The notes below the pieces were generated by a model. The model had not been told where the DNA came from, searched no databases, and saw only the letters and a list, made by a program, of their open reading frames with translations. Made by a program: the position numbers and the translations under genes. From positions 47,554,001-47,618,000 of the forward strand of contig NC_134474.1 of NCBI RefSeq assembly GCF_964194025.1: a DNA stretch of 64,000 nucleotides. The letters run 5' to 3'. The stretch comes from Convolutriloba macropyga (lineage: Eukaryota). Positions 1-64,000 of the stretch are shown here, one piece after another (position 1 is the first letter of the stretch; each line of letters starts with the position of its first letter).

Positions 1-333
1 CACTAGGCCTGATCTTGATGCGTCTGTTTTGACTCTGGTTTTTCGTCTCGTGTCGTAATGTGTATTTTCGGTTAGGTTACGTATGCATTTCTTTATGTTT
101 TCAAATTGTGTTTGGTGATGGTTGTCCATGCATTTTTCGTATCTTTTTGTAGCAGGTTTCTGAATTCGCGACATAGGGGTGCTAGGTTCGGTATGAATTT
201 CTGAAGGACGCTTCCTAGGAATGACTTTAGTTGTTTGTGTGATGTAGGTGGCTTCAGATTAATTATAGCCTGTGTCTTGGAGACGATTGGTCTAATACTT
301 TTTTGGTCTATTTTGTAGCCGACCCATGTTATC

Positions 334-1734
334 TTATTTTTTTGCGAAATGGCATTTGTTGAGGTTAAATGCCAGATTTTCTTCGTTTAGTCTGTCTAAG
401 CATTTGAATAGTTTTTCTTTATTGTTTTGTAGGCCGCCTCCGGTAACGATGATAATGTCATCTAGAAAACTGAATGTGTTTGTTAGATTGTATAAGGTTT
501 TGTCTATCGCTTTTTGGAATTCTGACGGCATGTCCGTTAGTCCGTAAAATCCGTTATTGAATCGATATGTTCCTGTGGTTTGGCCGCCTATAATATTGAA
601 GTTGCATTGTTTTGCTGTGTTTTCATCTAGTGGTATTTGGCTGTACGCGTAGCGTAAATCTCTTGTTGAGAATAAGATTTCTCCTTCGTCGGACAATTGA
701 GTGATGGTTTGGGCAATGTTGTCCATAAGGCAGTCAATGTTATGCATTTGATATTTGTTTTTATGAATCGCTTTGTTAATTGTTCTCGAGTCCATTGCTA
801 GTTTTTTTGATTTGTCCTTCTTCACTGTGATTACTATCGGTGAAATGAAAAATTCGTCGCTGCATTTTTCTAATCTAGTTATGTGTCCACTGTTCTGTAA
901 ACTTTTTAGTTCTTCTTCGACTTGTTTTTCGAGATGTAGGGGTACGCGTCTTCCCTTTTGGTGGACCGAGGTGTAGTTTGACTTAAATTGTGATTTTACC
1001 TTATGACGTATAGAGCGTCCTATCCTTGTTGTTAAGTTTTTGTATTTAATTGCTACTTCTTCCTTGATTGTGGGGGTTTGGAGTATGTTTATTGAATTGA
1101 TGCTCTTACTTGTAGATGTTGGTGAGTCGTTTTGTGTTAGTTGGATTCCCAGTGGTTTGAACAGGTCCCTTCCTACGATCGCTCGATGTTTTTTTGGGAC
1201 GACTATGATGTCCGCACGTCCTGCCTTCCAGCCGTTGCACTCGATATCGCAGTAAAGTGTTCCTAGATTCTTTATGGGGGCGTTCGTGTAGCTCATCAAT
1301 TTTACTGGGTTTGTTGTTCTGCTCCACCATGTCTTGCTGTCTCTTGCCTCTATGTCCTTCGCCATTTGTTCCGTGACGATACTAGTGGAGCTCCCTGAGT
1401 CAACCATTACCCAGAATTTGCTGTGGCCATACTGTATATGTAGCTTCGATGGTGTTGTGGAGTCGTCTGGTGTTTTCATCATGTTTACTGAGTAGTCATC
1501 TGCGGAGTCGTCGTATGTCGATTGGGTGTCCGGGTTGTGTGTGATCATGTTTATGCCTTGTGATGTTTGGTAAGGTCCTTGATTGTCGATTTGGTTTACC
1601 GATCTACTGGTTGTGGTCTGTTCAGGTTTGATCTGCAGACCTTTGCGAAGTGGTTCTGTTTGTTGCATCGACGGCATGTTTGACCTATTGCTTGGCATTT
1701 TGATCGATGATTCGCCTCCCAGGGTTGGCCGCAA
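334..1734 (-). pseudogene. pol: Gypsy pol fragment (aspartic protease + reverse transcriptase), frameshifted
   Basis: DSG protease motif followed by RT motifs including FLDD; protease-RT order is Ty3/Gypsy-like; premature stop at 334 caused by a poly-A frameshift. Confidence 0.88.
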
Positions 1735-1798
1735 TTTCTACAGTTATGAGTTGATGTTCTTTTGCTGTTGCTGTTCGTTGCTCTGCCATTTCTTCTGG

Positions 1799-2670
1799 TT
1801 ATTCCTCGGTATGTTGATAGGGGTCTATTTGAACCGCAGTAGCGTGAGCTGGAAATTTCATGACTTGTTCGTCTCGTCCGATGAATGGGTTGGTCGATGT
1901 ATCCGATGGTTGTCTTGCCTGGATGGCTAATTGGCTTCTAATGCCTGATTCGATGCTTACTGCTAGTCTTAGGGCCTTTTCTGGGGTGAGGGTTGTTTTC
2001 AAGAGTTCTTTTTGTATTTCTTGATCTATCATATTTGCGGTAAATATGTCCCTAAGTAGTTCGTCTTCTAGGTCCGCTAGTTGGCAACGTTTGGCTAGTA
2101 ACCTGAGTGCGGAGTGGAATTGTTCCATCGTTTCGCCTCTGTGTTGTTTGCCAGTCAAAAGTAGATATCTATCGAAGGTTACAATTCTTGGGCGGATGAA
2201 CGTTTGTTCTTTTTCTTCCCACAGCTCCATTGTGGATTTTGCTTCTACGTTAGTGTGGGGGAACTTTCTTGCATGCATTTTTCGTCCTTCGATTCCGAGG
2301 CTGAGGTAGATCAGAGATTTGGCTTTTCTGTCTGCCATGTCCCATGGCTTATCGCCGCATGAGACTTCTAATCGATCGATTTGGTTGCATTCGTTCTTCC
2401 ATTTGGCTATTGCCTGGTTGTACCTTGTCATTCGTTCCCGTTCCATTGTTTGTGTTGGATTTGGGACGGGTTGTTCCTCTACTGGTTCTGGAGGGCATAT
2501 GACTGTTGTCGGTCTCTCTTGGAGTAGTTCATCCAGTTCGATGTTTGTCTTGGCGACGAGGGTCATTTTGAGCTGTCTCCTCCATTTCTCCCATGTGATT
2601 GGTGGGTTACTGCTGGGTTTGTCCCAGAAGGTTTCAGGTCCGTGCGTCCTATTTTGTCTGACTGCGCCAT
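1799..2670 (-). pseudogene. gag: Gypsy gag fragment
   Basis: FWDKPSSNPPITWEKWR and QHRGETMEQFHSALRLLAKRC..LLRDIF retrotransposon gag-like motifs; frameshifts near 2650 and ~1860. Confidence 0.8.
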
Positions 2671-5670
2671 GTTGTGCTCGATATCCTGAACGCTGGTTGT
2701 AGGTTTCAATGTAAAGGCTAAAGCTTTACAAAAGAGATTCAGTGACGACTGTTAATTACTCGTGATAAGGCAGACTGCAGTTAGGCAGTTCGCTCTCAAT
2801 GTATTGTGCCAGCTCAAGATTGCAACGACCTGTCACTGATAAAGTCAATCGTGGCACGATTGAATGATATGAGAAACAAAAGTTTATATACGTACCGCTT
2901 TTCATTGGTTAATAATTTAATGCACTAATGTTGGTATGAGTGGTGAATNNNNNNNNNNNNNNNNNNNNNNNNNNNNNNNNNNNNNNNNNNNNNNNNNNNN
3001 NNNNNNNNNNNNNNNNNNNNNNNNNNNNNNNNNNNNNNNNNNNNNNNNNNNNNNNNNNNNNNNNNNNNNNNNNNNNNNNNNNNNNNNNNNNNNNNNNNNN
3101 NNNNNNNNNNNNNNNNNNNNNNNNNNNNNNNNNNNNNNNNNNNNNNNNNNNNNNNNNNNNNNNNNNNNNNNNNNNNNNNNNNNNNNNNNNNNNNNNNNNN
3201 NNNNNNNNNNNNNNNNNNCGCCCTCTCATTCTTTTTCTAATTTTGTGATCTTGTGAAAGCTCTAAATCTTTTTGCTATAGGTTTAAACAGAGAACTGAGA
3301 TCTTTGTTGATGAGTTTGCCGAATTCATATTTAGCTTTGAGAACAACGAAATCGGAGCGGATACAAAGATCACATCGGACTCTCAAATTAAGTAAAAAAT
3401 GTCGACAAGGAAAAGTAAATGGTTGAAAGGTTGAGCAAATAATTTTTCTTTAACTCGTTTTCATAATTAAATTGCGTAAGTAGACTAGAAGAGTTTAGTG
3501 CTGGATTAAAAACTGTTTCGTTAAAATAGGATTGCCCGTTTCTTAGGATTGCCAGTTAAAATAGGATCTTCCGGATTGCCAGTTTCTCTTTTTGGGGTCA
3601 GAGCGCATTCGCAGTTTTACTCTTAACAACACTTGTGCTTCAGCCGGTTGGTATGTAATTGGTACGGTTTCGTCTGACACAATCAGCCCTGTCCCACCCC
3701 ACCGTCTTATAAAAAGTAATGGCAAGTTGCCTTGTTTATATAATTCATCTTCTACCTTTAACAAAAGCTGTGAATACCAAGTGTGCTGTTTCAGACCTGA
3801 ATTCAGTATGAAAAAATTCATTTCTAAATTAACTTTAGGAAATTTGTTATTTCAATAAAAACCTTAACAATTAAGTATATCTGCTCAAAAAAAACAAAAT
3901 TTGTAAATAATCCACTCATAGAGTTTCATAAATAACTCACGTGCTCTTCTAAGTGATATAGAAGTTATTTGAAGCGTTTATGTATGACATTTATGTATGA
4001 GCACAAACAGATAACTTAGCCCTATTTAAGAAAAACGACAAAAAACAACGAAAAATTTGTAAGACATCTTCGGTATGTTTAGTTTCAATCGTAAGAAAGC
4101 TTTGGTACGTTCAGTTTGTTAGGTTACGAACAAATACAAATTTCATTGAACGGATATAATTTTCATGATTATTTTTGATTCCAAAAAATTCACCAATTTG
4201 TTGAACATTGATGAGAGTTCGGTTGATTAATTCACTTTCACTCAGTTTTGACACACTTTCTCGCGATTTACAAGCGAAGTTTTTACGGCTGGTTACATTT
4301 AAAACCGACCATTTTTGTTCGGTTTGCTGGACTAACCCGCTTTCAAACCCCAGAATATAAAAGTTCCTGATATTTGCTGTAACGACACCAACCTTCTCTT
4401 ACGTTTAAAAACATCACGATACCAAATCTATCTTACGTTCAAAAAATAGATAATACCGAAACTCTCTTATGGTAAATACCGAACAAAAACGACGTTACCG
4501 ACGGAGAAATCACGAGGATTTTCGTCGTTGTTGACTGGAATAAGACAAAGATACCGAAGCTTTTTTATGTTTAGAAACCGAAGATTTCTCAAGTAGGGAG
4601 CTGCTGCTAATTTCCGAACTTCTTGATTTGGTAAAGTTTTTTATCAGAGAGTTTTTGTGTAATGCGGCACAGTTGGTTTTGTTGACGCTAACTTTAATAG
4701 GGAATGCATACATAAAATTGGGGCAAAATCGAATTTTTCCTAGGAACTTTTTTAATATTTTGCGACATGCCGCTCTCATGCATTTCTTCATGCCACTCTC
4801 TTGGGTCCTCACGAATCCGCCTCAAAATCGCGTGACTTTTACTGCTCTGTGTCAATCTCCCAATCTTGTCGAGTTAGAGTGCCAATGTTATATTTCCTCC
4901 TTGGGGATGTTCGTGGTGATACTCTACGCCTGCAAATTGAAAAACTGTTACTTGGTGAAAATGTCCTACCGCGTTTTTAGAGCCACTCCCGTGTCTGCAG
5001 GAAGCAAAAAGCATATCAGAAGCAGCTAGTTTGTGCCAAAAAACTGGGTGAAGAAATCTTGTGTTTCTGTCATTCAGTGTTTAATTTGGCAGATATCTGC
5101 TCTGGATACGTCACCGGAAATCTTCATATACCTTTGCTTCCTCTTTTTCATCAAAGTGAATTTCTGGTTTTTATCATTCTCCCAAATCGTCACATTTTTA
5201 TCCTTTTTATTTCGTCTTCAGTTTAAAGTTTGTTGGTTTTGGTTTCCTATATCGATCAAATTGTCGGTTTTCCTTGAAGATCTGAAATGCTCTGATGGTC
5301 CAGTTTGTTGCTGCTGCACAGATGTGTTCCGCTAAACTCTTCTTTCTGGTATGAGAGATTCATCACTGATCAAACCGCATGAGTCCCTTCACTGATGGTT
5401 AATGAAGACCATTTGCAGACACTAAGGTCATAGTATGCTGCTCAAAACTTGTCCTTAGCATAACCCAAATCCATTCTGAGGTGAAATAAAATCTTGGTTT
5501 TTGGTGAAATTGAAAGCTAAGCCTGTTAAACTGGTAGAGCTTACTTTTATCTGCCTTATATGCACTGTCTCTTTGAATTTTTTACTGTGAAAACACGACA
5601 AGCCTGCGCAAAGCATCTGCCTGAGGTACAGGCTGTCGTCCTTCCCGGGCCAAGGTGTCCACCCGTATTC

Positions 5671-5880
5671 CACCGTTATTAAGCAATAATAAGGGTGTAA
5701 AGCAATTTCCACTCTTAAATAGCGGGGAAAAGAGTGCAAGAATGTAATTTTGAGAAAATTACACTGTTTTACACTCTTTACTCCACTCTTTACACTCTTT
5801 ACTCCACTCTTTTTAATAACCCCAGTAAAATTACACTTTAAAATGGAATTCCACCCTTATTAAGGGTAGCACTAACGGTG
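5671..5880. mobile_element. MITE-like element with imperfect TIRs (caccgtta...taacggtg)
   Basis: Ends are reverse complements over ~40-50 bp (caccgtta..taataagggtg..ttcca); internal tacactcttt repeats; no clear TSD. Confidence 0.5.
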
Positions 5881-8806
5881 TAAAAATATTATTTTACACT
5901 TTTTACACACTATTCCCCGTTATTTTTGGGCAAAATCCTCGGCCCGGGTTTGTACTTCAACTCGAAGTAACTACCAATCTAGTGATTCGTCTCGCAGCGT
6001 TGAGGAACTCAATGTTTTTGGCTCCTTTTTTTGAATAGCCTTGCAAGAAAGAGAATATAAAACAAAAAATTTCACTAAATAATTGCATTAACCGAGTTCT
6101 TAACTAATTTTTGGGGCATATTTGGTTCCCATTTCTCTCTAGGGCCATGGAACCTATTTAATAACCCCATATTATCCAAAACAACCGGATGACAATATAA
6201 TTATTGACCACCTAGATTATGCCTAATTTGCTAAAAATTTACCGTTTCTAGTATCTTAAGGATGAACTTTCATAGTCAGATAATACTGTAAAGAAGTAAA
6301 TTATTTAGTGTTGTTTGTATATGTACTCAGCACAACACCAACAAACGTGCAAACTTGACATGGAGACGTTAGGTATCAGTAAATATTTACGCAGAACAAA
6401 CACAAACCCGAGGTACAGATGGAGGAACTGAGGAACCCAAGACCAAAACACCACAAAAAACTCAGTTGATCAAAACTCTTTCTATTATTTGAAACGTTTT
6501 CTTTCCTGAAACCTTGTCGGATAAGCAAGACAACTTTTTTAGGATTTTTTCCGCTATCGCCCCCAGCCCTATATAACCGTAATTTAGGCACCCACAAAAA
6601 TTAATGTTTTGCGCCCTTCTGAGAAGACTTTCTGTTTTCATAATAACCTTCCCGGTATAATACATCAACAGCCTTTTATGTAACAATTTTCGAAAAAATA
6701 TAGTAATAGGCAGTTTTACAAAGCTTGTAATAGCTAAAAACTCTATAAGCAAAAATTTCTGATTGATGTTTACATTATATGCAGTGACTTATTTCTATAC
6801 ACATAATGTGGCCGCTGCGTTTAGCAAATCATTTCAAGGCCATATCAAGCAGCGCGGTTAAAATCGCATGACAAGAAAAATTTAATGCAACATTCTATTG
6901 AAGCCAAATTGATTGTTCACATTTGTCAAAATTTATTTTTAAAAATATTATTAGTACGCAAATATCGTCAATGAAATGAAAAATCAGACTACACCAATAT
7001 CAGCGAATCATAATTCTCACGTATTCTTGAATTACTAAATCGAATCTATTTTTACTGCAACAAATTGAGCTGAAAAAGAATAAGAGATACCGAATTTGTT
7101 ATGCCAATTAGAGTGAATTTCGCGACATTCATACCCGTTCAGAGAAAGCTGGGCACCGTATAAGGTGTCTTGAACGCCTAACTCAATATATTCAGAAAAT
7201 TTTACGATCTAGTCATTTCTATAAGATCAACACTTCGAAATTGACAAGTAAAACAGTTTAGACAGAGCTTAAAAAACTACCAAAAACCATTTGAAACTCG
7301 TTAGTTTTGTCTCATTAAACGGACATGCACTGCGTATTGACGCACAATTTATTGAGCGGTAAATTGTTTCTAACTCTGTCTGGTTTCTGTAGCTCATGTT
7401 GGTGATTGTACAGTTTAAATAACTTTGATTTGTTGAAAAGAGAATTAAATTTGATAATCTCAATCTTTCCTTTTGAGGAACAAAAACCCCAGTAAGAGAA
7501 ATTTTGTGCAAAGTAAAAACTCAAATTCTTTTACTGGCTTCACCCTAGCTTAGCATAGTTTCATTACTGGAATTATTGAAGCCTGTTGAGAACAAAATCT
7601 TTGGTTATAAGAATTTTTATCATTTTTGTTGGATTTGCGTCCTATAAGATCTCTCTTTTAACAACTGCTAATTGTAGCAGGTTGAAAGTTCGCAACAAAA
7701 TGGCCATGTTATAGGGCTAAAACCATTTGGAACGTGAATTTCTAATAATGGTTCAAAAGTGGTGTTAATAACAAAATTTCAAGCAAAATTTGATTGTTTC
7801 AATTTGAATTATTTTTTATTCTGGGCGAAACAAGTTTGTTGAAACAGCAAAGCTAAACAATTTGTTATTGGGCTAAATGATTGTCATCTAATGCAACGGT
7901 AATCTACATTACAACAGATAATACAGTTCACAAAAGCTAAGCTAGCTGCAAAAACGTAATATGGGGGCCGATTTGAAACCGTTGAAGCGAACTGGACGGT
8001 GTAAAGCCGTTACACAAATTATTTTCAAATCTCCGCTTTAGTAGTTTTTTTAAATTGACTATTCACATTTATGCATACGTAATCACTCATTGCATACAAA
8101 ATAATCAAGCGGGTACAAATGGGGTTGCCTAATTTACTGGGGGGGGGGGGGCTAGCGAAAATGATGTTAATAGTTAACAACTTGAAGAAATCTTCCTAAA
8201 ATTCTGTTGCTCGATATTTTCTTCAATATAAAGTGACTACTCCATAGTAAAATTTTAGATATTAAGCGGATAGCACTCTTCCAATGCCGCTCAAATAAGC
8301 TAACCGTTATATCCGATACTATCCGCTGATACAAGTTGTTTGCTTTAGTTGTCTTAAAACAACTAAATTTTTGGACGAAGTGCGTTTGTAAAATCAATGC
8401 GTAACAGTTTTACAAAAGGGTTCGAATAATACCAGTTGTCAAAACTTTCACAAACTAACTTTGCTACAGCTGATTATGATCAGAGAAGCTTGATGCTTGA
8501 CTTGTGGTTTCACATCTTGATCTTTTTTGATTATTAACCTAATTCTGGACTTTGAATTGGTTCAGCACTACCGAAGTTCATAGTTACAATAATTGCACCA
8601 CCGTGATTCCAGTATTGCAGTGAACTTGTTACCGCAATAATACCAAAGACAAGTATACGCACTTTCATGAGATATTATAAGAACCTTGTATTTACCAAGA
8701 ACCCGAGTTTAAGCCCACTAATTTAGCCCAGACTCTTAATCGCAAGCCGGGCCTGTGAGAACTGTATACGCAAAATAAACTACTGTTAACTGCAATTCTC
8801 TTTCAG

Positions 8807-9057
8807 GCAACAAGTTTGAGCTTCCTGACTCAGGCAGTTCCTCAGTGAGTTCTCTGAGTTTCGCTTCCAACACAGCAGTGGCTGGCAAGTGGTTCTATGA
8901 ATTGGACCAGACAGTTGCAGCCAATGTGGTAGAGGGAACCAGGGCACCCGCTTGTACTCCCCTCTCTACTATTACACCCCCTACTCCACCCACAACTACC
9001 ACATATTCGTCCACATCTGAATCTACAATGAACTCCTCATCCGCGACAACAAATGGG
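8807..9057 (+). CDS. NIDO-domain protein, internal exon: end of a NIDO domain plus Thr/Ser/Pro-rich linker
   Basis: tttcag acceptor (phase 1). NKFELPDSGSSSVSSLSFASNTAVAGKWFYELD matches the NIDO C-terminal PGS..SN..GRWxFxxD pattern. ggg|gtcagt donor, phase 0. Confidence 0.75.
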
Positions 9058-9934
9058 GTCAGTTTTAGAGAAAAATTTATTCCTTCTGAACTATGCTATT
9101 TGTTATATCGCTTCGTACGTTTGCAGCCCATTATTACGAAGAAGATTTCCAAGATTTTGATGAGAGAACGTAATTTGAATTTCTGAGTCCGTGAACGAGA
9201 GCTTGAACCTGAAAGTGGTCATTATGAGCCAGTACCCAAACCATTAATGTTGCGCTAATTTGTGCAAATTAACAATTTGTGGAACCAATTAGTATAATCG
9301 TTTATTTCTTGGCATATTTTGCAAAATTGGAATTGCTTCTTAACATTTCTTAGGGTTTATTTTCGGAAAAGTGTCATAGCTCTAAACTCAAACTTAGTGA
9401 CGAATTTCCCTGTGCTTGGATTTTGAGCAATATCCATTTCACTATCTTGTGCACTAGTCATTGCAAGCGTCTACCAGTATCAAATTTTTTTTCTTTCTAT
9501 TTAAAAATCGTAATGGAATAAACACGCTTATACTTAATCTTTTTTAACTGATCTGTAATATTTTGTAGTACCCAGAAGTTGAGTTCAGAGAGTCTTAATT
9601 TGGTGCAATGGTGGTTGATTAAAAATGTTAACAGTTAACCTTGATCAGATGCCCAGATTACCAACCTATTGGATGACATTTGCTTTTTTGGTTCTTTGAT
9701 AGTCAGTCAAATTGGATGATATCCCCTCTATCCCCTCTCATTGGGTAGAAAGAACTCATTGATGAATACGCGCGTTTTTCTAACTTTCCGCTCATTGGGC
9801 GATTATAGTATTGGGGTTATTTGTCCCCTCTCGTGGGATGGCAACAGTTGTTGAGCCTCTCCCCTCCGTTTGAGCGAGCAATGATGATCCCGCAACTTGC
9901 TGCTTTATCACTCCTATAAAAAAATTGACTTTGC

Positions 9935-10033
9935 TCATAATCAAACTGACGATCTGAATTCTTGCATTGACTATGACAGTTTTGTAGCCGATGCGTCTTT
10001 TGTTATAACTTGGTATAAAATTGGCGATCTGTA
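9935..10033 (+). pseudogene. Intronic relic of a NIDO exon
   Basis: Translates QTDDLNSCIDYDSFVADASFVITWYKIGDL*, paralogous to QTEELNSCVDDDHFKADAAFVVTWYKVGDL in the live exon. Confidence 0.75.
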
Positions 10034-10245
10034 ATACTCACTTAATTTATACTTATTCATTTTACTTGATCTCCAATACGTACTTATAATACTTATGTAT
10101 ACTTTAATCCTTTCAATTTTATTTAACTGCCATGTTCTGTGAAGTTGTTAGCATGTTTCTGTACCGGTGGTTGATGCTGGCAATGGTAGCACGCTTAATG
10201 TTAAACTAAAAAGGCAGTTTTTAGACTACAACTCGCAGTTTTTAG

Positions 10246-10891
10246 ACTACAACAACTACTCAGTCCTCAGCCAACGCAGACTCAATGTCAGATGGTATCA
10301 TCACAGGAGAGGAAGCAGGAAATCCAGCGGCCGCCGATTTTGGACCATTAGCTGGCGACACAATCTACGACCCAGCTAATTCCTCCATTTCTGGAGAAAT
10401 TCCACTTGAAGACTTGTCATTCAAATTCGGGGACCTCTCTATCGACTCGTTGACCATCGGGTTCAATGGATATATTATAGAAGGAAGTTGTTCCAGTCAA
10501 GCTTTAGAACCCTCCGACTTCGATGACTCCACGCAGGTTATGATAGCAGGCGGGATGATGTCTTATACCAATCCGGGCGTTGCAGACGAGTTTAAAAACA
10601 AGATCTATTTCCGCCTTGTTGATGACAATGGACAAACTGAAGAATTGAACTCTTGCGTTGACGATGACCATTTTAAAGCCGATGCGGCTTTTGTAGTAAC
10701 TTGGTATAAAGTCGGAGATCTCGCAAATAATTCGACGTTTACTAATACATTTCAGGTTATAATTGCTTGTGATTTTGATTACAATGACACTGGTTTTCCC
10801 AGGTGTTTTCTGGCTTTCATATTTATGGAGATGAATTATGTGGAAACAGTTGCGGACTTCATCAGAGTTGGAATTAATGGACCTGAAAATG
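10246..10891 (+). CDS. NIDO-domain protein, main NIDO exon
   Basis: tttag acceptor, phase 0, in frame with ORF 10285. Motifs IGFNGYI, IYFR, AFVVTWYKV, TNTFQVIIACD, RVGINGPENG are typical of NIDO domains (nidogen, alpha-tectorin, SNED1, MUC4). g|gtaagc donor, phase 1. Confidence 0.85.
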
Positions 10892-11081
10892 GTAAGCTAC
10901 TAAGCTATTTTCTAATAACTTTCAACAATTTTCAGCAACGGCGGGTAAGTTGAACGCTCGCAACAGAATGTCGGTTTCCATTTTTTTAGGATCTGAGTAA
11001 AACTGCTTTTACGTAACTCTTGAAAAATGAGAGTGTCAACTTTTATTGTCCTGTAGTGAATCTGAATCGTTTTCAATGAAT

Positions 11082-11181
11082 ATTACCACACGGTTGTTAT
11101 CGCCACCGAGAAGTTATCAAACTTCGAGGCGAAGCCGAGGTGTTATGATAACTTCGAGGGCGATAACAACCGTATGGTAAT
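11082..11181. mobile_element. 100-bp fold-back (palindromic) element
   Basis: attaccacacggttgttatcgcc pairs with ggcgataacaaccgtatggtaat; inner gaagttatca/tgataacttc; central ggc-gaa-gcc hairpin. Confidence 0.7.
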
Positions 11182-11503
11182 TTTTTTAATCAACACCTGT
11201 TGCGATCATTTCAAAATTGAACACAGTTTTATTGGTTTTTTTATTTTTATTATTTTGTGGACAACTACATTTTCAAAGGTAAGTGATATTTTTTCGGATC
11301 TGTTCTTCGTTTTGTCCTCATGCCTACCCCCNNNNNNNNNNNNNNNNNNNNNNNNNNNNNNNNNNNNNNNNNNNNNNNNNNNNNNNNNNNNNNNNNNNNN
11401 NNNNNNNNNNNNNNNNNNNNNNNNNNNNNNNNNNNNNNNNNNNNNNNNNNNNNNNNNNNNNNNNNNNNNNNNNNNNNNNNNNNNNNNNNNNNNNNNNNNN
11501 NNN

Positions 11504-12460
11504 CACACACAGGCGCACACACACGCAAACTTGTACACACACACGCACACTTACACTCACACACAGACACCCACACACACGTACGCACACGCACACACAC
11601 GTNNNNNNNNNNNNNNNNNNNNNNNNNNNNNNNNNNNNNNNNNNNNNNNNNNNNNNNNNNNNNNNNNNNNNNNNNNNNNNNNNNNNNNNNNNNNNNNNNN
11701 NNNNNNNNNNNNNNNNNNNNNNNNNNNNNNNNNNNNNNNNNNNNNNNNNNNNNNNNNNNNNNNNNNNNNNNNNNNNNNNNNNNNNNNNNNNNNNNNNNNN
11801 NNNNNNNNNNNNNNNNNNNNNNNNNNNNNNNNNNNNNNNNNNNNNNNNNNNNNNNNNNNNNNNNNNNNNNNNNNNNNNNNNNNNNNNNNNNNNNNNNNNN
11901 NNNNNNNNNNNNNNNNNNNNNNNNNNNNNNNNNNNNNNNNNNNNNNNNNNNNNNNNNNNNNNNNNNNNNNNNNNNNNNNNNNNNNNNNNNNNNNNNNNNN
12001 NNNNNNNNNNNNNNNNNNNNNNNNNNNNNNNACACTTACANNNNNNNNNNNNNNNNNNNNNNNNNNNNNNNNNNNNNNNNNNNNNNNNNNNNNNNNNNNN
12101 NNNNNNNNNNNNNNNNNNNNNNNNNNNNNNNNNNNNNNNNNNNNNNNNNNNNNNNNNNNNNNNNNNNNNNNNNNNNNNNNNNNNNNNNNNNNNNNNNNNN
12201 NNNNNNNNNNNNNNNNNNNNNNNNNNNNNNNNNNNNNNNNNNNNNNNNNNNNNNNNNNNNNNNNNNNNNNNNNNNNNNNNNNNNNNNNNNNNNNNNNNNN
12301 NNNNNNNNNNNNNNNNNNNNNNNNNNNNNNNNNNNNNNNNNNNNNNNNNNNNNNNNNNNNNNNNNNNNNNNNNNNNNNNNNNNNNNNNNNNNNNNNACCA
12401 CACATACCGCACACACACCACATACCACACACACAACACACACCACACACACACCACACA
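11504..12460. repeat. CA-rich simple repeat region interrupted by N runs
   Basis: Degenerate (CA)n sequence flanking three N blocks. Confidence 0.8.
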
Positions 12461-12501
12461 AGTTTTTTTAGACTACAATTTTATCAAACTGTTTCCATCA
12501 T

Positions 12502-12588
12502 TAGACTACGAGTTTGTCGCCACTCTTTTATCGCCACTGTTTACTTAGTAACAGTGGCGATAAAAGAGTGTGATAAACTCGTAGTCTA
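12502..12588. mobile_element. 87-bp near-perfect hairpin, MITE-like, TA-bounded
   Basis: tagactacgagtttgtcgccactcttttatcgccactgtt...aacagtggcgataaaagagtgtgataaactcgtagtcta. Confidence 0.7.
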
Positions 12589-12858
12589 TTGCTGAAGGGT
12601 TTTTCCAGTGTCGATCGGGCATTAAAATTTATTACACCGGCATTTTATTTAACTGCTATTATCGCAACAGGTGTTGATTAAAGAAATATATTACTATAAA
12701 CAGTCTACGAGCATAGGAGAGGGTTAATTATCTTTAAGGGGTCTTTGACGAACAAAATCTCGTTGGCCCATACTTTGATCCATTTTACCGCAGCAACCGA
12801 TCGTTCACATTTTGAATTCCAAAAGGTACTGCCCTTACAAGACAGTTGAATACTTACT

Positions 12859-13187
12859 GGCACCCCCTGTGCACGAACCCAGTAAAAACCGACACCCCCC
12901 GTGCACGAACCAAGTAAAATAGTAAAATCCGACACCCCCTGTGCACGAACCAAGTAAAATAGTAAAATCCGACACCCACTGTGCACGAACCAAGTAAAAT
13001 CTGGCACCCCCTCTGCACGAACCAAGTAAAATCCGACACCCCCTGTGCACGAACAAGGTATAATTCGACACCCCCTGTGCACGAACCAAGTAAAATCCGA
13101 CACCCCCTGTGCACGAACCAGGTAAAGTCCGACACCCCCTGTGCACGAACCAAGTAAAATCCGACACCCCCTGTGCACGAACCAAGT
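12859..13187 (+). repeat. 32-bp minisatellite, ~10 copies
   Basis: Unit ccgacaccccctgtgcacgaaccaagtaaaat; two units carry an extra agtaaaat; no unique spacers. Confidence 0.9.
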
Positions 13188-13329
13188 GCGTATGATCAGA
13201 GCCCATTGTAAGTCTGATCAGGGCTGGCTCGGGTCGCGCAGCTCATCATCTGGTGCGATAGATTAGTCAACTTTGTCAATGAGGATGATCAATGGATGAT
13301 GTTTTGAATTTTGTGTTATGTTTTAACAG

Positions 13330-13553
13330 GAATGCTGTTCCAATTAGTGGACTCTGAAGACAACATTAGAGAGAGACTTCTCACTGACAATGGAGGAAAA
13401 CATGTGTATGAATTGAAACAGAACGGAGGCTCTGTCTTTATCGAAGTGTACGATGCTGCCAAGTTTAATGGACAAGAGAAGCTAGACATAAATAGATTGC
13501 TTATTATTTTCGTAATCGCACAAATAACCCACCACATTTTTTCTCATTTGTAA
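13330..13553 (+). CDS. NIDO-domain protein, terminal exon with hydrophobic tail
   Basis: ttttaacag acceptor phase 1 joins in frame (G+GA). GMLFQLVDSEDNIRERLLTDNGGKHVYELKQ completes the domain. Ends LLIIFVIAQITHHIFSHL*. Confidence 0.7.
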
Positions 13554-15232
13554 GCGAAAAATAATTGATTTACAGATGTACATGACTTTTATGTCTGTTA
13601 ATGTGACTAATTATACGTGGCATTGCTGGATAGTTGTTATTGGACACTTTTTGTCATGTACATTTGTAACTTAAGTTCATTTGTCAACTGCTTTTCGACA
13701 CTCGGCTAGCGGCCTCGTTTCAAAATGTTAATAAGTCGATCCATCAAGGAGCAATCTAATATAAACTTGGTTTACCGGTGTAGGTAATTTTTGCGCACGT
13801 AAGTCTGTAAAAGTATACGAAATCACAAAGGAAAATCACGCACGCCTGTAAATTAAGGTACTACTAGACTACAACCGTTATTTGTGTTTTGTAGCGTACC
13901 GGCCTCGTTTTAATTAATCAATAGCTCGATACAAAGCAGTGGCCCAATATATACGGAGATTTTGAAAACTGAACTTTGAGCAAGTTCTCTTATCTCTCAA
14001 ACCAAAATTTCCTATTTTATTAAAACTTACACACGATTTAGATGCTACAAAACATTGTGAAGAATATATTTTGTTAGTTTTCATTGCTTAGAAAATTTAA
14101 CAATATCTGTTGCATTTTCCCCGTGATTTACGCAGTATTAACTAGTAGTTTGGTTAAAAGCCGTTGTTCAAGGTTATAGTCAAGGATCTCAAGGATCTTC
14201 TAACTTCTTTCAATGAGTGAAAGATGTTAATTTCGTTCAAAAACCCCTCAAAATTTGAACTGGTCAAAGATTAGTTGTTACTGCCCTTGTATGTATTCTT
14301 CTTTAAAAATAGATATCTATTTTTTGGAGGACTACAAATGTTGCGGTCATAGAACATATTGACATTTAATCAGACCATCTTCAAGCGCACATGAGGAAGA
14401 AATTTCCCCTTAAAATTACAAAATCTAATTATCCTTTTAAAACCACGAAAGTCTGATCACTGGTCTGAGTTGAGTCTTATCAGAGGTGGTTTGAAACAAA
14501 CGAAATTTTGATCAGAAACCATTTCGACTACACAAAAGCCCTGGAATGGCCTGTATTGAGTCTGATCAGATATTGTTTTGGTACGGGTTTTTCAACTGAT
14601 TTTTTATTGTAATTACTTGATTAAACACTCATTGGTTTTGCTGAGAGCCAACAATACTGTTGTATTCCTATCAAAGACCCATTAGGAGTAAGGTGGCCAA
14701 GATCAAAACCAAATAATCTAGTAGTTATAAAGACCACTCTGCAGATCATGGCGATTCTTATGAAAATTTTTCCACGTTCAGCTATGGAGCAAGCAATTTG
14801 ATGTTTATTGCAAAAAAATCATGTGTTCAAACAATGCTCTTTTTCAATTTAATTGCAAAGAATTTTATCTTTATTGACTGGATGTTTTGCTGCTTTATTG
14901 AGATGTTTTGCTGCGTGAAAGTCATTCAATGTTCCACGCAAGTTTCTGATCAGATGATTTTGATTGCAACTGGGTCTGATAAGAGACCTTTTCGAGCACA
15001 CGTGCATTAGAGCGCAGAAACTCTAGGTTAAGTCTGGACAATAATCTCACAACAATTTTAATAAACGCCGCGCTTGAGTCTGATCAATCAAGGCTTCTCT
15101 CATGATTGTTAGGCTCTTTATCCCAGGCTTTGGTCCAGACCCAAATTGAGCTATGATCAAACCCAATCGAGCGCACACCCCTGTGTTCCCAGAACGAAAT
15201 TACAGGGTCTGGAAAGCGGTTCGAGCGCACAA

Positions 15233-15412
15233 TAGTCTGGACCATGGTCTGATTTCGGTCTGATCAGAGGTCAATTCGGTCTGGACGGTCTGATCATAGT
15301 CTTTTTAGTCTGGACCATGGTCTGGGTTCGGTCTGATCAGAGGTCAATTCGGTCTGGAAGGTCTGATCATAGACTTTTTAGTCTGGACCATGGTCTGGGT
15401 TCGGTCTGATCA
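15233..15412 (+). repeat. 73-bp tandem repeat (~2.5 copies) rich in gtctgatca/gtctgga motifs
   Basis: tagtctggaccatggtctg recurs at 15233, 15306 and 15379. Confidence 0.85.
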
Positions 15413-16304
15413 GGGGACGTTTCGAGCGCATTTGAGTCTCAAAAAACTCTTCATCAACTTAGTCACCATTGCTAAGTCACTATAGACTTAGTATTAACAG
15501 AATGAACTGTCAAAACAATCATCAAAATATTTTTGCGGAAAAATTATTTCAAATACGTTTCGACGGTAAAGTTTAGATAAAATTTGTGTTTAAGCTCGAG
15601 AAAAAATCTTTCTAGGGCAACAAAATCAACTATCTAAGGCAACAATAATCAAAAACATCAACTTAGTTCTCGTTAGATTGTAAAAAAACGGAAAATATTG
15701 AAATTTTGCATAAAAAAAACTTTTTGCATAAACAAAAGACATTTTTTTGGCAATTTTCACATTCTGACGGAATTTTTACAAAAATGGTTGTTGTTGCAGT
15801 TGGTACTTTCCCGGCAAGTATAAAAACTCCTCAAAAACGAAAGTATTGCATATCTACAACACCTAGAAGAAAGGAAGACTTTTGCAAGAAATTTTATATA
15901 CATTTTCTTTTGCATTGAATTATAAAAGAAGTTTCCAGTTACCACAGAAAACTTTGCACCAAATTTTCAAGAAAGTATTGGAAAAACAAAAAAAAATTAT
16001 GAAAATTACAGTATCTTTTTTCTGATTTTTTCAGCCCTCTATATTAAGTCAGATAAAAATATTTTGTATTGTAGTAACTTAAAAAATTGCAATTAAAGAG
16101 AGGACTGTTTAACAATTCTCTAATTTTTTTTTCAACACAACAAACAAAAAATTGTGATTGTGGTCACTTAGCTTAACTTAATCATGAATTGAACAAAACT
16201 GAATTTCATGAACTTCAATCCTTCGAACAAAATTTTGCCTTTATCAGACAATTTTTGAATATGCGGAACATGTTCAAAGGTTGGCATTCGTCATTTGGTC
16301 AATG

Positions 16305-16560
16305 ATGGACTGGAAGGTCTGATCATAGACTTTTTTTAGTCTGGACAGTGGTCTGAATTTGGGTCTGATCATAGGCGCACTATACTCTGGACAAAGGTCT
16401 GGGTTCGGTCTGATCAGAGGACATTTTGGTCTTGAAAGTCTGATCAGAGATCATTTTGGTCTGGAAGGTCTGATCAGAGGTAATTTCAGTCTGGAAAGTC
16501 TGATCAGAGGTCATTTCAGTCTGGATAGTCTTATCATAGCTCAATTTGGCTCTGGACCAA
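16305..16560 (+). repeat. 30-bp tandem repeat of the same gtctgatcag family
   Basis: gtctgatcagaggtcattttggtctggaa-like unit repeated about five times. Confidence 0.8.
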
Positions 16561-18702
16561 AACCTGGGAAGTCTAGTCTAGCGAATTCTAGCTCTCTATG
16601 TTTAAACTAACCTATCTCAAGCCCTTGTCATTTTGCGAGCATTTCTTTCAACGTTGCTTGATTATGTTTTGTTTGATCATTTGAGCTTCTAAAATGCGCA
16701 AAACTGTTTAAAAAAGTTGGAGGAAGGTAAGAACTGAGCTGGATGAAACCCTGAGCTGGCTGAAAACAAAAATTAAAAAAATATATATACAAAAAATAGC
16801 AAAATAGCTTTAAAAATTTTTCCTCCGAAAAAAATGGCAATTAAAAAAACGAATTTTATTTCAGTTGACAAGCTGTTAAATAGAAGTTGTTGTGATTACA
16901 GCTACACTACCTAGCTGTGCGCTCTTATACATACAATCTTGTCTCTGTATGAAAGTACAATTTAGCAGACGGGGCACAAATTTGAAAATTTTTAATTTTT
17001 ATGCCAACAATAATTTTCCATTTTGAACAATCACTAATTCCTAATTGAAAATAAAAAACTAAGCAAATAAAATCAAAAGCAAGTGAAAAATAACTTTCAA
17101 AAAATACTAAAAAAATTCTTTACATTGAAAAAAAGGAAAAAGAATTGGATGAATTTTACATCCTGTTTTTTAGGAAACATAAAACCCCGTTTTTTTGGCT
17201 GCGGAACGATGCTCGCTGATTCTTCAAAGTAATGATTTTATGTCAAGAATAATTTTCTCATATCATAGAACAAGCTGTATAATTTGATCAACTTTCTAAA
17301 AAAGAAAATTAATAAACTTTACTTTTGTATTCGAAATTTTGCTGCTCTACTAATTGGTAGGTACTATTTTTTTTCGTTTTTAAGGACGTTAACGAATTTA
17401 TATAGGAGTTGCGACTGTTACCACGCAGAGGTTCGTTCGGTTAACAAAATTTAATAAGGTGAGTTAAATGAGCAAACAGATTTTGCATACTTTGATTCTT
17501 TGCTTTTTATACGACTTTAGACAAGCAAACACCAAAATTTTCAATCTAAACGACAAACGTTTAAATCTAGTCAACACTTGGACTAGATAATTGCATTTTG
17601 ACTTGGTGGACAACATCAAATTATTCCATGACAACATAAAAATTGATCTACAACTCATTTTATATCAATCTCAATTGAAAAGTATCTCATTTGAACAAAA
17701 CTAGTAAAAAATTATAATCGGTATCTTGCCCATCAATATGGAAAAAACCCTAAAAAATTTAACTGACTGACGTAATTAGGTTTATTCTAAAAATAATGTC
17801 TGAAAATTTGCTGCAAAGAATTGAATCGCGAGGAAAAGAAATGAGGTTTATGTTTTCCGTAAATTAAAAAACAGAAAAAGTTGCTCGCCTATTTGTTCAA
17901 AAAAACATCCCTGTTTGAGAATTTTCATGAATTTTTCAATGGAAAGCCTGAAATAACTCTAACAAATGAGCGCAAATAGTTTTACTGCTAGCTCAGCTCA
18001 TTATTTATTGAAGAAAGATGCGCCTCATTTTCAGTTTTCGAATAATTCAGCAAGCTGTACTTCTTTTCAGCTCCACTTCAGCTCTTCCCCACAACACTGT
18101 CAACACTAATTCAACGCTTTCCATGATTTTGTTCTGCTCTGAGTTGGTATTTCCCTCAATTTCAAACAAAATGGGTCGTAAAAAATGTGGATGGTTCTTA
18201 AAAAAATGTTGAAATGTTGAGCGCACATAAAAGTGGCTGGGAAATGCTAGTTTAATGGGAAAAGTTAAACTAGTGTTTGAATAATTTTGGAGAAAATGCT
18301 GAATTACCGCTGAAAAAAGATTGTGGATTTGTTGAACTTTTGAAAAATTTACGGAAAAGCACTTAATTTTTAATGATTTTTAAAAACAATTCACAGCCCC
18401 TTTTGCTGTTTTCAGCCTCATTAAGCGCACTTTTCCCCCGCAAAAAAGTGCGTACTTCTTGCCGAAACCTGATCTCAGGGCTGTCCCGTTTGGTCTCACC
18501 AGGTTGTTTGGGGTACTCTCGATAAACGACTAAGAAAAATGGTCAGAACTTAAATTCTTTTTGCCATCATCCGTCTTCGAAAAAACTACCCTGAATTCAA
18601 ACTGTATATCAAGAACTCATAAAATTACATTTCATGATCAATAACTTGTGTATCTGTGTACAAAAATAATCTGCGCCTGAGTTGGAAATTTGTGTCCACA
18701 AT

Positions 18703-19013
18703 TCATTTACTACAAATTATGAACCCTCGGTACGTGTCAACAGATCTATCCACTGTGTTCATGGCTGCACACATGTCACTGGCTTGGTACCAGGCATGTT
18801 TCATGAACTGGGATGGATCCAGAACCAGAATCATGTCCAGACCCTGATGGTACGCAGCTGCGACACTGTGGTGTCCGCTCTCTATGCAACACATGTGTAG
18901 CTTGGGTACCCAGTAATTGAGAAGCATGGCCTGGGGTTGCTGTCGGCTTTGACAACCTGAGTCTGAGCAGCATGTTAGAATGACTTGGTTGCGAAGGGTG
19001 TCCAGGTTGGCTT
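18703..19013 (-). CDS. PCS: Phytochelatin synthase-like protein (peptidase C83), exon 3, with catalytic His and Asp
   Basis: atttcag acceptor, phase 1. EANLDTLRNQV..MLLNYW..SGHHSVAAAYHQGLDMILVLDP..W..DMCAAMNTVDRSVDTYRGFIICSK* aligns with the PCS consensus GH(F/I)SP..AY....D..LILDV..W....LW.AM.TVD.....RGF. Confidence 0.88.
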
Positions 19014-19431
19014 CTGAAATTGAGATTTTTTTCGTTAACTTGCCTCCTGTCAGGTCAACTCTAATTTATTACTGTCCATTCAAAATTTTCAGGAATAATT
19101 TTCATTAGGTCGGTGCGTGTGCGTTAATGGCGAGACCACTATAAATGCTCAACGGTTAAAGTGTGTTGGATGAGCTGCACAGTTAAAATCTGTCTATGGT
19201 TTGATTATTTATGAGCCAATGTGATCGTTAGTGAGCTATGGTCTGATCATTAAGGAGAGCTGCTCGGAAGAATCTCGAGAGCAAAAATCGCTGCAAAAAA
19301 AAGAAAAAGCTTAATCGCCAAAACAACACAGACACCCACCCACCCACCCACAAACACACACACACACACGCAAACATGAACAAAAATAAACACATATGCA
19401 CACATAAACACAATAAACAACAACAACCCAC

Positions 19432-19509
19432 AGAACAACAGAACAGAACAGAACAGAACAGAACAGAACAGAACAGAACAGAACAGAACAGAACAGAACA
19501 GAACAGAAC
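19432..19509 (+). repeat. (GAACA)n pentanucleotide microsatellite abutting the PCS exon 2 donor
   Basis: About 14 tandem gaaca units. Confidence 0.95.
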
Positions 19510-19513
19510 TAAC

Positions 19514-19669
19514 CTTGCATGTGGTATGTAGTAGTGTTAGCACCATAGTGGTCAACGACCCTGCTGAGTGTGGTGAGGGGTATGCCTTTGCCCTCTACAC
19601 TCCCACTCGCGTACACACACTCAGAGAGACTCCTGTCTCCCAGCAGATCACAGTCACGAACTGTCCTAT
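19514..19669 (-). CDS. PCS: Phytochelatin synthase-like protein, exon 2 (absent from the ORF track)
   Basis: ttttag acceptor and caag|gttagt donor; 156 nt, phase 1 to phase 1, no stops. DRTVRDCDLLGDRSLSECVYASGSVEGKGIPLTTLSRVVDHYGANTTTYHMQ resembles the PCS segment V.EKGI.....LA...GA.V..F. Confidence 0.82.
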
Positions 19670-19866
19670 CTAAAACACTCAAAACGTATACTGTTAGAAG
19701 GCTGAGAGAGAGAGAACAACCTAATGTAAATTGTGCATAAGATAAGCTTCACGTAGCTTGACAAGAAGCTCTACTTGTTCAGCGTATACTTGGCTATAAA
19801 AATGAAGCCTTGAGGAACAAGAACGTGGGAACGGGTTATAAGAGTTGACCAAGTTTCAGAGCTTAC

Positions 19867-19939
19867 GACCAGTTGGTGTAAATGGGTAGCACAATAGGCT
19901 TGCAAGAAAGAGAAGCTGGTTCGAATCCAGCACTGGTCT
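19867..19939 (+). pseudogene. tRNA-like sequence (Ala-TGC-like); pseudo-tRNA or tRNA-derived SINE head
   Basis: Acceptor stem GACCAGT/ACTGGTC, D-stem GTGT/GCAC, T-arm GCTGG-TTCGAAT-CCAGC, loop CT-TGC-AA, but the anticodon stem (ATAGG vs GAAAG) cannot pair. Confidence 0.7.
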
Positions 19940-21872
19940 ATTTCACAGTAGTTGCACCTGCATATACCCTCTAACATTTTGCTGCTCTGGATCCGTGAAA
20001 GCTGCATCGGTCATTCGGCAATTTGTTCTAAGTTCCTGTAAGTTGCGGACAAAAAATTTTTATCGAGAAAGATTGTACTAGAGATTAAATTAACAATTAA
20101 TTACACAGTAGGAATGATTCCTATTTCGTGTTCAAAAGTCATTTCCTTTAATTCTTATAAATTTTAATTAAGTTTCTCTAGTTTTTTTTTTAAAATGCTT
20201 TCCATAAGATCTGATATGACACTACCGAGATTTTACAACATCATTCAGGACCTTCGAGACAAATTGTTTGTCCTGAAAGATTAACTTTTTAAGACTTTAT
20301 AAGACAATTTTATGACCAGAGAAAATATGGCTTCTTATAACATAGCCAGTGGGGCATCATTTACATTTTCATTAAAACTTTTGGTAAAAATGTCAACAAA
20401 TGTCACCTTAGAATTGACACTTGTAAAATGTTGTGTTCAAATGCTTGAGTTTATTCTTTTTGCGGTGCTGTAGGAATTAAAAAAAGATTTTTGGACTGCA
20501 AAACGATGTCAGTAAGAAGAACTTCTAAGATCTTAAACTTAAGTGCAACGATATTTGGAAAAAAAATCGCTCAAGAAAAAAGAAATAGTTAATGTAATTT
20601 TCAATCAGCTTTATATAGACATATGACGTCTGACGAAGTGTCGCCATATCTTACGAGATAAAAGTTTCTTAAGGCAGAATTATACAATGCATATTTTTTT
20701 ATTGTTTGAGATCTGATGAAATGTCTGACAGGGTGTTAGACAGGCAATGCGTAATGTGATAAATGCTGATAAAAATGTGCAACAGTTGCATGATCTTACA
20801 GGAAGAATATCATCAAGATACTGAGACAGCAAGCATTCCTTAATAAATAGAACTTAAATTAGCTACATTTCTGATAAGCATGTTTAAACTATTTTTCGAC
20901 ATATTCAATTCATCCATCGACTTTAAAGTAGCACAAAACAAAACTGATTTCAAAGAGTCCTTTTAAAATTTTACAAGCTGCATTTAATCTAATAAATTTT
21001 CAATTTTTGACGTTTTGTAGTGTAAGACGTGAAAGCACACCATACACGGGCAAGAACTGGTAAAATTTTGTTTCAAATGTTAGTGAGGTAGGTTAAGTAC
21101 AATTGCACAGGTACTTATTTCTTCAGCTCACGAGGTTAGGGCTGAAGATTTCTTTCATCTTTCAACTCAATTTTCGTCTTTCTCAGAATTTAGTTCAAGA
21201 TTACAAGATGTCGCAACCGCAGTGGATGGACCTGTACTGGATATTAACAAGAATATCTTAATTGCAAGCCGAATGTGCCAGCCATTACAATAATTGGTCT
21301 TAAAAGCTTTCAAACTCAAGTGTCTCTTACTCTTACAACCTATTTTTTTTGTTTCCTCAAGACCTGCCAAGGTTTACTTTTGAACAAGTCCAACTATTTG
21401 CAGTCATTTCAAAATTATGAGTATTTTCAAATTGATGTGTTACTCCGTTTTTCAGAGTGACTTTGTTAATTAATTACAGTCAGTTATACGAGCGTGACCA
21501 ATTTGTTGAATAATCATTGTAGTTAAAGTTTACAATCTCCAGTTTCAAACAAGAGCTCAGCTCCTTTCGAAAGATTGACGTCGGGGAGGTCCAATCAAAG
21601 TTTGTCTTTTCATTTTTGTACATGAGGACTTTTGCCTAGTCCGCAAACCCTGAAACTAAAATCTTATTTTTTGCATTTTTTAACAAACCGACATTTGCTT
21701 AGATAAATTGTTTTCCACCTGATCAATTTAGTGCTGATGACATGAAAGCCTTCCAACTATATTAAAAATTTAAACGCCGTTTTAGAATTGAAAAATTATT
21801 GTAAGCTCAACTAAAACTTAGTTGCTCTGGTTTGTTGTTGGTGTTGTATTTTTTTTAATCTTTCCACAGTAC

Positions 21873-22077
21873 CTGTGATTTGGAGTGCAGATAGAACACA
21901 AGCAGCAGCAGCATATCCACAGTAGCAGTACCCTATCTGTTTGTGGAAATGAGGCCACAGTTCGTTAAACTGGCTAGTCCCACTCTCTTCCGCCTCAGCC
22001 AACATCTGCTGGCCTCTCTCGCTCTCCAGAAGAACCCAGGGCTGTTGCTTCTTATCTTGGTTATTACAACCAGGCAT
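21873..22077 (-). CDS. PCS: Phytochelatin synthase-like protein, exon 1 (proximal copy), with oxyanion Gln47 and catalytic Cys53
   Basis: LESERGQQMLAEA..FHKQIGYCYCGYAAAACVLSAL matches PCS S.EG...L.EA..F.TQ....(F/Y)CG.A....VLNAL. cag|gtactg donor. Spliced CDS is 205+156+311 = 672 nt = 223 aa plus stop. Confidence 0.88.
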
Positions 22078-22158
22078 AGTTAGTAATAGTTATAATAAAT
22101 ATAAGTTGTCAACTCTTCTGCTGTCTTAAAGGTACGAGTGATTGACAAATAATGAAGA

Positions 22159-22191
22159 AGTTTTATACGTACGCTGTCTTTGATTAGTCAA
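22159..22191 (-). promoter_or_regulatory. Putative TATA-containing core promoter of the PCS-like gene (second copy ~25423-25455)
   Basis: Minus strand TTGACTAATCAAAGACAGCGTACGTATAAAACT about 85 nt upstream of the ATG. Confidence 0.45.
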
Positions 22192-23868
22192 ATTTAGTTG
22201 GATATAAAAGTTTTAACTTTCTGTTCAATATACCAAAAAAGCAAACCGAGCTTTTGTTTTGTTCTTGAATCAAATGACCACCTAAGTCTGTTCAAAAAAT
22301 GTTTCCTGTGACGAAAAACAAATTATGAAGGTCAGAAACTACACTTTGTTAGCTCGGTTGGTATAAATAAATCTTTAGAGTATAATGTTCGAATTAATTT
22401 TAAATTAAACATGATATCAGATATAAGTTGTCATACAATACAACAGGCGTTTAGTTATCGGCTTAAACTTGTTTGCAACTCAACAGGTAATCCAAATTAT
22501 TAATACGTTTGCGTAAATTTTTCTAATAGAAAGAACGTACTTAGTGCGAAACGCATTTTGTGTTAATACACGCCAAAAGTAAGAACACAAATTTGATCAA
22601 ATTCATAAACCGCGATTTGGTTTTGTGGAATTACAGGTCTAATAAAACAAGTCAAGCTGAAAATCTTTGCAAATACAAAATGCAAATTTCTTAAAATAGA
22701 AGAGTGCTCCAAATATTTGAGAGCGTGACGCTCGATTTTGGAGCAAGTCAAGCGTCAAACACTGGAACACATTTAGCCGTCCAAGGACTCTCAAGCAGGG
22801 AATCGCCTTTTTCCATGTTTTGCCATTCACTTATGGTCACTATAGTGCAAATAATTCCTCAGTTATGCAAAGCCGTTATAATTGAACGCAACATAAGTTA
22901 AAGTCTTGTAGCGTGCACATTGGGTGAAAATATTCATCCAAATGCACGCAATGTAAGTGAAAATTAGAGTTACTATCTTTCCTCTCCCTTCATGTCATAA
23001 ACCAATGACACACGCCTTAAGCCGGTAATAAAATGCACAATAACCGATTTGCATAATCACCCAAAGAAAACGTCCCGACAAAAACGATCTGAAAATTGAA
23101 TTTGGCAGTGTCCTGGTTAATTTTATCATTTTTGTTCACAAATTTGACTGACTGGAAAAGTTCATGACATAATTGAATTCAAAATCTTTTTTATTGCCAA
23201 AAGTTCTCATGTTGAATGTACTGAATTATTATAATCTTCGCATAATTTTCACATCAATCAACAAAGGTATGTGGCGTTTGTTTACCTATGTTCCGATCCT
23301 CTTTTATCCTCGTTTTTGACACAACTTATCGCCAAACAGAGCACTGATTATCATATCGTAAAGCGTTAGTTATTTGATTGAGCTTTAAAGTTTGATTGGG
23401 TTCCCAATTACGGATCTTCGAGGTCAACAACCGATCTAATATAAATTCTCGTAGCGTGAGAATAGGAAAAATCTTCAAAATATGATAAAAAAAATAGACA
23501 AATAATTGACTGAAAAAACTTGAAATTTACTTAAACATTAATCTCATGAAAATTCCATAGCCAAATACCATGTATTGTCCTGAAATTACCAAGAAATCAA
23601 ATGAGTTTTTACCACTCAAGTGCATTTCTTAACAGACTAACATTTTATCATTCTTTCTGATTATAAATGTACATTCTCCCACAATTTTGGTGCTTTTGAA
23701 AAAAAAATTGACAAAAACTGTGCCGACTACTGTGTTTAGCATTTATTGTAGATAAATGTCGTAAATAATCCCTAAAAAAATTATCTTAGCTATATTGTAC
23801 ACAAGAGAAAAATTGTTTAATTGACCAAATAAGTCAGCGACCTATATAAGTGATTGATGAAACAGAGG

Positions 23869-24967
23869 CACACATTAGCGATATATATCAACGAATGATT
23901 ATACAGTAAACCTACGTTACCAACATACGTCCGCAAATGTCGATGCAGCATCACACATTAGTGGCATTCATCAGCAAATTCTGATAGAGCAGCATACATT
24001 AGCTACATGTACCGGCAAGTGTTGACACAATATCACACTTTAGCGGCATTTATCAGAAAATTTTGATACAGCATCACATATTAGCGAATTGAAACAGCAA
24101 ATGTAGATTTAACCCGATACATTAGCGTTTTTCATCAGCAAAAGTTGATACCGCGTCATAAATTAGCGATAGACATCAGCAATTGTTAACACACGTCAAC
24201 GACAGCGGTTTTCATCAGCAAATGTTGATACATCAACATACATTTGCAATATTCATCCGCAAATGTTGACAAAGCATAACACTTTAGCGGCATGCATCAG
24301 CAAAAGTTAATACAGCATCATTCTTCAGTGAAAAACATCAACAAATGTTAACACACGTCAACATCAGCAGCTATCATCAGCAATTCTTGATACAGCAGCA
24401 TACATTAGCTATTAATATCATATATCCGCAAGTGTTGACACAGGATCACCCTTTAGCGGCATTTATAAGAAAATTTTGATACAACATCACACTTTAGCGA
24501 ATTGAATCAGCAATTGTAGATTTAGCCGAATACATTAGCGGTATTCATCAGCAAATGTTGATAACGCGTCATAAATGAGCGACAGACTTCAGCAAATGTT
24601 AACAAACATCAAAGTCAGCGGCTTTCATCAGCGAATGTTGATACATCAACATATAATAGCAACACACATCCGCAAATGTTGATACAGCATAGCATATTAG
24701 CGGCATTCATTAGCGAATTCTAATACAGCATCATTCTTTAGCAACAAACATCAGCCAAGTTTAACACACGCCAAAATCACAGGCTTCCATCAGTGAATGT
24801 TGATACCTCAACATACATTAGCAGCATACATCCGCAAATGTTGACAAAGCATAACACATTAGAAGCAAGCATCAGCAAACGTTAATACAGCATCATTCTT
24901 TAGCGACAAAAATCAGCAAATTTTAACAAACGCCAACATCAGCGGCTTTCATCAGCAAATGTTGATA
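23869..24967 (+). repeat. ~41-bp satellite, partial array copied by the duplication
   Basis: catcagcaaatgttgatacagcagcatacattagcgacata-like monomers. Confidence 0.92.
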
Positions 24968-25136
24968 AATTGTTTTCCACCTGATCAATTTAGTGCTGAT
25001 GACATGAAAGCCTTCCAACTATATTAAAAATTTAAACGCCGTTTTAGAATTGAAAAATTATTGTAAGCTCAATTAAAACTTAGTTGCTCTGGTTTGTTGT
25101 TGGTGTTGTATTTTTTTTTTAATCTTTCCACAGTAC

Positions 25137-25341
25137 CTGTGATTTGGAGTGCCGATAGAACACAAGCAGCAGCAGCATATCCACAGTAGCAGTACCCTAT
25201 CTGTTTGTGGAAATGAGGCCACATTTCGTTAAACTGGCTAGTCCCACTCTCTTCCGCCTCAGCCAACATCTGCTGGCCTCTCTCGCTCTCCAGAAGAACC
25301 CAGGACTGTTGCTTCTTATCTTGGTTATTACAACCAGGCAT
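25137..25341 (-). CDS. PCS: Duplicated PCS exon 1 (distal copy; potential alternative first exon, P13S and L40M)
   Basis: Near-identical to 21873-22077 with ATG, donor site and upstream TATA region intact; no dedicated downstream exons of its own. Confidence 0.65.
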
Positions 25342-27132
25342 AGTTAGTAATAGTTATAATAAATATAAGTTGTCAACTCTTCTGCTGTCTTAAAGGTACG
25401 AGTGATTGACAAATAATGAAGAAGTTTTATACGTACGCTGTCTTTGATTAGTCAAATTTAGTTGGATATAAAAGTTTTAACTTTCTGTTCAATATACCGA
25501 AAAAGCAAACCGAGCTTTTGTTTTGTTCTTGAATCAAATGACCACCTAAGTCTGTTCAAAAAATGTTTCCTGTGACGAAAAACAAATTATGAAGGTCAGA
25601 AACTACAATTTGTTAGCTCGGTTGGTATAAATAAATCTTTAGAGTATAATGTTCGAATTAATTTTAAATTAAACATGATATCTGATATAAGTTGTCATAC
25701 AATACAACAGGCGTTTAGTTATCGGCTTAAACTTGTTTGCAACTCAACAGGTAATCCAAATTATTAATACGTTTGCGTAAATTTTTCTAATAGAAAGAAC
25801 GTACTTAGTGCGAAACGCATTTTGTGTTAATACACGCCAAAAGTAAGAACACAAATTTGATCAAATTCATAAACCGCGATTTGGTTTTGTGGAATTACAG
25901 GTCTAATAAAACAAGTCAAGCTGAAAATCTTTGCAAATACAAAATGCAAATTTCTTAAAATAGAAGAGTGCTCCAAATATTTGAGAGCGTGACGCTCGAT
26001 TTTGGAGCAAGTCAAGCGTCAAACACTGGAACACATTTAGCCGTCCAAGGACTCTCAAGCAGGGAATCGCCTTTTTCCATGTTTTGCCATTCACTTATGG
26101 TCACTATAGTGCAAATAATTCCTCAGTTATGCAAAGCCGTTATAATTGAACGCAACATAAGTTAAAGTCTTGTAGCGTGCACATTGGGTGAAAATATTCA
26201 TCCAAATGCACGCAATGTAAGTGAAAATTAGAGTTACTATCTTTCCTCTCCCTTCATGTCATAAACCAATGACACACGCCTTAAGCCGGTAATAAAATGC
26301 ACAATAACCGATTTGCATAATCACCCAAAGAAAACGTCCCGACAAAAACGATCTGAAAATTGAATTTGGCAGTGTCCTGGTTAATTTTATCATTTTTGTT
26401 CACAAATTTGACTGACTGGAAAAGTTCATGACATAATTGAATTCAAAATCTTTTTTATTGCCAAAAGTTCTCATGTTGAATGTACTGAATTATTATAATC
26501 TTCGCATAATTTTCACATCAATCAACAAAGGTATGTGGCGTTTGTTTACCTATGTTCCGATCCTCTTTTATCCTCGTTTTTGACACAACTTATCGCCAAA
26601 CAGAGCACTGATTGTCATATCGTAAAGCGTTAGTTATTTGATTGAGCTTTAAAGTTTGATTGGGTTCCCAATTACGGATCTTCGAGGTCAACAACCGATC
26701 TAATATAAATTCTCGTAGCGTGCGAATAGGAAAAATCTTCAAAATATGATAAAAAAAATAGACAAATAATTGACTGAAAAAACTTGAAATTTACTTAAAC
26801 ATTAATCTCATGAAAATTCCATAGCCAAATACCATGTATTGTCCTGAAATTACCAAGAAATCAAATGAGTTTTTACCACTCAAGTGCATTTCTTAACAGA
26901 CTAACATTTTATCATTCTTTCTGATTATAAATGTACATTCTCCCACAATTTTGGTGCTTTTGAAAAAAAAATTGACAAAAACTGTGCCGACTACTGTGTT
27001 TAGCATTTATTGTAGATAAATGTCGTAAATAATCCCTAAAAAAATTATCTTAGCTATATTGTACACAAGAGAAAAATTGTTTAATTGACCAAATAAGTCA
27101 GCGACCTATATAAGTGATTGATGAAACAGAGG

Positions 27133-30100
27133 CACACATTAGCGATATATATCAACGAATGATTATACAGTAAACCTACGTTACCAACATACGTCCGCAA
27201 ATGTCGATGCAGCATCACACATTAGTGGCATTCATCAGCAAATTCTGATAGAGCAGCATACATTAGCTACATGTACCGGCAAGTGTTGACACAATATCAC
27301 ACTTTAGCGGCATTTATCAGAAAATTTTGATACAGCATCACATATTAGCGAATTGAAACAGCAAATGTAGATTTAACCCGATACATTAGCGTTTTTCATC
27401 AGCAAAAGTTGATACCGCGTCATAAATTAGCGATAGACATCAGCAATTGTTAACACACGTCAACGACAGCGCCTTTCATCAGCAAATGTTGATACATCAA
27501 CATACATTTGCAACATTCATCCGCAAATGTTGACAAAGCATAACACTTTAGCGGCATGCATCAGCAAAGGTTAATACAGCATCATTCTTCAGTGAAAAAC
27601 ATCAACAAATGTTAACACACGTCAACATCAGCAGCTATCATCAGCAATTCTTGATACAGCAGCATACATTAGCTATTAATATCATATATCCGCAAGTGTT
27701 GACACAGGATCACCCTTTAGCGGCATTTATAAGAAAATTTTGATACAACATCACACTTTAGCGAATTGAATCAGCAAATGTAGATTTAGCCGAATACATT
27801 AGTGGTATTCATCAGCAAATGTTGATAACGCGTCATAAATGAGCGACAGACTTCAGCAAATGTTAACAAACATCAAAGTCAGCGGCTTTCATCAGCGAAT
27901 GTTGATACATCAACATATAATAGCAACACACATCCGCAAATGTTGATACAGCATAGCATATTAGCGGCATTCATTAGCGAATTCTAATACAGCATCATTC
28001 TTTAGCAACAAACATCAGCCAAGTTTAACACACGCCAAAATCACAGGCTTCCATCAGTGAATGTTGATACCTCAACATACATTAGCAGCATACATCCGCA
28101 AATGTTGACAAAGCATAACACATTAGAAGCAAGCATCAGCAAACGTTAATACAGCATCATTCTTTAGCGACAAAAATCAGCAAATTTTAACAAACGCCAA
28201 CATCAGCGGCTTTCATCAGCACATGTTGATACAGCAGGAAACATTAACGACATACATCCGAAAATCTGGACAAAATATCACACATTAGCGGCATTTATCA
28301 GAGAATTGTGATACAGGATCACACAATAGCGAATCAGCAAATGTAGATTTAGTCGAATACAATAGCGGTATTAATCAGCAATTGTTGACGCAAAATCATA
28401 ATATAGTAACAGACATCAAAAAATGTTAACACACGTCAACATCGGCGGCTTTTATCAGTGAATGTTTATACAACAACATAAACTACCGACATACATCCGC
28501 AAGTGTTGACAAAGCATTGCATATTAGCGGCATTCATCATGAACACTAATACAGCACCATTCTTTAGCAACAAACATCAGCAGGTGTTAACACAGTTCAA
28601 CATCAGGGGTTTTCAGCAGCGAATACAACAACATACATTAGCAACAAACATCCTCACGTGTTGACAAAGCATAACACATTAGCGGCATGCATCAGCATTG
28701 GTTAATACGGCATCGTTTGACGTATTTGATAGAGCATCACACATTAGCGAATTGAATCAGCAAAAGTAGATTTAGTCGAATACAATAGCGGTATTCATCA
28801 GCAATTGTTGATGCAGAATCATAATTTAGCAACAGACATTAAAAAATGCTAACACACGTCAACATCAGCGGCTTTCATCAGCAATTGGTGATTCAGCAGC
28901 ATTCATTAGCGACATACATCGGCAAGTGTCGAAACAGTATCGCACAATAGCGGCACTTATCAGAGAAAATCGATACAGCATCAGACATTAGCAAATCGAA
29001 TCAATAAATGTTGGTTTATCCGAATACATTCAGCGGTTGTCATCAGCAATTGTTGATACAGAATCATAATTTGGAGACAGTCTGCAGAAAATGTTAACAC
29101 ACGTCAAAGTCAGCGGTTTTCATTATCAAATATTGATACATCAACATAAGTTAGCAATATACATCCGTAAATGTTGACAAAGCATAACACATTAGCGGCA
29201 TGCATCAGCAAATGTTAATACAGCATCAATCTTTAACGAAAATCATCAGCAAATGTTAACAAACGTCAACAATCAGCGGCTTTCATCAGCAAATGCTAAT
29301 ACAGCAGCATACATTAGCAACATACATTCGCAAGTGTTGACACAATATCACACAATAGCAACGTTTATCAGAGAATTTTGATACAGCATCACACATTAGC
29401 GAATTGAATCAGTAAATGTAGATTTAGCCGGATACATTATCGGTACTCTTCAGCAAATGTTGATACCGCGTCATAAATTAGCTACAGACATCAGCAAACG
29501 TTAACACTCGTCAACATTAGCGGCATTCATCAGCAAACGCTGATACAGCAGCATGAGTTTGAGACATGTATCCGCATGTGTTGACACAATATCACAAATT
29601 AGCGCATTGAATCAGCAAATGTAGATTTAGCCGAATACATTAGCAGTATTCATCAGCAAATATTGATACAGCATCATAAATCAGCGAAATATGTCAGCAG
29701 ATGTTAAAACACGTCAACATCAGCCGCTTTCGTCCGCGAATTTGATACATCAACATCCATTAGCAACATACATCCACAAATGTTGACAAAGCATAACACA
29801 TTAGCGGTTTGCACTAGCAAAGTTTCATGCAGCATCATTCTCTAGCAACAAATATCAGCAAATATTAACACACGCCAACATCAGCGGCTATGAATCAGCA
29901 ATTCTTGATACAGCAGCATACATTAGCTATATATATCATATATCCGCAAGTGTTGACACAGGATCACACTTTAGCGGCATTTATAAGAAAATTTTGATAT
30001 AACATCACACTTTAGCGAATTGAATCAGCAAATGTAGATTTAGCCAAATACATTAGCGGTATTCATCAGCAAATGTTGATAACGCGTCATAAATGAGCGA

Positions 30101-31280
30101 CAGACTTCAGCAAATGTTAACAAACGTCAAAGTCAGCGGCTTTCATCAACAAATGTTGATACATCAACAAAAATTAGCGATATACATCCGTAATTGGTGA
30201 CAAAGCATAACCCATCAGTGGCATTCATCAGCGAATGTTAATACAGCATCATTCTTTAGCGACAAAGATCAGCAAATGTTAACCCACGTCAACATCAGCT
30301 GCCTTCATCAGAAAATTTTGATACAGCAGCAGCAAACATTAGCTATATATATCAAATGTGGGCAAGTGTTGACACAAGATCACACTTTAGCGGTATTTAT
30401 CAGAGACTTTTTATACAGAATCACACTTTAGCGAATTGAATCAGCAAATGTAGATTTAGCCGAATACATTAGCGGTATTCATCAGCATTTGTCGATGCAG
30501 AATCATAATTGAGCGACAGACATCAGAAAATTTTAACACACGTCAACATCAGCGGCTTTCATCATCAAATCCTGATACATCAACATAAATTAGCGACGTA
30601 CATCCGCAAATGTAGATTCAGCATAACACATTGGAGGCATGCATCAGCAAATGTTAATACAGCATAATGCTTTATTGAAAAACATCAGCAAATGTTAACA
30701 CGTCAACATCAGCGGCTTTCATCAGCAAATGTTGATACAGCAGCATACACTAGCGACATACATCCGCAAGTATTGACACAATATCACACAATAGGGGCAT
30801 TAATCAAAGTATATAGATACAGCATCATACCTTAGCGACATGAATCAGTAAGTCTAGATACAGCAGCATCCATTAGCGACATTCATCAGCGAATGTTGAT
30901 ACAGCAGCATACGTAAGTGACATACAACATCAAATGTTAACACATGTAAACATTAGCGACATTCATCAGCGAATAATTATACAGCTTCATTCGTTAACGA
31001 CATTATTCAACGAATAATGATAAAGCATCACACCTTATCAAAATACATCAGCGAACACTGATGGAGCATCATATTTTTGCGACGTACATCAGCAAATGTT
31101 GATACACCAGCATACAATAGCGACATACATCAGCGAATATTTAAACAACAGCATACAATGGCGGCATACATCTGCGAATGTTGATACAGTAGCAGGCAAT
31201 AGCGTCATACGTCAGCGAAGGTTGTTACAGCCTCATACATTACAACATATGCTAGCGAATGTTGATACAGCATTAGCTGT
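27133..31280 (+). repeat. ~41-bp satellite array (~4.1 kb) with ~414-bp higher-order periodicity
   Basis: Diagnostic monomer tgtagatttagccgaatac recurs ~414-416 bp apart (27366/27780, 29620/30033/30449); monomer variants appear in an ordered series. Confidence 0.92.
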
Positions 31281-32415
31281 ATTTCAATATTTTACCACTC
31301 ATTGTTAAAAAGTTTTACGGTGCCAGTTGTTACTCAGGAATATACTTTTTTGTACTTTATTTGAAAAACTGAGAATATTTCAAGCTTATCTTGAAAGAGA
31401 TTCACGATTAAATACTAAATGCTGACATTCGGTTGACCAGAGAACCGTTTGACCAAAGAAAAGTTTTTTGTTGACCAAAGAAAAGTTTTACTCAGATCGT
31501 CAACTATGAAAACTGTGAAAGTAACCTGTACCACACATTTGTTAAACTTTTTGACTTTAAAAAATGTTATTATTGTGATATTGAGCTTGCTTTCGAAAAT
31601 GTAAAATGGACTATTGTTGTTGCAATCAAGAGATACACTTCAAAAACCTTTAACCACAAAAGTGGAGGAATGTGAAGTTCAATTCTCCTCGTTGACAGGG
31701 TGATCCGCCGACAAGTAATAAATGAGAATTTCAGCCCACAAATTTATCATAACTAGACAAAAAATTCCATTGGTCGATAAATCAGTTGTTCGATAGACCA
31801 TTATCTTTTGATATGCGGTCGGGTGGCGCTCCACTTGGCTTCTCTGTGGCCGTTCTCCTTGGTTTCTAAGGGTGCAATCACCGATAGAAGTTCGTTTCGT
31901 TACAAAATTTGAAATTAACCGTGCAGTATATTTGTTCTCTTACAAAATATCCTTTTAAGTTTGCCGATCACAGCTTCAGATTAACTTATCTACTTTCTCA
32001 TTTTTCGTGACTTGTCGGTTGAATTTTCTTTTTTTTATTTGTTGGCTATATGTCCTATCGGCCAAACGTCTTCCACTTTTTTAAATATCGGTCTCCAAAA
32101 CTATCTTCCTAAGCTTATTCACTGGAACGCTGTAAATTTTTGTCAACATATATAAATGAAGCGGAATCGTTATTGTTGCTGTGAATTATTGTCTTTTATA
32201 AACATTGTGGTCAGCTTAAAGAATATTTAAAAATATTTGTTTAATTTTTGTCCGCTATGTACCTTGATGAAAATGTATTCCTTATCATTTCAAATAAAAA
32301 TGCTCTCCTAATGGGAAGCTCCATAAGAAACGATTCAAACTACAACATTCTGTTGCTCTGTTTATCGGCCATAAGTATAGGTTTTTAAAGTCGTTTTGAG
32401 TCTAGCTCAACTTGA

Positions 32416-33393
32416 TCACGCATCTCTTGGGGTCAATTTCACATTGAAATTACGAGGTGACACTCCGACGAACCCAACCACAGGTGTCAAAGAGGGTTTC
32501 TCATCTCCAACAGCTTCTATTTTGTACTTCCTCACTATGGAAGCGAATGCCGAGAATACTTCCATCTTAGCAAACCCCTCCCCAAGACAAGATCTAGCAC
32601 CCATTGAAAAGGGGATAAGACAAGGATGTCGCTGAAACTTTCCGGACTCATCCAAGAAATTTCCTGGATCGAAGGATCCGGCATTCTTCCATCGCTTTTC
32701 GTCCCTGTAAAGGCACACTAGGTTAGGTATCATTCTAGTGCCTTTCGGGATGCGATAGCCGTGGAAATTTTCTATATCCTCATCTGCGGTGTGATCAATT
32801 GTTGAATAGAGCATAGGATAAACGCGCATAGTTTCATTAATAACTGCCAATGTATAGTCACAGTTACTCTGGACTGATAATGGAACAATTGGACTTTCAA
32901 GGTCAATTTTTGGTTTCAGCTCCTGATAAACATTTTCCTGAATGTCTGGGTAATGAATCATAACTAATACAAGCCAAGAGAGGGTATTAGTTGTTGTTTC
33001 CTGGCCTCCTAATATCAGGTCAACAAGGACACCGTGGGCACCTTTCTCATTGATTGTTGGATCGTTTTCGATCAAAATTTTGTCCCAGATATAATCAGAC
33101 ACACATTCCGGTTCTCGATTTCTGGCGTCTTGAGTTGAGTTTGGCTTTGTCTCTAGGAAATAGCCCATAACTTTGTGTTCGAATTGGGCTCTCAATGAAA
33201 GGAGTTCTTTCCCGATTGGCATGTGACGAGCAATGCACGTCGGAAGAATCCAGTGAATGCCCGTAGGATTCTGCAGTTCGGCTGTCCTGGCTAAGAAGTA
33301 GAAAGTTTCCAGATACTTTGGATCATTGTAGTCAAAAGTCTTATTGAAGACCATTTTGTACATCACGTTGTTTGTCATGTAACCTGCCAGTTG
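32416..33393 (-). CDS. Cytochrome P450 A (CYP2-like, clan 2), exon 2
   Basis: tttttag acceptor, phase 0 (QLAGYMTNN). I-helix GGQETT, K-helix ETMR, meander FDPGNF, heme motif FSMGARSCLGE. Confidence 0.95.
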   Translation of the reverse strand, partial: QLAGYMTNNVMYKMVFNKTFDYNDPKYLETFYFLARTAELQNPTGIHWILPTCIARHMPIGKELLSLRAQFEHKVMGYFLETKPNSTQDARNREPECVSDYIWDKILIENDPTINEKGAHGVLVDLILGGQETTTNTLSWLVLVMIHYPDIQENVYQELKPKIDLESPIVPLSVQSNCDYTLAVINETMRVYPMLYSTIDHTADEDIENFHGYRIPKGTRMIPNLVCLYRDEKRWKNAGSFDPGNFLDESGKFQRHPCLIPFSMGARSCLGEGFAKMEVFSAFASIVRKYKIEAVGDEKPSLTPVVGFVGVSPRNFNVKLTPRDA

Positions 33394-34603
33394 CTAAAAA
33401 GTGAACATTTAACTGTAAGAACAATTATGCTGGTTATATGGAAAATTTTCAAACAATATTTTTAATTCTTTTTCAATTTTAATGTCATTTAAAAGGCAAG
33501 AGCGAATTTTGGTTAGTGTTCTTGTTTACTATCCAAATAAAACATTGTTGATGATTCAAATAATTATTGCGGACACCTAGCAGAATGTGAAAAATCCCAG
33601 CGCCAAAAATCATATTTGCAGAATTAAGCGGTTTATAAAATCGATCTAATAATTAAAAATAATCTTTTTCCAGAAAAAGTACCCAAACAGTTTTAAAATT
33701 TTGTTGAGGCGACTCCAAATGTGTTTTTTATGAGTCTGCTCAGTCTTAAACCAAAATTACGTACCAAATTGTTGGATGGAAAATGGTTAGGTTAATCGTG
33801 GAACTAAGGGATCGAAAAAACATGATTTTCGTCATTCGTATTCACGGACAAACGTAATAAAAACCCACGACTTTGAGCATTCAATCGGGCTAAAATTTTA
33901 TAAACTGACTTAGTTACTATTATCTTAGTAACTACTTCAGACCCAGTTCAGAGACTTAATTGTTCCTGTGTGCAGTGATATGGGAAAATGTAAAACTGTT
34001 AATTATCTTTTAAATCCTCAATTAGCATTGCAAGGGACTTTTCTGAAATTTATCACTAATAAGGTTTCTTTCATTTTCGTGTAATTACCAAGATGCTAAT
34101 TATCTTGGTTAGAAACCGAGGGTGGCAATGATGGCATGGAATTTTGTGACGAGGAGTGGGATCTTTAAGCATGGTCATAAAAAATAGCAACAAACACTCG
34201 TGAGAAATTACTTTTAAAAAATGATATTTGCCACTTGATGAAAATAATTTAAAAAGAATTGAGTCCAGATTGCTATTGCTTGTCCTCTATGGGTTGCAAG
34301 AGCCGCCGGCATTAGCTAAATAAGAAACGTTGAATATTGAACAACAAAAAATGAATCTAATCCTCTTTGATCCAAACTATTTAGCAACAAGTAGAATCTG
34401 CAAGTGTAAACGTCCACATTAGCAAATAAAGCAGCTGTTATCAGACTTAAGGATTTACCATTTGTGTTAAACGATCAACATCATATGTTCCCAGATCTAA
34501 CTGGACGAATTGGCATTGACTTTGTTTGCAATCTGGTGCTCAAATTGTTTATTGTTTTTTTTTTGTTTTTCCATATAATGTCCTATCTCATACGCCCCAC
34601 TTC

Positions 34604-36615
34604 ATTGTTCCGACCCCTCTTGAGTGGGGGAGGAACTATATACTCAAATGGGTTTTTTTTGTTCAGTCATTTTTGGCCGATCGATATATTAATCGTAGAG
34701 AGTTGAGACTGGTATCTTTAGAAAGCTTGTCCAGCGTAGAATGTGGAATTAAAAAGATTTTTTTGATTTTCGTTTTTGACAGGGAGATATCGAGGTTTAA
34801 ACTTTCGAGCAAATAGAGTGAATTCCGTGATTTCATTCACCTTTTTTCGGAATTTTCGACTAAAATTTTGCACATTTGATAAAATTTAATAAAATTTTTC
34901 AGGAAAATGTTGTTGATTTTACGTTTAAAAACAAAATATATTGTCGGTTATTTTCATTGAATTTTTTTTTGTCACAAATTCCGGCTAAATATTTCACAAA
35001 ATTCAGACTTTTTCATCAAAAACAGCACGAAATAAGTTCCTTTAGTCCACTCTGATTAAATTTGCAGGAAGTGCACACCCAAACACCACTAACACAATCT
35101 TTGTAGACTGAAAAGGGGGCTAATTCCACTTCAACTTCCGTTGAGAGTGCTCTGTAAATAAAAATTTGCCGTTTTTTGCTAACTTTATTCGTTGAATATC
35201 AAAAACGCAGCATTTATTTCTGATTTTTTAACTAACAGAAAATCTATATCAATGACATTCCAAATATTAAATATTCCTAATGGACAATCAGCATTAGCAG
35301 AACTAGTTCTGTACCATTCTTGGACCGTTACAATCCAAAAATAATTCGGATTGTCGTCAGTCGGTTTTTTATTAAAAAAATTTGATCTTTTTTATATTAA
35401 TTAAATAACAGAACATTTCAAATCAAAGCTCACTAGTGATAGGTCTTATTGGCTTTATAATTAGCTCACAACTAATTTATCTAGTTGATTGCGTGAAAGC
35501 TCATGGTCATTTTGATTTTGAAATAAAAAATGGCTTATTGAACTTTGCCTCCATTTTTCTCTTAGTTTGGTCATTTTGGAGCTCAGTGTCAGCAATCAAA
35601 GAGTGCTCCTTCTTTCTGCTGAATTCAAGTGTAATCCTTATTGCGGTTTTACGCCTTATGTTATGGTGTTTTGGCTGTGATACTACTAGATTTCACAATT
35701 TTTTAAAAAATTCAAGGGCTTTCTTTGGAAGAGTGGTTGAACTTATTCAAATTTTTCATTTTGTAATTAAGGGCGTTCATGTCTTTGGAAAAAAATTTTT
35801 TTCGAAAAAAAACAAGTATTACATAATTTTGAATTTTGTTCTTTTTTGTCTAATTGTTGCTTATTTTCAATAATGAGTGGCCAAATAATACATTATCGAT
35901 TTTCGACGAAGGTGCAATCGAACATATTTTTTGGGCCAAAGTATGGCTTTACGGCTTCCAAAGCATTTTCTGGCAAGTTTTAATTGATTTTTAGTTTGTT
36001 GTCTATTTGTTTTTCTCTTTGTAACTGCATAAAAAATCAAATACCAAGAGTTCTTAATTCCCGTCTAAAGAAGTTTTGGTAATTGTAAACCATATGGGAT
36101 ATTTTAGTTGAATCCTAATGGCTTTCATTACTTTTTCTAACTCAGCGAATTTTCTAACTTTAAATTTTCTGTTCTTTTTTGTCTAATTTTTACCAAGCTT
36201 TATTATGAACTGGTGAATAACTATTTTTTTCTGGTGAATTACAAGTTATTTTGTTTATTTTCAGTTTTATCTGACGCTATTTTGACTTTGTTATTAAGTT
36301 CTGTTTTTTAAAACGGACTTGTTATAAATCATTTGATATAATAAATGTTTGTTGTTGTTGTTTGATTTTGCCGTTCGTCTTCGCCCGCTTTCCTAATATT
36401 GGCATATCTCATCAACCTAATGAATCATTTTTTACTCCACTGAGTTATTTGCTTTGTAGGCGATCTTTTCGTTCATACACCAGTATTTTTTGAAAAATAC
36501 TTGAATTTTTTGTGTTTTTCCATCTGTTCCTCATTTGGTAGACAATTATGCCAAAGTTGTGGATGAGCGGGGTCGGCACCTTATGTGCGATTGCACATTA
36601 CCGAGCCGCCTTGTT
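34604..36615 (+). mobile_element. Non-autonomous Helentron/HINE (DINE-1)-like element inside the CYP-A intron
   Basis: 5' subterminal ttgttccgacccc followed by a short inverted repeat; 3' ggggtcggcac (inverted subterminal repeat), hairpin atgtgc-gatt-gcacat and cttgtTT end. Diverged homologue at 49534-51892. Confidence 0.7.
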
Positions 36616-37819
36616 TCATTCAATTAGCATTTTTGCACCTACAGCAATCATTCCGGAATTTTTTGATATTGTGTCCAACACCATTGTGATATAAATTGAT
36701 CGGTTTGTTTTGAATGTCGTTTGATTCAAGGATAGCTTTTTCGATAAACAATTGTTCACCTCAAATAGCTCGAGCTCAAAAATTTCATTGATTTGCTTTT
36801 GCATAGTGTTAAATTTTCAACCATTTTTCTTTCAAAATTTTTTTTATTTTAAAAAAGGTTCTCGAAAAATTTCTGAAAGATGAAAAATTTTTGAGCTAAT
36901 AAGCTTGTCCAAGTTTAAAATGTGAAACTGTCTATGACGGTCAATCTTCAAATTTATGATAGGGTGAAGGCATAAATTCTCTCTGTACAGAAAACGCTTC
37001 TCTACACAATCTACGATAAAATGCATTAAATTGCTTAAGTTTTTTGCTGGTTTTGTAATGTTCATCATTATCTTTGGAGCTGGACAATAAAGCAAAATAA
37101 CCAGAACTCATTGTAGGATCCTACGTAGGCCTAAATTGTCCAAGATTGCTTCACTTTTGCTGACAAACGATCCTCAATTTTGTGAAAATTTTGATTTATA
37201 TGTTGCTTAATGTTTTTCATACAAATTATAAAGCAACCCTTTTTACAGGAAATGATTCCTAATGTTGCATGAGAAATTTTTGTGACTGTTTAGAGTGGCT
37301 TTAAAAAAATCTCAAACATGTAAATTCGAATAACCCCAAGGTTAAAGTTACATATTATGAATCAAACATACTACATCTTTCCCTTGAATAACTAAACATA
37401 ATAACAATAAAAACTAAGGTTCAGTTTCTAGTTCTCGTGAATTATGTTATGAAAATAAACTTTTAAAGCCTTCAATTTTTTTGTCCATTGGAACTCCTTC
37501 GTGTCTTTTTTGCATCTGTTCCTTTGATTCTTTTTTAAATATTTTCTTTGATTTTTCCTTTCTTAGAACTCTTGGACGTTTATTCCATTTCCGAACAAAG
37601 TTTCTTATAATTGAATTTTGACTCCATTTTGATTTACATTTTTTGTGAGAGAAAAATCATATGTACGATTATTAACTTTAATTTGAACGTCTCCGATTAT
37701 TCTGAATTTTCTTTGGTCTTGTAGGTTTGTTTGTTGGACAATATCGAAAAGTCTATTTAATGAAGTTTTTGCTATTTGAATTTCTGCGGGAAGTATTTTA
37801 TTTTCAAGAAGTAGTTTAC

Positions 37820-38317
37820 CCGTAAGCATATATCATCCTTCTTGTCTTCTTTCTCAATATGTTTCATAAACTTCTCCACCTCTGATTCCACCATTCCACC
37901 GTATGTATTCCGCCCAACGCCCATACTCCTGAAGATTTGAACGACAATTTTTCTCTTGCCCTTCCATGCCTCTCCGGAATCGAATGCTATGCCCTTGTCC
38001 AGTTCAAACAAAGTGAAAAACCCGAAGACCTTTCTACTGTTAAACCGACTATCGAAGAGAATCTCCTTGATGATGTCAAAGTCATTGACCCATACATCCC
38101 AAATATTTTTGCCCACTATGGACAGAGACACCATAGGTCCATAATCTTTGTGAAGTTTTTCCAGCTTTCCTATTAGGTGTTCATCCATGGAGACACTGAG
38201 TAGATTGTTGAGTAGAGGGAGGGCAATTGGTCCAGGGGGGAATTTGGATGGTCTGGATTTGGACCAGAACCAGGCCGTCACTAACCCAGCTGCTCCAGCT
38301 AGGTAATATTCTGCCAT
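37820..38317 (-). CDS. Cytochrome P450 A, exon 1
   Basis: MAEYYLAGAAGLVTAWFW anchor, PPGP hinge, WKGKR C-helix; cgg|gtaaac donor; 166 codons. Full protein 491 aa; intron 4426 bp. Confidence 0.93.
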
Positions 38318-41099
38318 ATTGCGCGTTCTTAACAAAAAGCTATGTGAAGCTGGTCAATGTTTGTTTTAAAGGGCAAACAAATCAGCAAATCTTGATGTTG
38401 AAGTGTTTAGCAAAATTATCATTCAGTCAATGATCATTTTAGACTTTGATATGTTTTAGCTGACAGCCGCTCTGATGAAGGTCTGAATGATTGGTCTTAA
38501 TTTCAACTTGTTATATCATTCAAAGGTCACTTCAGTTCAATGCTCTAAATATATTAAAAGATACTAAATTTACTGAACAACTGATAATCTAGGTGTCGTA
38601 CCAGATATCTGATTATTGTAACCATTGTTGCCAATCAAATGGTTTAAACTCCGCTAATATGGATTAGGCTGCAACGTTTGTGATTTGATTCTATATTAAA
38701 CAGACTTTAACTCAAACTGAGTCCACAGGTTGACCAAAGTTAAAGAACTTATGAAAGAAGGTTTGTTCAGCTTTAAACGATTAAAGGACAGCATACCAAA
38801 CAAATATCTGAAGAATAAGCTCAGAAGTATGGTGAAGTGCGCTGATGTATGATTGTTCCAAATTTTGCCTTTTCTGAAGCCTAGGTATAACATAGCTTTT
38901 GTCAATTTTTATCGCGTACAATTTTCAAGACAACCATTAGTTTTCCAAGAGTTTGTGACACTACTTATTGAGCGCGAAAAACAACGTCCTAGTGACCAGG
39001 TCAAAAAGTTGAAAAGTTGCAATATTTCAATGTACAAAAGTAGTATGATATATAAGCGGGAAGATGGGGATATCCTTCGAGATCATTTTGGTATAGGGAT
39101 ATAACTGATCCCGCAGGGGAGACCTTTTATGCTAAGAAACTGGTAATTGCGCTACAGGTATTTGTCTGGAAGGCTTATTGTTGGTATATATACTTCGCAC
39201 TATTAGTGAGCCATTCTAGTTTGTGAGCTAGATATGGGTGATCCTTCAAGTTAAAAGAGTTGTATTTTCGCTACATGTACTTGCGTGGCACGCCTATTGT
39301 CGGAAAATAATCATCCAGGAGGGGGAGGATATCCTAGGAGGTAAAATTTTGATAATTAAGATTCATTTTGTCAGAAAGTTATTTGGTGGAAGGGATGGCC
39401 AAAACGATGGCAACCATAGATCTGAAAATTTTTCTTGAAATTTACCTGCAGATAAGGAACAATTATCCAAAATATGATGAAAGGTTTGTATTTTTTGGCT
39501 GACTCTCAATACCGTGATCATGATAATTATTTGGAGTAAATATTGAAACTCAGACTGTTAGGAGGTGTAATTGGAATCGATAAATCATCGCTAAACAATT
39601 ACTTCAAATCGTTCAAAATAATTCGACTGGATGCAATACTCCATGACGCATCGGGGTTTTATAGCAGAATACAGTCCTAAAGACCCTGGATACTTCTGTG
39701 TGTTACCCTGGCTACAAACAAACGAATATTTGGGTCATATCACGGGAATGGCTCTTTTTCGTTTTTGTGAAGACGTTCAAAAAAATTTATTTTCAGTTTC
39801 TTGGAAGGCTGAAACAAAAAAATATTGTTATAAAAACTGGTCTTGTTACAAAAAACTAGTTTAATAAAAATAAAGTTATCGCTTCTTTCAAATATTTATT
39901 CGGACACAATTCTTTCCTTCCGCCAGTTTCCTACAATTTACTTTCCGCTAGTGAGTTAGTTGTTTACTAAATTTTGACAAGGTTTGTCTTGGAACAGCGG
40001 CACTAATCTGTACTTGTTTCTATCACAAATCTTTGTCGCAATTAAACTTTAGTTACCAATACGGAATTTTTTAACAACGGAAAGAGAATACAGAATCACT
40101 TCAAACAACGAGGAAACAATGAGCAAAAACGAAAGCACAGTGGTATTTCGGTTGGATCAGACTGCCATCTAATGAAGCGTCGAGTAGAGAAGGCGGCTTC
40201 TCCAGTTCTTCTAGTGAAATTATCTTCAAGTGTTACAGTGTGCAGTTACATAACGAATGATAATCAGTTGAAATTGACATAATTAAAAGAACAGAAAAAA
40301 GGATCACGGGACAGAATACTCTGTGAAAACAACAGATTCTCTGCAACACTGAGGAAATTGAGGCACTGAAGAAACATATTTCATTACTTGAATTTTTCCA
40401 AATAAGCCACCCTGTTGCAACAGGAAATGAGGAAATTGAAACCAATATCTTTAGCTAATCCCAAGTGGCCAATACTAGTTCAGGTACCTCTGGACGATGA
40501 CACTGTCCTTGATCAAATTAAAATGTTTGTCACTGACGGCAACGTAGAGTCTAGTGCAGGCAAACTACTAAGTATTATAAAAAAGACAATAAAGACTCCA
40601 ATTATACTACTTATGGCAACGTAGATTCTGTTGTCTACTATGGAAGTGGTTATGGCATGTAGGCATATCATAAAATGACTTAAAAAAGACGATAAAGACT
40701 CCAGATATAATACTTATGAATTCTTTTGACTGAAAGAAAGGATAACAAAAACGCAATATAAATTTAAACATCTGAGTGCCAATTCGATTTTGCGATTGTC
40801 TCCTTTTCAGGTGAGTGTTGTGGAAGACCAGATGGAATCCGCTACTGCCGGGGATTCGAAAGTTTCGGTTTCTGATGAGGAAGATCACAAGAGGCATTTG
40901 TAGATTTGTAGAAGCATTGTAATTCTCGCCTACCACGTTGCAAAGTCGTTCAATTTACTCAAATTGTAATAATACCTTTTTATTGTATTTTCATTAAACA
41001 GGCTTGTTTTCTAAACCCGATCGTGACGATTCAACATTTTGGTTTTCATTGCTTTCATGCACTGTTGGCTACGCTCCTCCAAATACAAAGCTATGAACA

Positions 41100-41760
41100 A
41101 AAATTGTCCACTAGCGATATATTTTTTATGGTTGATTGTAATCCTTCGTGTTGTAGATCAACAGAATTTATATTTCAAATGATATTAATAAATTCATTTT
41201 TACTAGTTCTGAGTTTTTTTCTACTACTTCTACCAACATGAGCAACTAAAGTTTAGCACAATAGAGCGTATAAGTAACAAATTTTTACCTAGCTCATTTG
41301 AAAACTCGTGATTGACGATTCTTGTGGAAAATATTTCAAGGGACAAAGAATTTTCAAAACTGGCAACCGCGGACGCCATAGAAACGTTATTGTGAATTAT
41401 GTTATGCAAAACTTATTTCAGCAGACTAAATGGTCAAAAACAATTGATCTGAACACAACCCGTTTTAATTTGTTCAATTCGCTTAAAAACAAACAGCACC
41501 TATGTTGGAAAACAGTTAGACAACAAATATTTGTTGAAGAAAGCTATGAATTTGCAGCAAAACAACCTTTTTAGACCCTCATTTTTGAGCTAGATCCAAA
41601 AACGGCACAGTCCTTGCGTTACTTTTCAAATATTGTACAACCAGGTCCAACAATTGTTTTATCTACCTTCCTTCAAAGTGGTTATAAAAACTTGACAGAT
41701 GATAGCGAAAGAATTGTGTATGCTAAAACAAATGCTCGCGCTGTCCGGGAGCAACTCCAG
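41100..41760 (+). pseudogene. A32/FtsK-like DNA packaging ATPase relic
   Basis: Decayed Walker A (NPSCCRSTEFIFQM), Walker B (IDDSC), arginine finger GRHRN, QNLFQQ..SKTIDLNTT, YEFAAKQPF, LDPKTAQSLRY. Confidence 0.75.
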
Positions 41761-42789
41761 AAAGTTTCTCAAAGAAGCACCAGTTTTAAAAACATTTTGG
41801 TGAATGTTTGCTCAATGTGATAAATGAAAATGCTCCAGTAAACAAGCAGCTACTAAAATATCAGGAGAATTCTTTTCAACTATTATTATTGAAGGAATCA
41901 GTCTGACGAAAAAGCGAAATATTTTATCCAAAAAATTAGAACTCCTGTGGGCTTTACGATTCTAGTGTTACATTTGCTTAAAGGCCATTTAGGGCATTAA
42001 GAGGAGTTCGTTTTGATCCTTAAAGAATGATCAATTCAACAAACCCAACCAAAGAAGAATCTTTGGATAAACCAACTTATCAGCAGAAAGAAACTCAGTT
42101 AGCACTCCTACAAAAAAACTAATCCGAATTTTGAAGAAAACAATGAGAATAAAAGACAAAACGCAGACACTAATGTGGTTACTGATAGATTGATCAGGAA
42201 AAAAAGAGTAGCGGCAATGCAACAAATGATTTAGACTCTGTAATAATCGAATAGTCTTTTAGCGACGACAGTGAAATAGTGCCAATAAGGAAAAAATGGA
42301 AAGAGTCAGTATTTGAAATAATGATAAAACTGAAAGTGGGGAATGAAAACAAAACAAAAAGAGCAGCATTTTTTTAAAGGAAATTTTTAAATCCAATAGT
42401 TTATCTAGCACTGAATAGACTAATCACTTCCATATTGACGATGAGCTCCAAGGAGTAGAGCTAACAAGTTTTTTGTACAATTTACATAAACCCACATAAA
42501 ATGAATTCCAAAATCTTGAGTGACCTTGATATATCAGCCGACCTGGTTTGTAAAACTCACGCAAAAAGGTTCTTGAACAGTTTAGCAATGAAAAAAAACG
42601 TGAAAGAACAGTCAACTCCAAAACAAAAAAACAACAGCAAATAAGGAAGAAACGAAAAATAAGGAAGAAGATATGAGTCAAAAGAGATAAAACGAGAAAA
42701 CCGAGAATTCATGAAAGGTACAAGAAGAAAGACAAAGAGACGCGTCAAAGGGACTGTGATTTCTATGGAGCAAGTGAGGAAACTTGAAT

Positions 42790-43160
42790 AGCTCTATTAA
42801 AAAGGACCCACTCCATTTGGAAACGCAAAAAGATTGCAGAAATAGAGAACGCTATCAATGAAAAATTAAGAATTAAAATGCTATCAATGAAAAATTAAAA
42901 ATTAAAATTCTGGAAACGAAACAATCATACAACAAATACCGTTCACGTCGCCTCATATTTCCAATACTCAAAGTGCGTTTTTTCAAACAATTAAATCAGA
43001 TCCGTTCCGTTGATCTAGCATATGTTGATAAACTTACAACCGTGGTGTATAAAATGTACTGGTGACTGTTCATCAAGGTATTCCAGGCGGAGCCACCGAA
43101 AGCGAAATATGCCACAGAGACAGCAAAGATCTTCAACAAGGTTATCAAACTAAAGCCACT
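42790..43160 (+). pseudogene. Polinton-type retroviral-like integrase relic (N-terminal part)
   Basis: KGPTPFGNAKRLQ, LETKQSYNKYRSRRLIFPILKV, IRSVDLAYVDKL..NRGV, KAKYATETAKIFNKVIK; frameshifted, with a 29-bp tandem duplication near 42850. Confidence 0.72.
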
Positions 43161-43794
43161 TGCACTAAACGCGCGGAATTCATTTGTTTAGTCCTTTAAC
43201 TGACAAAAGGTCTGCCTTTGAGTGTTCAGTGACATTTAATTTTTTAATATTATAAGACTGAAATAGAATACTATTAACCAAAAACCTTCAAGATGACTCA
43301 TAGTTTAGTATTTTGTATGTTTGCTTAGTTTTATCGACATGGCCTAAACAGCTAATGGGAACATGGAATTAAAATAAACATGGATTTGATGGAGAATAAA
43401 CTGATGTTGACAATTTGGGCCGCTTAAATTTTTGTTTTTTTTTTCATCGTCATGTGCACGCGATCAATTTTTTGGTACTATGTTTACATTAAGGAGAAAG
43501 AGGTTAAACCCGAAAAAAACGCTGATTTGGTCGCAAAAATCGGCAACACAGATATTTTACTTTATTGAAGATCGCTTGCAAATCAAACTACGCTCAACTT
43601 TGAAAGGTAAACGGAGTTGATATCTACAGTTGAATCTGCAGCTTTAATAGTTGGTTAAATTACATCAAAGTCTTTAGACTTTATTGGCCGAATAATAAGT
43701 ATGATAAACAAGCCTATCGTCAAGATTGTCAGCGGTTTAAGCTTTAAACCAAACATCATTCAGCTTACATTGATTGCTGTTAGAGACACGCAAT

Positions 43795-44292
43795 ATGGCA
43801 GAATATTACCTAGCTGGTGCAGCTGGGTTAGTGACGGCCTGGTTCTGGTCCAAATCCAGGCCATCCAAATTCCCCCCTGGACCAGTTGCCCTCCCTCTCT
43901 TCAACAATCTACTCAGTGTGTCCATGGACGAACACTTGGCAGGAAAGCTGGAACAACTTCACAGAGAGTATGGCCCAATGGTATCTCTGGCCATAGCGGC
44001 TAACAATGTCTGGGATGTCTGGATTAATGACTTTGACATCATGAAAGAGGTCCTCCTTGATAGTAGATTTAACAGTAGGAAAGTATTCGGGTTCTTCAAC
44101 ATTTATGAGCTAGACCAGGGCTTGGCATTCGATTCCGGGGAATCATGGAAAGCGAAAAGGAGGATCACAGCTCAAATTTTCAGAAATATGGGTGTTGGGC
44201 GCAACTCATACAGTGGAATGGTGGAATCGGAGGTGGAAAAGTTGATCAAACACATTGGGAAACAAGAAAACAAAGATGATATATGTTTGCGG
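43795..44292 (+). CDS. Cytochrome P450 B (CYP2-like), exon 1
   Basis: Paralogue of CYP-A exon 1; PPGP, WKAKR; cgg|gtatgt donor, phase 0; 166 codons. Confidence 0.93.
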
Positions 44293-46221
44293 GTATGTTG
44301 TCAATCAAAGTCATATATAGTCCGTAATCATGCAAAATATTTTGTGATTCCCTAGCAATCATACAAGGAAGGTACAAAAAGTAGCATATGATGTGCATGA
44401 CATCATATATGATCCAATCTTTGAATAGTTTGAAGAAGCCTTGACTTAGGTAGAGCTTTGATAAACCCTGCTTAGTACTAAATCAGAGTCAAAAGCCGAT
44501 CTGATCAGAATCTGAATCCAAGGATCAGAATCCAATCAACGTCAGAATCCAAAAGAAGTCTTTTATCTATAACCAAGATACTCTTCTCATATATTAGACT
44601 CTAGAAACAAAAACGATTTTTTGAAGGCTTTTTCAATTCAAAACTCAGCTCAACTGGAAAACACCGCATGAATATCAACACAATTTATTGCGATGAAGAA
44701 TTTTGTTTAAAAAACTAGCTTAAAAATTTATTTCCAAAACTGGAATTCTTAATTGGTTCTCTTGGAATCTAAGTAGCTTGAAAAAAATCCAGATTGTCAG
44801 CAGAAAAGTTTTTCTCAGACCCGTTTTGATAACCCGTGTTGACCTTTCTTGACAACAATATCCAAGAACCATACATGATTCCATACAGGCCATACAGGAA
44901 GCTCCTTACAAGATCTTGCCATGATTGCTAAGTTTTGCATGATTTTTATAGTTTTTCGGCCAACTGAGAGTTTGGAATGCACGAATGTGCCAATTAAAGC
45001 ATATGAGTCATGCAACTCAACAAGGTCACATCCTTGATTCCTGTATGTCATCCATGGCATCCAACGTTTTATGGCAAATTCTTAGATACACTTTTAGGGT
45101 TTTGAGGACAAGGTTTGCACTTTCAAGCACTAAAAGCACCTTGCATTGACCTCAACGGGGTCAAATCTATGGTTTCTGTATGGCATCCAAGAAACTTAAG
45201 TATTTTGAAATTATTCGGAAAACAAGAAGCGTTTTTTGTCATTTGGTTCTCAATTTAAAGAATTTGTCATCTGGAGTCACAATTTTAAAACCCAGTAAAA
45301 CAAAGAAACTCTTCTAATATCTTTTCAAATCAGTTGAAAGTTTTAAAACAAAGAGGATAATTCTTAAGATAATTTTTCTATCAANNNNNNNNNNNNNNNN
45401 NNNNNNNNNNNNNNNNNNNNNNNNNNNNNNNNNNNNNNNNNNNNNNNNNNNNNNNNNNNNNNNNNNNNNNNNNNNNNNNNNNNNNNNNNNNNNNNNNNNN
45501 NNNNNNNNNNNNNNNNNNNNNNNNNNNNNNNNNNNNNNNNNNNNNNNNNNNNNNNNNNNNNNNNNNNNNNTTCCACACACGCACAGGGAGAGAGAGAGAG
45601 AGCTTTGTCAAAGCAGTGATTTTAAGCACATGAATGCAAAATTTTGGTAAATCGCTAAGTCTTAACTCCATATACTTATTATGATTCTCATGGAATTGCA
45701 GCACAATAATGGGAGGATAATAATGAGGATAGTGATCACAATAATGGGCATATTGAAGTGGGGCCCACTGGTAAAGATCCAAGTAATCATATGTGATAGA
45801 TCCAAAAGCCAGTTAATTCAATTCATTATTGTGCTATGAAAATCGATATCCATATATTACTTGTAAACTTAACTGGAACATAGAAAAGGAGACTTTTTGA
45901 GAAGACTTTTATTTGTTCTATCTAATATAATTGAAAAGGAAGAACAGATGCCACAACTTTTGACCTGAAAAGTTGCCAGGAAGAACTTGATAAATAAAGT
46001 TTATTGTAAGCTCTGAGTTCTCAGCCTAAAATGTGCTTTCTGAAACGTTTTCTTGTTAATGAGCATTTTTTTAGTTCACTATAAGCAGCTATTTAACCCT
46101 CTTTTGAATTTTTTTTTTCATTTTTCAACAACATTTTGAGTTCTTTTCTGCAATTCGTTTTGTCTTGGCCCTTACATTTGTTTTTTTAAATCAAACTAAT
46201 TGGATCAAATGAACGTTTTAG

Positions 46222-47199
46222 CAAGCTATTGGCTACATGGCGAACAATGTTGTCTTCAAAATGATTTTCAACCATTCTTTCGACTACACCGACCCAAAAT
46301 ACTTAGAGATATTTCACTACCTAACACGAACATTTGAGCTGCAGAACCCTAGTGGAATACATTGGGTTTTACCACTATGCATTGCAAGACATCTTCCAAT
46401 TTCAAAAGAATTGCTTTCATTACGCTCCCAGTTTGAAGCCGAGATGATGGGATATTTCCAAGCCAAGAAACCAACTTCAGTTGAAGAGGCAGAGAACCGT
46501 GAACCCCAATGTGTTGCAGACTACATGTGGGACAAGATTATTCTAGAAAACGATGCGACAATAAGCGAGAAAACTGCTCACGCCATAATAACAGATCTGA
46601 TTTTGGCAGGTCAAGAAACGACAACTAATGCAATTTCTTGGCTAGTATTAGCCATGGTTCATTACCCAGATGTCCAAGAAAAAGTTTACCAGGAGCTGAA
46701 ATCAAAAGTTGGTTTTGAAAAACCTCATGTGCCGTTGTCAGTTCAGAATGAGTGCCATTACACAATGGCAGTTATTAATGAAACCATGCGATTTCATCCT
46801 CTCGTTTATTCAACACTTGATCACACCGCAGATGAAGATATCGAAAATTTCCACGGATATCGAATCCCTAAAGGGACAAGAATGTTTGCCAACCTGGTTT
46901 GCCTCTACAGAGACGAAACACGGTGGAAGAATGCAGGTTCCTATGATCCAGAGAACTTTCTGGATGATTCTGGAATCTTTCAGCGTCATCCTTGCATGAT
47001 TCCCTTTTCAATAGGCGCCAGATCTTGCATTGGGGAGGGGGCTGCTAAGATGGAAGTGTTCACGGCGTTTGCTTCCATTATGAGAAAGTTCAAGATAGAA
47101 GCGGTGGGACATGAGAAACCCTCTTTGACACCTGTAGTTGGGTTTGTTGGGGTTGCCCCGCATAACTTCAATGTCAAACTAATTCCACGAGATGCGTGA
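46222..47199 (+). CDS. Cytochrome P450 B, exon 2
   Basis: ttttag acceptor (QAIGYMANN). AGQETT, ETMR, YDPENF, FSIGARSCIGE. 491 aa total; same intron position as CYP-A (intron 1929 bp including an N run). Confidence 0.95.
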   Translation, partial: QAIGYMANNVVFKMIFNHSFDYTDPKYLEIFHYLTRTFELQNPSGIHWVLPLCIARHLPISKELLSLRSQFEAEMMGYFQAKKPTSVEEAENREPQCVADYMWDKIILENDATISEKTAHAIITDLILAGQETTTNAISWLVLAMVHYPDVQEKVYQELKSKVGFEKPHVPLSVQNECHYTMAVINETMRFHPLVYSTLDHTADEDIENFHGYRIPKGTRMFANLVCLYRDETRWKNAGSYDPENFLDDSGIFQRHPCMIPFSIGARSCIGEGAAKMEVFTAFASIMRKFKIEAVGHEKPSLTPVVGFVGVAPHNFNVKLIPRDA

Positions 47200-49533
47200 A
47201 TAATTGTCAGACCGATTGAATTGTAACAATGGGTTTTGTGTTTTCAGCACGTTTGAACATCTTAATCTTATTCAGTTCTTAATCATACTTCTGGTGTGCT
47301 ACACACCTGAGAAATCTGCTTAGCATATGAATCTGTAAACTTTAAAATTGACAGCGGATGTGCATGCGACTTTATTTTCAAGTAGATCACGACGGAAATA
47401 ATTTATCATTTTTTTAAACATCGTGATTTTTAGACGTTAAAATTGCATAAAATTTGCAAAATTGAATTAAACTTACAATTTCAGTTTACTTACATTTAGT
47501 AACCAAATTTTTTATGTAAAATCATTGCATATGTAAATTCGATCTTGTTTAAAATTCATACTGGATAAGTTTATATTTTGTCATAGAAAATTTTTTTAAC
47601 ATATATTGTAATAAAAACATCATTATTTGAGCCGGACTTAGTGCTAAGTGAATTTCAGTACTGGGCAAGTCTAATTGCAGGTCGAATTTCAGTACTGGTT
47701 CAAGGCTACAATCATGTCTTTTTAATGAACTTGTCAGACTCGTGAAAGTCTTGCCAAGTAAATCCAATTCTTCACCGAGAAATGGCCAGTCGAAATTCGA
47801 ATAATAGCCAAGTTTAAAAAGCATCCAAAACAGGTCNNNNNNNNNNNNNNNNNNNNNNNNNNNNNNNNNNNNNNNNNNNNNNNNNNNNNNNNNNNNNNNN
47901 NNNNNNNNNNNNNNNNNNNNNNNNNNNNNNNNNNNNNNNNNNNNNNNNNNNNNNNNNNNNNNNNCTATTTACTGATGTGATTTCCAATTTGATCCCGTCT
48001 GAAGAAATCTTTAATTGGCAAAAAATAATTTACAATTGACTTTGACATAGGTTTAATTTGGAAACGAAAAAGATTTTTAAACTGTCATTTGCTGAAGAAG
48101 AAGCATATTGCTACACTTCTTGTGGTGCTTTTGAGCAGGCCTTGTCAGTTTCTCAGTATCTTTTTTTCGTTTGAAGGAAGACTTGAGAAAACTTCATTGC
48201 ATATTTATTCTGAAGCCTTTTTGATATCTGGCCAGAAGTTTTGGAATTTTTTTGGCTTTTTAGGGTCTGACCTTTTGACGCACTAAACTGAGTGCCAGTC
48301 ACACAGGAACAACTTATAAAAACATTTAAAAAACTATTAACCTATGGCATCAGAAATCGGAAATGGAGCCAATTGACTTTCTCAAAACTTTTCAATATTC
48401 TGTTTTCTTGTCAGAGATGTCTTAGTGAGGGGTGAAGTAGAGTTAAAGTAAGGTGAAAGGCAAAAGTTCAAACAAACACAACAAGAAAAAACAGGGCATG
48501 GCGTGAGTGAAGACGCAGACAAGGCGTAAGACAAACACATGTCAAACCGACGCGCAGAAATTCGCACAATAAAAGAAGTGAAAAACAAAAAAAAAGTTAC
48601 AACTAAAGCGCTCAGAAACGAAAACAAAAAGTAAGTTCGCCCAAAAAAAGCATAATGGGCCAACGAAGCTAAAAAAACTCAAAACCGTCAGCAAAAAGCA
48701 ACCAAAAACACAAGAAATTTTAAAACAGCTTTTGCCAAAAAGCCTTAATAATGGGAAAAAGGCTTAAAAACTCATATTAAACCAAATTCGTTCAAATTTT
48801 TCAGCAGAATTTTTACCATTAATTGCTTTATTAAAAAGCAAAATTTTGTTGGAATGTTGAGTAGCAGCGGAATTTAAAAACATTTTTAGTGTTATGTTTG
48901 GAACTGTTTTCTTATGGATATCGATTTAAAAAGCTCTCTTTGCAAATTTTATAGGAAGTGAAATGGAAAAGTTTTTCAAAATGAGTAAATTTTTTCAAAA
49001 TTGAGCAAATACACTTCTGTGATCTAAATTGAGACAAATAGACAAAAGATAAGACATTGATGAAAAACAAAGCGAAAGTACAACAGATTTTAGCAGTTAA
49101 CCCAGATAACTTCACAAACTTTATTATCAGTATAATTGAGACGGGTTTTATAATCAATATACTTGAGAAAAAATCCTAAAAGCGCATCAAAATATATCAG
49201 ATAAAAACTTTTTCTTTTTCAACGTCAACATTGAAAAGAGTACACCTTTTTGAAACGATAAGAAAAAGTTCCAGGACATGTTTTAGCCTCTTTGACCTTT
49301 TTTCAATTGCTACAAAGGTATAATGTTCACCGAAAGAATGTCAATCTAAACATACTTTTTGTCAAAAACGTCTATTTAATGAAAAAAAAACATTTTCTTT
49401 TTTCTGTTTATTGAATAATTTAATGCGCGATGTTTAAAAAAAGCATAAATGGCTTAATCTTTTCAAAACAATCACGATAAAAAGTTCTTAAACATTTTCA
49501 GTTTATAGTTCAGATCTACTTAGTTTATATAGA

Positions 49534-51892
49534 AACAAGGAAGCTCGGTAATGTGCGTTCGCAATTAATGTTCTGACCCCGCTCAACAAAGTTTTTGACT
49601 AATTTCTCCACCAAATGAGGAGGATATAGGCAACTTTCAAAAAATCATTTAATGTTCAAAGAAAAAATGGTGTATTCATTTAAGAAATCGCTTGAAGCTC
49701 TAAAACTATACAAATGAAAAAAAACTCATCAGGGGCCGAGTATACCTGCCATTAATGAGAGTAGGAGACGAGACAAACAACAAAATCAAAAACAAAGGTA
49801 AGTATTACTTACGACCAAAACTCAATGTCTATCTATTTTTTCTTTAAAAAAACTCAACGAAAATTCAAAATAGGATCAGGTAAAAATTAAACTAAACCAG
49901 ATGACTTGCATTCCACCAAAAAAGATATGGGACCTGTCCTTATTGAGACTAATTAGCAAATGGACAGAAGACAAAAAAGTCAAAATTAGAAAAAAAATGT
50001 TTACACTTTTTGAAAACAATTAAAAAATAAATGTCAGAATGTCAGTAAAAATAAAAAGCAATTAGCTATCAACTAAATTGATTCACTGGCTTCGTTAACA
50101 ACCTTTTTTCCAAACCCTTGACACCCGTTTTCATTTTGAAGGTCACACTAGTAAAAAGAAGTTCAAATAACGCCACAAATTAAACTAATATATTAAAAAT
50201 AATCAAAATACTTAGTAAAATCTATTAGACCTTTTTAGCGCCTTTAAGTTGATATTCTACTTGCCATTAATGTGCATTAATGTGATGATCAGACAAGATA
50301 GCAAAATAGATAATCAAAAGCTCGAAAATGTCAAAAAAAACTTTATGAAAACTAAAATTATCAACGCCAATAACAATTGTTTGAATAAAACAGCATTGAA
50401 GACCACATTTTGATTCACTTCAAAATATGCAACTTTGCAAAATTCCAGAGCTAAATTGGAAATTGGCAAATCTCAAAGTCCTATTATTTTTAATGAAAAC
50501 ACTTTTTGTTATAGGCGTATGGCATAGCAACCGTAAGCGTTCATCTTAGAAAGGATAAATAGTTTAGTTTGTTACTGATTAGGAAGCCAATTGTTCATGT
50601 CATTGGTAAAACTGCGTCAAAAAGTATACACTGGTACCGCAAACATGCAGAACCAAAAATTTCATGATCAATTTTATACAAATGGTGCCGGACCCCAGCC
50701 AAAAAACCATATGATTTCCGCTCAAATTATTATATATGTTCCCCTTTGCACCTAAAATTTTGACTGATCAATCATTGTCTTTTGATTTGAAACCATTCTA
50801 TTATGTAAATAACATAAAAGAAACAAAACAATGCAAAAAATGTTTCAAAAATATATGCGGCGCCCCATTAGAATCCGATTAATTTTTGATCTATAAAACT
50901 CCAGAACAACACCAAAATTGTTTATGCTGTCATTATTTTGACATTGCAATAAAAATTGTTCCAAATGTTACCGAAACAGCTATTTTGACTTGAAAAGTCA
51001 TTACATCAAAAACAAATAATGAATTGCAAAATACTTATTGAGTAATATTATTGAAAAAATTATTATGTATCAACTCAAAAGCATTAAATAGTTATTTAAT
51101 TAGCCCCAGCTATGCCGAAATAGACACTTGCTAATTTTGACTTGATCATAGGACCACAAAAAGAACATCAAATGCTGGCAAAACCTCACAAATTAATTGA
51201 ACCTTTTGTCGGAGCCATAAAAACCATCAACTTTACTCATAAAACTCAACATTTTTCGAAGAGTTAACTGGAACATAGATAATGAAAAAAAATTAAAATG
51301 AACAATCCGAAAATGCAATTGGAATCTCTTTAATTGCGTTGAGCAACGATGAGACCAAAAATGGCCTTGTTATTGCTGCGCAACTGTTGAAAATCTGAAT
51401 TTTTTCCAATTGTTGGTTTAGTTTAGCAAAAAACGCAAAACTCTTATTCCGGAAAAATTTCATAACTACTGTAGGTGTAATTAGCCTATATCTGAATCAA
51501 TTAGGATTATGTCAGAAACTTTCATATTTTTATTGCCGATCAAATTGGAGAAAACGGGCAAATAGGCATATTTGAAGCTTTTTTAATGGAAAAAAGTTAG
51601 ATATTTAAAAATTTAGCTGAATTTTCTGCCAATACAGTGGGTTCAAACTATTCATGAACTCTCTTCTTTTTTAAAAAATTAAATTAATGAGACTATCATT
51701 AAAAATTTTATCGTGTTTTAGCAAAAATTGATCAAAGTTTAATCTTTTTATTTTGCAATTTTAAGCTTGACAAGCTTTCTAATGATGCCACTCACAATCC
51801 TGTACGATTATTACATCGATTGGTGAAAATTAACTGTACAAAAAAACCAGTTCAATATATAGGTCCTCCCCACTATAGTGGGTCTGAACAAC
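49534..51892 (-). mobile_element. Second Helentron/HINE-like element
   Basis: Reverse complement starts ttgttcagacccactatagtggggaggacctatata and ends gagcggggtcagaac..tgcgaacgcacattaccgagcttccttgttt, matching both ends of 34604-36615. Confidence 0.7.
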
Positions 51893-52019
51893 AAAAACAA
51901 TATTAGAGAATAGTTTAGATCCAAGTTCTTAACGAACACAAACAACAGCAATAGAGCACGCATGTTTAGTTTAATCTATTTCTGTGTCTAAGCGAGATAA
52001 AATTGTACCTTTTTAATAT

Positions 52020-53163
52020 GGACCCGGCGTCGAATGGACCTCAAAAGAATGTAAAAGTAGGGCAGCAATGGGAAGATTTATTAGGAAGATGCAGCTTAAA
52101 ACGCCCAAAATATTTTTGGACAGCAATGGGCTGCCAAGGGATAAAATGATGTAAGAGAGGGGCGGTAAAAGACTAATTAGCCTCCTTTTACATCTTTTTG
52201 GTCCGTCGTGGGGGCTAAGCTTATGTAAGAGTCAGAAATAATGGAGAAAATACCCTCTAATTCTTACGTCATTTAACTCCCTTTGACAGACTAAAAAAAT
52301 TTAAGAGTTGGGGGTCACTTTATCATTTATCTCTTCAATCTTACAAGATTTCACCACCCCCGCCCTGGCAGCCAACTGCATCCCAAAATGTCTGAGTGTT
52401 TGACTCCATTTTCCTTAAAAAATGCTCCCATTTCAGCAGCACTCCTACATCATTATACCCTTTTGGCAGCCTCACTTCTACGTCCTTTTACCCCCTCTCG
52501 CAGCCGCCCTCTCACACCCTTTTTAACACCTCTAAATAAGTTGTTCCCTTACTCCTACATCATCTTAACCCTGAAGTGCTAATCTTAGGTTGTTTTAGCC
52601 CCAGTACTCGAAAACTGAGAGTCTCGAACCCACAAACTCTATACCTTCAGCCGGTTCTTCTTAGCATACAAACCAACGATGCTTGAGGCTATTGCATCAT
52701 TTTACCCCCTCTCAACAAATTGCCCCCTAACTCTTACTTGAATTTACCGTCTTGGCAGCCAATTCTTACATCATTTTACAATTACCCACTCAATCTTACA
52801 TCAATTTACCCCTCAGGGACGCCCAAAACTGCTCCCGGCGGAACCCATTGCAGCCCACTCTTACATCGGAATTTTGGCCGTGGGTATTTCCTCAAAAGTC
52901 CTCCTCAAAAATTTTTCAGCCCATTACAGCCGAGTTTTACATCGCTATTTAAGCGAGGGGTAATATTTCCTCAAATGTCTAAATATCTCCCATTGCGCCC
53001 CATTGCAGCCAACTCCTACATCGCAGTTTTGGCCAGTGGGTAAGTCCCCAAAATCCACTCATGGCAGCCCCACTCTTACATCAATTTGCCCCCATAGACA
53101 TAATTACACGCCACTCTTACAGCAAAATGGGAAGATTTTAGAAAAATCATTCGACTCGGGACC
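52020..53163. mobile_element. Non-autonomous TIR DNA transposon with multiple cttacatc subterminal motifs
   Basis: ggacccggcgtcgaatg versus cattcgactcgggacc; gatgtaag motifs on the left and many cttacatc motifs on the right. Confidence 0.6.
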
Positions 53164-54000
53164 AGCTTTTGCATGGGAGGTCAAACCTATGAAAAAGTTT
53201 ACCAAAGAATTGCAAAACTGAGTGCTATTGCACTGGTTTTAGATGTTTTCCTCAAAGAAAATATATTGTGAGCCCTCTATATGTTTTTTATAAGAACTTT
53301 GTTAGATGGACAAAAACACACTTTATCATATCGGAAATCCAAAATTCACTAACATAAAGGACAGTAATGACTAGCCATAGTTCAGAAAAGGATGATTTTA
53401 TTCATATCTTTTTTGTGCGAGAATTCAAGTCTATTTTGATTAAATTGGCAGCTTTTTTCGAAGCTTATTTATATGATGTCTGTCCTCGAGTTTTGTTTGT
53501 ACCAAGAATTGTATAAATCATGTTTAAGATGTCAACTTCTTGCCACGACAAGCTATTTGGTGGATAATCTTTGTGTTTAACATTTGAAGATATAACTGTT
53601 CCAATCTTTGATGTGATGTGTGTTAGGAACTTTTTACATGCCACTACAATTTTTGTTCAGTCAATTTCGCCGATATATTTGGAGAGGTTCACAAAACGGT
53701 ATCTTTAAAAAATCTTCCACTCTTTTATTACAAATTTTTATAGATATTTATGCTGAAAATTTTTCTCCTGGTTTTAAATCAGCAAGAAAACAAATCCTAG
53801 GAATCTAGATACTTCTAGATCAATCAAAAAGACTTTTATCTGATCAAAATTCAAAAAACAAAAATAAATAAAAAAATTTGTGTGGAAAATCCTCTGATGT
53901 AACTCATTGGGAAATCAATGGGAATTCGTTTAAGACGCACAGTTTTCTCAATCGTTTCAAGAAATTGAATAATTGTCCGTTTTTTAACACAAGTCAATAT

Positions 54001-54785
54001 CAGTACTTGGCAAGTCTAGGTATCAGTACTAAATCAGAGCTATGATTACAGCACATTTTAGAAATGTCAGTCTTGTGCAAGTATAGGTCAAAACCTGGCA
54101 ACTCTTAAACCAAGTTTTGGCCAAGACTTGCAAAGTCAGATTCCAAGTCTTGGCCAAAACTTGGCAGGCCTAAATTCAAATCTTTTCAGTCATAAAATTG
54201 CCAAAAAAATCAAAAATAGCCGGGAAAACAACCAAAAGGTTATGAAAACGTCAAAACTAGCCTGGAAAACGTCAAAAAACAACACTATCATTAAATGCTG
54301 AGTTTAGAAGCCGTTGGCTTTTCCATAAATGTTTTTTCCTGAACCCGATTTAAACACGCTTTTATGAAACTAAATGAAAAAAAGAGAACACATAAAAAAC
54401 AAGAGAATCATATTTGAAAATGAGGGCATCAGGGTTGATTTTTTTATTTTCGACCCCAAGCAAAACAAAATTAGTTATTAAGACCAATAGACACCTCTAA
54501 TTTATTGTCTGGGCCAAATAGACACCTCTAATTTATTGTTTGGTATGCATCCGGCATCATTTAATAGCAACCCGTAAATGTGGACCATTACTGCGAAAAC
54601 GAATGCGAAAATTGTGGAACGCCACAAATTTCTCTGGAATTCAAACGTTGTTTTAACTGGGGGAATCAACTTGAAAATATTGCTCAAATCTTGGTCAAGA
54701 TTTCTCGTACTTGCAAGATTTGTTTGTAGATTTGCCCGGTTCTGACTTTTCAAAATAGATTTGGATTTAGACTTGCCCAGTACTG
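54001..54785. mobile_element. MITE-like element with 18-bp TIR cagtact(t/g)ggcaagtcta; related end at ~47656
   Basis: cagtacttggcaagtcta pairs with tagacttgcccagtactg; internal cttggcaag motifs; no TSD found. Confidence 0.65.
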
Positions 54786-55545
54786 ACGCAGCAATCACAT
54801 GGCTCTTATCCGACAAAACCATCTAATTAGCACCAGACACAAAACAGTTTTTCGCACACATATGAAGTCATTAAAAAAGTTAACCTCCGCCGCAGAGAGC
54901 GAAGTCCTCCAAAAATCAATAATATATTCATTATATTTAAAAAATGCCTCTTCCAGCCTGTTCAACTTTTTCCTGGCCACAAGATAATGTTATTTCTTAA
55001 GCGTTGCCGTGTTAGCAACTTTCGTTGCTTACTTATACTATGCACAGAAAGTCTAAATCTGATCTTCAGCCAGTATGCAAATACAAAAATTTTGAAATCA
55101 AGTAGAGGTTTTAATGGGCTCTGCTTTTATGCACGATGTTTAGTTCATAACAATATATCTTGCTGGTGGTATAAAGGAAACTTTGCTCCAAAATTAAAGA
55201 GAACTTAAACTGCGAGAGAATGGTTTTTTTACTTCGTTTTGGCATCAACGAAAATTTGCTATATTTTCACTGTCAGTAACATTGTTTTGACTCGTAATTT
55301 TGTATTGCTTTCTCTAACTTAGCTTTGATAAAAGTTTTCGAATATAGACACTATTTTTCCCTCCTGAAATATAGCCAGTTTTTCATCCTAAAAATTTAAA
55401 CTTAGAAGTCAGTTTTCAAATTATCGCAATTCTTGGTAACCTAATGTTAAGACCAAAATTTGAAAATTTAAAAAAGCAGTTGTTCAATACTCAAGTTTCC
55501 CCAACAATTTGTAACCGTCGAGTCGCTTTTTTATTGAGTAAATAT

Positions 55546-56285
55546 CCCTAGTCAAAATGGGACGGCTGGATTACAAGATCTTGCAAGATAATTGTCCAGT
55601 TTACAAGATTCTGGCAAGATAAACATCCATTTTGTAAGACTCTTGCAAGATAACCGTCTTGCAAAAAGCGCCTAAAACATGCCTTAGCTGCTACATGGCC
55701 CCTTTGGCTTCTTTGGAGAGGATAGAATGTGATTCGACCTAATTTCTAGTCTCCAATGAAAATAAGAGAGACCCTAAAAATTGCCTAGGCTAGCACATAA
55801 AAATAGGAACATCATCAACAAGCCCGAAAGGGGTCTCAAAAAGGGCGGGGGATACAAAAGAAAGCAGACACCTATAAATAAGAACATCGGAAGAACGCAA
55901 GCACATGAGAGGGGGCAGAGTTGATGAAGCTATTTTTTGATTTTCAGCTAAGTGCTAGCCGAATAGGATTGCCCTTCTGATATAGAACGATTTTTAAAAG
56001 GATTGGAATGTTAACGAAACTGACCATTAACGATTTTTGCCATGTACACAATAAATCAATCAAAAACGTTATTTTACCGTTAAGCAAAACAACGTAAGAT
56101 CAACTTTTCTGAATGAATTCAAGTATAAAAGTGATTTTTTTAATCAAAATTTTAAGACAGTTATTTTGCAAGCTCTTGCAAGATTCTTGTAAGATAAGCG
56201 TCCGGATCTTGCATCTTGCAAGACAAACATTATTTGCAAGATTTTTGCTAGATCTTACAAGATAGTCGTTGGAGTTCGTCTGGGG
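55546..56285. mobile_element. MITE-like element with tcttgcaaga-rich inverted termini
   Basis: Clusters of the palindrome tcttgcaaga at both ends; ccc...ggg termini. Confidence 0.5.
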
Positions 56286-57177
56286 TATTAAATGAAGGAT
56301 AATTTCACGTTTATATCAATGGCTCAGTTCAGTGTTCGAATATGCAACTTTTTACCCTCAAACTTAAAATATAACAAAAGCTCCGTTGCATGTTTATGTC
56401 CTGACGCACATTATCAACCCTTCTTGCTTTATTTTGTAACAAAGTATTCCGTCTGCGCGAACACTAAAATGGTTCAATGTGTTCGCAAAGGTGTTTTGAT
56501 TATTAGGGACGCTCCCATGCCAAAGACTTCAAACTGACATAGACTCCTCTACCATGCCACTGTTGTAACAGATTGCCATACGAGCATGTACCACAAAAGG
56601 ACAGATGACTATGCGACAAAAGTCTATTGAAGGAGTGCTCCAGTGGATAGGTGCATTGTCTCTCTTGAAAAAATTTCATCAGTCACACACGGTTTTCATT
56701 TCTGAGCATGTCAAGATTTTGTGTTTTTGTCGTTAGAAGTCTCCTTGCTGGAGAATTGCTGGAGCCCAAATTTTCCAAAGACTTTTTTGTTGGTTCCTCT
56801 TGTTGTTGGAAGTGTACTGCTTTGTCCGCAAGAAAATTGATCTCTGGACTGCTTGAAAACTCAACTCCAGATGATATAATTCATAATCAGTAAGTGTAGC
56901 ACACACAACTAGTAATGTTATAGCCAGAGGTAGATAATTGAATTAATTTAACAACTAAAAAAATTTCAGAAAACTATCGATTCTTATTTAATCCAAATCA
57001 AAGCTACCAATAATTCTATATGTATCAAACAATTAGCTAATTGACTTTATGAACCAAATATTTGAACAAATCTCATATCCATTAGATCTGCTACTGGCCA
57101 GAATCCTAAAATCCCTAAATAACTAACAAAATAACTTAAGTTTAATCTTACTGAGAACTAACCAATCTATTTGAAAG

Positions 57178-57180
<3 letters not shown>

Positions 57181-57212
<32 letters not shown>
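57181..57212. repeat. (TC)n microsatellite
   Basis: Seen directly. Confidence 0.95.
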
Positions 57213-57219
<7 letters not shown>

Positions 57220-60200
57220 TTATGCTGTTTTTTCTTCTGCTTAAGGATGTTCAACCTCATCACTTTTTATCAGCTATAAATAACGGGTAACGGGTAATTT
57301 TGCTTCCATAATTTTTTCCTAACAGACAAAAACAATAGGGCAATTACAAGCTTGATCACGAGTTGCATATGTTAGTTAAATATTTTTCTTATGGTGACTG
57401 CAGTTCCGTGGTTTTATTGGTCTCATAATTTCAGTATTCAGCCAAACTAATTTTTAAAATCAGTTTTTATGCAAGTAATTGCATGCTTTATGTTTGTCTT
57501 TTTTTCAGTTACGGATACTTCTGTGCTGTATCCTGTATTAATGCCTACTTGTACTTAAGATGACTCAGTGTTGTAACTTTTTAACAAAACTCCTACAAAC
57601 AAAAAACCTGCAGACTTGTTTTGTCATCTACAAATTTAAGCCCAAATTTTTTTGGATAAATGAGACTTTGCATTTGCCTTTGTAGAACATTCAAACATGC
57701 TTTCAAAAGTTCCATTTTAGTGATAGGCAAAGCTTCGGAACCACATCTGTCATTAGTTTTTGCTAAACTTTTCACCTATTCTGAGCAAATTGTTATTCTT
57801 CATAGCCGATCTGTCTGTTTAGCGATGTTAGTTTTGTTTTTGTTTACGAAACAAAAATGAAATAGACCTTTTTCCATTTTTCACTTTTCATATTCACCAA
57901 CTTTTGTTTACAAATATATTCAAAATCGGCTCCAAAATTGTAAACTAACTAAACGATCCATATCAAACTTTCAAACCTTTGTTCATGGCCTCAGCCTGGT
58001 AAAGTCATGGTATCAGCCAATTCTACAGTCCTCGTATCAAAACTATTGTTCTTCTGAATGATTAAAAAATGTATAACTTTTCCAGCAACAACGTTTGCAG
58101 TACAAGTAAAAATTTTTCCTGTGGAACAGCGCTGCTTTTTAAATAGCTTATGCGAGTGAAGGCCATTTGAACACAGTTTCAAAGGAATTCATAGTGAAAA
58201 ATTACATGCTGCATTGTTCACAAAACAAGAGATACTTTTAAAGTAGATGCTTGTCCAAGTTGAAAACATATGTTGTGTATCATGTTTGTGTTATTTTGCT
58301 TTTACTACCAGAGATTCACAGTAAACTATACCCGCCAACAGGGCAAAAACTATTTCTAATTAAACAAAATAATATAGTGAACAATTAGCTTGAAGCTTAC
58401 TAATGCGTTATCCATTATTTCAAATTTTCTGAATAATTTTCCCTCCTTGGGATTAATTGATTGATTCAATTGCGAGCTCTTGAGAAAAAAATTGGAGCTC
58501 CGTAATTGAAACAAGAAAAATTTTGTAAATAAAGATTCAATATATGTTACAACAGTGACCTCAAACGTACCTTCCTGAAAAAATTAGTTTCGTCTTCCGA
58601 TCTTTGAAGGGATAGCCAACTCCATCACTACTTTTGGTTACTTTCTTCCCTTTGGACCAATCACTCCGTGCAATTCTTTGTGTTTTTTACTTTGTGTTTT
58701 TCTTTTTACTCCAGCGTTCTTTCCAATTTCGAGTTTATTTTCCAAATAATAGCCGGAAAATTTCCGGGTACAGAATTTCCAAAATTTCTTTATTGTCACT
58801 CTTCGCCACCAAATTCCCTCGACGTGTTCTGAGCAACCTCGCTATTATGCTGTATTGTTCTTCTTATGCAATATACAAGCAGAGCAAACCAGTCTTGATC
58901 ATGAAAATTGCCTTTTGACTTGAAAACCTACAGACTGCTCTCGTTCATTATCTTGCTACGAATGAAAACTCCCAGCCTAGACTGAAATCCTATCACAACC
59001 GTCTTCACCAATATTTTGCTTAGAAACAGTTTCCGCAAACATCAACTGTTAGGCTCCTAACTCAGCGGCACATTCTTACTGAGATCCGTTTATAACGGCA
59101 AATCCGTTTTTTTGTGTGGTCCAACACGGCCCCAGTTTTTGGTGGTTTTTGTCCTGCAGATTTTGTTGCTTCTCTCCGTCAGAAATTGATTTTTTTTTGA
59201 GTAGCTTGGCGCTCCCTCAATCATAATCATGTCGATAATATAAAAGTCACGTTAAACACATTCATATCACTTTCGCCAAGAGTTTTTGTTTCATTATTTT
59301 GTCATCAGCCCCTTTAATTGAACATTTTGTCCGCAAATGATCCAGTAGCTTCAACTTCTGCATTCAAACTGCGTTTAAAGATAGTTTCAGTTATTTTTAG
59401 TTTTCTGTCAAACTTTGTTCTCGTAAAACATTTTGTTTCCCACAAAATTGTTCGATGTTTAATTTTTGTTTGTCGATAGTGATTTGTTGAGAAATTGCCA
59501 ATTTTTTCATTACTTTGAGAACAAGTTCGAAAAATAAAATATCAGGTCTATCGAAGTTTTTTTTACCTTTTTGCTGTGACTGCTTCAGCATTTGCCTTTG
59601 CAGCCGTGTTTTCTTTTTTTTTGTCGCCTGCTGATGCATAGTCTCTGCTGAGAAGTTTAAGGAAGCCTCCCGTAAACTCGCTTATTTGACTCCCAATTGT
59701 GATTTGCTCAAAATAAGACAAACACCGTGCTGCGACCCAGTACCACTGGATTCCCGAGATGACTCAATAGTAACCAACTCACCAGTAATCAGATCTTCGG
59801 CTGTTGAGGCAGGTACGCTATTTTGGTCAACTGTAAAACCTGACATCCTTCTCTCTACATCTAACCATTTACCAGAAAAAGTTGCGTGGACTGCAAGTGA
59901 TGAAATTACATGCCATCAATCTTTTGATGCATGGATATCCCACGGCCTTTTTGCTTTAGTGGGAACAAAGAAATGAGAACCAATGTGCCGCTCACCATTG
60001 ATTGAATTGAACACGTTGTCGTTTATATAATCATTTTCATAGAAAATTTATTATCGTTACTATTGAAGAAATTGTCGTCATAGTCAGAAACACAGTAATC
60101 ACCGAAAAATGCATTTTCTCCCCGCTCATTTTTATTGATTTCCTTTAACGCTTCACCCCTCAGTTCTGCAACCGTGTAACGTTTTCCATTGTCCCATCCC

Positions 60201-61925
60201 AGCAAAACATCGGCCCCCAAATTTCTTGATTTCTTCAGCAACGGGCATCGGTTTTTGTCACATTTTGCGCTAATGTCGTCGGATTGAACACAAATTAAGA
60301 TTGTCACCAAAAAAACTTGAATCGAGGACGATCTGTAAAATAAACTGATTGTCAGTCCACTTTGAACCAAATTGTTTTTCGTAGACCAACATGTAGTCGA
60401 AAAACAGATCGTTCACTTTTGTAGCATAAATGATCTGAGAATATCAGTTTACTTCACAGAAATATCAATAAACAAAAAATACCATTTTTACTCTTTTCTT
60501 GTCCAATTGTTGAGAATTAGTTCTTTGTTGGATAATTCAATTTTGTCACAAGCCATTTTGAAACACTCATGCGTTTTTTGTTCAAATATCCCAAATTCTA
60601 TTGAAAATTAGACCAGAGCTTAAATAACATGACCTTACAACTTCTCTGGTGAATACCTCAGTCAATTTCAGCCCATCCCAATAAAATTCAAGCCAATACT
60701 CCCAATCATATCAAAAAGAAGGGAAACTCTCAACTAACCCCAATCCTGTCATTGTTTTCCAAAATACTGTCTTCTAAATGGATTGCTCTTCTGAAGCTTC
60801 AGCCGATGGTGCAATTTTCTCCGTTAGTTCTGCTTGTCTCTGTTCATAAAACTGCCTCAAAATATTAACTCAGTTACTGCCAGCAATTCGTTCTTCCATA
60901 ATCTTTGCCCTACAAGAATGATAGATTGTTTTAGATTGTTTATAGATTGTTAGAGTCTACAGTGCAGTGAAAAAGTGAAAAGGTTTGCCTCGGATCCTCA
61001 ATATTCCCCAATATTCTTGGTGCCACAACACTTACAATCTAAATTTGACTATTTCTAACGTATTCTTCTACTTGATTCATGGGCCCAGTTGTTAGTTTTT
61101 GACTCTTGTTTCATGTCTCTTAGTCATACTCTTACACATGTGTTCTCTTCTTTAACTTGATCACAAAAAGAACCAACAGTAATGCCACTGACATTTGTAC
61201 CAAATTCAGATTGTACTGTTTTTCCCCCAAGAAATTTTAAAACTTTACTGTTTAAAAACTCGACTATTTAAAATTTCCACCCTGTATAATTGATTTAGGA
61301 GTCAGAAAAAGCAGTGCTAGTATTTAGTAAAATTAGAGCCAAGAACTGACACATGAGTAATTGAACATTCAGAGGAGAGTTTTGGAGTATTTCTTAATAT
61401 TTTTTCAAAAATAACACAAATGAAGTCGACCAGTCATTCTATCGTTTTCAAACAATCAACCAATGGACTTTCTAAAATGAACTATTTAAAAACTGTTTCA
61501 ACCAGTAATTCTGCTACAGACTATAAAAAAATTACCTCTCAAACAAAAGATTGTTTCACTGACTGCAACTACGCAACTTTGCTCTTTAAAACGTGTCGCG
61601 GAAACAATGTTTGTTTTCGTTATTCCGGTTAACAATATATTTTTTGGTTGAAACTTTCAAAAGTGACCATTAAGTGCTTTAAGCAGATTTCTAGCTGTTA
61701 GTATTTTCTGTTTTTGTCGTATTTTTTATCGAATAAATTACCTATTATTACCTAATATTATTTATCATTAATGGATTATATGAGACTTTTGAATTGCCTC
61801 TGGCGAACTTTTAGTCATTCCTTTGTAAAAATCGTGCGTTCTAAAGTTAAAGTTTAGTGATACTCAGAGCTTCCGAACCAAAACTGCCGTTTGTTTTTGC
61901 TCTGTCATTCAACCTTCCAATCTGC

Positions 61926-61929
<4 letters not shown>

Positions 61930-61977
<48 letters not shown>
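61930..61977. repeat. (TA)n microsatellite
   Basis: Seen directly. Confidence 0.95.
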
Positions 61978-61981
<4 letters not shown>

Positions 61982-62335
61982 TGTATTACCCCTATTTGGA
62001 CTAATTTTCAAGTCTTCATAGCTGATTTGTAGTTTTCCGAATTCAGTTTTATTTTTGTTTAATTCTTCTCTATCTTACACTTCTCATGTCCACCCCCTTT
62101 TATTTACTTAAAGTTAATGTATTCAAGATAATCACCAGATTTTTGTATACAAATTAAATGGTTTGTATCGTTAAATGTCAAAGTTTCATCTTTCATCATC
62201 AAAGTTTCAAACATGTGTTCATGTCCTCAGAGTCATGGTACCAACCAAATCTACACTGGTCCCATCTAAACTCTTCTTCTCCCAGTTGATAAAAAATTAT
62301 TCTATCGTTTTCTTGCGTACAAGAGTCAACTGTTT

Positions 62336-62632
62336 TCTGGCACAGCGGTTTTAATTCTTAAACAGCTTCCTTTAGTTTGAACAATTTAAATAGAGCTCCA
62401 TGTATATCGATACTGAAAACTACATACTGCACCGCGCACAAAACAAGATACTTACATATCATTAACATGCATCCTGTAAAACTGCGCCAAGTGCAGGCCT
62501 CTATACTGCTAAAAAAAAGTCGTTGGGTAGGTAATTTTTGCAAATCATGGTTCCGATTCGTGTTCAATTTATATGTGTGGTGCCAGACTGCTTTGTCCCT
62601 GACGTTGGTTTAGAGTTAATCGTTCTGCCAGA
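62336..62632. mobile_element. Short element with imperfect TIRs
   Basis: tctggcacagcggttttaattctta versus tagagttaatcgttctgccaga. Confidence 0.45.
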
Positions 62633-64000
62633 TCTAAATGTTCCAGGAAAAAGCTTAAGGTTTTGAAAAGTTTTTCTTTTTTGTCTCTGGGGAGCTCGAA
62701 GCATGAAAAGACAAACAAGTATTCCAATTCAAGCTTTCATCTCAAAAAGTAGAATTTTGATATTAAATATTTCCACTATTTTTTCCGTCATTTAGTTGGT
62801 TGACAATGAAATTTGCAATTGAGATGCGTGCAGGTCGCGCTCCATCTGTTTTCTCAAAAGAACTGGTACTCACGACGCAAGATATTACAGAATGTTATAA
62901 TAAATCGTTGAAGTCTACAATGGAGAATTTTTGAAAGACTATGGAATACTTTGGGAAGACTTTCCCGCGTCTAACCTATGTTCCGTGCAACCAAATTGAT
63001 TCGAACGTTAGCCGGGATAAGTCGGCAGAAACATGCGGGCTTAATATATTTTTATCGCGCCCTCGCAAAAAGCTCTTTTTTTCTGACAGTACACAGTCAA
63101 TGGACGTATCCGGGCGTCAATCAATTGTAACCAGGAAATGACCAATAACGCTCTTTTTTTGGCGTCCAAGTTGAATGTATCCATTTGGGTTGAGCAGACG
63201 TCTTTTTATACACAGCAAATCTTGACAAAAAAGGCATCATTAAAAGTATTCACCGGTTTAAAATTTTTAAGTAAATTTATTCACATCTATATCTGGTTCT
63301 CAGTTTTGTATCTTGTGCATCGTAAATGTAGACAGTAATTTCTTGTACTTAATCTTTTTCGTTTGTCTGTAAGTCGAGGCCAGTTTCTTTGATATTAGAT
63401 TTATTTTGGTGCCAGTCCATGTAATGATACAAGATATTGATTTCCTTGACCAAAATGGGATGCTTACTTGCTATATATTTATGATAAATCTTGGCGTACC
63501 CTAAAAAGATCTTGGTAACGTTTCGAATTTCTTGAAACACATGTAAAGATGTTGAAAGTTTGTTCAAATATCGACCAGGAATCTTATCAAAATTTTATCA
63601 AGCTATTTGAAGTTCCGTTTCACTCGGTAGTTGTTATTGTTGGAGCTTAATTTGACCACTCGACTAGAGTTGGAGTCAAAGAGGTTCAAATTAAAGTACT
63701 GATAAAAGCAGCTAGTTGGTTTTACTAGCAGCAAAGTTTGCTCAGCAATATGTGTTCAACTTCGAAAGATAAAGCGACTTAAATGTGAGAGCAACCCTTC
63801 GGAATTTTCAAAATTGGAAGCCCTTGTTTTCTACAATTGGGCACCTTTAAAAGAGTTGTTGGACTGGAATGGTATACTAGAAGGTTAAAGTATTGTGAAT
63901 TCGCCGTTATACTTAACTGTGCCAATATATTACAATCTCAGTTCAAATCTTAAACCTCAGTTTGAAAAGCAGCCAAGCTTTTGGTCTCAAAGGCAAAATA

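Follow-up and report, generated by a model that had tools for sequence, protein, structure and literature searches.

A three-exon gene of the acoel Convolutriloba macropyga encodes a predicted catalytic-domain-only phytochelatin-synthase-like protein with a replaced acceptor cavity

Introduction

Genes of the phytochelatin synthase (PCS) family in animals are usually taken as evidence of phytochelatin production, and some of them have been automatically annotated as glutathione gamma-glutamylcysteinyltransferase without encoding the residues that mutagenesis found to be essential for phytochelatin synthesis. Judged from their sequences, such animal PCS-like proteins probably act otherwise in glutathione or xenobiotic metabolism, and what is at stake is a second PCS-derived enzyme activity in animals, together with a correction of annotation. 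Here we ask what kind of enzyme is encoded by one such gene, found on the minus strand of a 64,000-nucleotide stretch of Convolutriloba macropyga DNA (the window). A sequence-only reading of this stretch had described a hidden, half-size PCS-like enzyme with an intact triad and a rewired substrate site, possibly acting on a substrate other than glutathione or gated by its own cysteine clusters, and possibly of horizontal origin.

Results and discussion

Three exons encode a predicted protein of 223 residues

The three phase-compatible exons of the sequence-only reading were reproduced by splicing and translation: positions 22077-21873, 19669-19514 and 19013-18703 of the minus strand join into 672 nt, made up of 223 codons and a terminal TGA, with no stop and no frameshift across the spliced frame. 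Both introns are in phase 1 and of the GT..AG type, with donors GTACTG and GTTAGT and acceptors ...TTTTAG and ...TTTCAG. The gene is laid out as follows.

21873..22077, minus strand: exon 1, codons 1-68 plus 1 nt (from splicing and translation)
19670..21872, minus strand: intron 1, phase 1, GT..AG
~19689-20051, inside intron 1: high-copy, tRNA-derived SINE-like repeat, with an Rfam tRNA match at 19867-19939
19514..19669, minus strand: exon 2, 156 nt, coding for the middle, helical region of the domain
19014..19513, minus strand: intron 2, phase 1, GT..AG
18703..19013, minus strand: exon 3, including the stop codon at 18705-18703

The start ATG lies at 22077-22075, and exon 1 encodes the oxyanion Gln47 and the catalytic Cys53 within the motif KQIGYCYCGY, while exon 3 encodes His168, Asp186, Asp209 and Arg216-Gly-Phe. 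Thus Gln47, Cys53, His168 and Asp186, the 13 cysteines (residues 4, 51, 53, 60, 75, 86, 135, 136, 141, 162, 163, 202 and 221) and an end shortly after the RGF motif, as first described, are all present in the translation. The N-terminus is hydrophilic and carries no hydrophobic signal, as judged by eye.

Exon 2 had no Pfam match on its own, and tblastn linked it to exon 2 of a second Convolutriloba gene (L003; E 4.5e-8) and to exon 2 of a metagenome locus (L002), which is 156 nt long too and has identical phases. Exon 1 is 58% identical to exon 1 of the same Convolutriloba gene and ends at the identical residue (ALKIT/ALQIT). We rejected a hidden extra C-terminal exon, since tblastn of the window found no further homologous 3' exon, be it one for a C-terminal domain or any other, and the relatives stop at the same place. 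Four DNA sequencing runs cover the gene at a flat depth of 38-68x, introns included and even with the flanks, and show no splice joints; a search for RNA sequencing runs listed none. The SINE-like repeat of intron 1 has a contig depth of 1e3-9e4, and a (GTTCT)n microsatellite starts at the donor of intron 2, with Logan contigs broken at 19321-19520. Contamination was rejected on the even read depth and on the host SINE in intron 1. The neighbours are P450 genes and retroelements. Taken together, exon borders, open frame and the Pfam matches described below confirm, at the level of predicted splicing, that the three-exon structure is a real gene.

The protein corresponds to a PCS catalytic domain alone

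Pfam was run exon by exon, and PF05023 (Phytochelatin; cut-off 24.9 bits) matched exon 1 with 34.7 bits (E 1.4e-8) and exon 3 with 42.7 bits (E 4.8e-11), covering positions 9-64 and 134-210, respectively, of the 210 of the profile. Both scores lie above the cut-off and exclude chance for the gene model. Furthermore, Gln47, Cys53, His168 and Asp186 align with Gln50, Cys56, His162 and Asp180 in a Brassicaceae PCS colinear with AtPCS1. The Cys-rich C-terminal domain of canonical PCS (PF09328) is absent, the stop coming five residues after RGF, and by its sequence the 223-aa protein is a PCS catalytic domain only (Pfam PF05023, MEROPS C83). The whole model aligned end to end with its closest full-length relative (P0061; E 8e-54), and many proteins of 205-250 aa aligned with it at 25-30% identity. 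The structure was predicted for P0061 in place of the window protein; with a pLDDT of 85.9, it superposes on the acyl-enzyme structures 6tho and 2bu3 of Nostoc sp. PCC 7120 Alr0975 with TM 0.85-0.90 and an rmsd of 2.0 A, and the remote neighbours in the structure search were C39-like and staphopain-like peptidases.

Alr0975 (NsPCS; 2bu3, 6tho, 6tjl), to which the window protein is ~19% identical, is alike in architecture. Both consist of the catalytic domain only and have the same Gln, Cys, His and Asp, its Asp225 and Arg232 have their counterparts in the window protein, exon 3 matches the C-terminus of Alr0975, where both proteins finish in ...SK, and the fold, as modelled for the acoel relative, would be the same. 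They differ in that Arg173, Lys206 and Tyr207, kept in NsPCS, are all replaced in the window protein, and the bacterial-type sequences in our alignment have N-terminal hydrophobic leaders, which the window protein lacks. With its PF05023 matches, two introns and Alr0975-like end, the gene is what had been proposed, an animal gene with introns whose PCS-like product consists of the catalytic domain alone. Canonical PCS (AtPCS1 and C. elegans PCS-1; PF05023 plus PF09328) has a homologous catalytic domain with the identical 18-residue His-Asp spacing and with a Tyr preceding the catalytic Cys (Tyr52 here, Tyr55 in AtPCS1); the window protein, however, has no C-terminal domain, has six conserved cavity residues replaced and falls outside the canonical clade.

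The acceptor-cavity residues are replaced and the putative donor-site residues are kept

The alignment showed that none of the residues that line the acceptor (second-substrate) cavity in canonical PCS is retained in the predicted protein: in AtPCS1 numbering, Arg152 corresponds to Val155, Gln157 to Met160 and Arg183-Phe-Lys-Tyr186 to Ser188-Gln-Phe-Met, so that the positions of Arg152, Gln157, Phe184, Lys185 and Tyr186 hold Val, Met, Gln, Phe and Met. The segments YWV, GHHSV, MCCIES and DPSQFMKHA, previously singled out as departures from the canonical sequence, were all found in the translation and alignment. On the other hand, Asp209 and Arg216 (Asp204 and Arg211 of AtPCS1), which are conserved in nearly all PCS-family sequences examined, are retained. 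In Nostoc PCS the gamma-Glu moiety is reportedly bound by the corresponding residues, Asp225 and Arg232 (Vivares et al. 2005).

The effect of such replacements has been measured in AtPCS1, in which R152A/K/H and K185A/R/H leave <1% of activity and mutants of Q157, F184 and Y186 are also very low (PMC3855540). The authors of that study noted that the cavity mutations might disturb the first substrate site as well, and the loss of these residues in the window protein could therefore also change or abolish donor binding.

A short PCS-like family of eukaryotes

The gene is no hidden singleton. Its own protein is absent from a representative library of 1.8 billion proteins, in which the best matches to exon 3 are 37-48% identical, and it appears to be a divergent member of a family that databases already contain. 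This short family (~205-250 aa, catalytic domain only) occurs in sea urchins, a brittle star, Saccoglossus, a choanoflagellate, an amoebozoan and a foraminifer, with members from S. purpuratus (XP_790643), Lytechinus, Diadema, Amphiura, Saccoglossus, Didymoeca (the choanoflagellate), Gocevia and Bolivina; all taxonomically identified members are eukaryotes and the distribution is patchy. Two more members are found on contigs from assemblies or metagenomes, one of them next to a non-LTR retroelement. The sea urchin pair was included in a published tree of PCS sequences under the names 'Sp1' and 'Sp2', with the short form left uncommented (PMC3838358), and in our literature search we found no paper on a short PCS-like subfamily and no assayed member.

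The echinoderm and hemichordate proteins, such as S. purpuratus XP_790643.2 ('glutathione gamma-glutamylcysteinyltransferase 2', 221 aa) and Saccoglossus XP_002730372.1 (206 aa), resemble the window protein in consisting of the catalytic domain alone, in lacking a signal peptide and Phe-Lys-Tyr, in a Lys or Glu that precedes the oxyanion Gln, in the replacement of Arg152 (by Met or Glu) and in the loss of one residue after the catalytic Asp. They differ from it in sequence (25-29% identity), in their intronless coding sequences (sea urchin and Saccoglossus) and in that they keep Gln157 and have Trp183, both lost in the acoel clade.

Four acoel-type genes were compared: the window gene, the second Convolutriloba gene (L003, encoding P0061) and two metagenome loci (L001 and L002), all of which have both intron positions and phases in common. 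The Convolutriloba protein P0061 (XP_075247163.1, LOC142340473, C. macropyga, uncharacterised, 264 aa) is 38% identical over the whole model by BLASTP and 45-46% over aligned columns, has the same start region, intron positions and triad, and ends a few residues after RGF. It has Cys at the Arg152 position and Gln157 replaced too, and it differs from the window protein in being without the extra Cys pairs and in having, in its RefSeq model, an additional exon of 48 aa, predicted to be disordered; a search with P0061 gave 13 matches that each cover 21-23% of the query, about the length of this exon, which suggests that it is a dispersed repeat.

The window protein and its three acoel-type relatives share with the short family its length, the lack of a C-terminal domain, the Lys/Glu-Gln pair, the replaced Arg152, the lost Phe-Lys-Tyr and the one-residue deletion that follows the catalytic Asp; Lys before the oxyanion Gln and a lengthened Tyr150-His162 loop are further features in common with the family. 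Moreover, 17 of the 18 invariants of the short family are kept, the remaining one being a conservative E-to-D change. The D-T/V-W motif of the family (Trp183) and Gln157 are missing, with Ser188 and Met160 in the window protein, Leu or Val at the Gln157 position and Tyr or Ser at position 183 in the acoel-type relatives. By these sequence features, the acoel clade would be a derived offshoot or sister group of the short family. The description of a rewired substrate site was correct as to the replaced acceptor-cavity residues, and most of this rewiring is, by the alignment, a hallmark of the short family. Even the four acoel-type genes do not conserve the cysteine clusters: they have only one Cys of TCCS in common, and neither the cysteines of MCCIES nor the extra one of YCYC, so that gating by these clusters finds no comparative support.

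We hypothesise, tentatively and with more doubt than belief, that the short PCS-like proteins without Arg152, found in acoels, echinoderms, hemichordates and protists, form a functionally distinct class, either cytosolic deglycinases of gamma-glutamyl peptides and glutathione conjugates or enzymes of a new thiol-peptide substrate, in which the acoel pocket, having lost Gln157 and Trp183, was remodelled further for a lineage-specific substrate.

Phylogenetic placement

In the best tree the acoel clade groups with the short family, and alternative placements are not rejected. A 99/95 branch divides the acoel and short-family sequences from the bacterial and canonical ones (100/99 in an earlier tree), and in three trees the acoel clade falls outside a canonical clade (100/100) made up of plants and protists, with no canonical animal PCS included, a homology search having listed mainly plant sequences and otherwise metagenome or protist entries. 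The stem of the acoel clade is very long (2.2-3.2 changes per column), and in the first tree, with long-branch sequences left in, it joined one of them (P0040). Removing the long sequences and adding two spliced metagenome models made the placement better in later trees. The AU test, however, rejects no alternative, neither joining the acoel clade to the canonical clade (p 0.25-0.54) nor, in a two-sequence run, joining it to six bacterial-type sequences (p 0.40).

A candidate deglycinating peptidase and the competing explanations

We consider it reasonably probable, from sequence and comparison, that this is a functional nuclear host gene for a cytosolic, PCS-like protein that would act as a deglycinating cysteine peptidase rather than as a phytochelatin polymerase. 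The Cys-Gly bond attacked by Cys53 would belong to glutathione, to one of its S-conjugates or to a similar gamma-glutamyl peptide, a gamma-Glu-Cys thioester would form on Cys53, by analogy with Nostoc Alr0975, and with the acceptor site lost the intermediate would be resolved by water, which is what would make the enzyme a peptidase. NsPCS is the best model for such a glutathione-hydrolysing mechanism: Nostoc PCS is mainly a hydrolase of glutathione, which PCS-like proteins of Nostoc cleave without yielding phytochelatins (PMC13604404). A eukaryotic functional precedent, taken here from its published description, is the pseudo-phytochelatin synthase of Tetrahymena thermophila, a PCS-like protein inactive in phytochelatin synthesis that has been likened to the glutathione-hydrolysing Nostoc enzymes (PMC13604404). 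As for conjugates, PCS enzymes also act on glutathione S-conjugates (PMC3561135).

The protein could instead be an active cysteine peptidase or transferase for a non-glutathione substrate, for example a different thiol peptide or a protein-linked bond of the gamma-glutamyl or isopeptide type. The six differing pocket-lining positions, the further loss of Gln157 and of the family's Trp183, the long acoel stem, which suggests a functional shift, and the C39-like and staphopain-like structural neighbours are all compatible with this, but the retention of Asp209 and Arg216 argues for a conserved donor moiety and no data here point to an alternative candidate. We regard such a substrate, already raised in the sequence-only reading, as possible but not required, and on the whole as unlikely.

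Decay of the gene, leaving a non-catalytic remnant with a frame open by chance or a constraint recently lifted, is very improbable. In the haplotype of one run (X3), exon 3 carries one silent change and three replacements (Q145R, G178S and Q197R), three of these four changes being found also in a second run (X4), and the density of changes between individuals is about that of the flanking intron; the numbers are tiny, and three replacements against one silent change suggest that recent constraint may be weak. The unusual Cys-rich replacements, absent from relatives, would also fit decay. Against this, the 672 nt are free of stops and frameshifts, the splice sites are all intact, the full triad is kept along with the family invariants, and over deep time pN (0.30-0.43 among the four acoel-type genes) is far below a saturated pS (0.78-0.89), the saturation of synonymous sites in every pair making dN/dS not computable.

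It is very improbable that the protein is an ordinary PCS, polymerising gamma-Glu-Cys from glutathione in response to metals and merely without the regulatory C-terminal domain. Truncated plant PCS is still active, the protein belongs to PF05023 with its triad intact and with Tyr52 ahead of the catalytic Cys, as in AtPCS1, and the AU test leaves a sister relation to the canonical clade unrejected. Yet Arg152, Gln157, Arg183, Phe184, Lys185 and Tyr186 are all replaced, single changes of R152 or K185 being enough to reduce AtPCS1 to <1%, the gene lies outside the canonical clade, and the Nostoc enzyme is mainly a hydrolase even with these residues.

Recent horizontal acquisition, with a bacterium or algal symbiont as the donor, is highly improbable, and so is contamination: the bacterial-type architecture with its Alr0975-like end, the patchiness of the short family and the intronless sea urchin and Saccoglossus coding sequences would fit it, but two spliceosomal introns are conserved in position across four loci, a high-copy host SINE sits within intron 1, read depth matches the flanks, P450 genes and retroelements are the neighbours, and the identified short-family members, with which the best tree places the gene, are all eukaryotes set apart from bacterial and canonical sequences by the 99/95 branch.

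A second copy of exon 1

The window also holds a duplicate of the first exon.

25137..25341, minus strand: second, intact copy of exon 1, within a 3264-bp tandem duplication

The GT donor of this copy is unchanged, and it differs from exon 1 by P13S, L40M and one silent change. Read depth over 21702-22200 is 1.3-1.7x, with a contig break at 21702, and the copy may serve as an alternative first exon.

The gene model agrees with other loci

We found that joining three minus-strand exons, in an examination of the region 18500-22300, gives 672 nt, made up of 223 codons and a TGA:

22077-21873, minus strand: exon 1
19669-19514, minus strand: exon 2
19013-18703, minus strand: exon 3

The exons and borders proposed in the sequence-only reading, including the exon 1 edge at 21873, were obtained as a stop-free splice, with GT donors (GTACTG, GTTAGT), two AG acceptors each preceded by a T-rich tract, and both introns in phase 1. 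Gln47, Cys53, His168, Asp186 and 13 Cys were all seen in the translation, as that reading had claimed, and the C-terminus consists of the RGF motif and five further residues. A search for RNA runs came back empty. The four runs covering the region are DNA (depth 38-68x, level across exons and introns, splice joints absent), and comparison with other loci supports the predicted model. The closest full-length relative, XP_075247163.1 of Convolutriloba macropyga (P0061, LOC142340473, 264 aa), aligns to residues 13-223 of the spliced model (E 8e-54); at its locus, L003, exon 1 ends at the homologous residue (ALKIT vs ALQIT), exon 2 ends in FYPMK vs TYHMQ, and the last exon begins at the homologous position. 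When genes are called prokaryote-style at this locus, the prediction (P0062) continues into the intron at precisely the exon border. In one metagenome, two contigs (L001 and L002) have these three exons too, separated by short introns, and in L002 we located GT/AG borders that give a 217-aa protein, with an exon 2 of 156 nt and both introns in phase 1, like the window gene. An additional coding exon, raised earlier as a possibility that would change the architecture, did not appear: tblastn of the model over the whole window returned no further homologous exon save a second copy of exon 1.

That copy belongs to one of several repeats in and around the gene:

21702-28229: 3264-bp tandem duplication, 99% identity, taking in exon 1 with the sequence upstream of it and an array of a 41-bp satellite
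25341-25137, minus strand: second exon 1, intact, same donor, with P13S, L40M and one silent change
19689-20051: tRNA-derived SINE-like element in intron 1, with an Rfam tRNA hit at 19867-19939 on the plus strand
19440-19512: (GTTCT)n microsatellite starting right at the intron 2 donor, followed by GT-rich simple sequence

Read depth is 1.3-1.7x across 21702-22200 and a contig breaks exactly at 21702, which fits a real duplication rather than an assembly artefact. The SINE-like element reaches a depth of 1e3-9e4 in the runs' contigs against about 50-70 in its flanks, which makes it one of the genome's most abundant repeats, and contigs from all four runs break at the microsatellite. XP_075247163.1 itself carries an extra 48-aa exon (L003 7093-7236, OZ077303.1), missing from the other three acoel-type genes (window gene, L001 and L002). 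The sole other proteins found with P0061 span 21-23% of it (66-75% identity), approximately the length of this exon, suggesting that it is a dispersed repeat; it has pLDDT below 50 and is predicted to be disordered. Probably the exon is either mis-annotated or an exonised repeat.

A probable diverged offshoot of a short eukaryotic subfamily

Membership in the phytochelatin synthase (PCS) family, for which a Pfam search had been proposed, was borne out by both exons scored separately against PF05023 (cut-off 24.9 bits): exon 1 scored 34.7 bits (E 1.4e-8, profile positions 9-64 of 210) and exon 3 42.7 bits (E 4.8e-11, positions 134-210 of 210). The closest solved PDB relative of exon 3 is the Nostoc enzyme Alr0975, in an alignment reaching the final residue of both proteins. 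When exon 3 was scanned with HMMER against all 1.84 billion representatives, 60 hits came back, none near-identical, so the window protein is absent from that collection. Full-length hits were named by cluster look-ups and a profile search, and include short proteins from several lineages.

Short PCS-like proteins
S. purpuratus (sea urchin), XP_790643.2: 221 aa
Lytechinus variegatus, P0090: 221 aa
Diadema antillarum, P0093: 220 aa
Amphiura filiformis (brittle star), P0092: 219 aa
Saccoglossus kowalevskii, XP_002730372.1: 206 aa
Didymoeca costata (choanoflagellate), P0032: 211 aa
Gocevia fonbrunei (amoebozoan), P0044: 218 aa
Bolivina argentea (foraminifer), P0006: 252 aa

Coding sequences are intronless in S. 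purpuratus (L004 2001-2666) and Saccoglossus kowalevskii (L005 2001-2621), whereas the acoel-type genes have introns. Another short-family member, P0021, lies on an assembly contig with an adjoining non-LTR retroelement.

The most useful result is a family-level signature of the short type, read from an alignment of 44 sequences in which three types can be told apart.

Sequence types in the PCS family
Canonical PCS: SYHR..FKQTG.GHFSP and DVARFKYPPHW
Bacterial type: N-terminal hydrophobic leaders; NY.R..LGQ..GH.SP; DVAR(F/Y)KYP
Short eukaryotic type: KQ at the oxyanion site; NYHM (echinoderms NYDE) in place of Arg152; D(T/V)WP for DVARFKYP, one residue shorter; longer loop before the catalytic His

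Several of these short-type traits recur in the four acoel-type proteins: the Lys-Gln, the shortening by one residue, the extended loop, and the loss of both Phe-Lys-Tyr and Arg152 (replaced by Val, Cys, Cys and Trp). The acoel-type proteins go further, with Gln157 and the position-183 Trp lost as well. Seventeen of the 18 short-family invariants are kept in the window protein, the remaining one being a conservative Glu-to-Asp change. Five exon 3 hits (P0005, P0017, P0024, P0015, P0037) are 489-660 aa long and match the query in a single stretch or in two. The model aligns twice, at distinct sites, within each of P0005, P0015 and P0037, so these have two PCS-like domains. The Arg152-less type with Trp183 is seen in P0005, P0017 and P0024, and therefore also occurs in larger and tandem-domain architectures.

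Half-size PCS-like proteins are known from bacteria, algae and Tetrahymena (PMC11314372, PMC13604404), and a published tree includes two genes of the sea urchin, labelled 'Sp1 and Sp2' (PMC3838358). Our literature search, with subscription journals mostly outside it, found neither a paper on the Arg152-less short subfamily or its spread over several animal phyla nor a description of any PCS-like gene in acoels. The window gene is thus a strongly diverged, previously undescribed form of half-size PCS-like protein.

Origin and selection

Trees were built with IQ-TREE (LG+C20), the canonical set being plants and protists, with no animals. With all rows, the acoel pair grouped with the long branch P0040, under a long-branch warning; once the longest rows were dropped, a 100/99 branch placed acoel and short-type sequences together on the same side. 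When four acoel-type sequences were used, this split had 99/95, and the acoel clade lay outside a canonical clade with 100/100. The acoel stem measures 2.2-3.2 changes per column, and AU tests do not reject placing the acoel clade as sister to the canonical one (p 0.54 and 0.25) or, when two acoel sequences were used, joining it to the six bacterial-type rows (p 0.40). Giving shared indels and motifs as much weight as the tree, we read the acoel clade as a derived offshoot, or possibly the sister, of the short eukaryotic subfamily. Horizontal origin had been considered possible; a recent transfer, or contamination, is contradicted by introns at conserved positions, the host tRNA-derived SINE inside intron 1, read depth level with the flanks and a best tree that groups the gene with eukaryotic sequences. 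For the short family overall, the picture of its origin is patchy.

Among the four acoel-type genes pN is 0.30-0.43 against a saturated pS of 0.78-0.89, which indicates long-term purifying selection. Between individuals, an exon 3 haplotype in run X3 (partly X4) carries Q145R, G178S, Q197R and one silent change, at a density approximately that of the adjacent intron; it counts against our favoured reading of a functional peptidase gene, in numbers too small to claim relaxed constraint.

Structure, active site and proposed activity

The overlay on Nostoc PCS that had been suggested was carried out with P0061 rather than the window protein, using AlphaFold2, with translations of the three window exons among the 39 rows of its alignment. 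The model has pLDDT 85.9 and pTM 0.81, with low confidence limited to the extra 48-aa exon. Foldseek against the PDB placed Alr0975 structures on top, among them 2bu3 and 6tho, both of the acyl-enzyme (TM by target 0.85-0.90, rmsd 2.0 A, 19% identity), with staphopains and C39 peptidases next, far behind.

The window protein has the complete set of nucleophile, general base, orienting Asp and oxyanion Gln. Asp209 and Arg216, equivalent to AtPCS1 Asp204/Arg211 and Nostoc Asp225/Arg232, are also kept, at positions held in nearly every tabulated PCS-family sequence; in the Nostoc acyl-enzyme this pair reportedly grips the gamma-Glu moiety. The rewired substrate site of the sequence-only reading stands in that six acceptor-cavity residues are replaced, while the Arg152 and Phe-Lys-Tyr losses turn out to be common to the short type. 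Strict conservation of these acceptor-cavity residues extends from Nostoc to plants and C. elegans; AtPCS1 R152A/K/H and K185A/R/H mutants retain 0.01-0.56% activity and mutants at Q157, F184 or Y186 likewise have very little, with the authors' caution that cavity mutations might affect the first substrate site too (PMC3855540). Some Nostoc PCS-like enzymes are biosynthetically inactive yet hydrolyse glutathione, and a Tetrahymena pseudo-PCS is apparently inactive in phytochelatin synthesis (PMC13604404). PCS enzymes also process glutathione S-conjugates (PMC3561135). We hypothesise that acylation of Cys53 by a gamma-Glu-Cys unit would be retained and transfer onto a second glutathione lost; on this reading the window protein is probably a deglycinating peptidase of the cytosol. 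The idea built on its Cys clusters did not hold, as they are private to it: across the four acoel-type genes only one TCCS Cys is common, and neither any MCCIES Cys nor the extra YCYC Cys is.

The neighbours of the window gene are two head-to-head cytochrome P450s, which would fit, weakly, a role in xenobiotic metabolism. Each is seen as a 5' ORF matching positions 1-136 of the P450 profile and a 3' ORF matching 148-450, and two further ORFs lie in the window:

32416-38335, minus strand: cytochrome P450 gene, divergent from the next
43774-47199, plus strand: cytochrome P450 gene
334-1734, minus strand: reverse-transcriptase ORF (RVT_1), at the window start
10285-10953, plus strand: ORF with a NIDO (nidogen-like) domain

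What the first reader, a model, noticed from the sequence alone, without database searches (positions are those of the whole stretch)
21702..28231. Tandem duplication gives the PCS-like gene two promoters and two catalytic-Cys first exons
Seen: the 3.26-kb duplication copies the promoter region, exon 1 and its donor site, but not exons 2-3. The distal exon 1 differs at three sites that I found: P13S, L40M and one silent change. Inference: a transcript from the distal promoter could splice 25137 to 19669, skipping the proximal first exon. That would raise dosage and give two N-terminal isoforms from one gene body, i.e. an alternative first exon at birth.
Basis: partly seen in the sequence, partly recalled or inferred. 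Interest (0 to 1): 0.7.

Follow-up and report, generated by a model that had tools for sequence, protein, structure and literature searches.

The report
Young tandem duplicate of first exon
An acoel worm's small phytochelatin-synthase-like gene carries a recent 3.26-kb tandem copy of its promoter and first coding exon; this is an ordinary young structural variant that could become an alternative first exon, but nothing reachable here shows the spare copy is used.

Summary
Window 21702-24967 and 24964-28231 are direct tandem copies, 99.45% identical, with 16 substitutions and one 2-bp indel. Each carries 2.9 kb of 5' flank including a TATA box, the 205-nt first coding exon with its GT donor, and 171 nt of intron 1. 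Exons 2 and 3 are single. P13S, L40M and a silent S63 change are confirmed.

The genome is Convolutriloba macropyga. RefSeq XP_075249739.1 (223 aa) matches my three-exon model and uses the proximal exon; its name carries no isoform label.

The duplication is very probably real:
- It lies inside one gap-free stretch.
- The junction has a 4-bp GATA microhomology.
- The copies differ about 7-fold less than the genome-wide heterozygosity.
- A third exon-1 sequence (S13/L40) sits on another public contig.

Both amino-acid changes lie outside the catalytic residues, so any second isoform would probably be almost the same enzyme.

Earlier notes of this scan list several other duplicated first exons elsewhere in this genome, so I read it as a new member of a known kind, of low to moderate interest.

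The parts
21702..24963 (.). Proximal duplication unit (copy A): 171 nt of intron 1, exon 1, and 2886 bp of 5' flank, of which the last ~1.1 kb is minisatellite
24964..28231 (.). Distal duplication unit (copy B), 99.45% identical to copy A
24964..24967 (.). Duplication junction. The 4-bp microhomology GATA is shared by the left breakpoint (21702-21705, in intron 1) and the right breakpoint (28228-28231, in the minisatellite).
   Evidence: the BLAST alignment ends overlap by 4 bases
21873..22077 (-). Proximal exon 1 (205 nt, phase 1; P13, L40, Gln47, catalytic Cys53). This is the exon used by RefSeq XP_075249739.1.
25137..25341 (-). Distal exon 1 (S13, M40, silent S63 TCG). The ATG, open frame and GT donor are intact; PF05023 scores 33.5 bits.
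22161..22167 (-). TATAAAA box 90 nt upstream of the proximal ATG. The sequence from the ATG to -157 is identical in both copies.
25425..25431 (-). Copy of the TATAAAA box, 90 nt upstream of the distal ATG
19514..19669 (-). Exon 2 (156 nt), single copy. Its acceptor AG is at 19671-19670.
18703..19013 (-). Exon 3 with the TGA stop (His168, Asp186), single copy
23870..24967 (.). 41-bp-unit minisatellite forming the upstream end of copy A
27151..31273 (.). The same minisatellite in copy B, continuing past the right breakpoint at 28231. It was found only at this locus in the genome.

Best explanation
This is a real, young, 3,264-bp direct tandem duplication in the genome of the acoel Convolutriloba macropyga. 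It was most likely made by one microhomology-mediated joining event (template switch or end joining at GATA). That event joined a point 171 nt into intron 1 of a three-exon, 223-aa phytochelatin-synthase-like gene to a point 2.9 kb upstream, inside a 41-bp minisatellite. The result is a partial gene duplicate: a spare core promoter plus first coding exon lying 3.26 kb upstream of the complete gene. It is an ordinary structural variant, probably carried by only one of the two haplotypes. The proximal exon is the one in the public gene model. The spare exon is intact and could be spliced to exon 2, but this is not shown. If used, it would probably give practically the same enzyme, because S13 lies in the unaligned N-terminal tail and M40 is a conservative change of a helix Leu. 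Shown: the duplication, its junction, the intactness of both copies, the gene model and the third allele. Inferred: the formation mechanism, haplotype specificity, and the lack of a functional effect.
For: The unit is unique in the assembly. There is no N run between 12396 and 45385, and both exon-1 ORFs are recorded on a public contig of the same length, 145,930 bp. The junction shares only GATA between otherwise unrelated sequences. An overlap assembler cannot invent such a join, and scaffolders join with Ns. Mean HiFi read length is 8.1 kb (66.51 Gb in 8.21 M reads), longer than the whole 6.5-kb block (PMC13650328). The copies differ by 0.49%, against a genome-wide heterozygosity of 3.65%. 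A third exon-1 sequence, P0004, has S13, L40 and no TT insertion. It sits on a different public contig of 295,234 bp that is not part of this primary assembly. Three distinct sequences from one diploid specimen need at least two copies on one haplotype. The gene model equals RefSeq XP_075249739.1 exon by exon and uses the proximal exon. The whole protein scores PF05023 at 104.9 bits, and the best solved relative is Nostoc Alr0975 at E 1e-13, with Cys, His and Asp aligned. L40 aligns with the Leu of FFPLSMQF in Alr0975, and residue 13 lies before the aligned core.
Against: No read-level check was possible, so neither junction-spanning reads, depth nor zygosity was seen directly. The library was PCR-amplified (ultra-low input), and the assembly is 36% larger than the k-mer estimate, so some artefacts exist in this assembly. 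I could not open the 295-kb contig. Its origin (alternate haplotype) and its copy number are therefore inferred. Neutrality is also an inference. Eight of the ten differences in the unique part of the unit cluster around exon 1 and the proximal promoter (post hoc scan P about 0.02). That clustering could reflect selection, gene conversion elsewhere in the unit, or pre-existing polymorphism.
Confidence: 0.65

Rival explanations
1. One reading: the distal promoter fires, its cap-proximal donor (25137) splices to the exon 2 acceptor (19669) over a 5,467-nt intron and skips the acceptor-less proximal exon. The gene would then already have two alternative first exons, giving P13/L40 and S13/M40 proteins and possibly more transcript.
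For: The core promoter, 5' UTR, ATG, reading frame and donor of the distal copy are intact and identical to the proximal copy from -157 to the donor. The distal copy keeps the native far-upstream context, since the minisatellite continues to 31273. The proximal exon has no acceptor of its own. From established knowledge, promoter choice determines which first-exon donor is used in the protocadherin and UGT1A variable-first-exon clusters. Each copy carries one private amino-acid change relative to the third allele.
Against: The only public full-length protein uses the proximal exon, and its name carries no isoform label. No S13/M40 full-length or partial protein is in the 90% cluster or in the word searches. 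Competing outcomes exist. A strong-looking cryptic acceptor at 22305 would lead into stop codons, and the proximal donor lies closer to exon 2. AATAAA and ATTAAA signals lie in the would-be intron. Even whole-gene tandem duplicates rarely show a dosage gain (PMC5460883).
Confidence: 0.25
2. Assembly artefact: two haplotypes, or a chimeric amplified molecule, were laid in tandem, and the animal has a single exon 1 per chromosome.
For: Heterozygosity is very high (3.65%). The assembly (1,176 Mb) exceeds the k-mer estimate (867 Mb). The HiFi library was PCR-amplified. One end of the unit lies in a minisatellite, a place where assemblers can err.
Against: There is no gap at or near the junction. 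The junction joins unrelated sequences through 4 bp only, which neither overlap assembly nor homology-driven PCR chimeras produce. The copies differ about 7-fold less than average haplotypes. Three different exon-1 sequences are deposited from one specimen. Mean reads are longer than the whole block. An earlier follow-up in this scan reported another young kb-scale tandem duplication in this genome as real (s1-208288; not checked by me).
Confidence: 0.08
3. The spare promoter is active but harmful or merely noisy. Its transcripts either read through the proximal promoter and dampen it, or end in non-productive RNAs: a 90-aa read-through ORF, or cryptic splicing with premature stops. That would make this haplotype a weaker allele.
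For: Without splicing, the distal ORF reads through the donor into a stop after 90 codons. The cryptic acceptor at 22305 gives stops. Interference between tandem promoters is established knowledge, for example at Drosophila Adh distal/proximal and yeast SRG1-SER3.
Against: There is no expression data at all. The donor is intact and cap-proximal, which favours normal splicing to exon 2.
Confidence: 0.1

Closest known systems
Partial tandem gene duplications segregating as structural variants (e.g. Drosophila yakuba/simulans surveys, PMC4069613 and PMC5460883)
   Same: This is a kb-scale direct tandem copy with one breakpoint inside a gene and one in flanking non-coding DNA. It is young and captures a 5' gene fragment with its promoter.
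   Different: Here it is in an acoel. The junction is resolved to a 4-bp microhomology, with one breakpoint in a locus-specific 41-bp minisatellite. Population frequency and expression are unknown.
Variable (alternative) first-exon genes such as the protocadherin and UGT1A clusters (own knowledge)
   Same: Several first exons, each with its own promoter and donor and no acceptor, lie upstream of shared downstream exons.
   Different: Those first exons are old, diverged, shown to be expressed, and encode functionally distinct domains. Here the copies are 99.4% identical and differ by two mild residues, and no transcript of the second exon is known.
Nostoc sp. PCC 7120 Alr0975 (NsPCS), a half-size phytochelatin-synthase-like papain-fold enzyme (PDB 2BTW, 6TH5)
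   Same: The gene product aligns over residues 19-223 at E about 1e-13, with Cys, His and Asp aligned. It has the same single-domain size and lacks the C-terminal domain of plant PCS.
   Different: The gene is animal, has three exons and sits on chromosome 7. No relatives of comparable length that share words with it turned up in the 5.8-billion protein set. Its activity is untested.
Other duplicated first exons noted by this scan in the same genome (s1-220380 copper transporter, s1-214652 7TM receptor, s1-224118 oxygenase)
   Same: A spare promoter plus first exon lies upstream of a complete gene. RNA proof is missing in each case.
   Different: By the wording of those notes, the receptor and oxygenase cases are old, conserved copies, while this one is only 0.5% diverged. 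I did not check those notes.

Membership tests
Tandem segmental (partial-gene) duplication | Two adjacent direct copies with no spacer and high identity over the whole unit | tested here: met
   21702-24967 against 24964-28231, 99.45% identity, head-to-tail
Tandem segmental (partial-gene) duplication | A novel junction joining the end of the unit to its start, with breakpoints definable in the single-copy flanks | tested here: met
   The junction at 24964 shares GATA between the 21702 and 28228 breakpoints, and the flanks are unrelated
Tandem segmental (partial-gene) duplication | Supported by sequencing molecules spanning the junction, with doubled depth relative to a single-copy model | not testable with these tools
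Alternative / variable first-exon gene | Two or more first exons, each with its own promoter and 5' splice site and no 3' splice site, upstream of shared exons | tested here: met
   Both copies have TATAAA at -90, an ATG, an open 68-codon frame and the donor ACAG|GT; exons 2 and 3 are single
Alternative / variable first-exon gene | Transcripts from each first exon joined to the shared second exon | not testable with these tools
   No RNA reads were reachable. The only public protein model uses the proximal exon, and no S13/M40 protein was found.
Phytochelatin synthase family (Pfam PF05023) | Match to the family profile above the curated cut-off | tested here: met
   P0003 scores 104.9 bits against a cut-off of 24.9, covering profile positions 10-210 of 210. 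Exon 1 alone scores 34.7 bits (proximal) and 33.5 bits (distal), and exon 3 scores 42.9 bits.
Phytochelatin synthase family (Pfam PF05023) | Catalytic Cys-His-Asp triad, plus the Gln six residues before the Cys | tested here: met
   Gln47, Cys53, His168 and Asp186 align with the corresponding Gln, Cys, His and Asp of Alr0975. Both exon-1 copies keep Gln47 and Cys53.
Phytochelatin synthase family (Pfam PF05023) | Gamma-glutamylcysteine transpeptidase or glutathione-hydrolysing activity | not testable with these tools
   This needs an enzyme assay
Haplotypic false duplication (assembly artefact) | Copies separated by or next to an assembly gap or contig end | tested here: not met
   The nearest N runs are at 12041-12396 and 45385-45570. 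Both ORFs are recorded on a public contig of the same length, 145,930 bp.
Haplotypic false duplication (assembly artefact) | Divergence between copies about equal to heterozygosity, and only two sequence types in the individual | tested here: not met
   0.49% against 3.65% genome-wide. A third exon-1 type, P0004, sits on another contig. That this contig comes from the same specimen is inferred.

The most novel reading that the evidence does not exclude
The duplication is a true alternative first exon caught at birth. Both promoters would be active in the animal and both first exons spliced to the single exon 2. The clustered differences around exon 1 and the promoter, one private amino-acid change per copy relative to the third allele, would then mark the first steps of regulatory or coding divergence. 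Together with the other duplicated first exons noted in this genome, that would point to first-exon duplication as a recurrent route to new isoforms in this largely clonal acoel.
Probability: 0.15. Interest if true: 0.5.

Novelty: new member of a known kind. Interest (0 to 1): 0.25.

Why it matters
If the spare exon is transcribed and spliced, this locus would be a clean natural example of the zero-time state of an alternative first exon. It would have identical promoters, a junction known to the base and only 17 differences. With the three sequenced alleles, one could ask whether expression is shared, doubled or interfered with. It sits in an enzyme family linked to metal and thiol handling, in a photosymbiotic worm that can be cultured. 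As it stands, it mainly documents that kb-scale, microhomology-mediated tandem duplications hitting 5' gene ends occur in Convolutriloba macropyga. It also warns annotators that the distal exon is not in the public model.

Tried and rejected
- **Contig look-up closed.** The 145,930-bp and 295,234-bp public contigs could therefore not be opened.
- **Alternate-haplotype copy number.** An exact look-up of ten other ORFs found none in the collection. These lay inside the unit, across the junction, across the left breakpoint and in intron 1, so this route gave nothing.
- **No outgroup.** Word searches with the full RefSeq protein and with the proximal exon-1 ORF found no relatives beyond the gene's own cluster. 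That leaves no outgroup to polarise P13S and L40M, and no second isoform.
- **Paralogue not usable.** The PF05023 locus on another chromosome (L007) has a different exon layout, with stops before its Cys motif. It could not serve as an outgroup for residues 13 and 40.
- **Exon enrichment not significant.** Three of 17 differences in 205 nt gives P about 0.06-0.09. I rejected this as evidence of selection.
- **Big protein search not used.** The search of protein representatives was left out because the family scans already place the protein and the claim does not rest on absence of relatives.
- **Joined model left out.** The spliced model was searched exon by exon by reference. The joined distal-exon (S13/M40) protein was not built for any search or look-up.
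- **Failed script check.** One script-local concatenation of the proximal exons, meant only to compare with the RefSeq protein, used a wrong exon-3 end and gave no match. It was replaced by an exon-by-exon check.
Full report
**Observation**

A self-comparison of window 15001-34000 gives one long direct match: 21702-24967 against 24964-28231. It has 3268 columns, 99.449% identity, 16 mismatches and one gap, and the repeat finder shows the same pair at a spacing of 3262-3264. The 17 differences are listed.

Both copies contain an ATG-initiated open frame on the minus strand. Read base by base, each has:
- a TATAAAA box 90 nt upstream of the ATG, at 22167 and 25431;
- 205 nt of coding sequence;
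- the same donor, ACAG|GTACTG, at 21873|21872 and 25137|25136.

The unit also copies 171 nt of intron 1 and 2886 bp of 5' flank. Exons 2 and 3 lie outside it. A six-frame scan of the whole assembly with PF05023 finds two exon-1 hits but one exon-3 hit on this chromosome.

**What the gene is**

An exact look-up of the two exon-1 ORFs placed them in one 90% cluster with RefSeq XP_075249739.1, 'uncharacterized protein LOC142342325 [Convolutriloba macropyga]', 223 aa (P0003).

Checked exon by exon:
- The proximal exon 1 translation is the exact prefix of that protein; the distal one is not.
- The exon 2 translation sits at residues 70-120 and the exon 3 translation at 122-223.
- The split codons give D69 and E121.

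The model is therefore 22077-21873, 19669-19514 and 19013-18703, and it is the public one. The whole protein matches Pfam Phytochelatin (PF05023) at 104.9 bits over profile positions 10-210. The best solved relative is the half-size Nostoc enzyme Alr0975 (2BTW, 6TH5) at E about 1e-13, with Gln47, Cys53, His168 and Asp186 aligned to its Gln, Cys, His and Asp. Calling it 'PCS-like' is justified. Word searches found no other relatives.

**The genome**

The genome note (PMC13650328) describes the data:
- one specimen, with a PCR-amplified ultra-low-input HiFi library;
- 66.51 Gb in 8.21 M reads, a mean of 8.1 kb;
- hifiasm --primary, purge_dups and YaHS;
- heterozygosity 3.65%;
- a k-mer size estimate of 867 Mb against a 1,176-Mb assembly;
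- a separately deposited alternate haplotype.

**Is the duplication real?**

The case therefore rests on indirect evidence, which points one way.

1. There is no N run between 12396 and 45385. Both ORFs are recorded on a public contig of the same length, 145,930 bp.
2. The junction joins the minisatellite (...CAGCAAATGTT) to intron sequence (GATAAATTGTTTTCC...). The two parental breakpoints share only GATA. An overlap assembler cannot make such a join without reads that contain it, scaffolders insert Ns, and PCR chimeras need homology.
3. The whole duplicated block is 6.5 kb, shorter than the mean read.
4. The copies differ by 0.49%, about one seventh of the genome-wide heterozygosity.
5. The cluster holds a third exon-1 ORF, P0004, on a different contig of 295,234 bp. 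It has S13 as in the distal copy, but L40 and no TT insertion in the A-run as in the proximal copy.

That contig is not in the primary assembly, because searches find only the two copies there. It is most simply the alternate haplotype of the same animal. Three distinct sequences in one diploid animal require two copies on at least one chromosome. Only one ORF type is recorded from that contig, which fits a single copy there and hence a heterozygous duplication. Two identical copies cannot be excluded. I put the duplication at about 0.9 real.

**How it arose**

The right breakpoint lies about 1.1 kb into a minisatellite with a 41-bp unit and higher-order periods of 82, 162, 245 and 413 bp. The array runs on to 31273 and was found only at this locus. 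The left breakpoint lies in unique intron sequence. With 4 bp of microhomology and no longer homology, the event looks like microhomology-mediated end joining or a replication template switch, not unequal crossing-over between repeats. This is an inference from the junction anatomy.

**The differences**

There are 10 differences in the 2168-bp unique part and 7 in the 1094-bp minisatellite part. Eight of the ten unique-part differences fall within 21811-22419, which covers the start of the intron, exon 1 and 340 bp upstream. A post hoc scan statistic gives P about 0.02, which is suggestive only. Enrichment in the exon itself is not significant (P 0.06-0.09).

Relative to the third allele (S13/L40), each copy has one private replacement: P13 in the proximal copy and M40 in the distal copy. 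L40 aligns with a Leu of Alr0975 (FFPLSMQF), so M40 is probably derived. Residue 13 lies before the aligned core. The distal exon scores 1.2 bits lower on the family profile. Neither change touches the aligned Gln or the Cys. No difference falls between the ATG and -157, so the core promoters are identical.

**What the spare copy would do**

A distal transcript would carry a cap-proximal donor at 25137. The proximal exon has no acceptor, so joining to 19669 over a 5,467-nt intron is the expected productive outcome by analogy with variable-first-exon genes (own knowledge).

It is not the only possible outcome:
- A strong-looking acceptor at 22305 would bring in stop codons.
- Unspliced read-through ends after 90 codons.
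- Two AATAAA and two ATTAAA signals lie in the would-be intron.
- Transcription through the proximal promoter could interfere with it.

On the evidence side, the public protein uses the proximal exon and its name carries no isoform label. No S13/M40 protein, whole or partial, is in the cluster or in the word searches. This is weak negative evidence, because near-identical exons are hard for annotation pipelines to separate. The dosage idea is not supported by the one systematic study I read, where tandem duplicates rarely changed expression (PMC5460883). I put productive distal-exon mRNA at about 0.25-0.3, and a selected two-isoform function lower.

**Comparison and novelty**

This is a partial tandem gene duplication of the kind common as standing variation (PMC4069613, PMC5460883), with the layout of a variable-first-exon gene but none of the divergence or expression evidence that defines those systems. 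Earlier notes of this scan list several other duplicated first exons and young tandem duplications in the same genome. I did not check them, and they are leads only. I file this as a new member of a known kind.

**Limits**

There is no read-level or RNA evidence. The second public contig could not be opened. No outgroup was found. The spliced model was searched exon by exon, and the joined distal-exon protein was not built for any search.

**Verdict**

Interest is 0.25.

Noticed in passing
window 23870-24967, 27151-31273: A 41-bp-unit minisatellite with higher-order periods of 82, 162, 245 and 413 bp. It would be about 4 kb long without the duplication, lies directly upstream of the gene, and was found only at this locus in the 1.18-Gb assembly.
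   Followed up: partly
window ~19437-19512 (minus strand): A (GTTCT)n microsatellite begins at the very GT donor of exon 2, so the 5' splice site of intron 2 is the first unit of the repeat. A GT/GTG-rich tract follows it.
   Followed up: no
window 21811-22419: Eight of the ten copy differences in the unique part of the unit cluster around exon 1 and the first 340 bp upstream (post hoc scan P about 0.02). The next ~930 bp upstream has none.
   Followed up: partly
window 22079-22085 and 22305 (minus strand): A perfect UACUAAC motif lies 8 nt upstream of the ATG. A strong-looking cryptic acceptor (TTGTTTTTCGTCACAG|G) lies upstream of the proximal TATA box. If a distal transcript used that acceptor it would run into stop codons.
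   Followed up: partly
L007 (G000:C5:67405154-67405747): A second PF05023 locus on another chromosome has a QPHCG Cys motif and a GH...LVLD exon (48.8 bits), with a different exon layout. No protein for it turned up in the word search.
   Followed up: partly
P0003 (whole gene, window 18703-22077): The 223-aa protein has no word-sharing relatives of 123-390 aa in the 5.8-billion protein set, even though Pfam and Nostoc Alr0975 matches are clear. This is an isolated, fast-diverged animal branch of the half-size PCS-like enzymes.
   Followed up: partly
window 2949-3218, 11332-12396, 45385-45570, 47837-47964: The six N runs have irregular lengths (128-429). This looks more like masking than fixed-size scaffold gaps, and fits a 145,930-bp public contig covering this region. 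They were left untouched.
   Followed up: no
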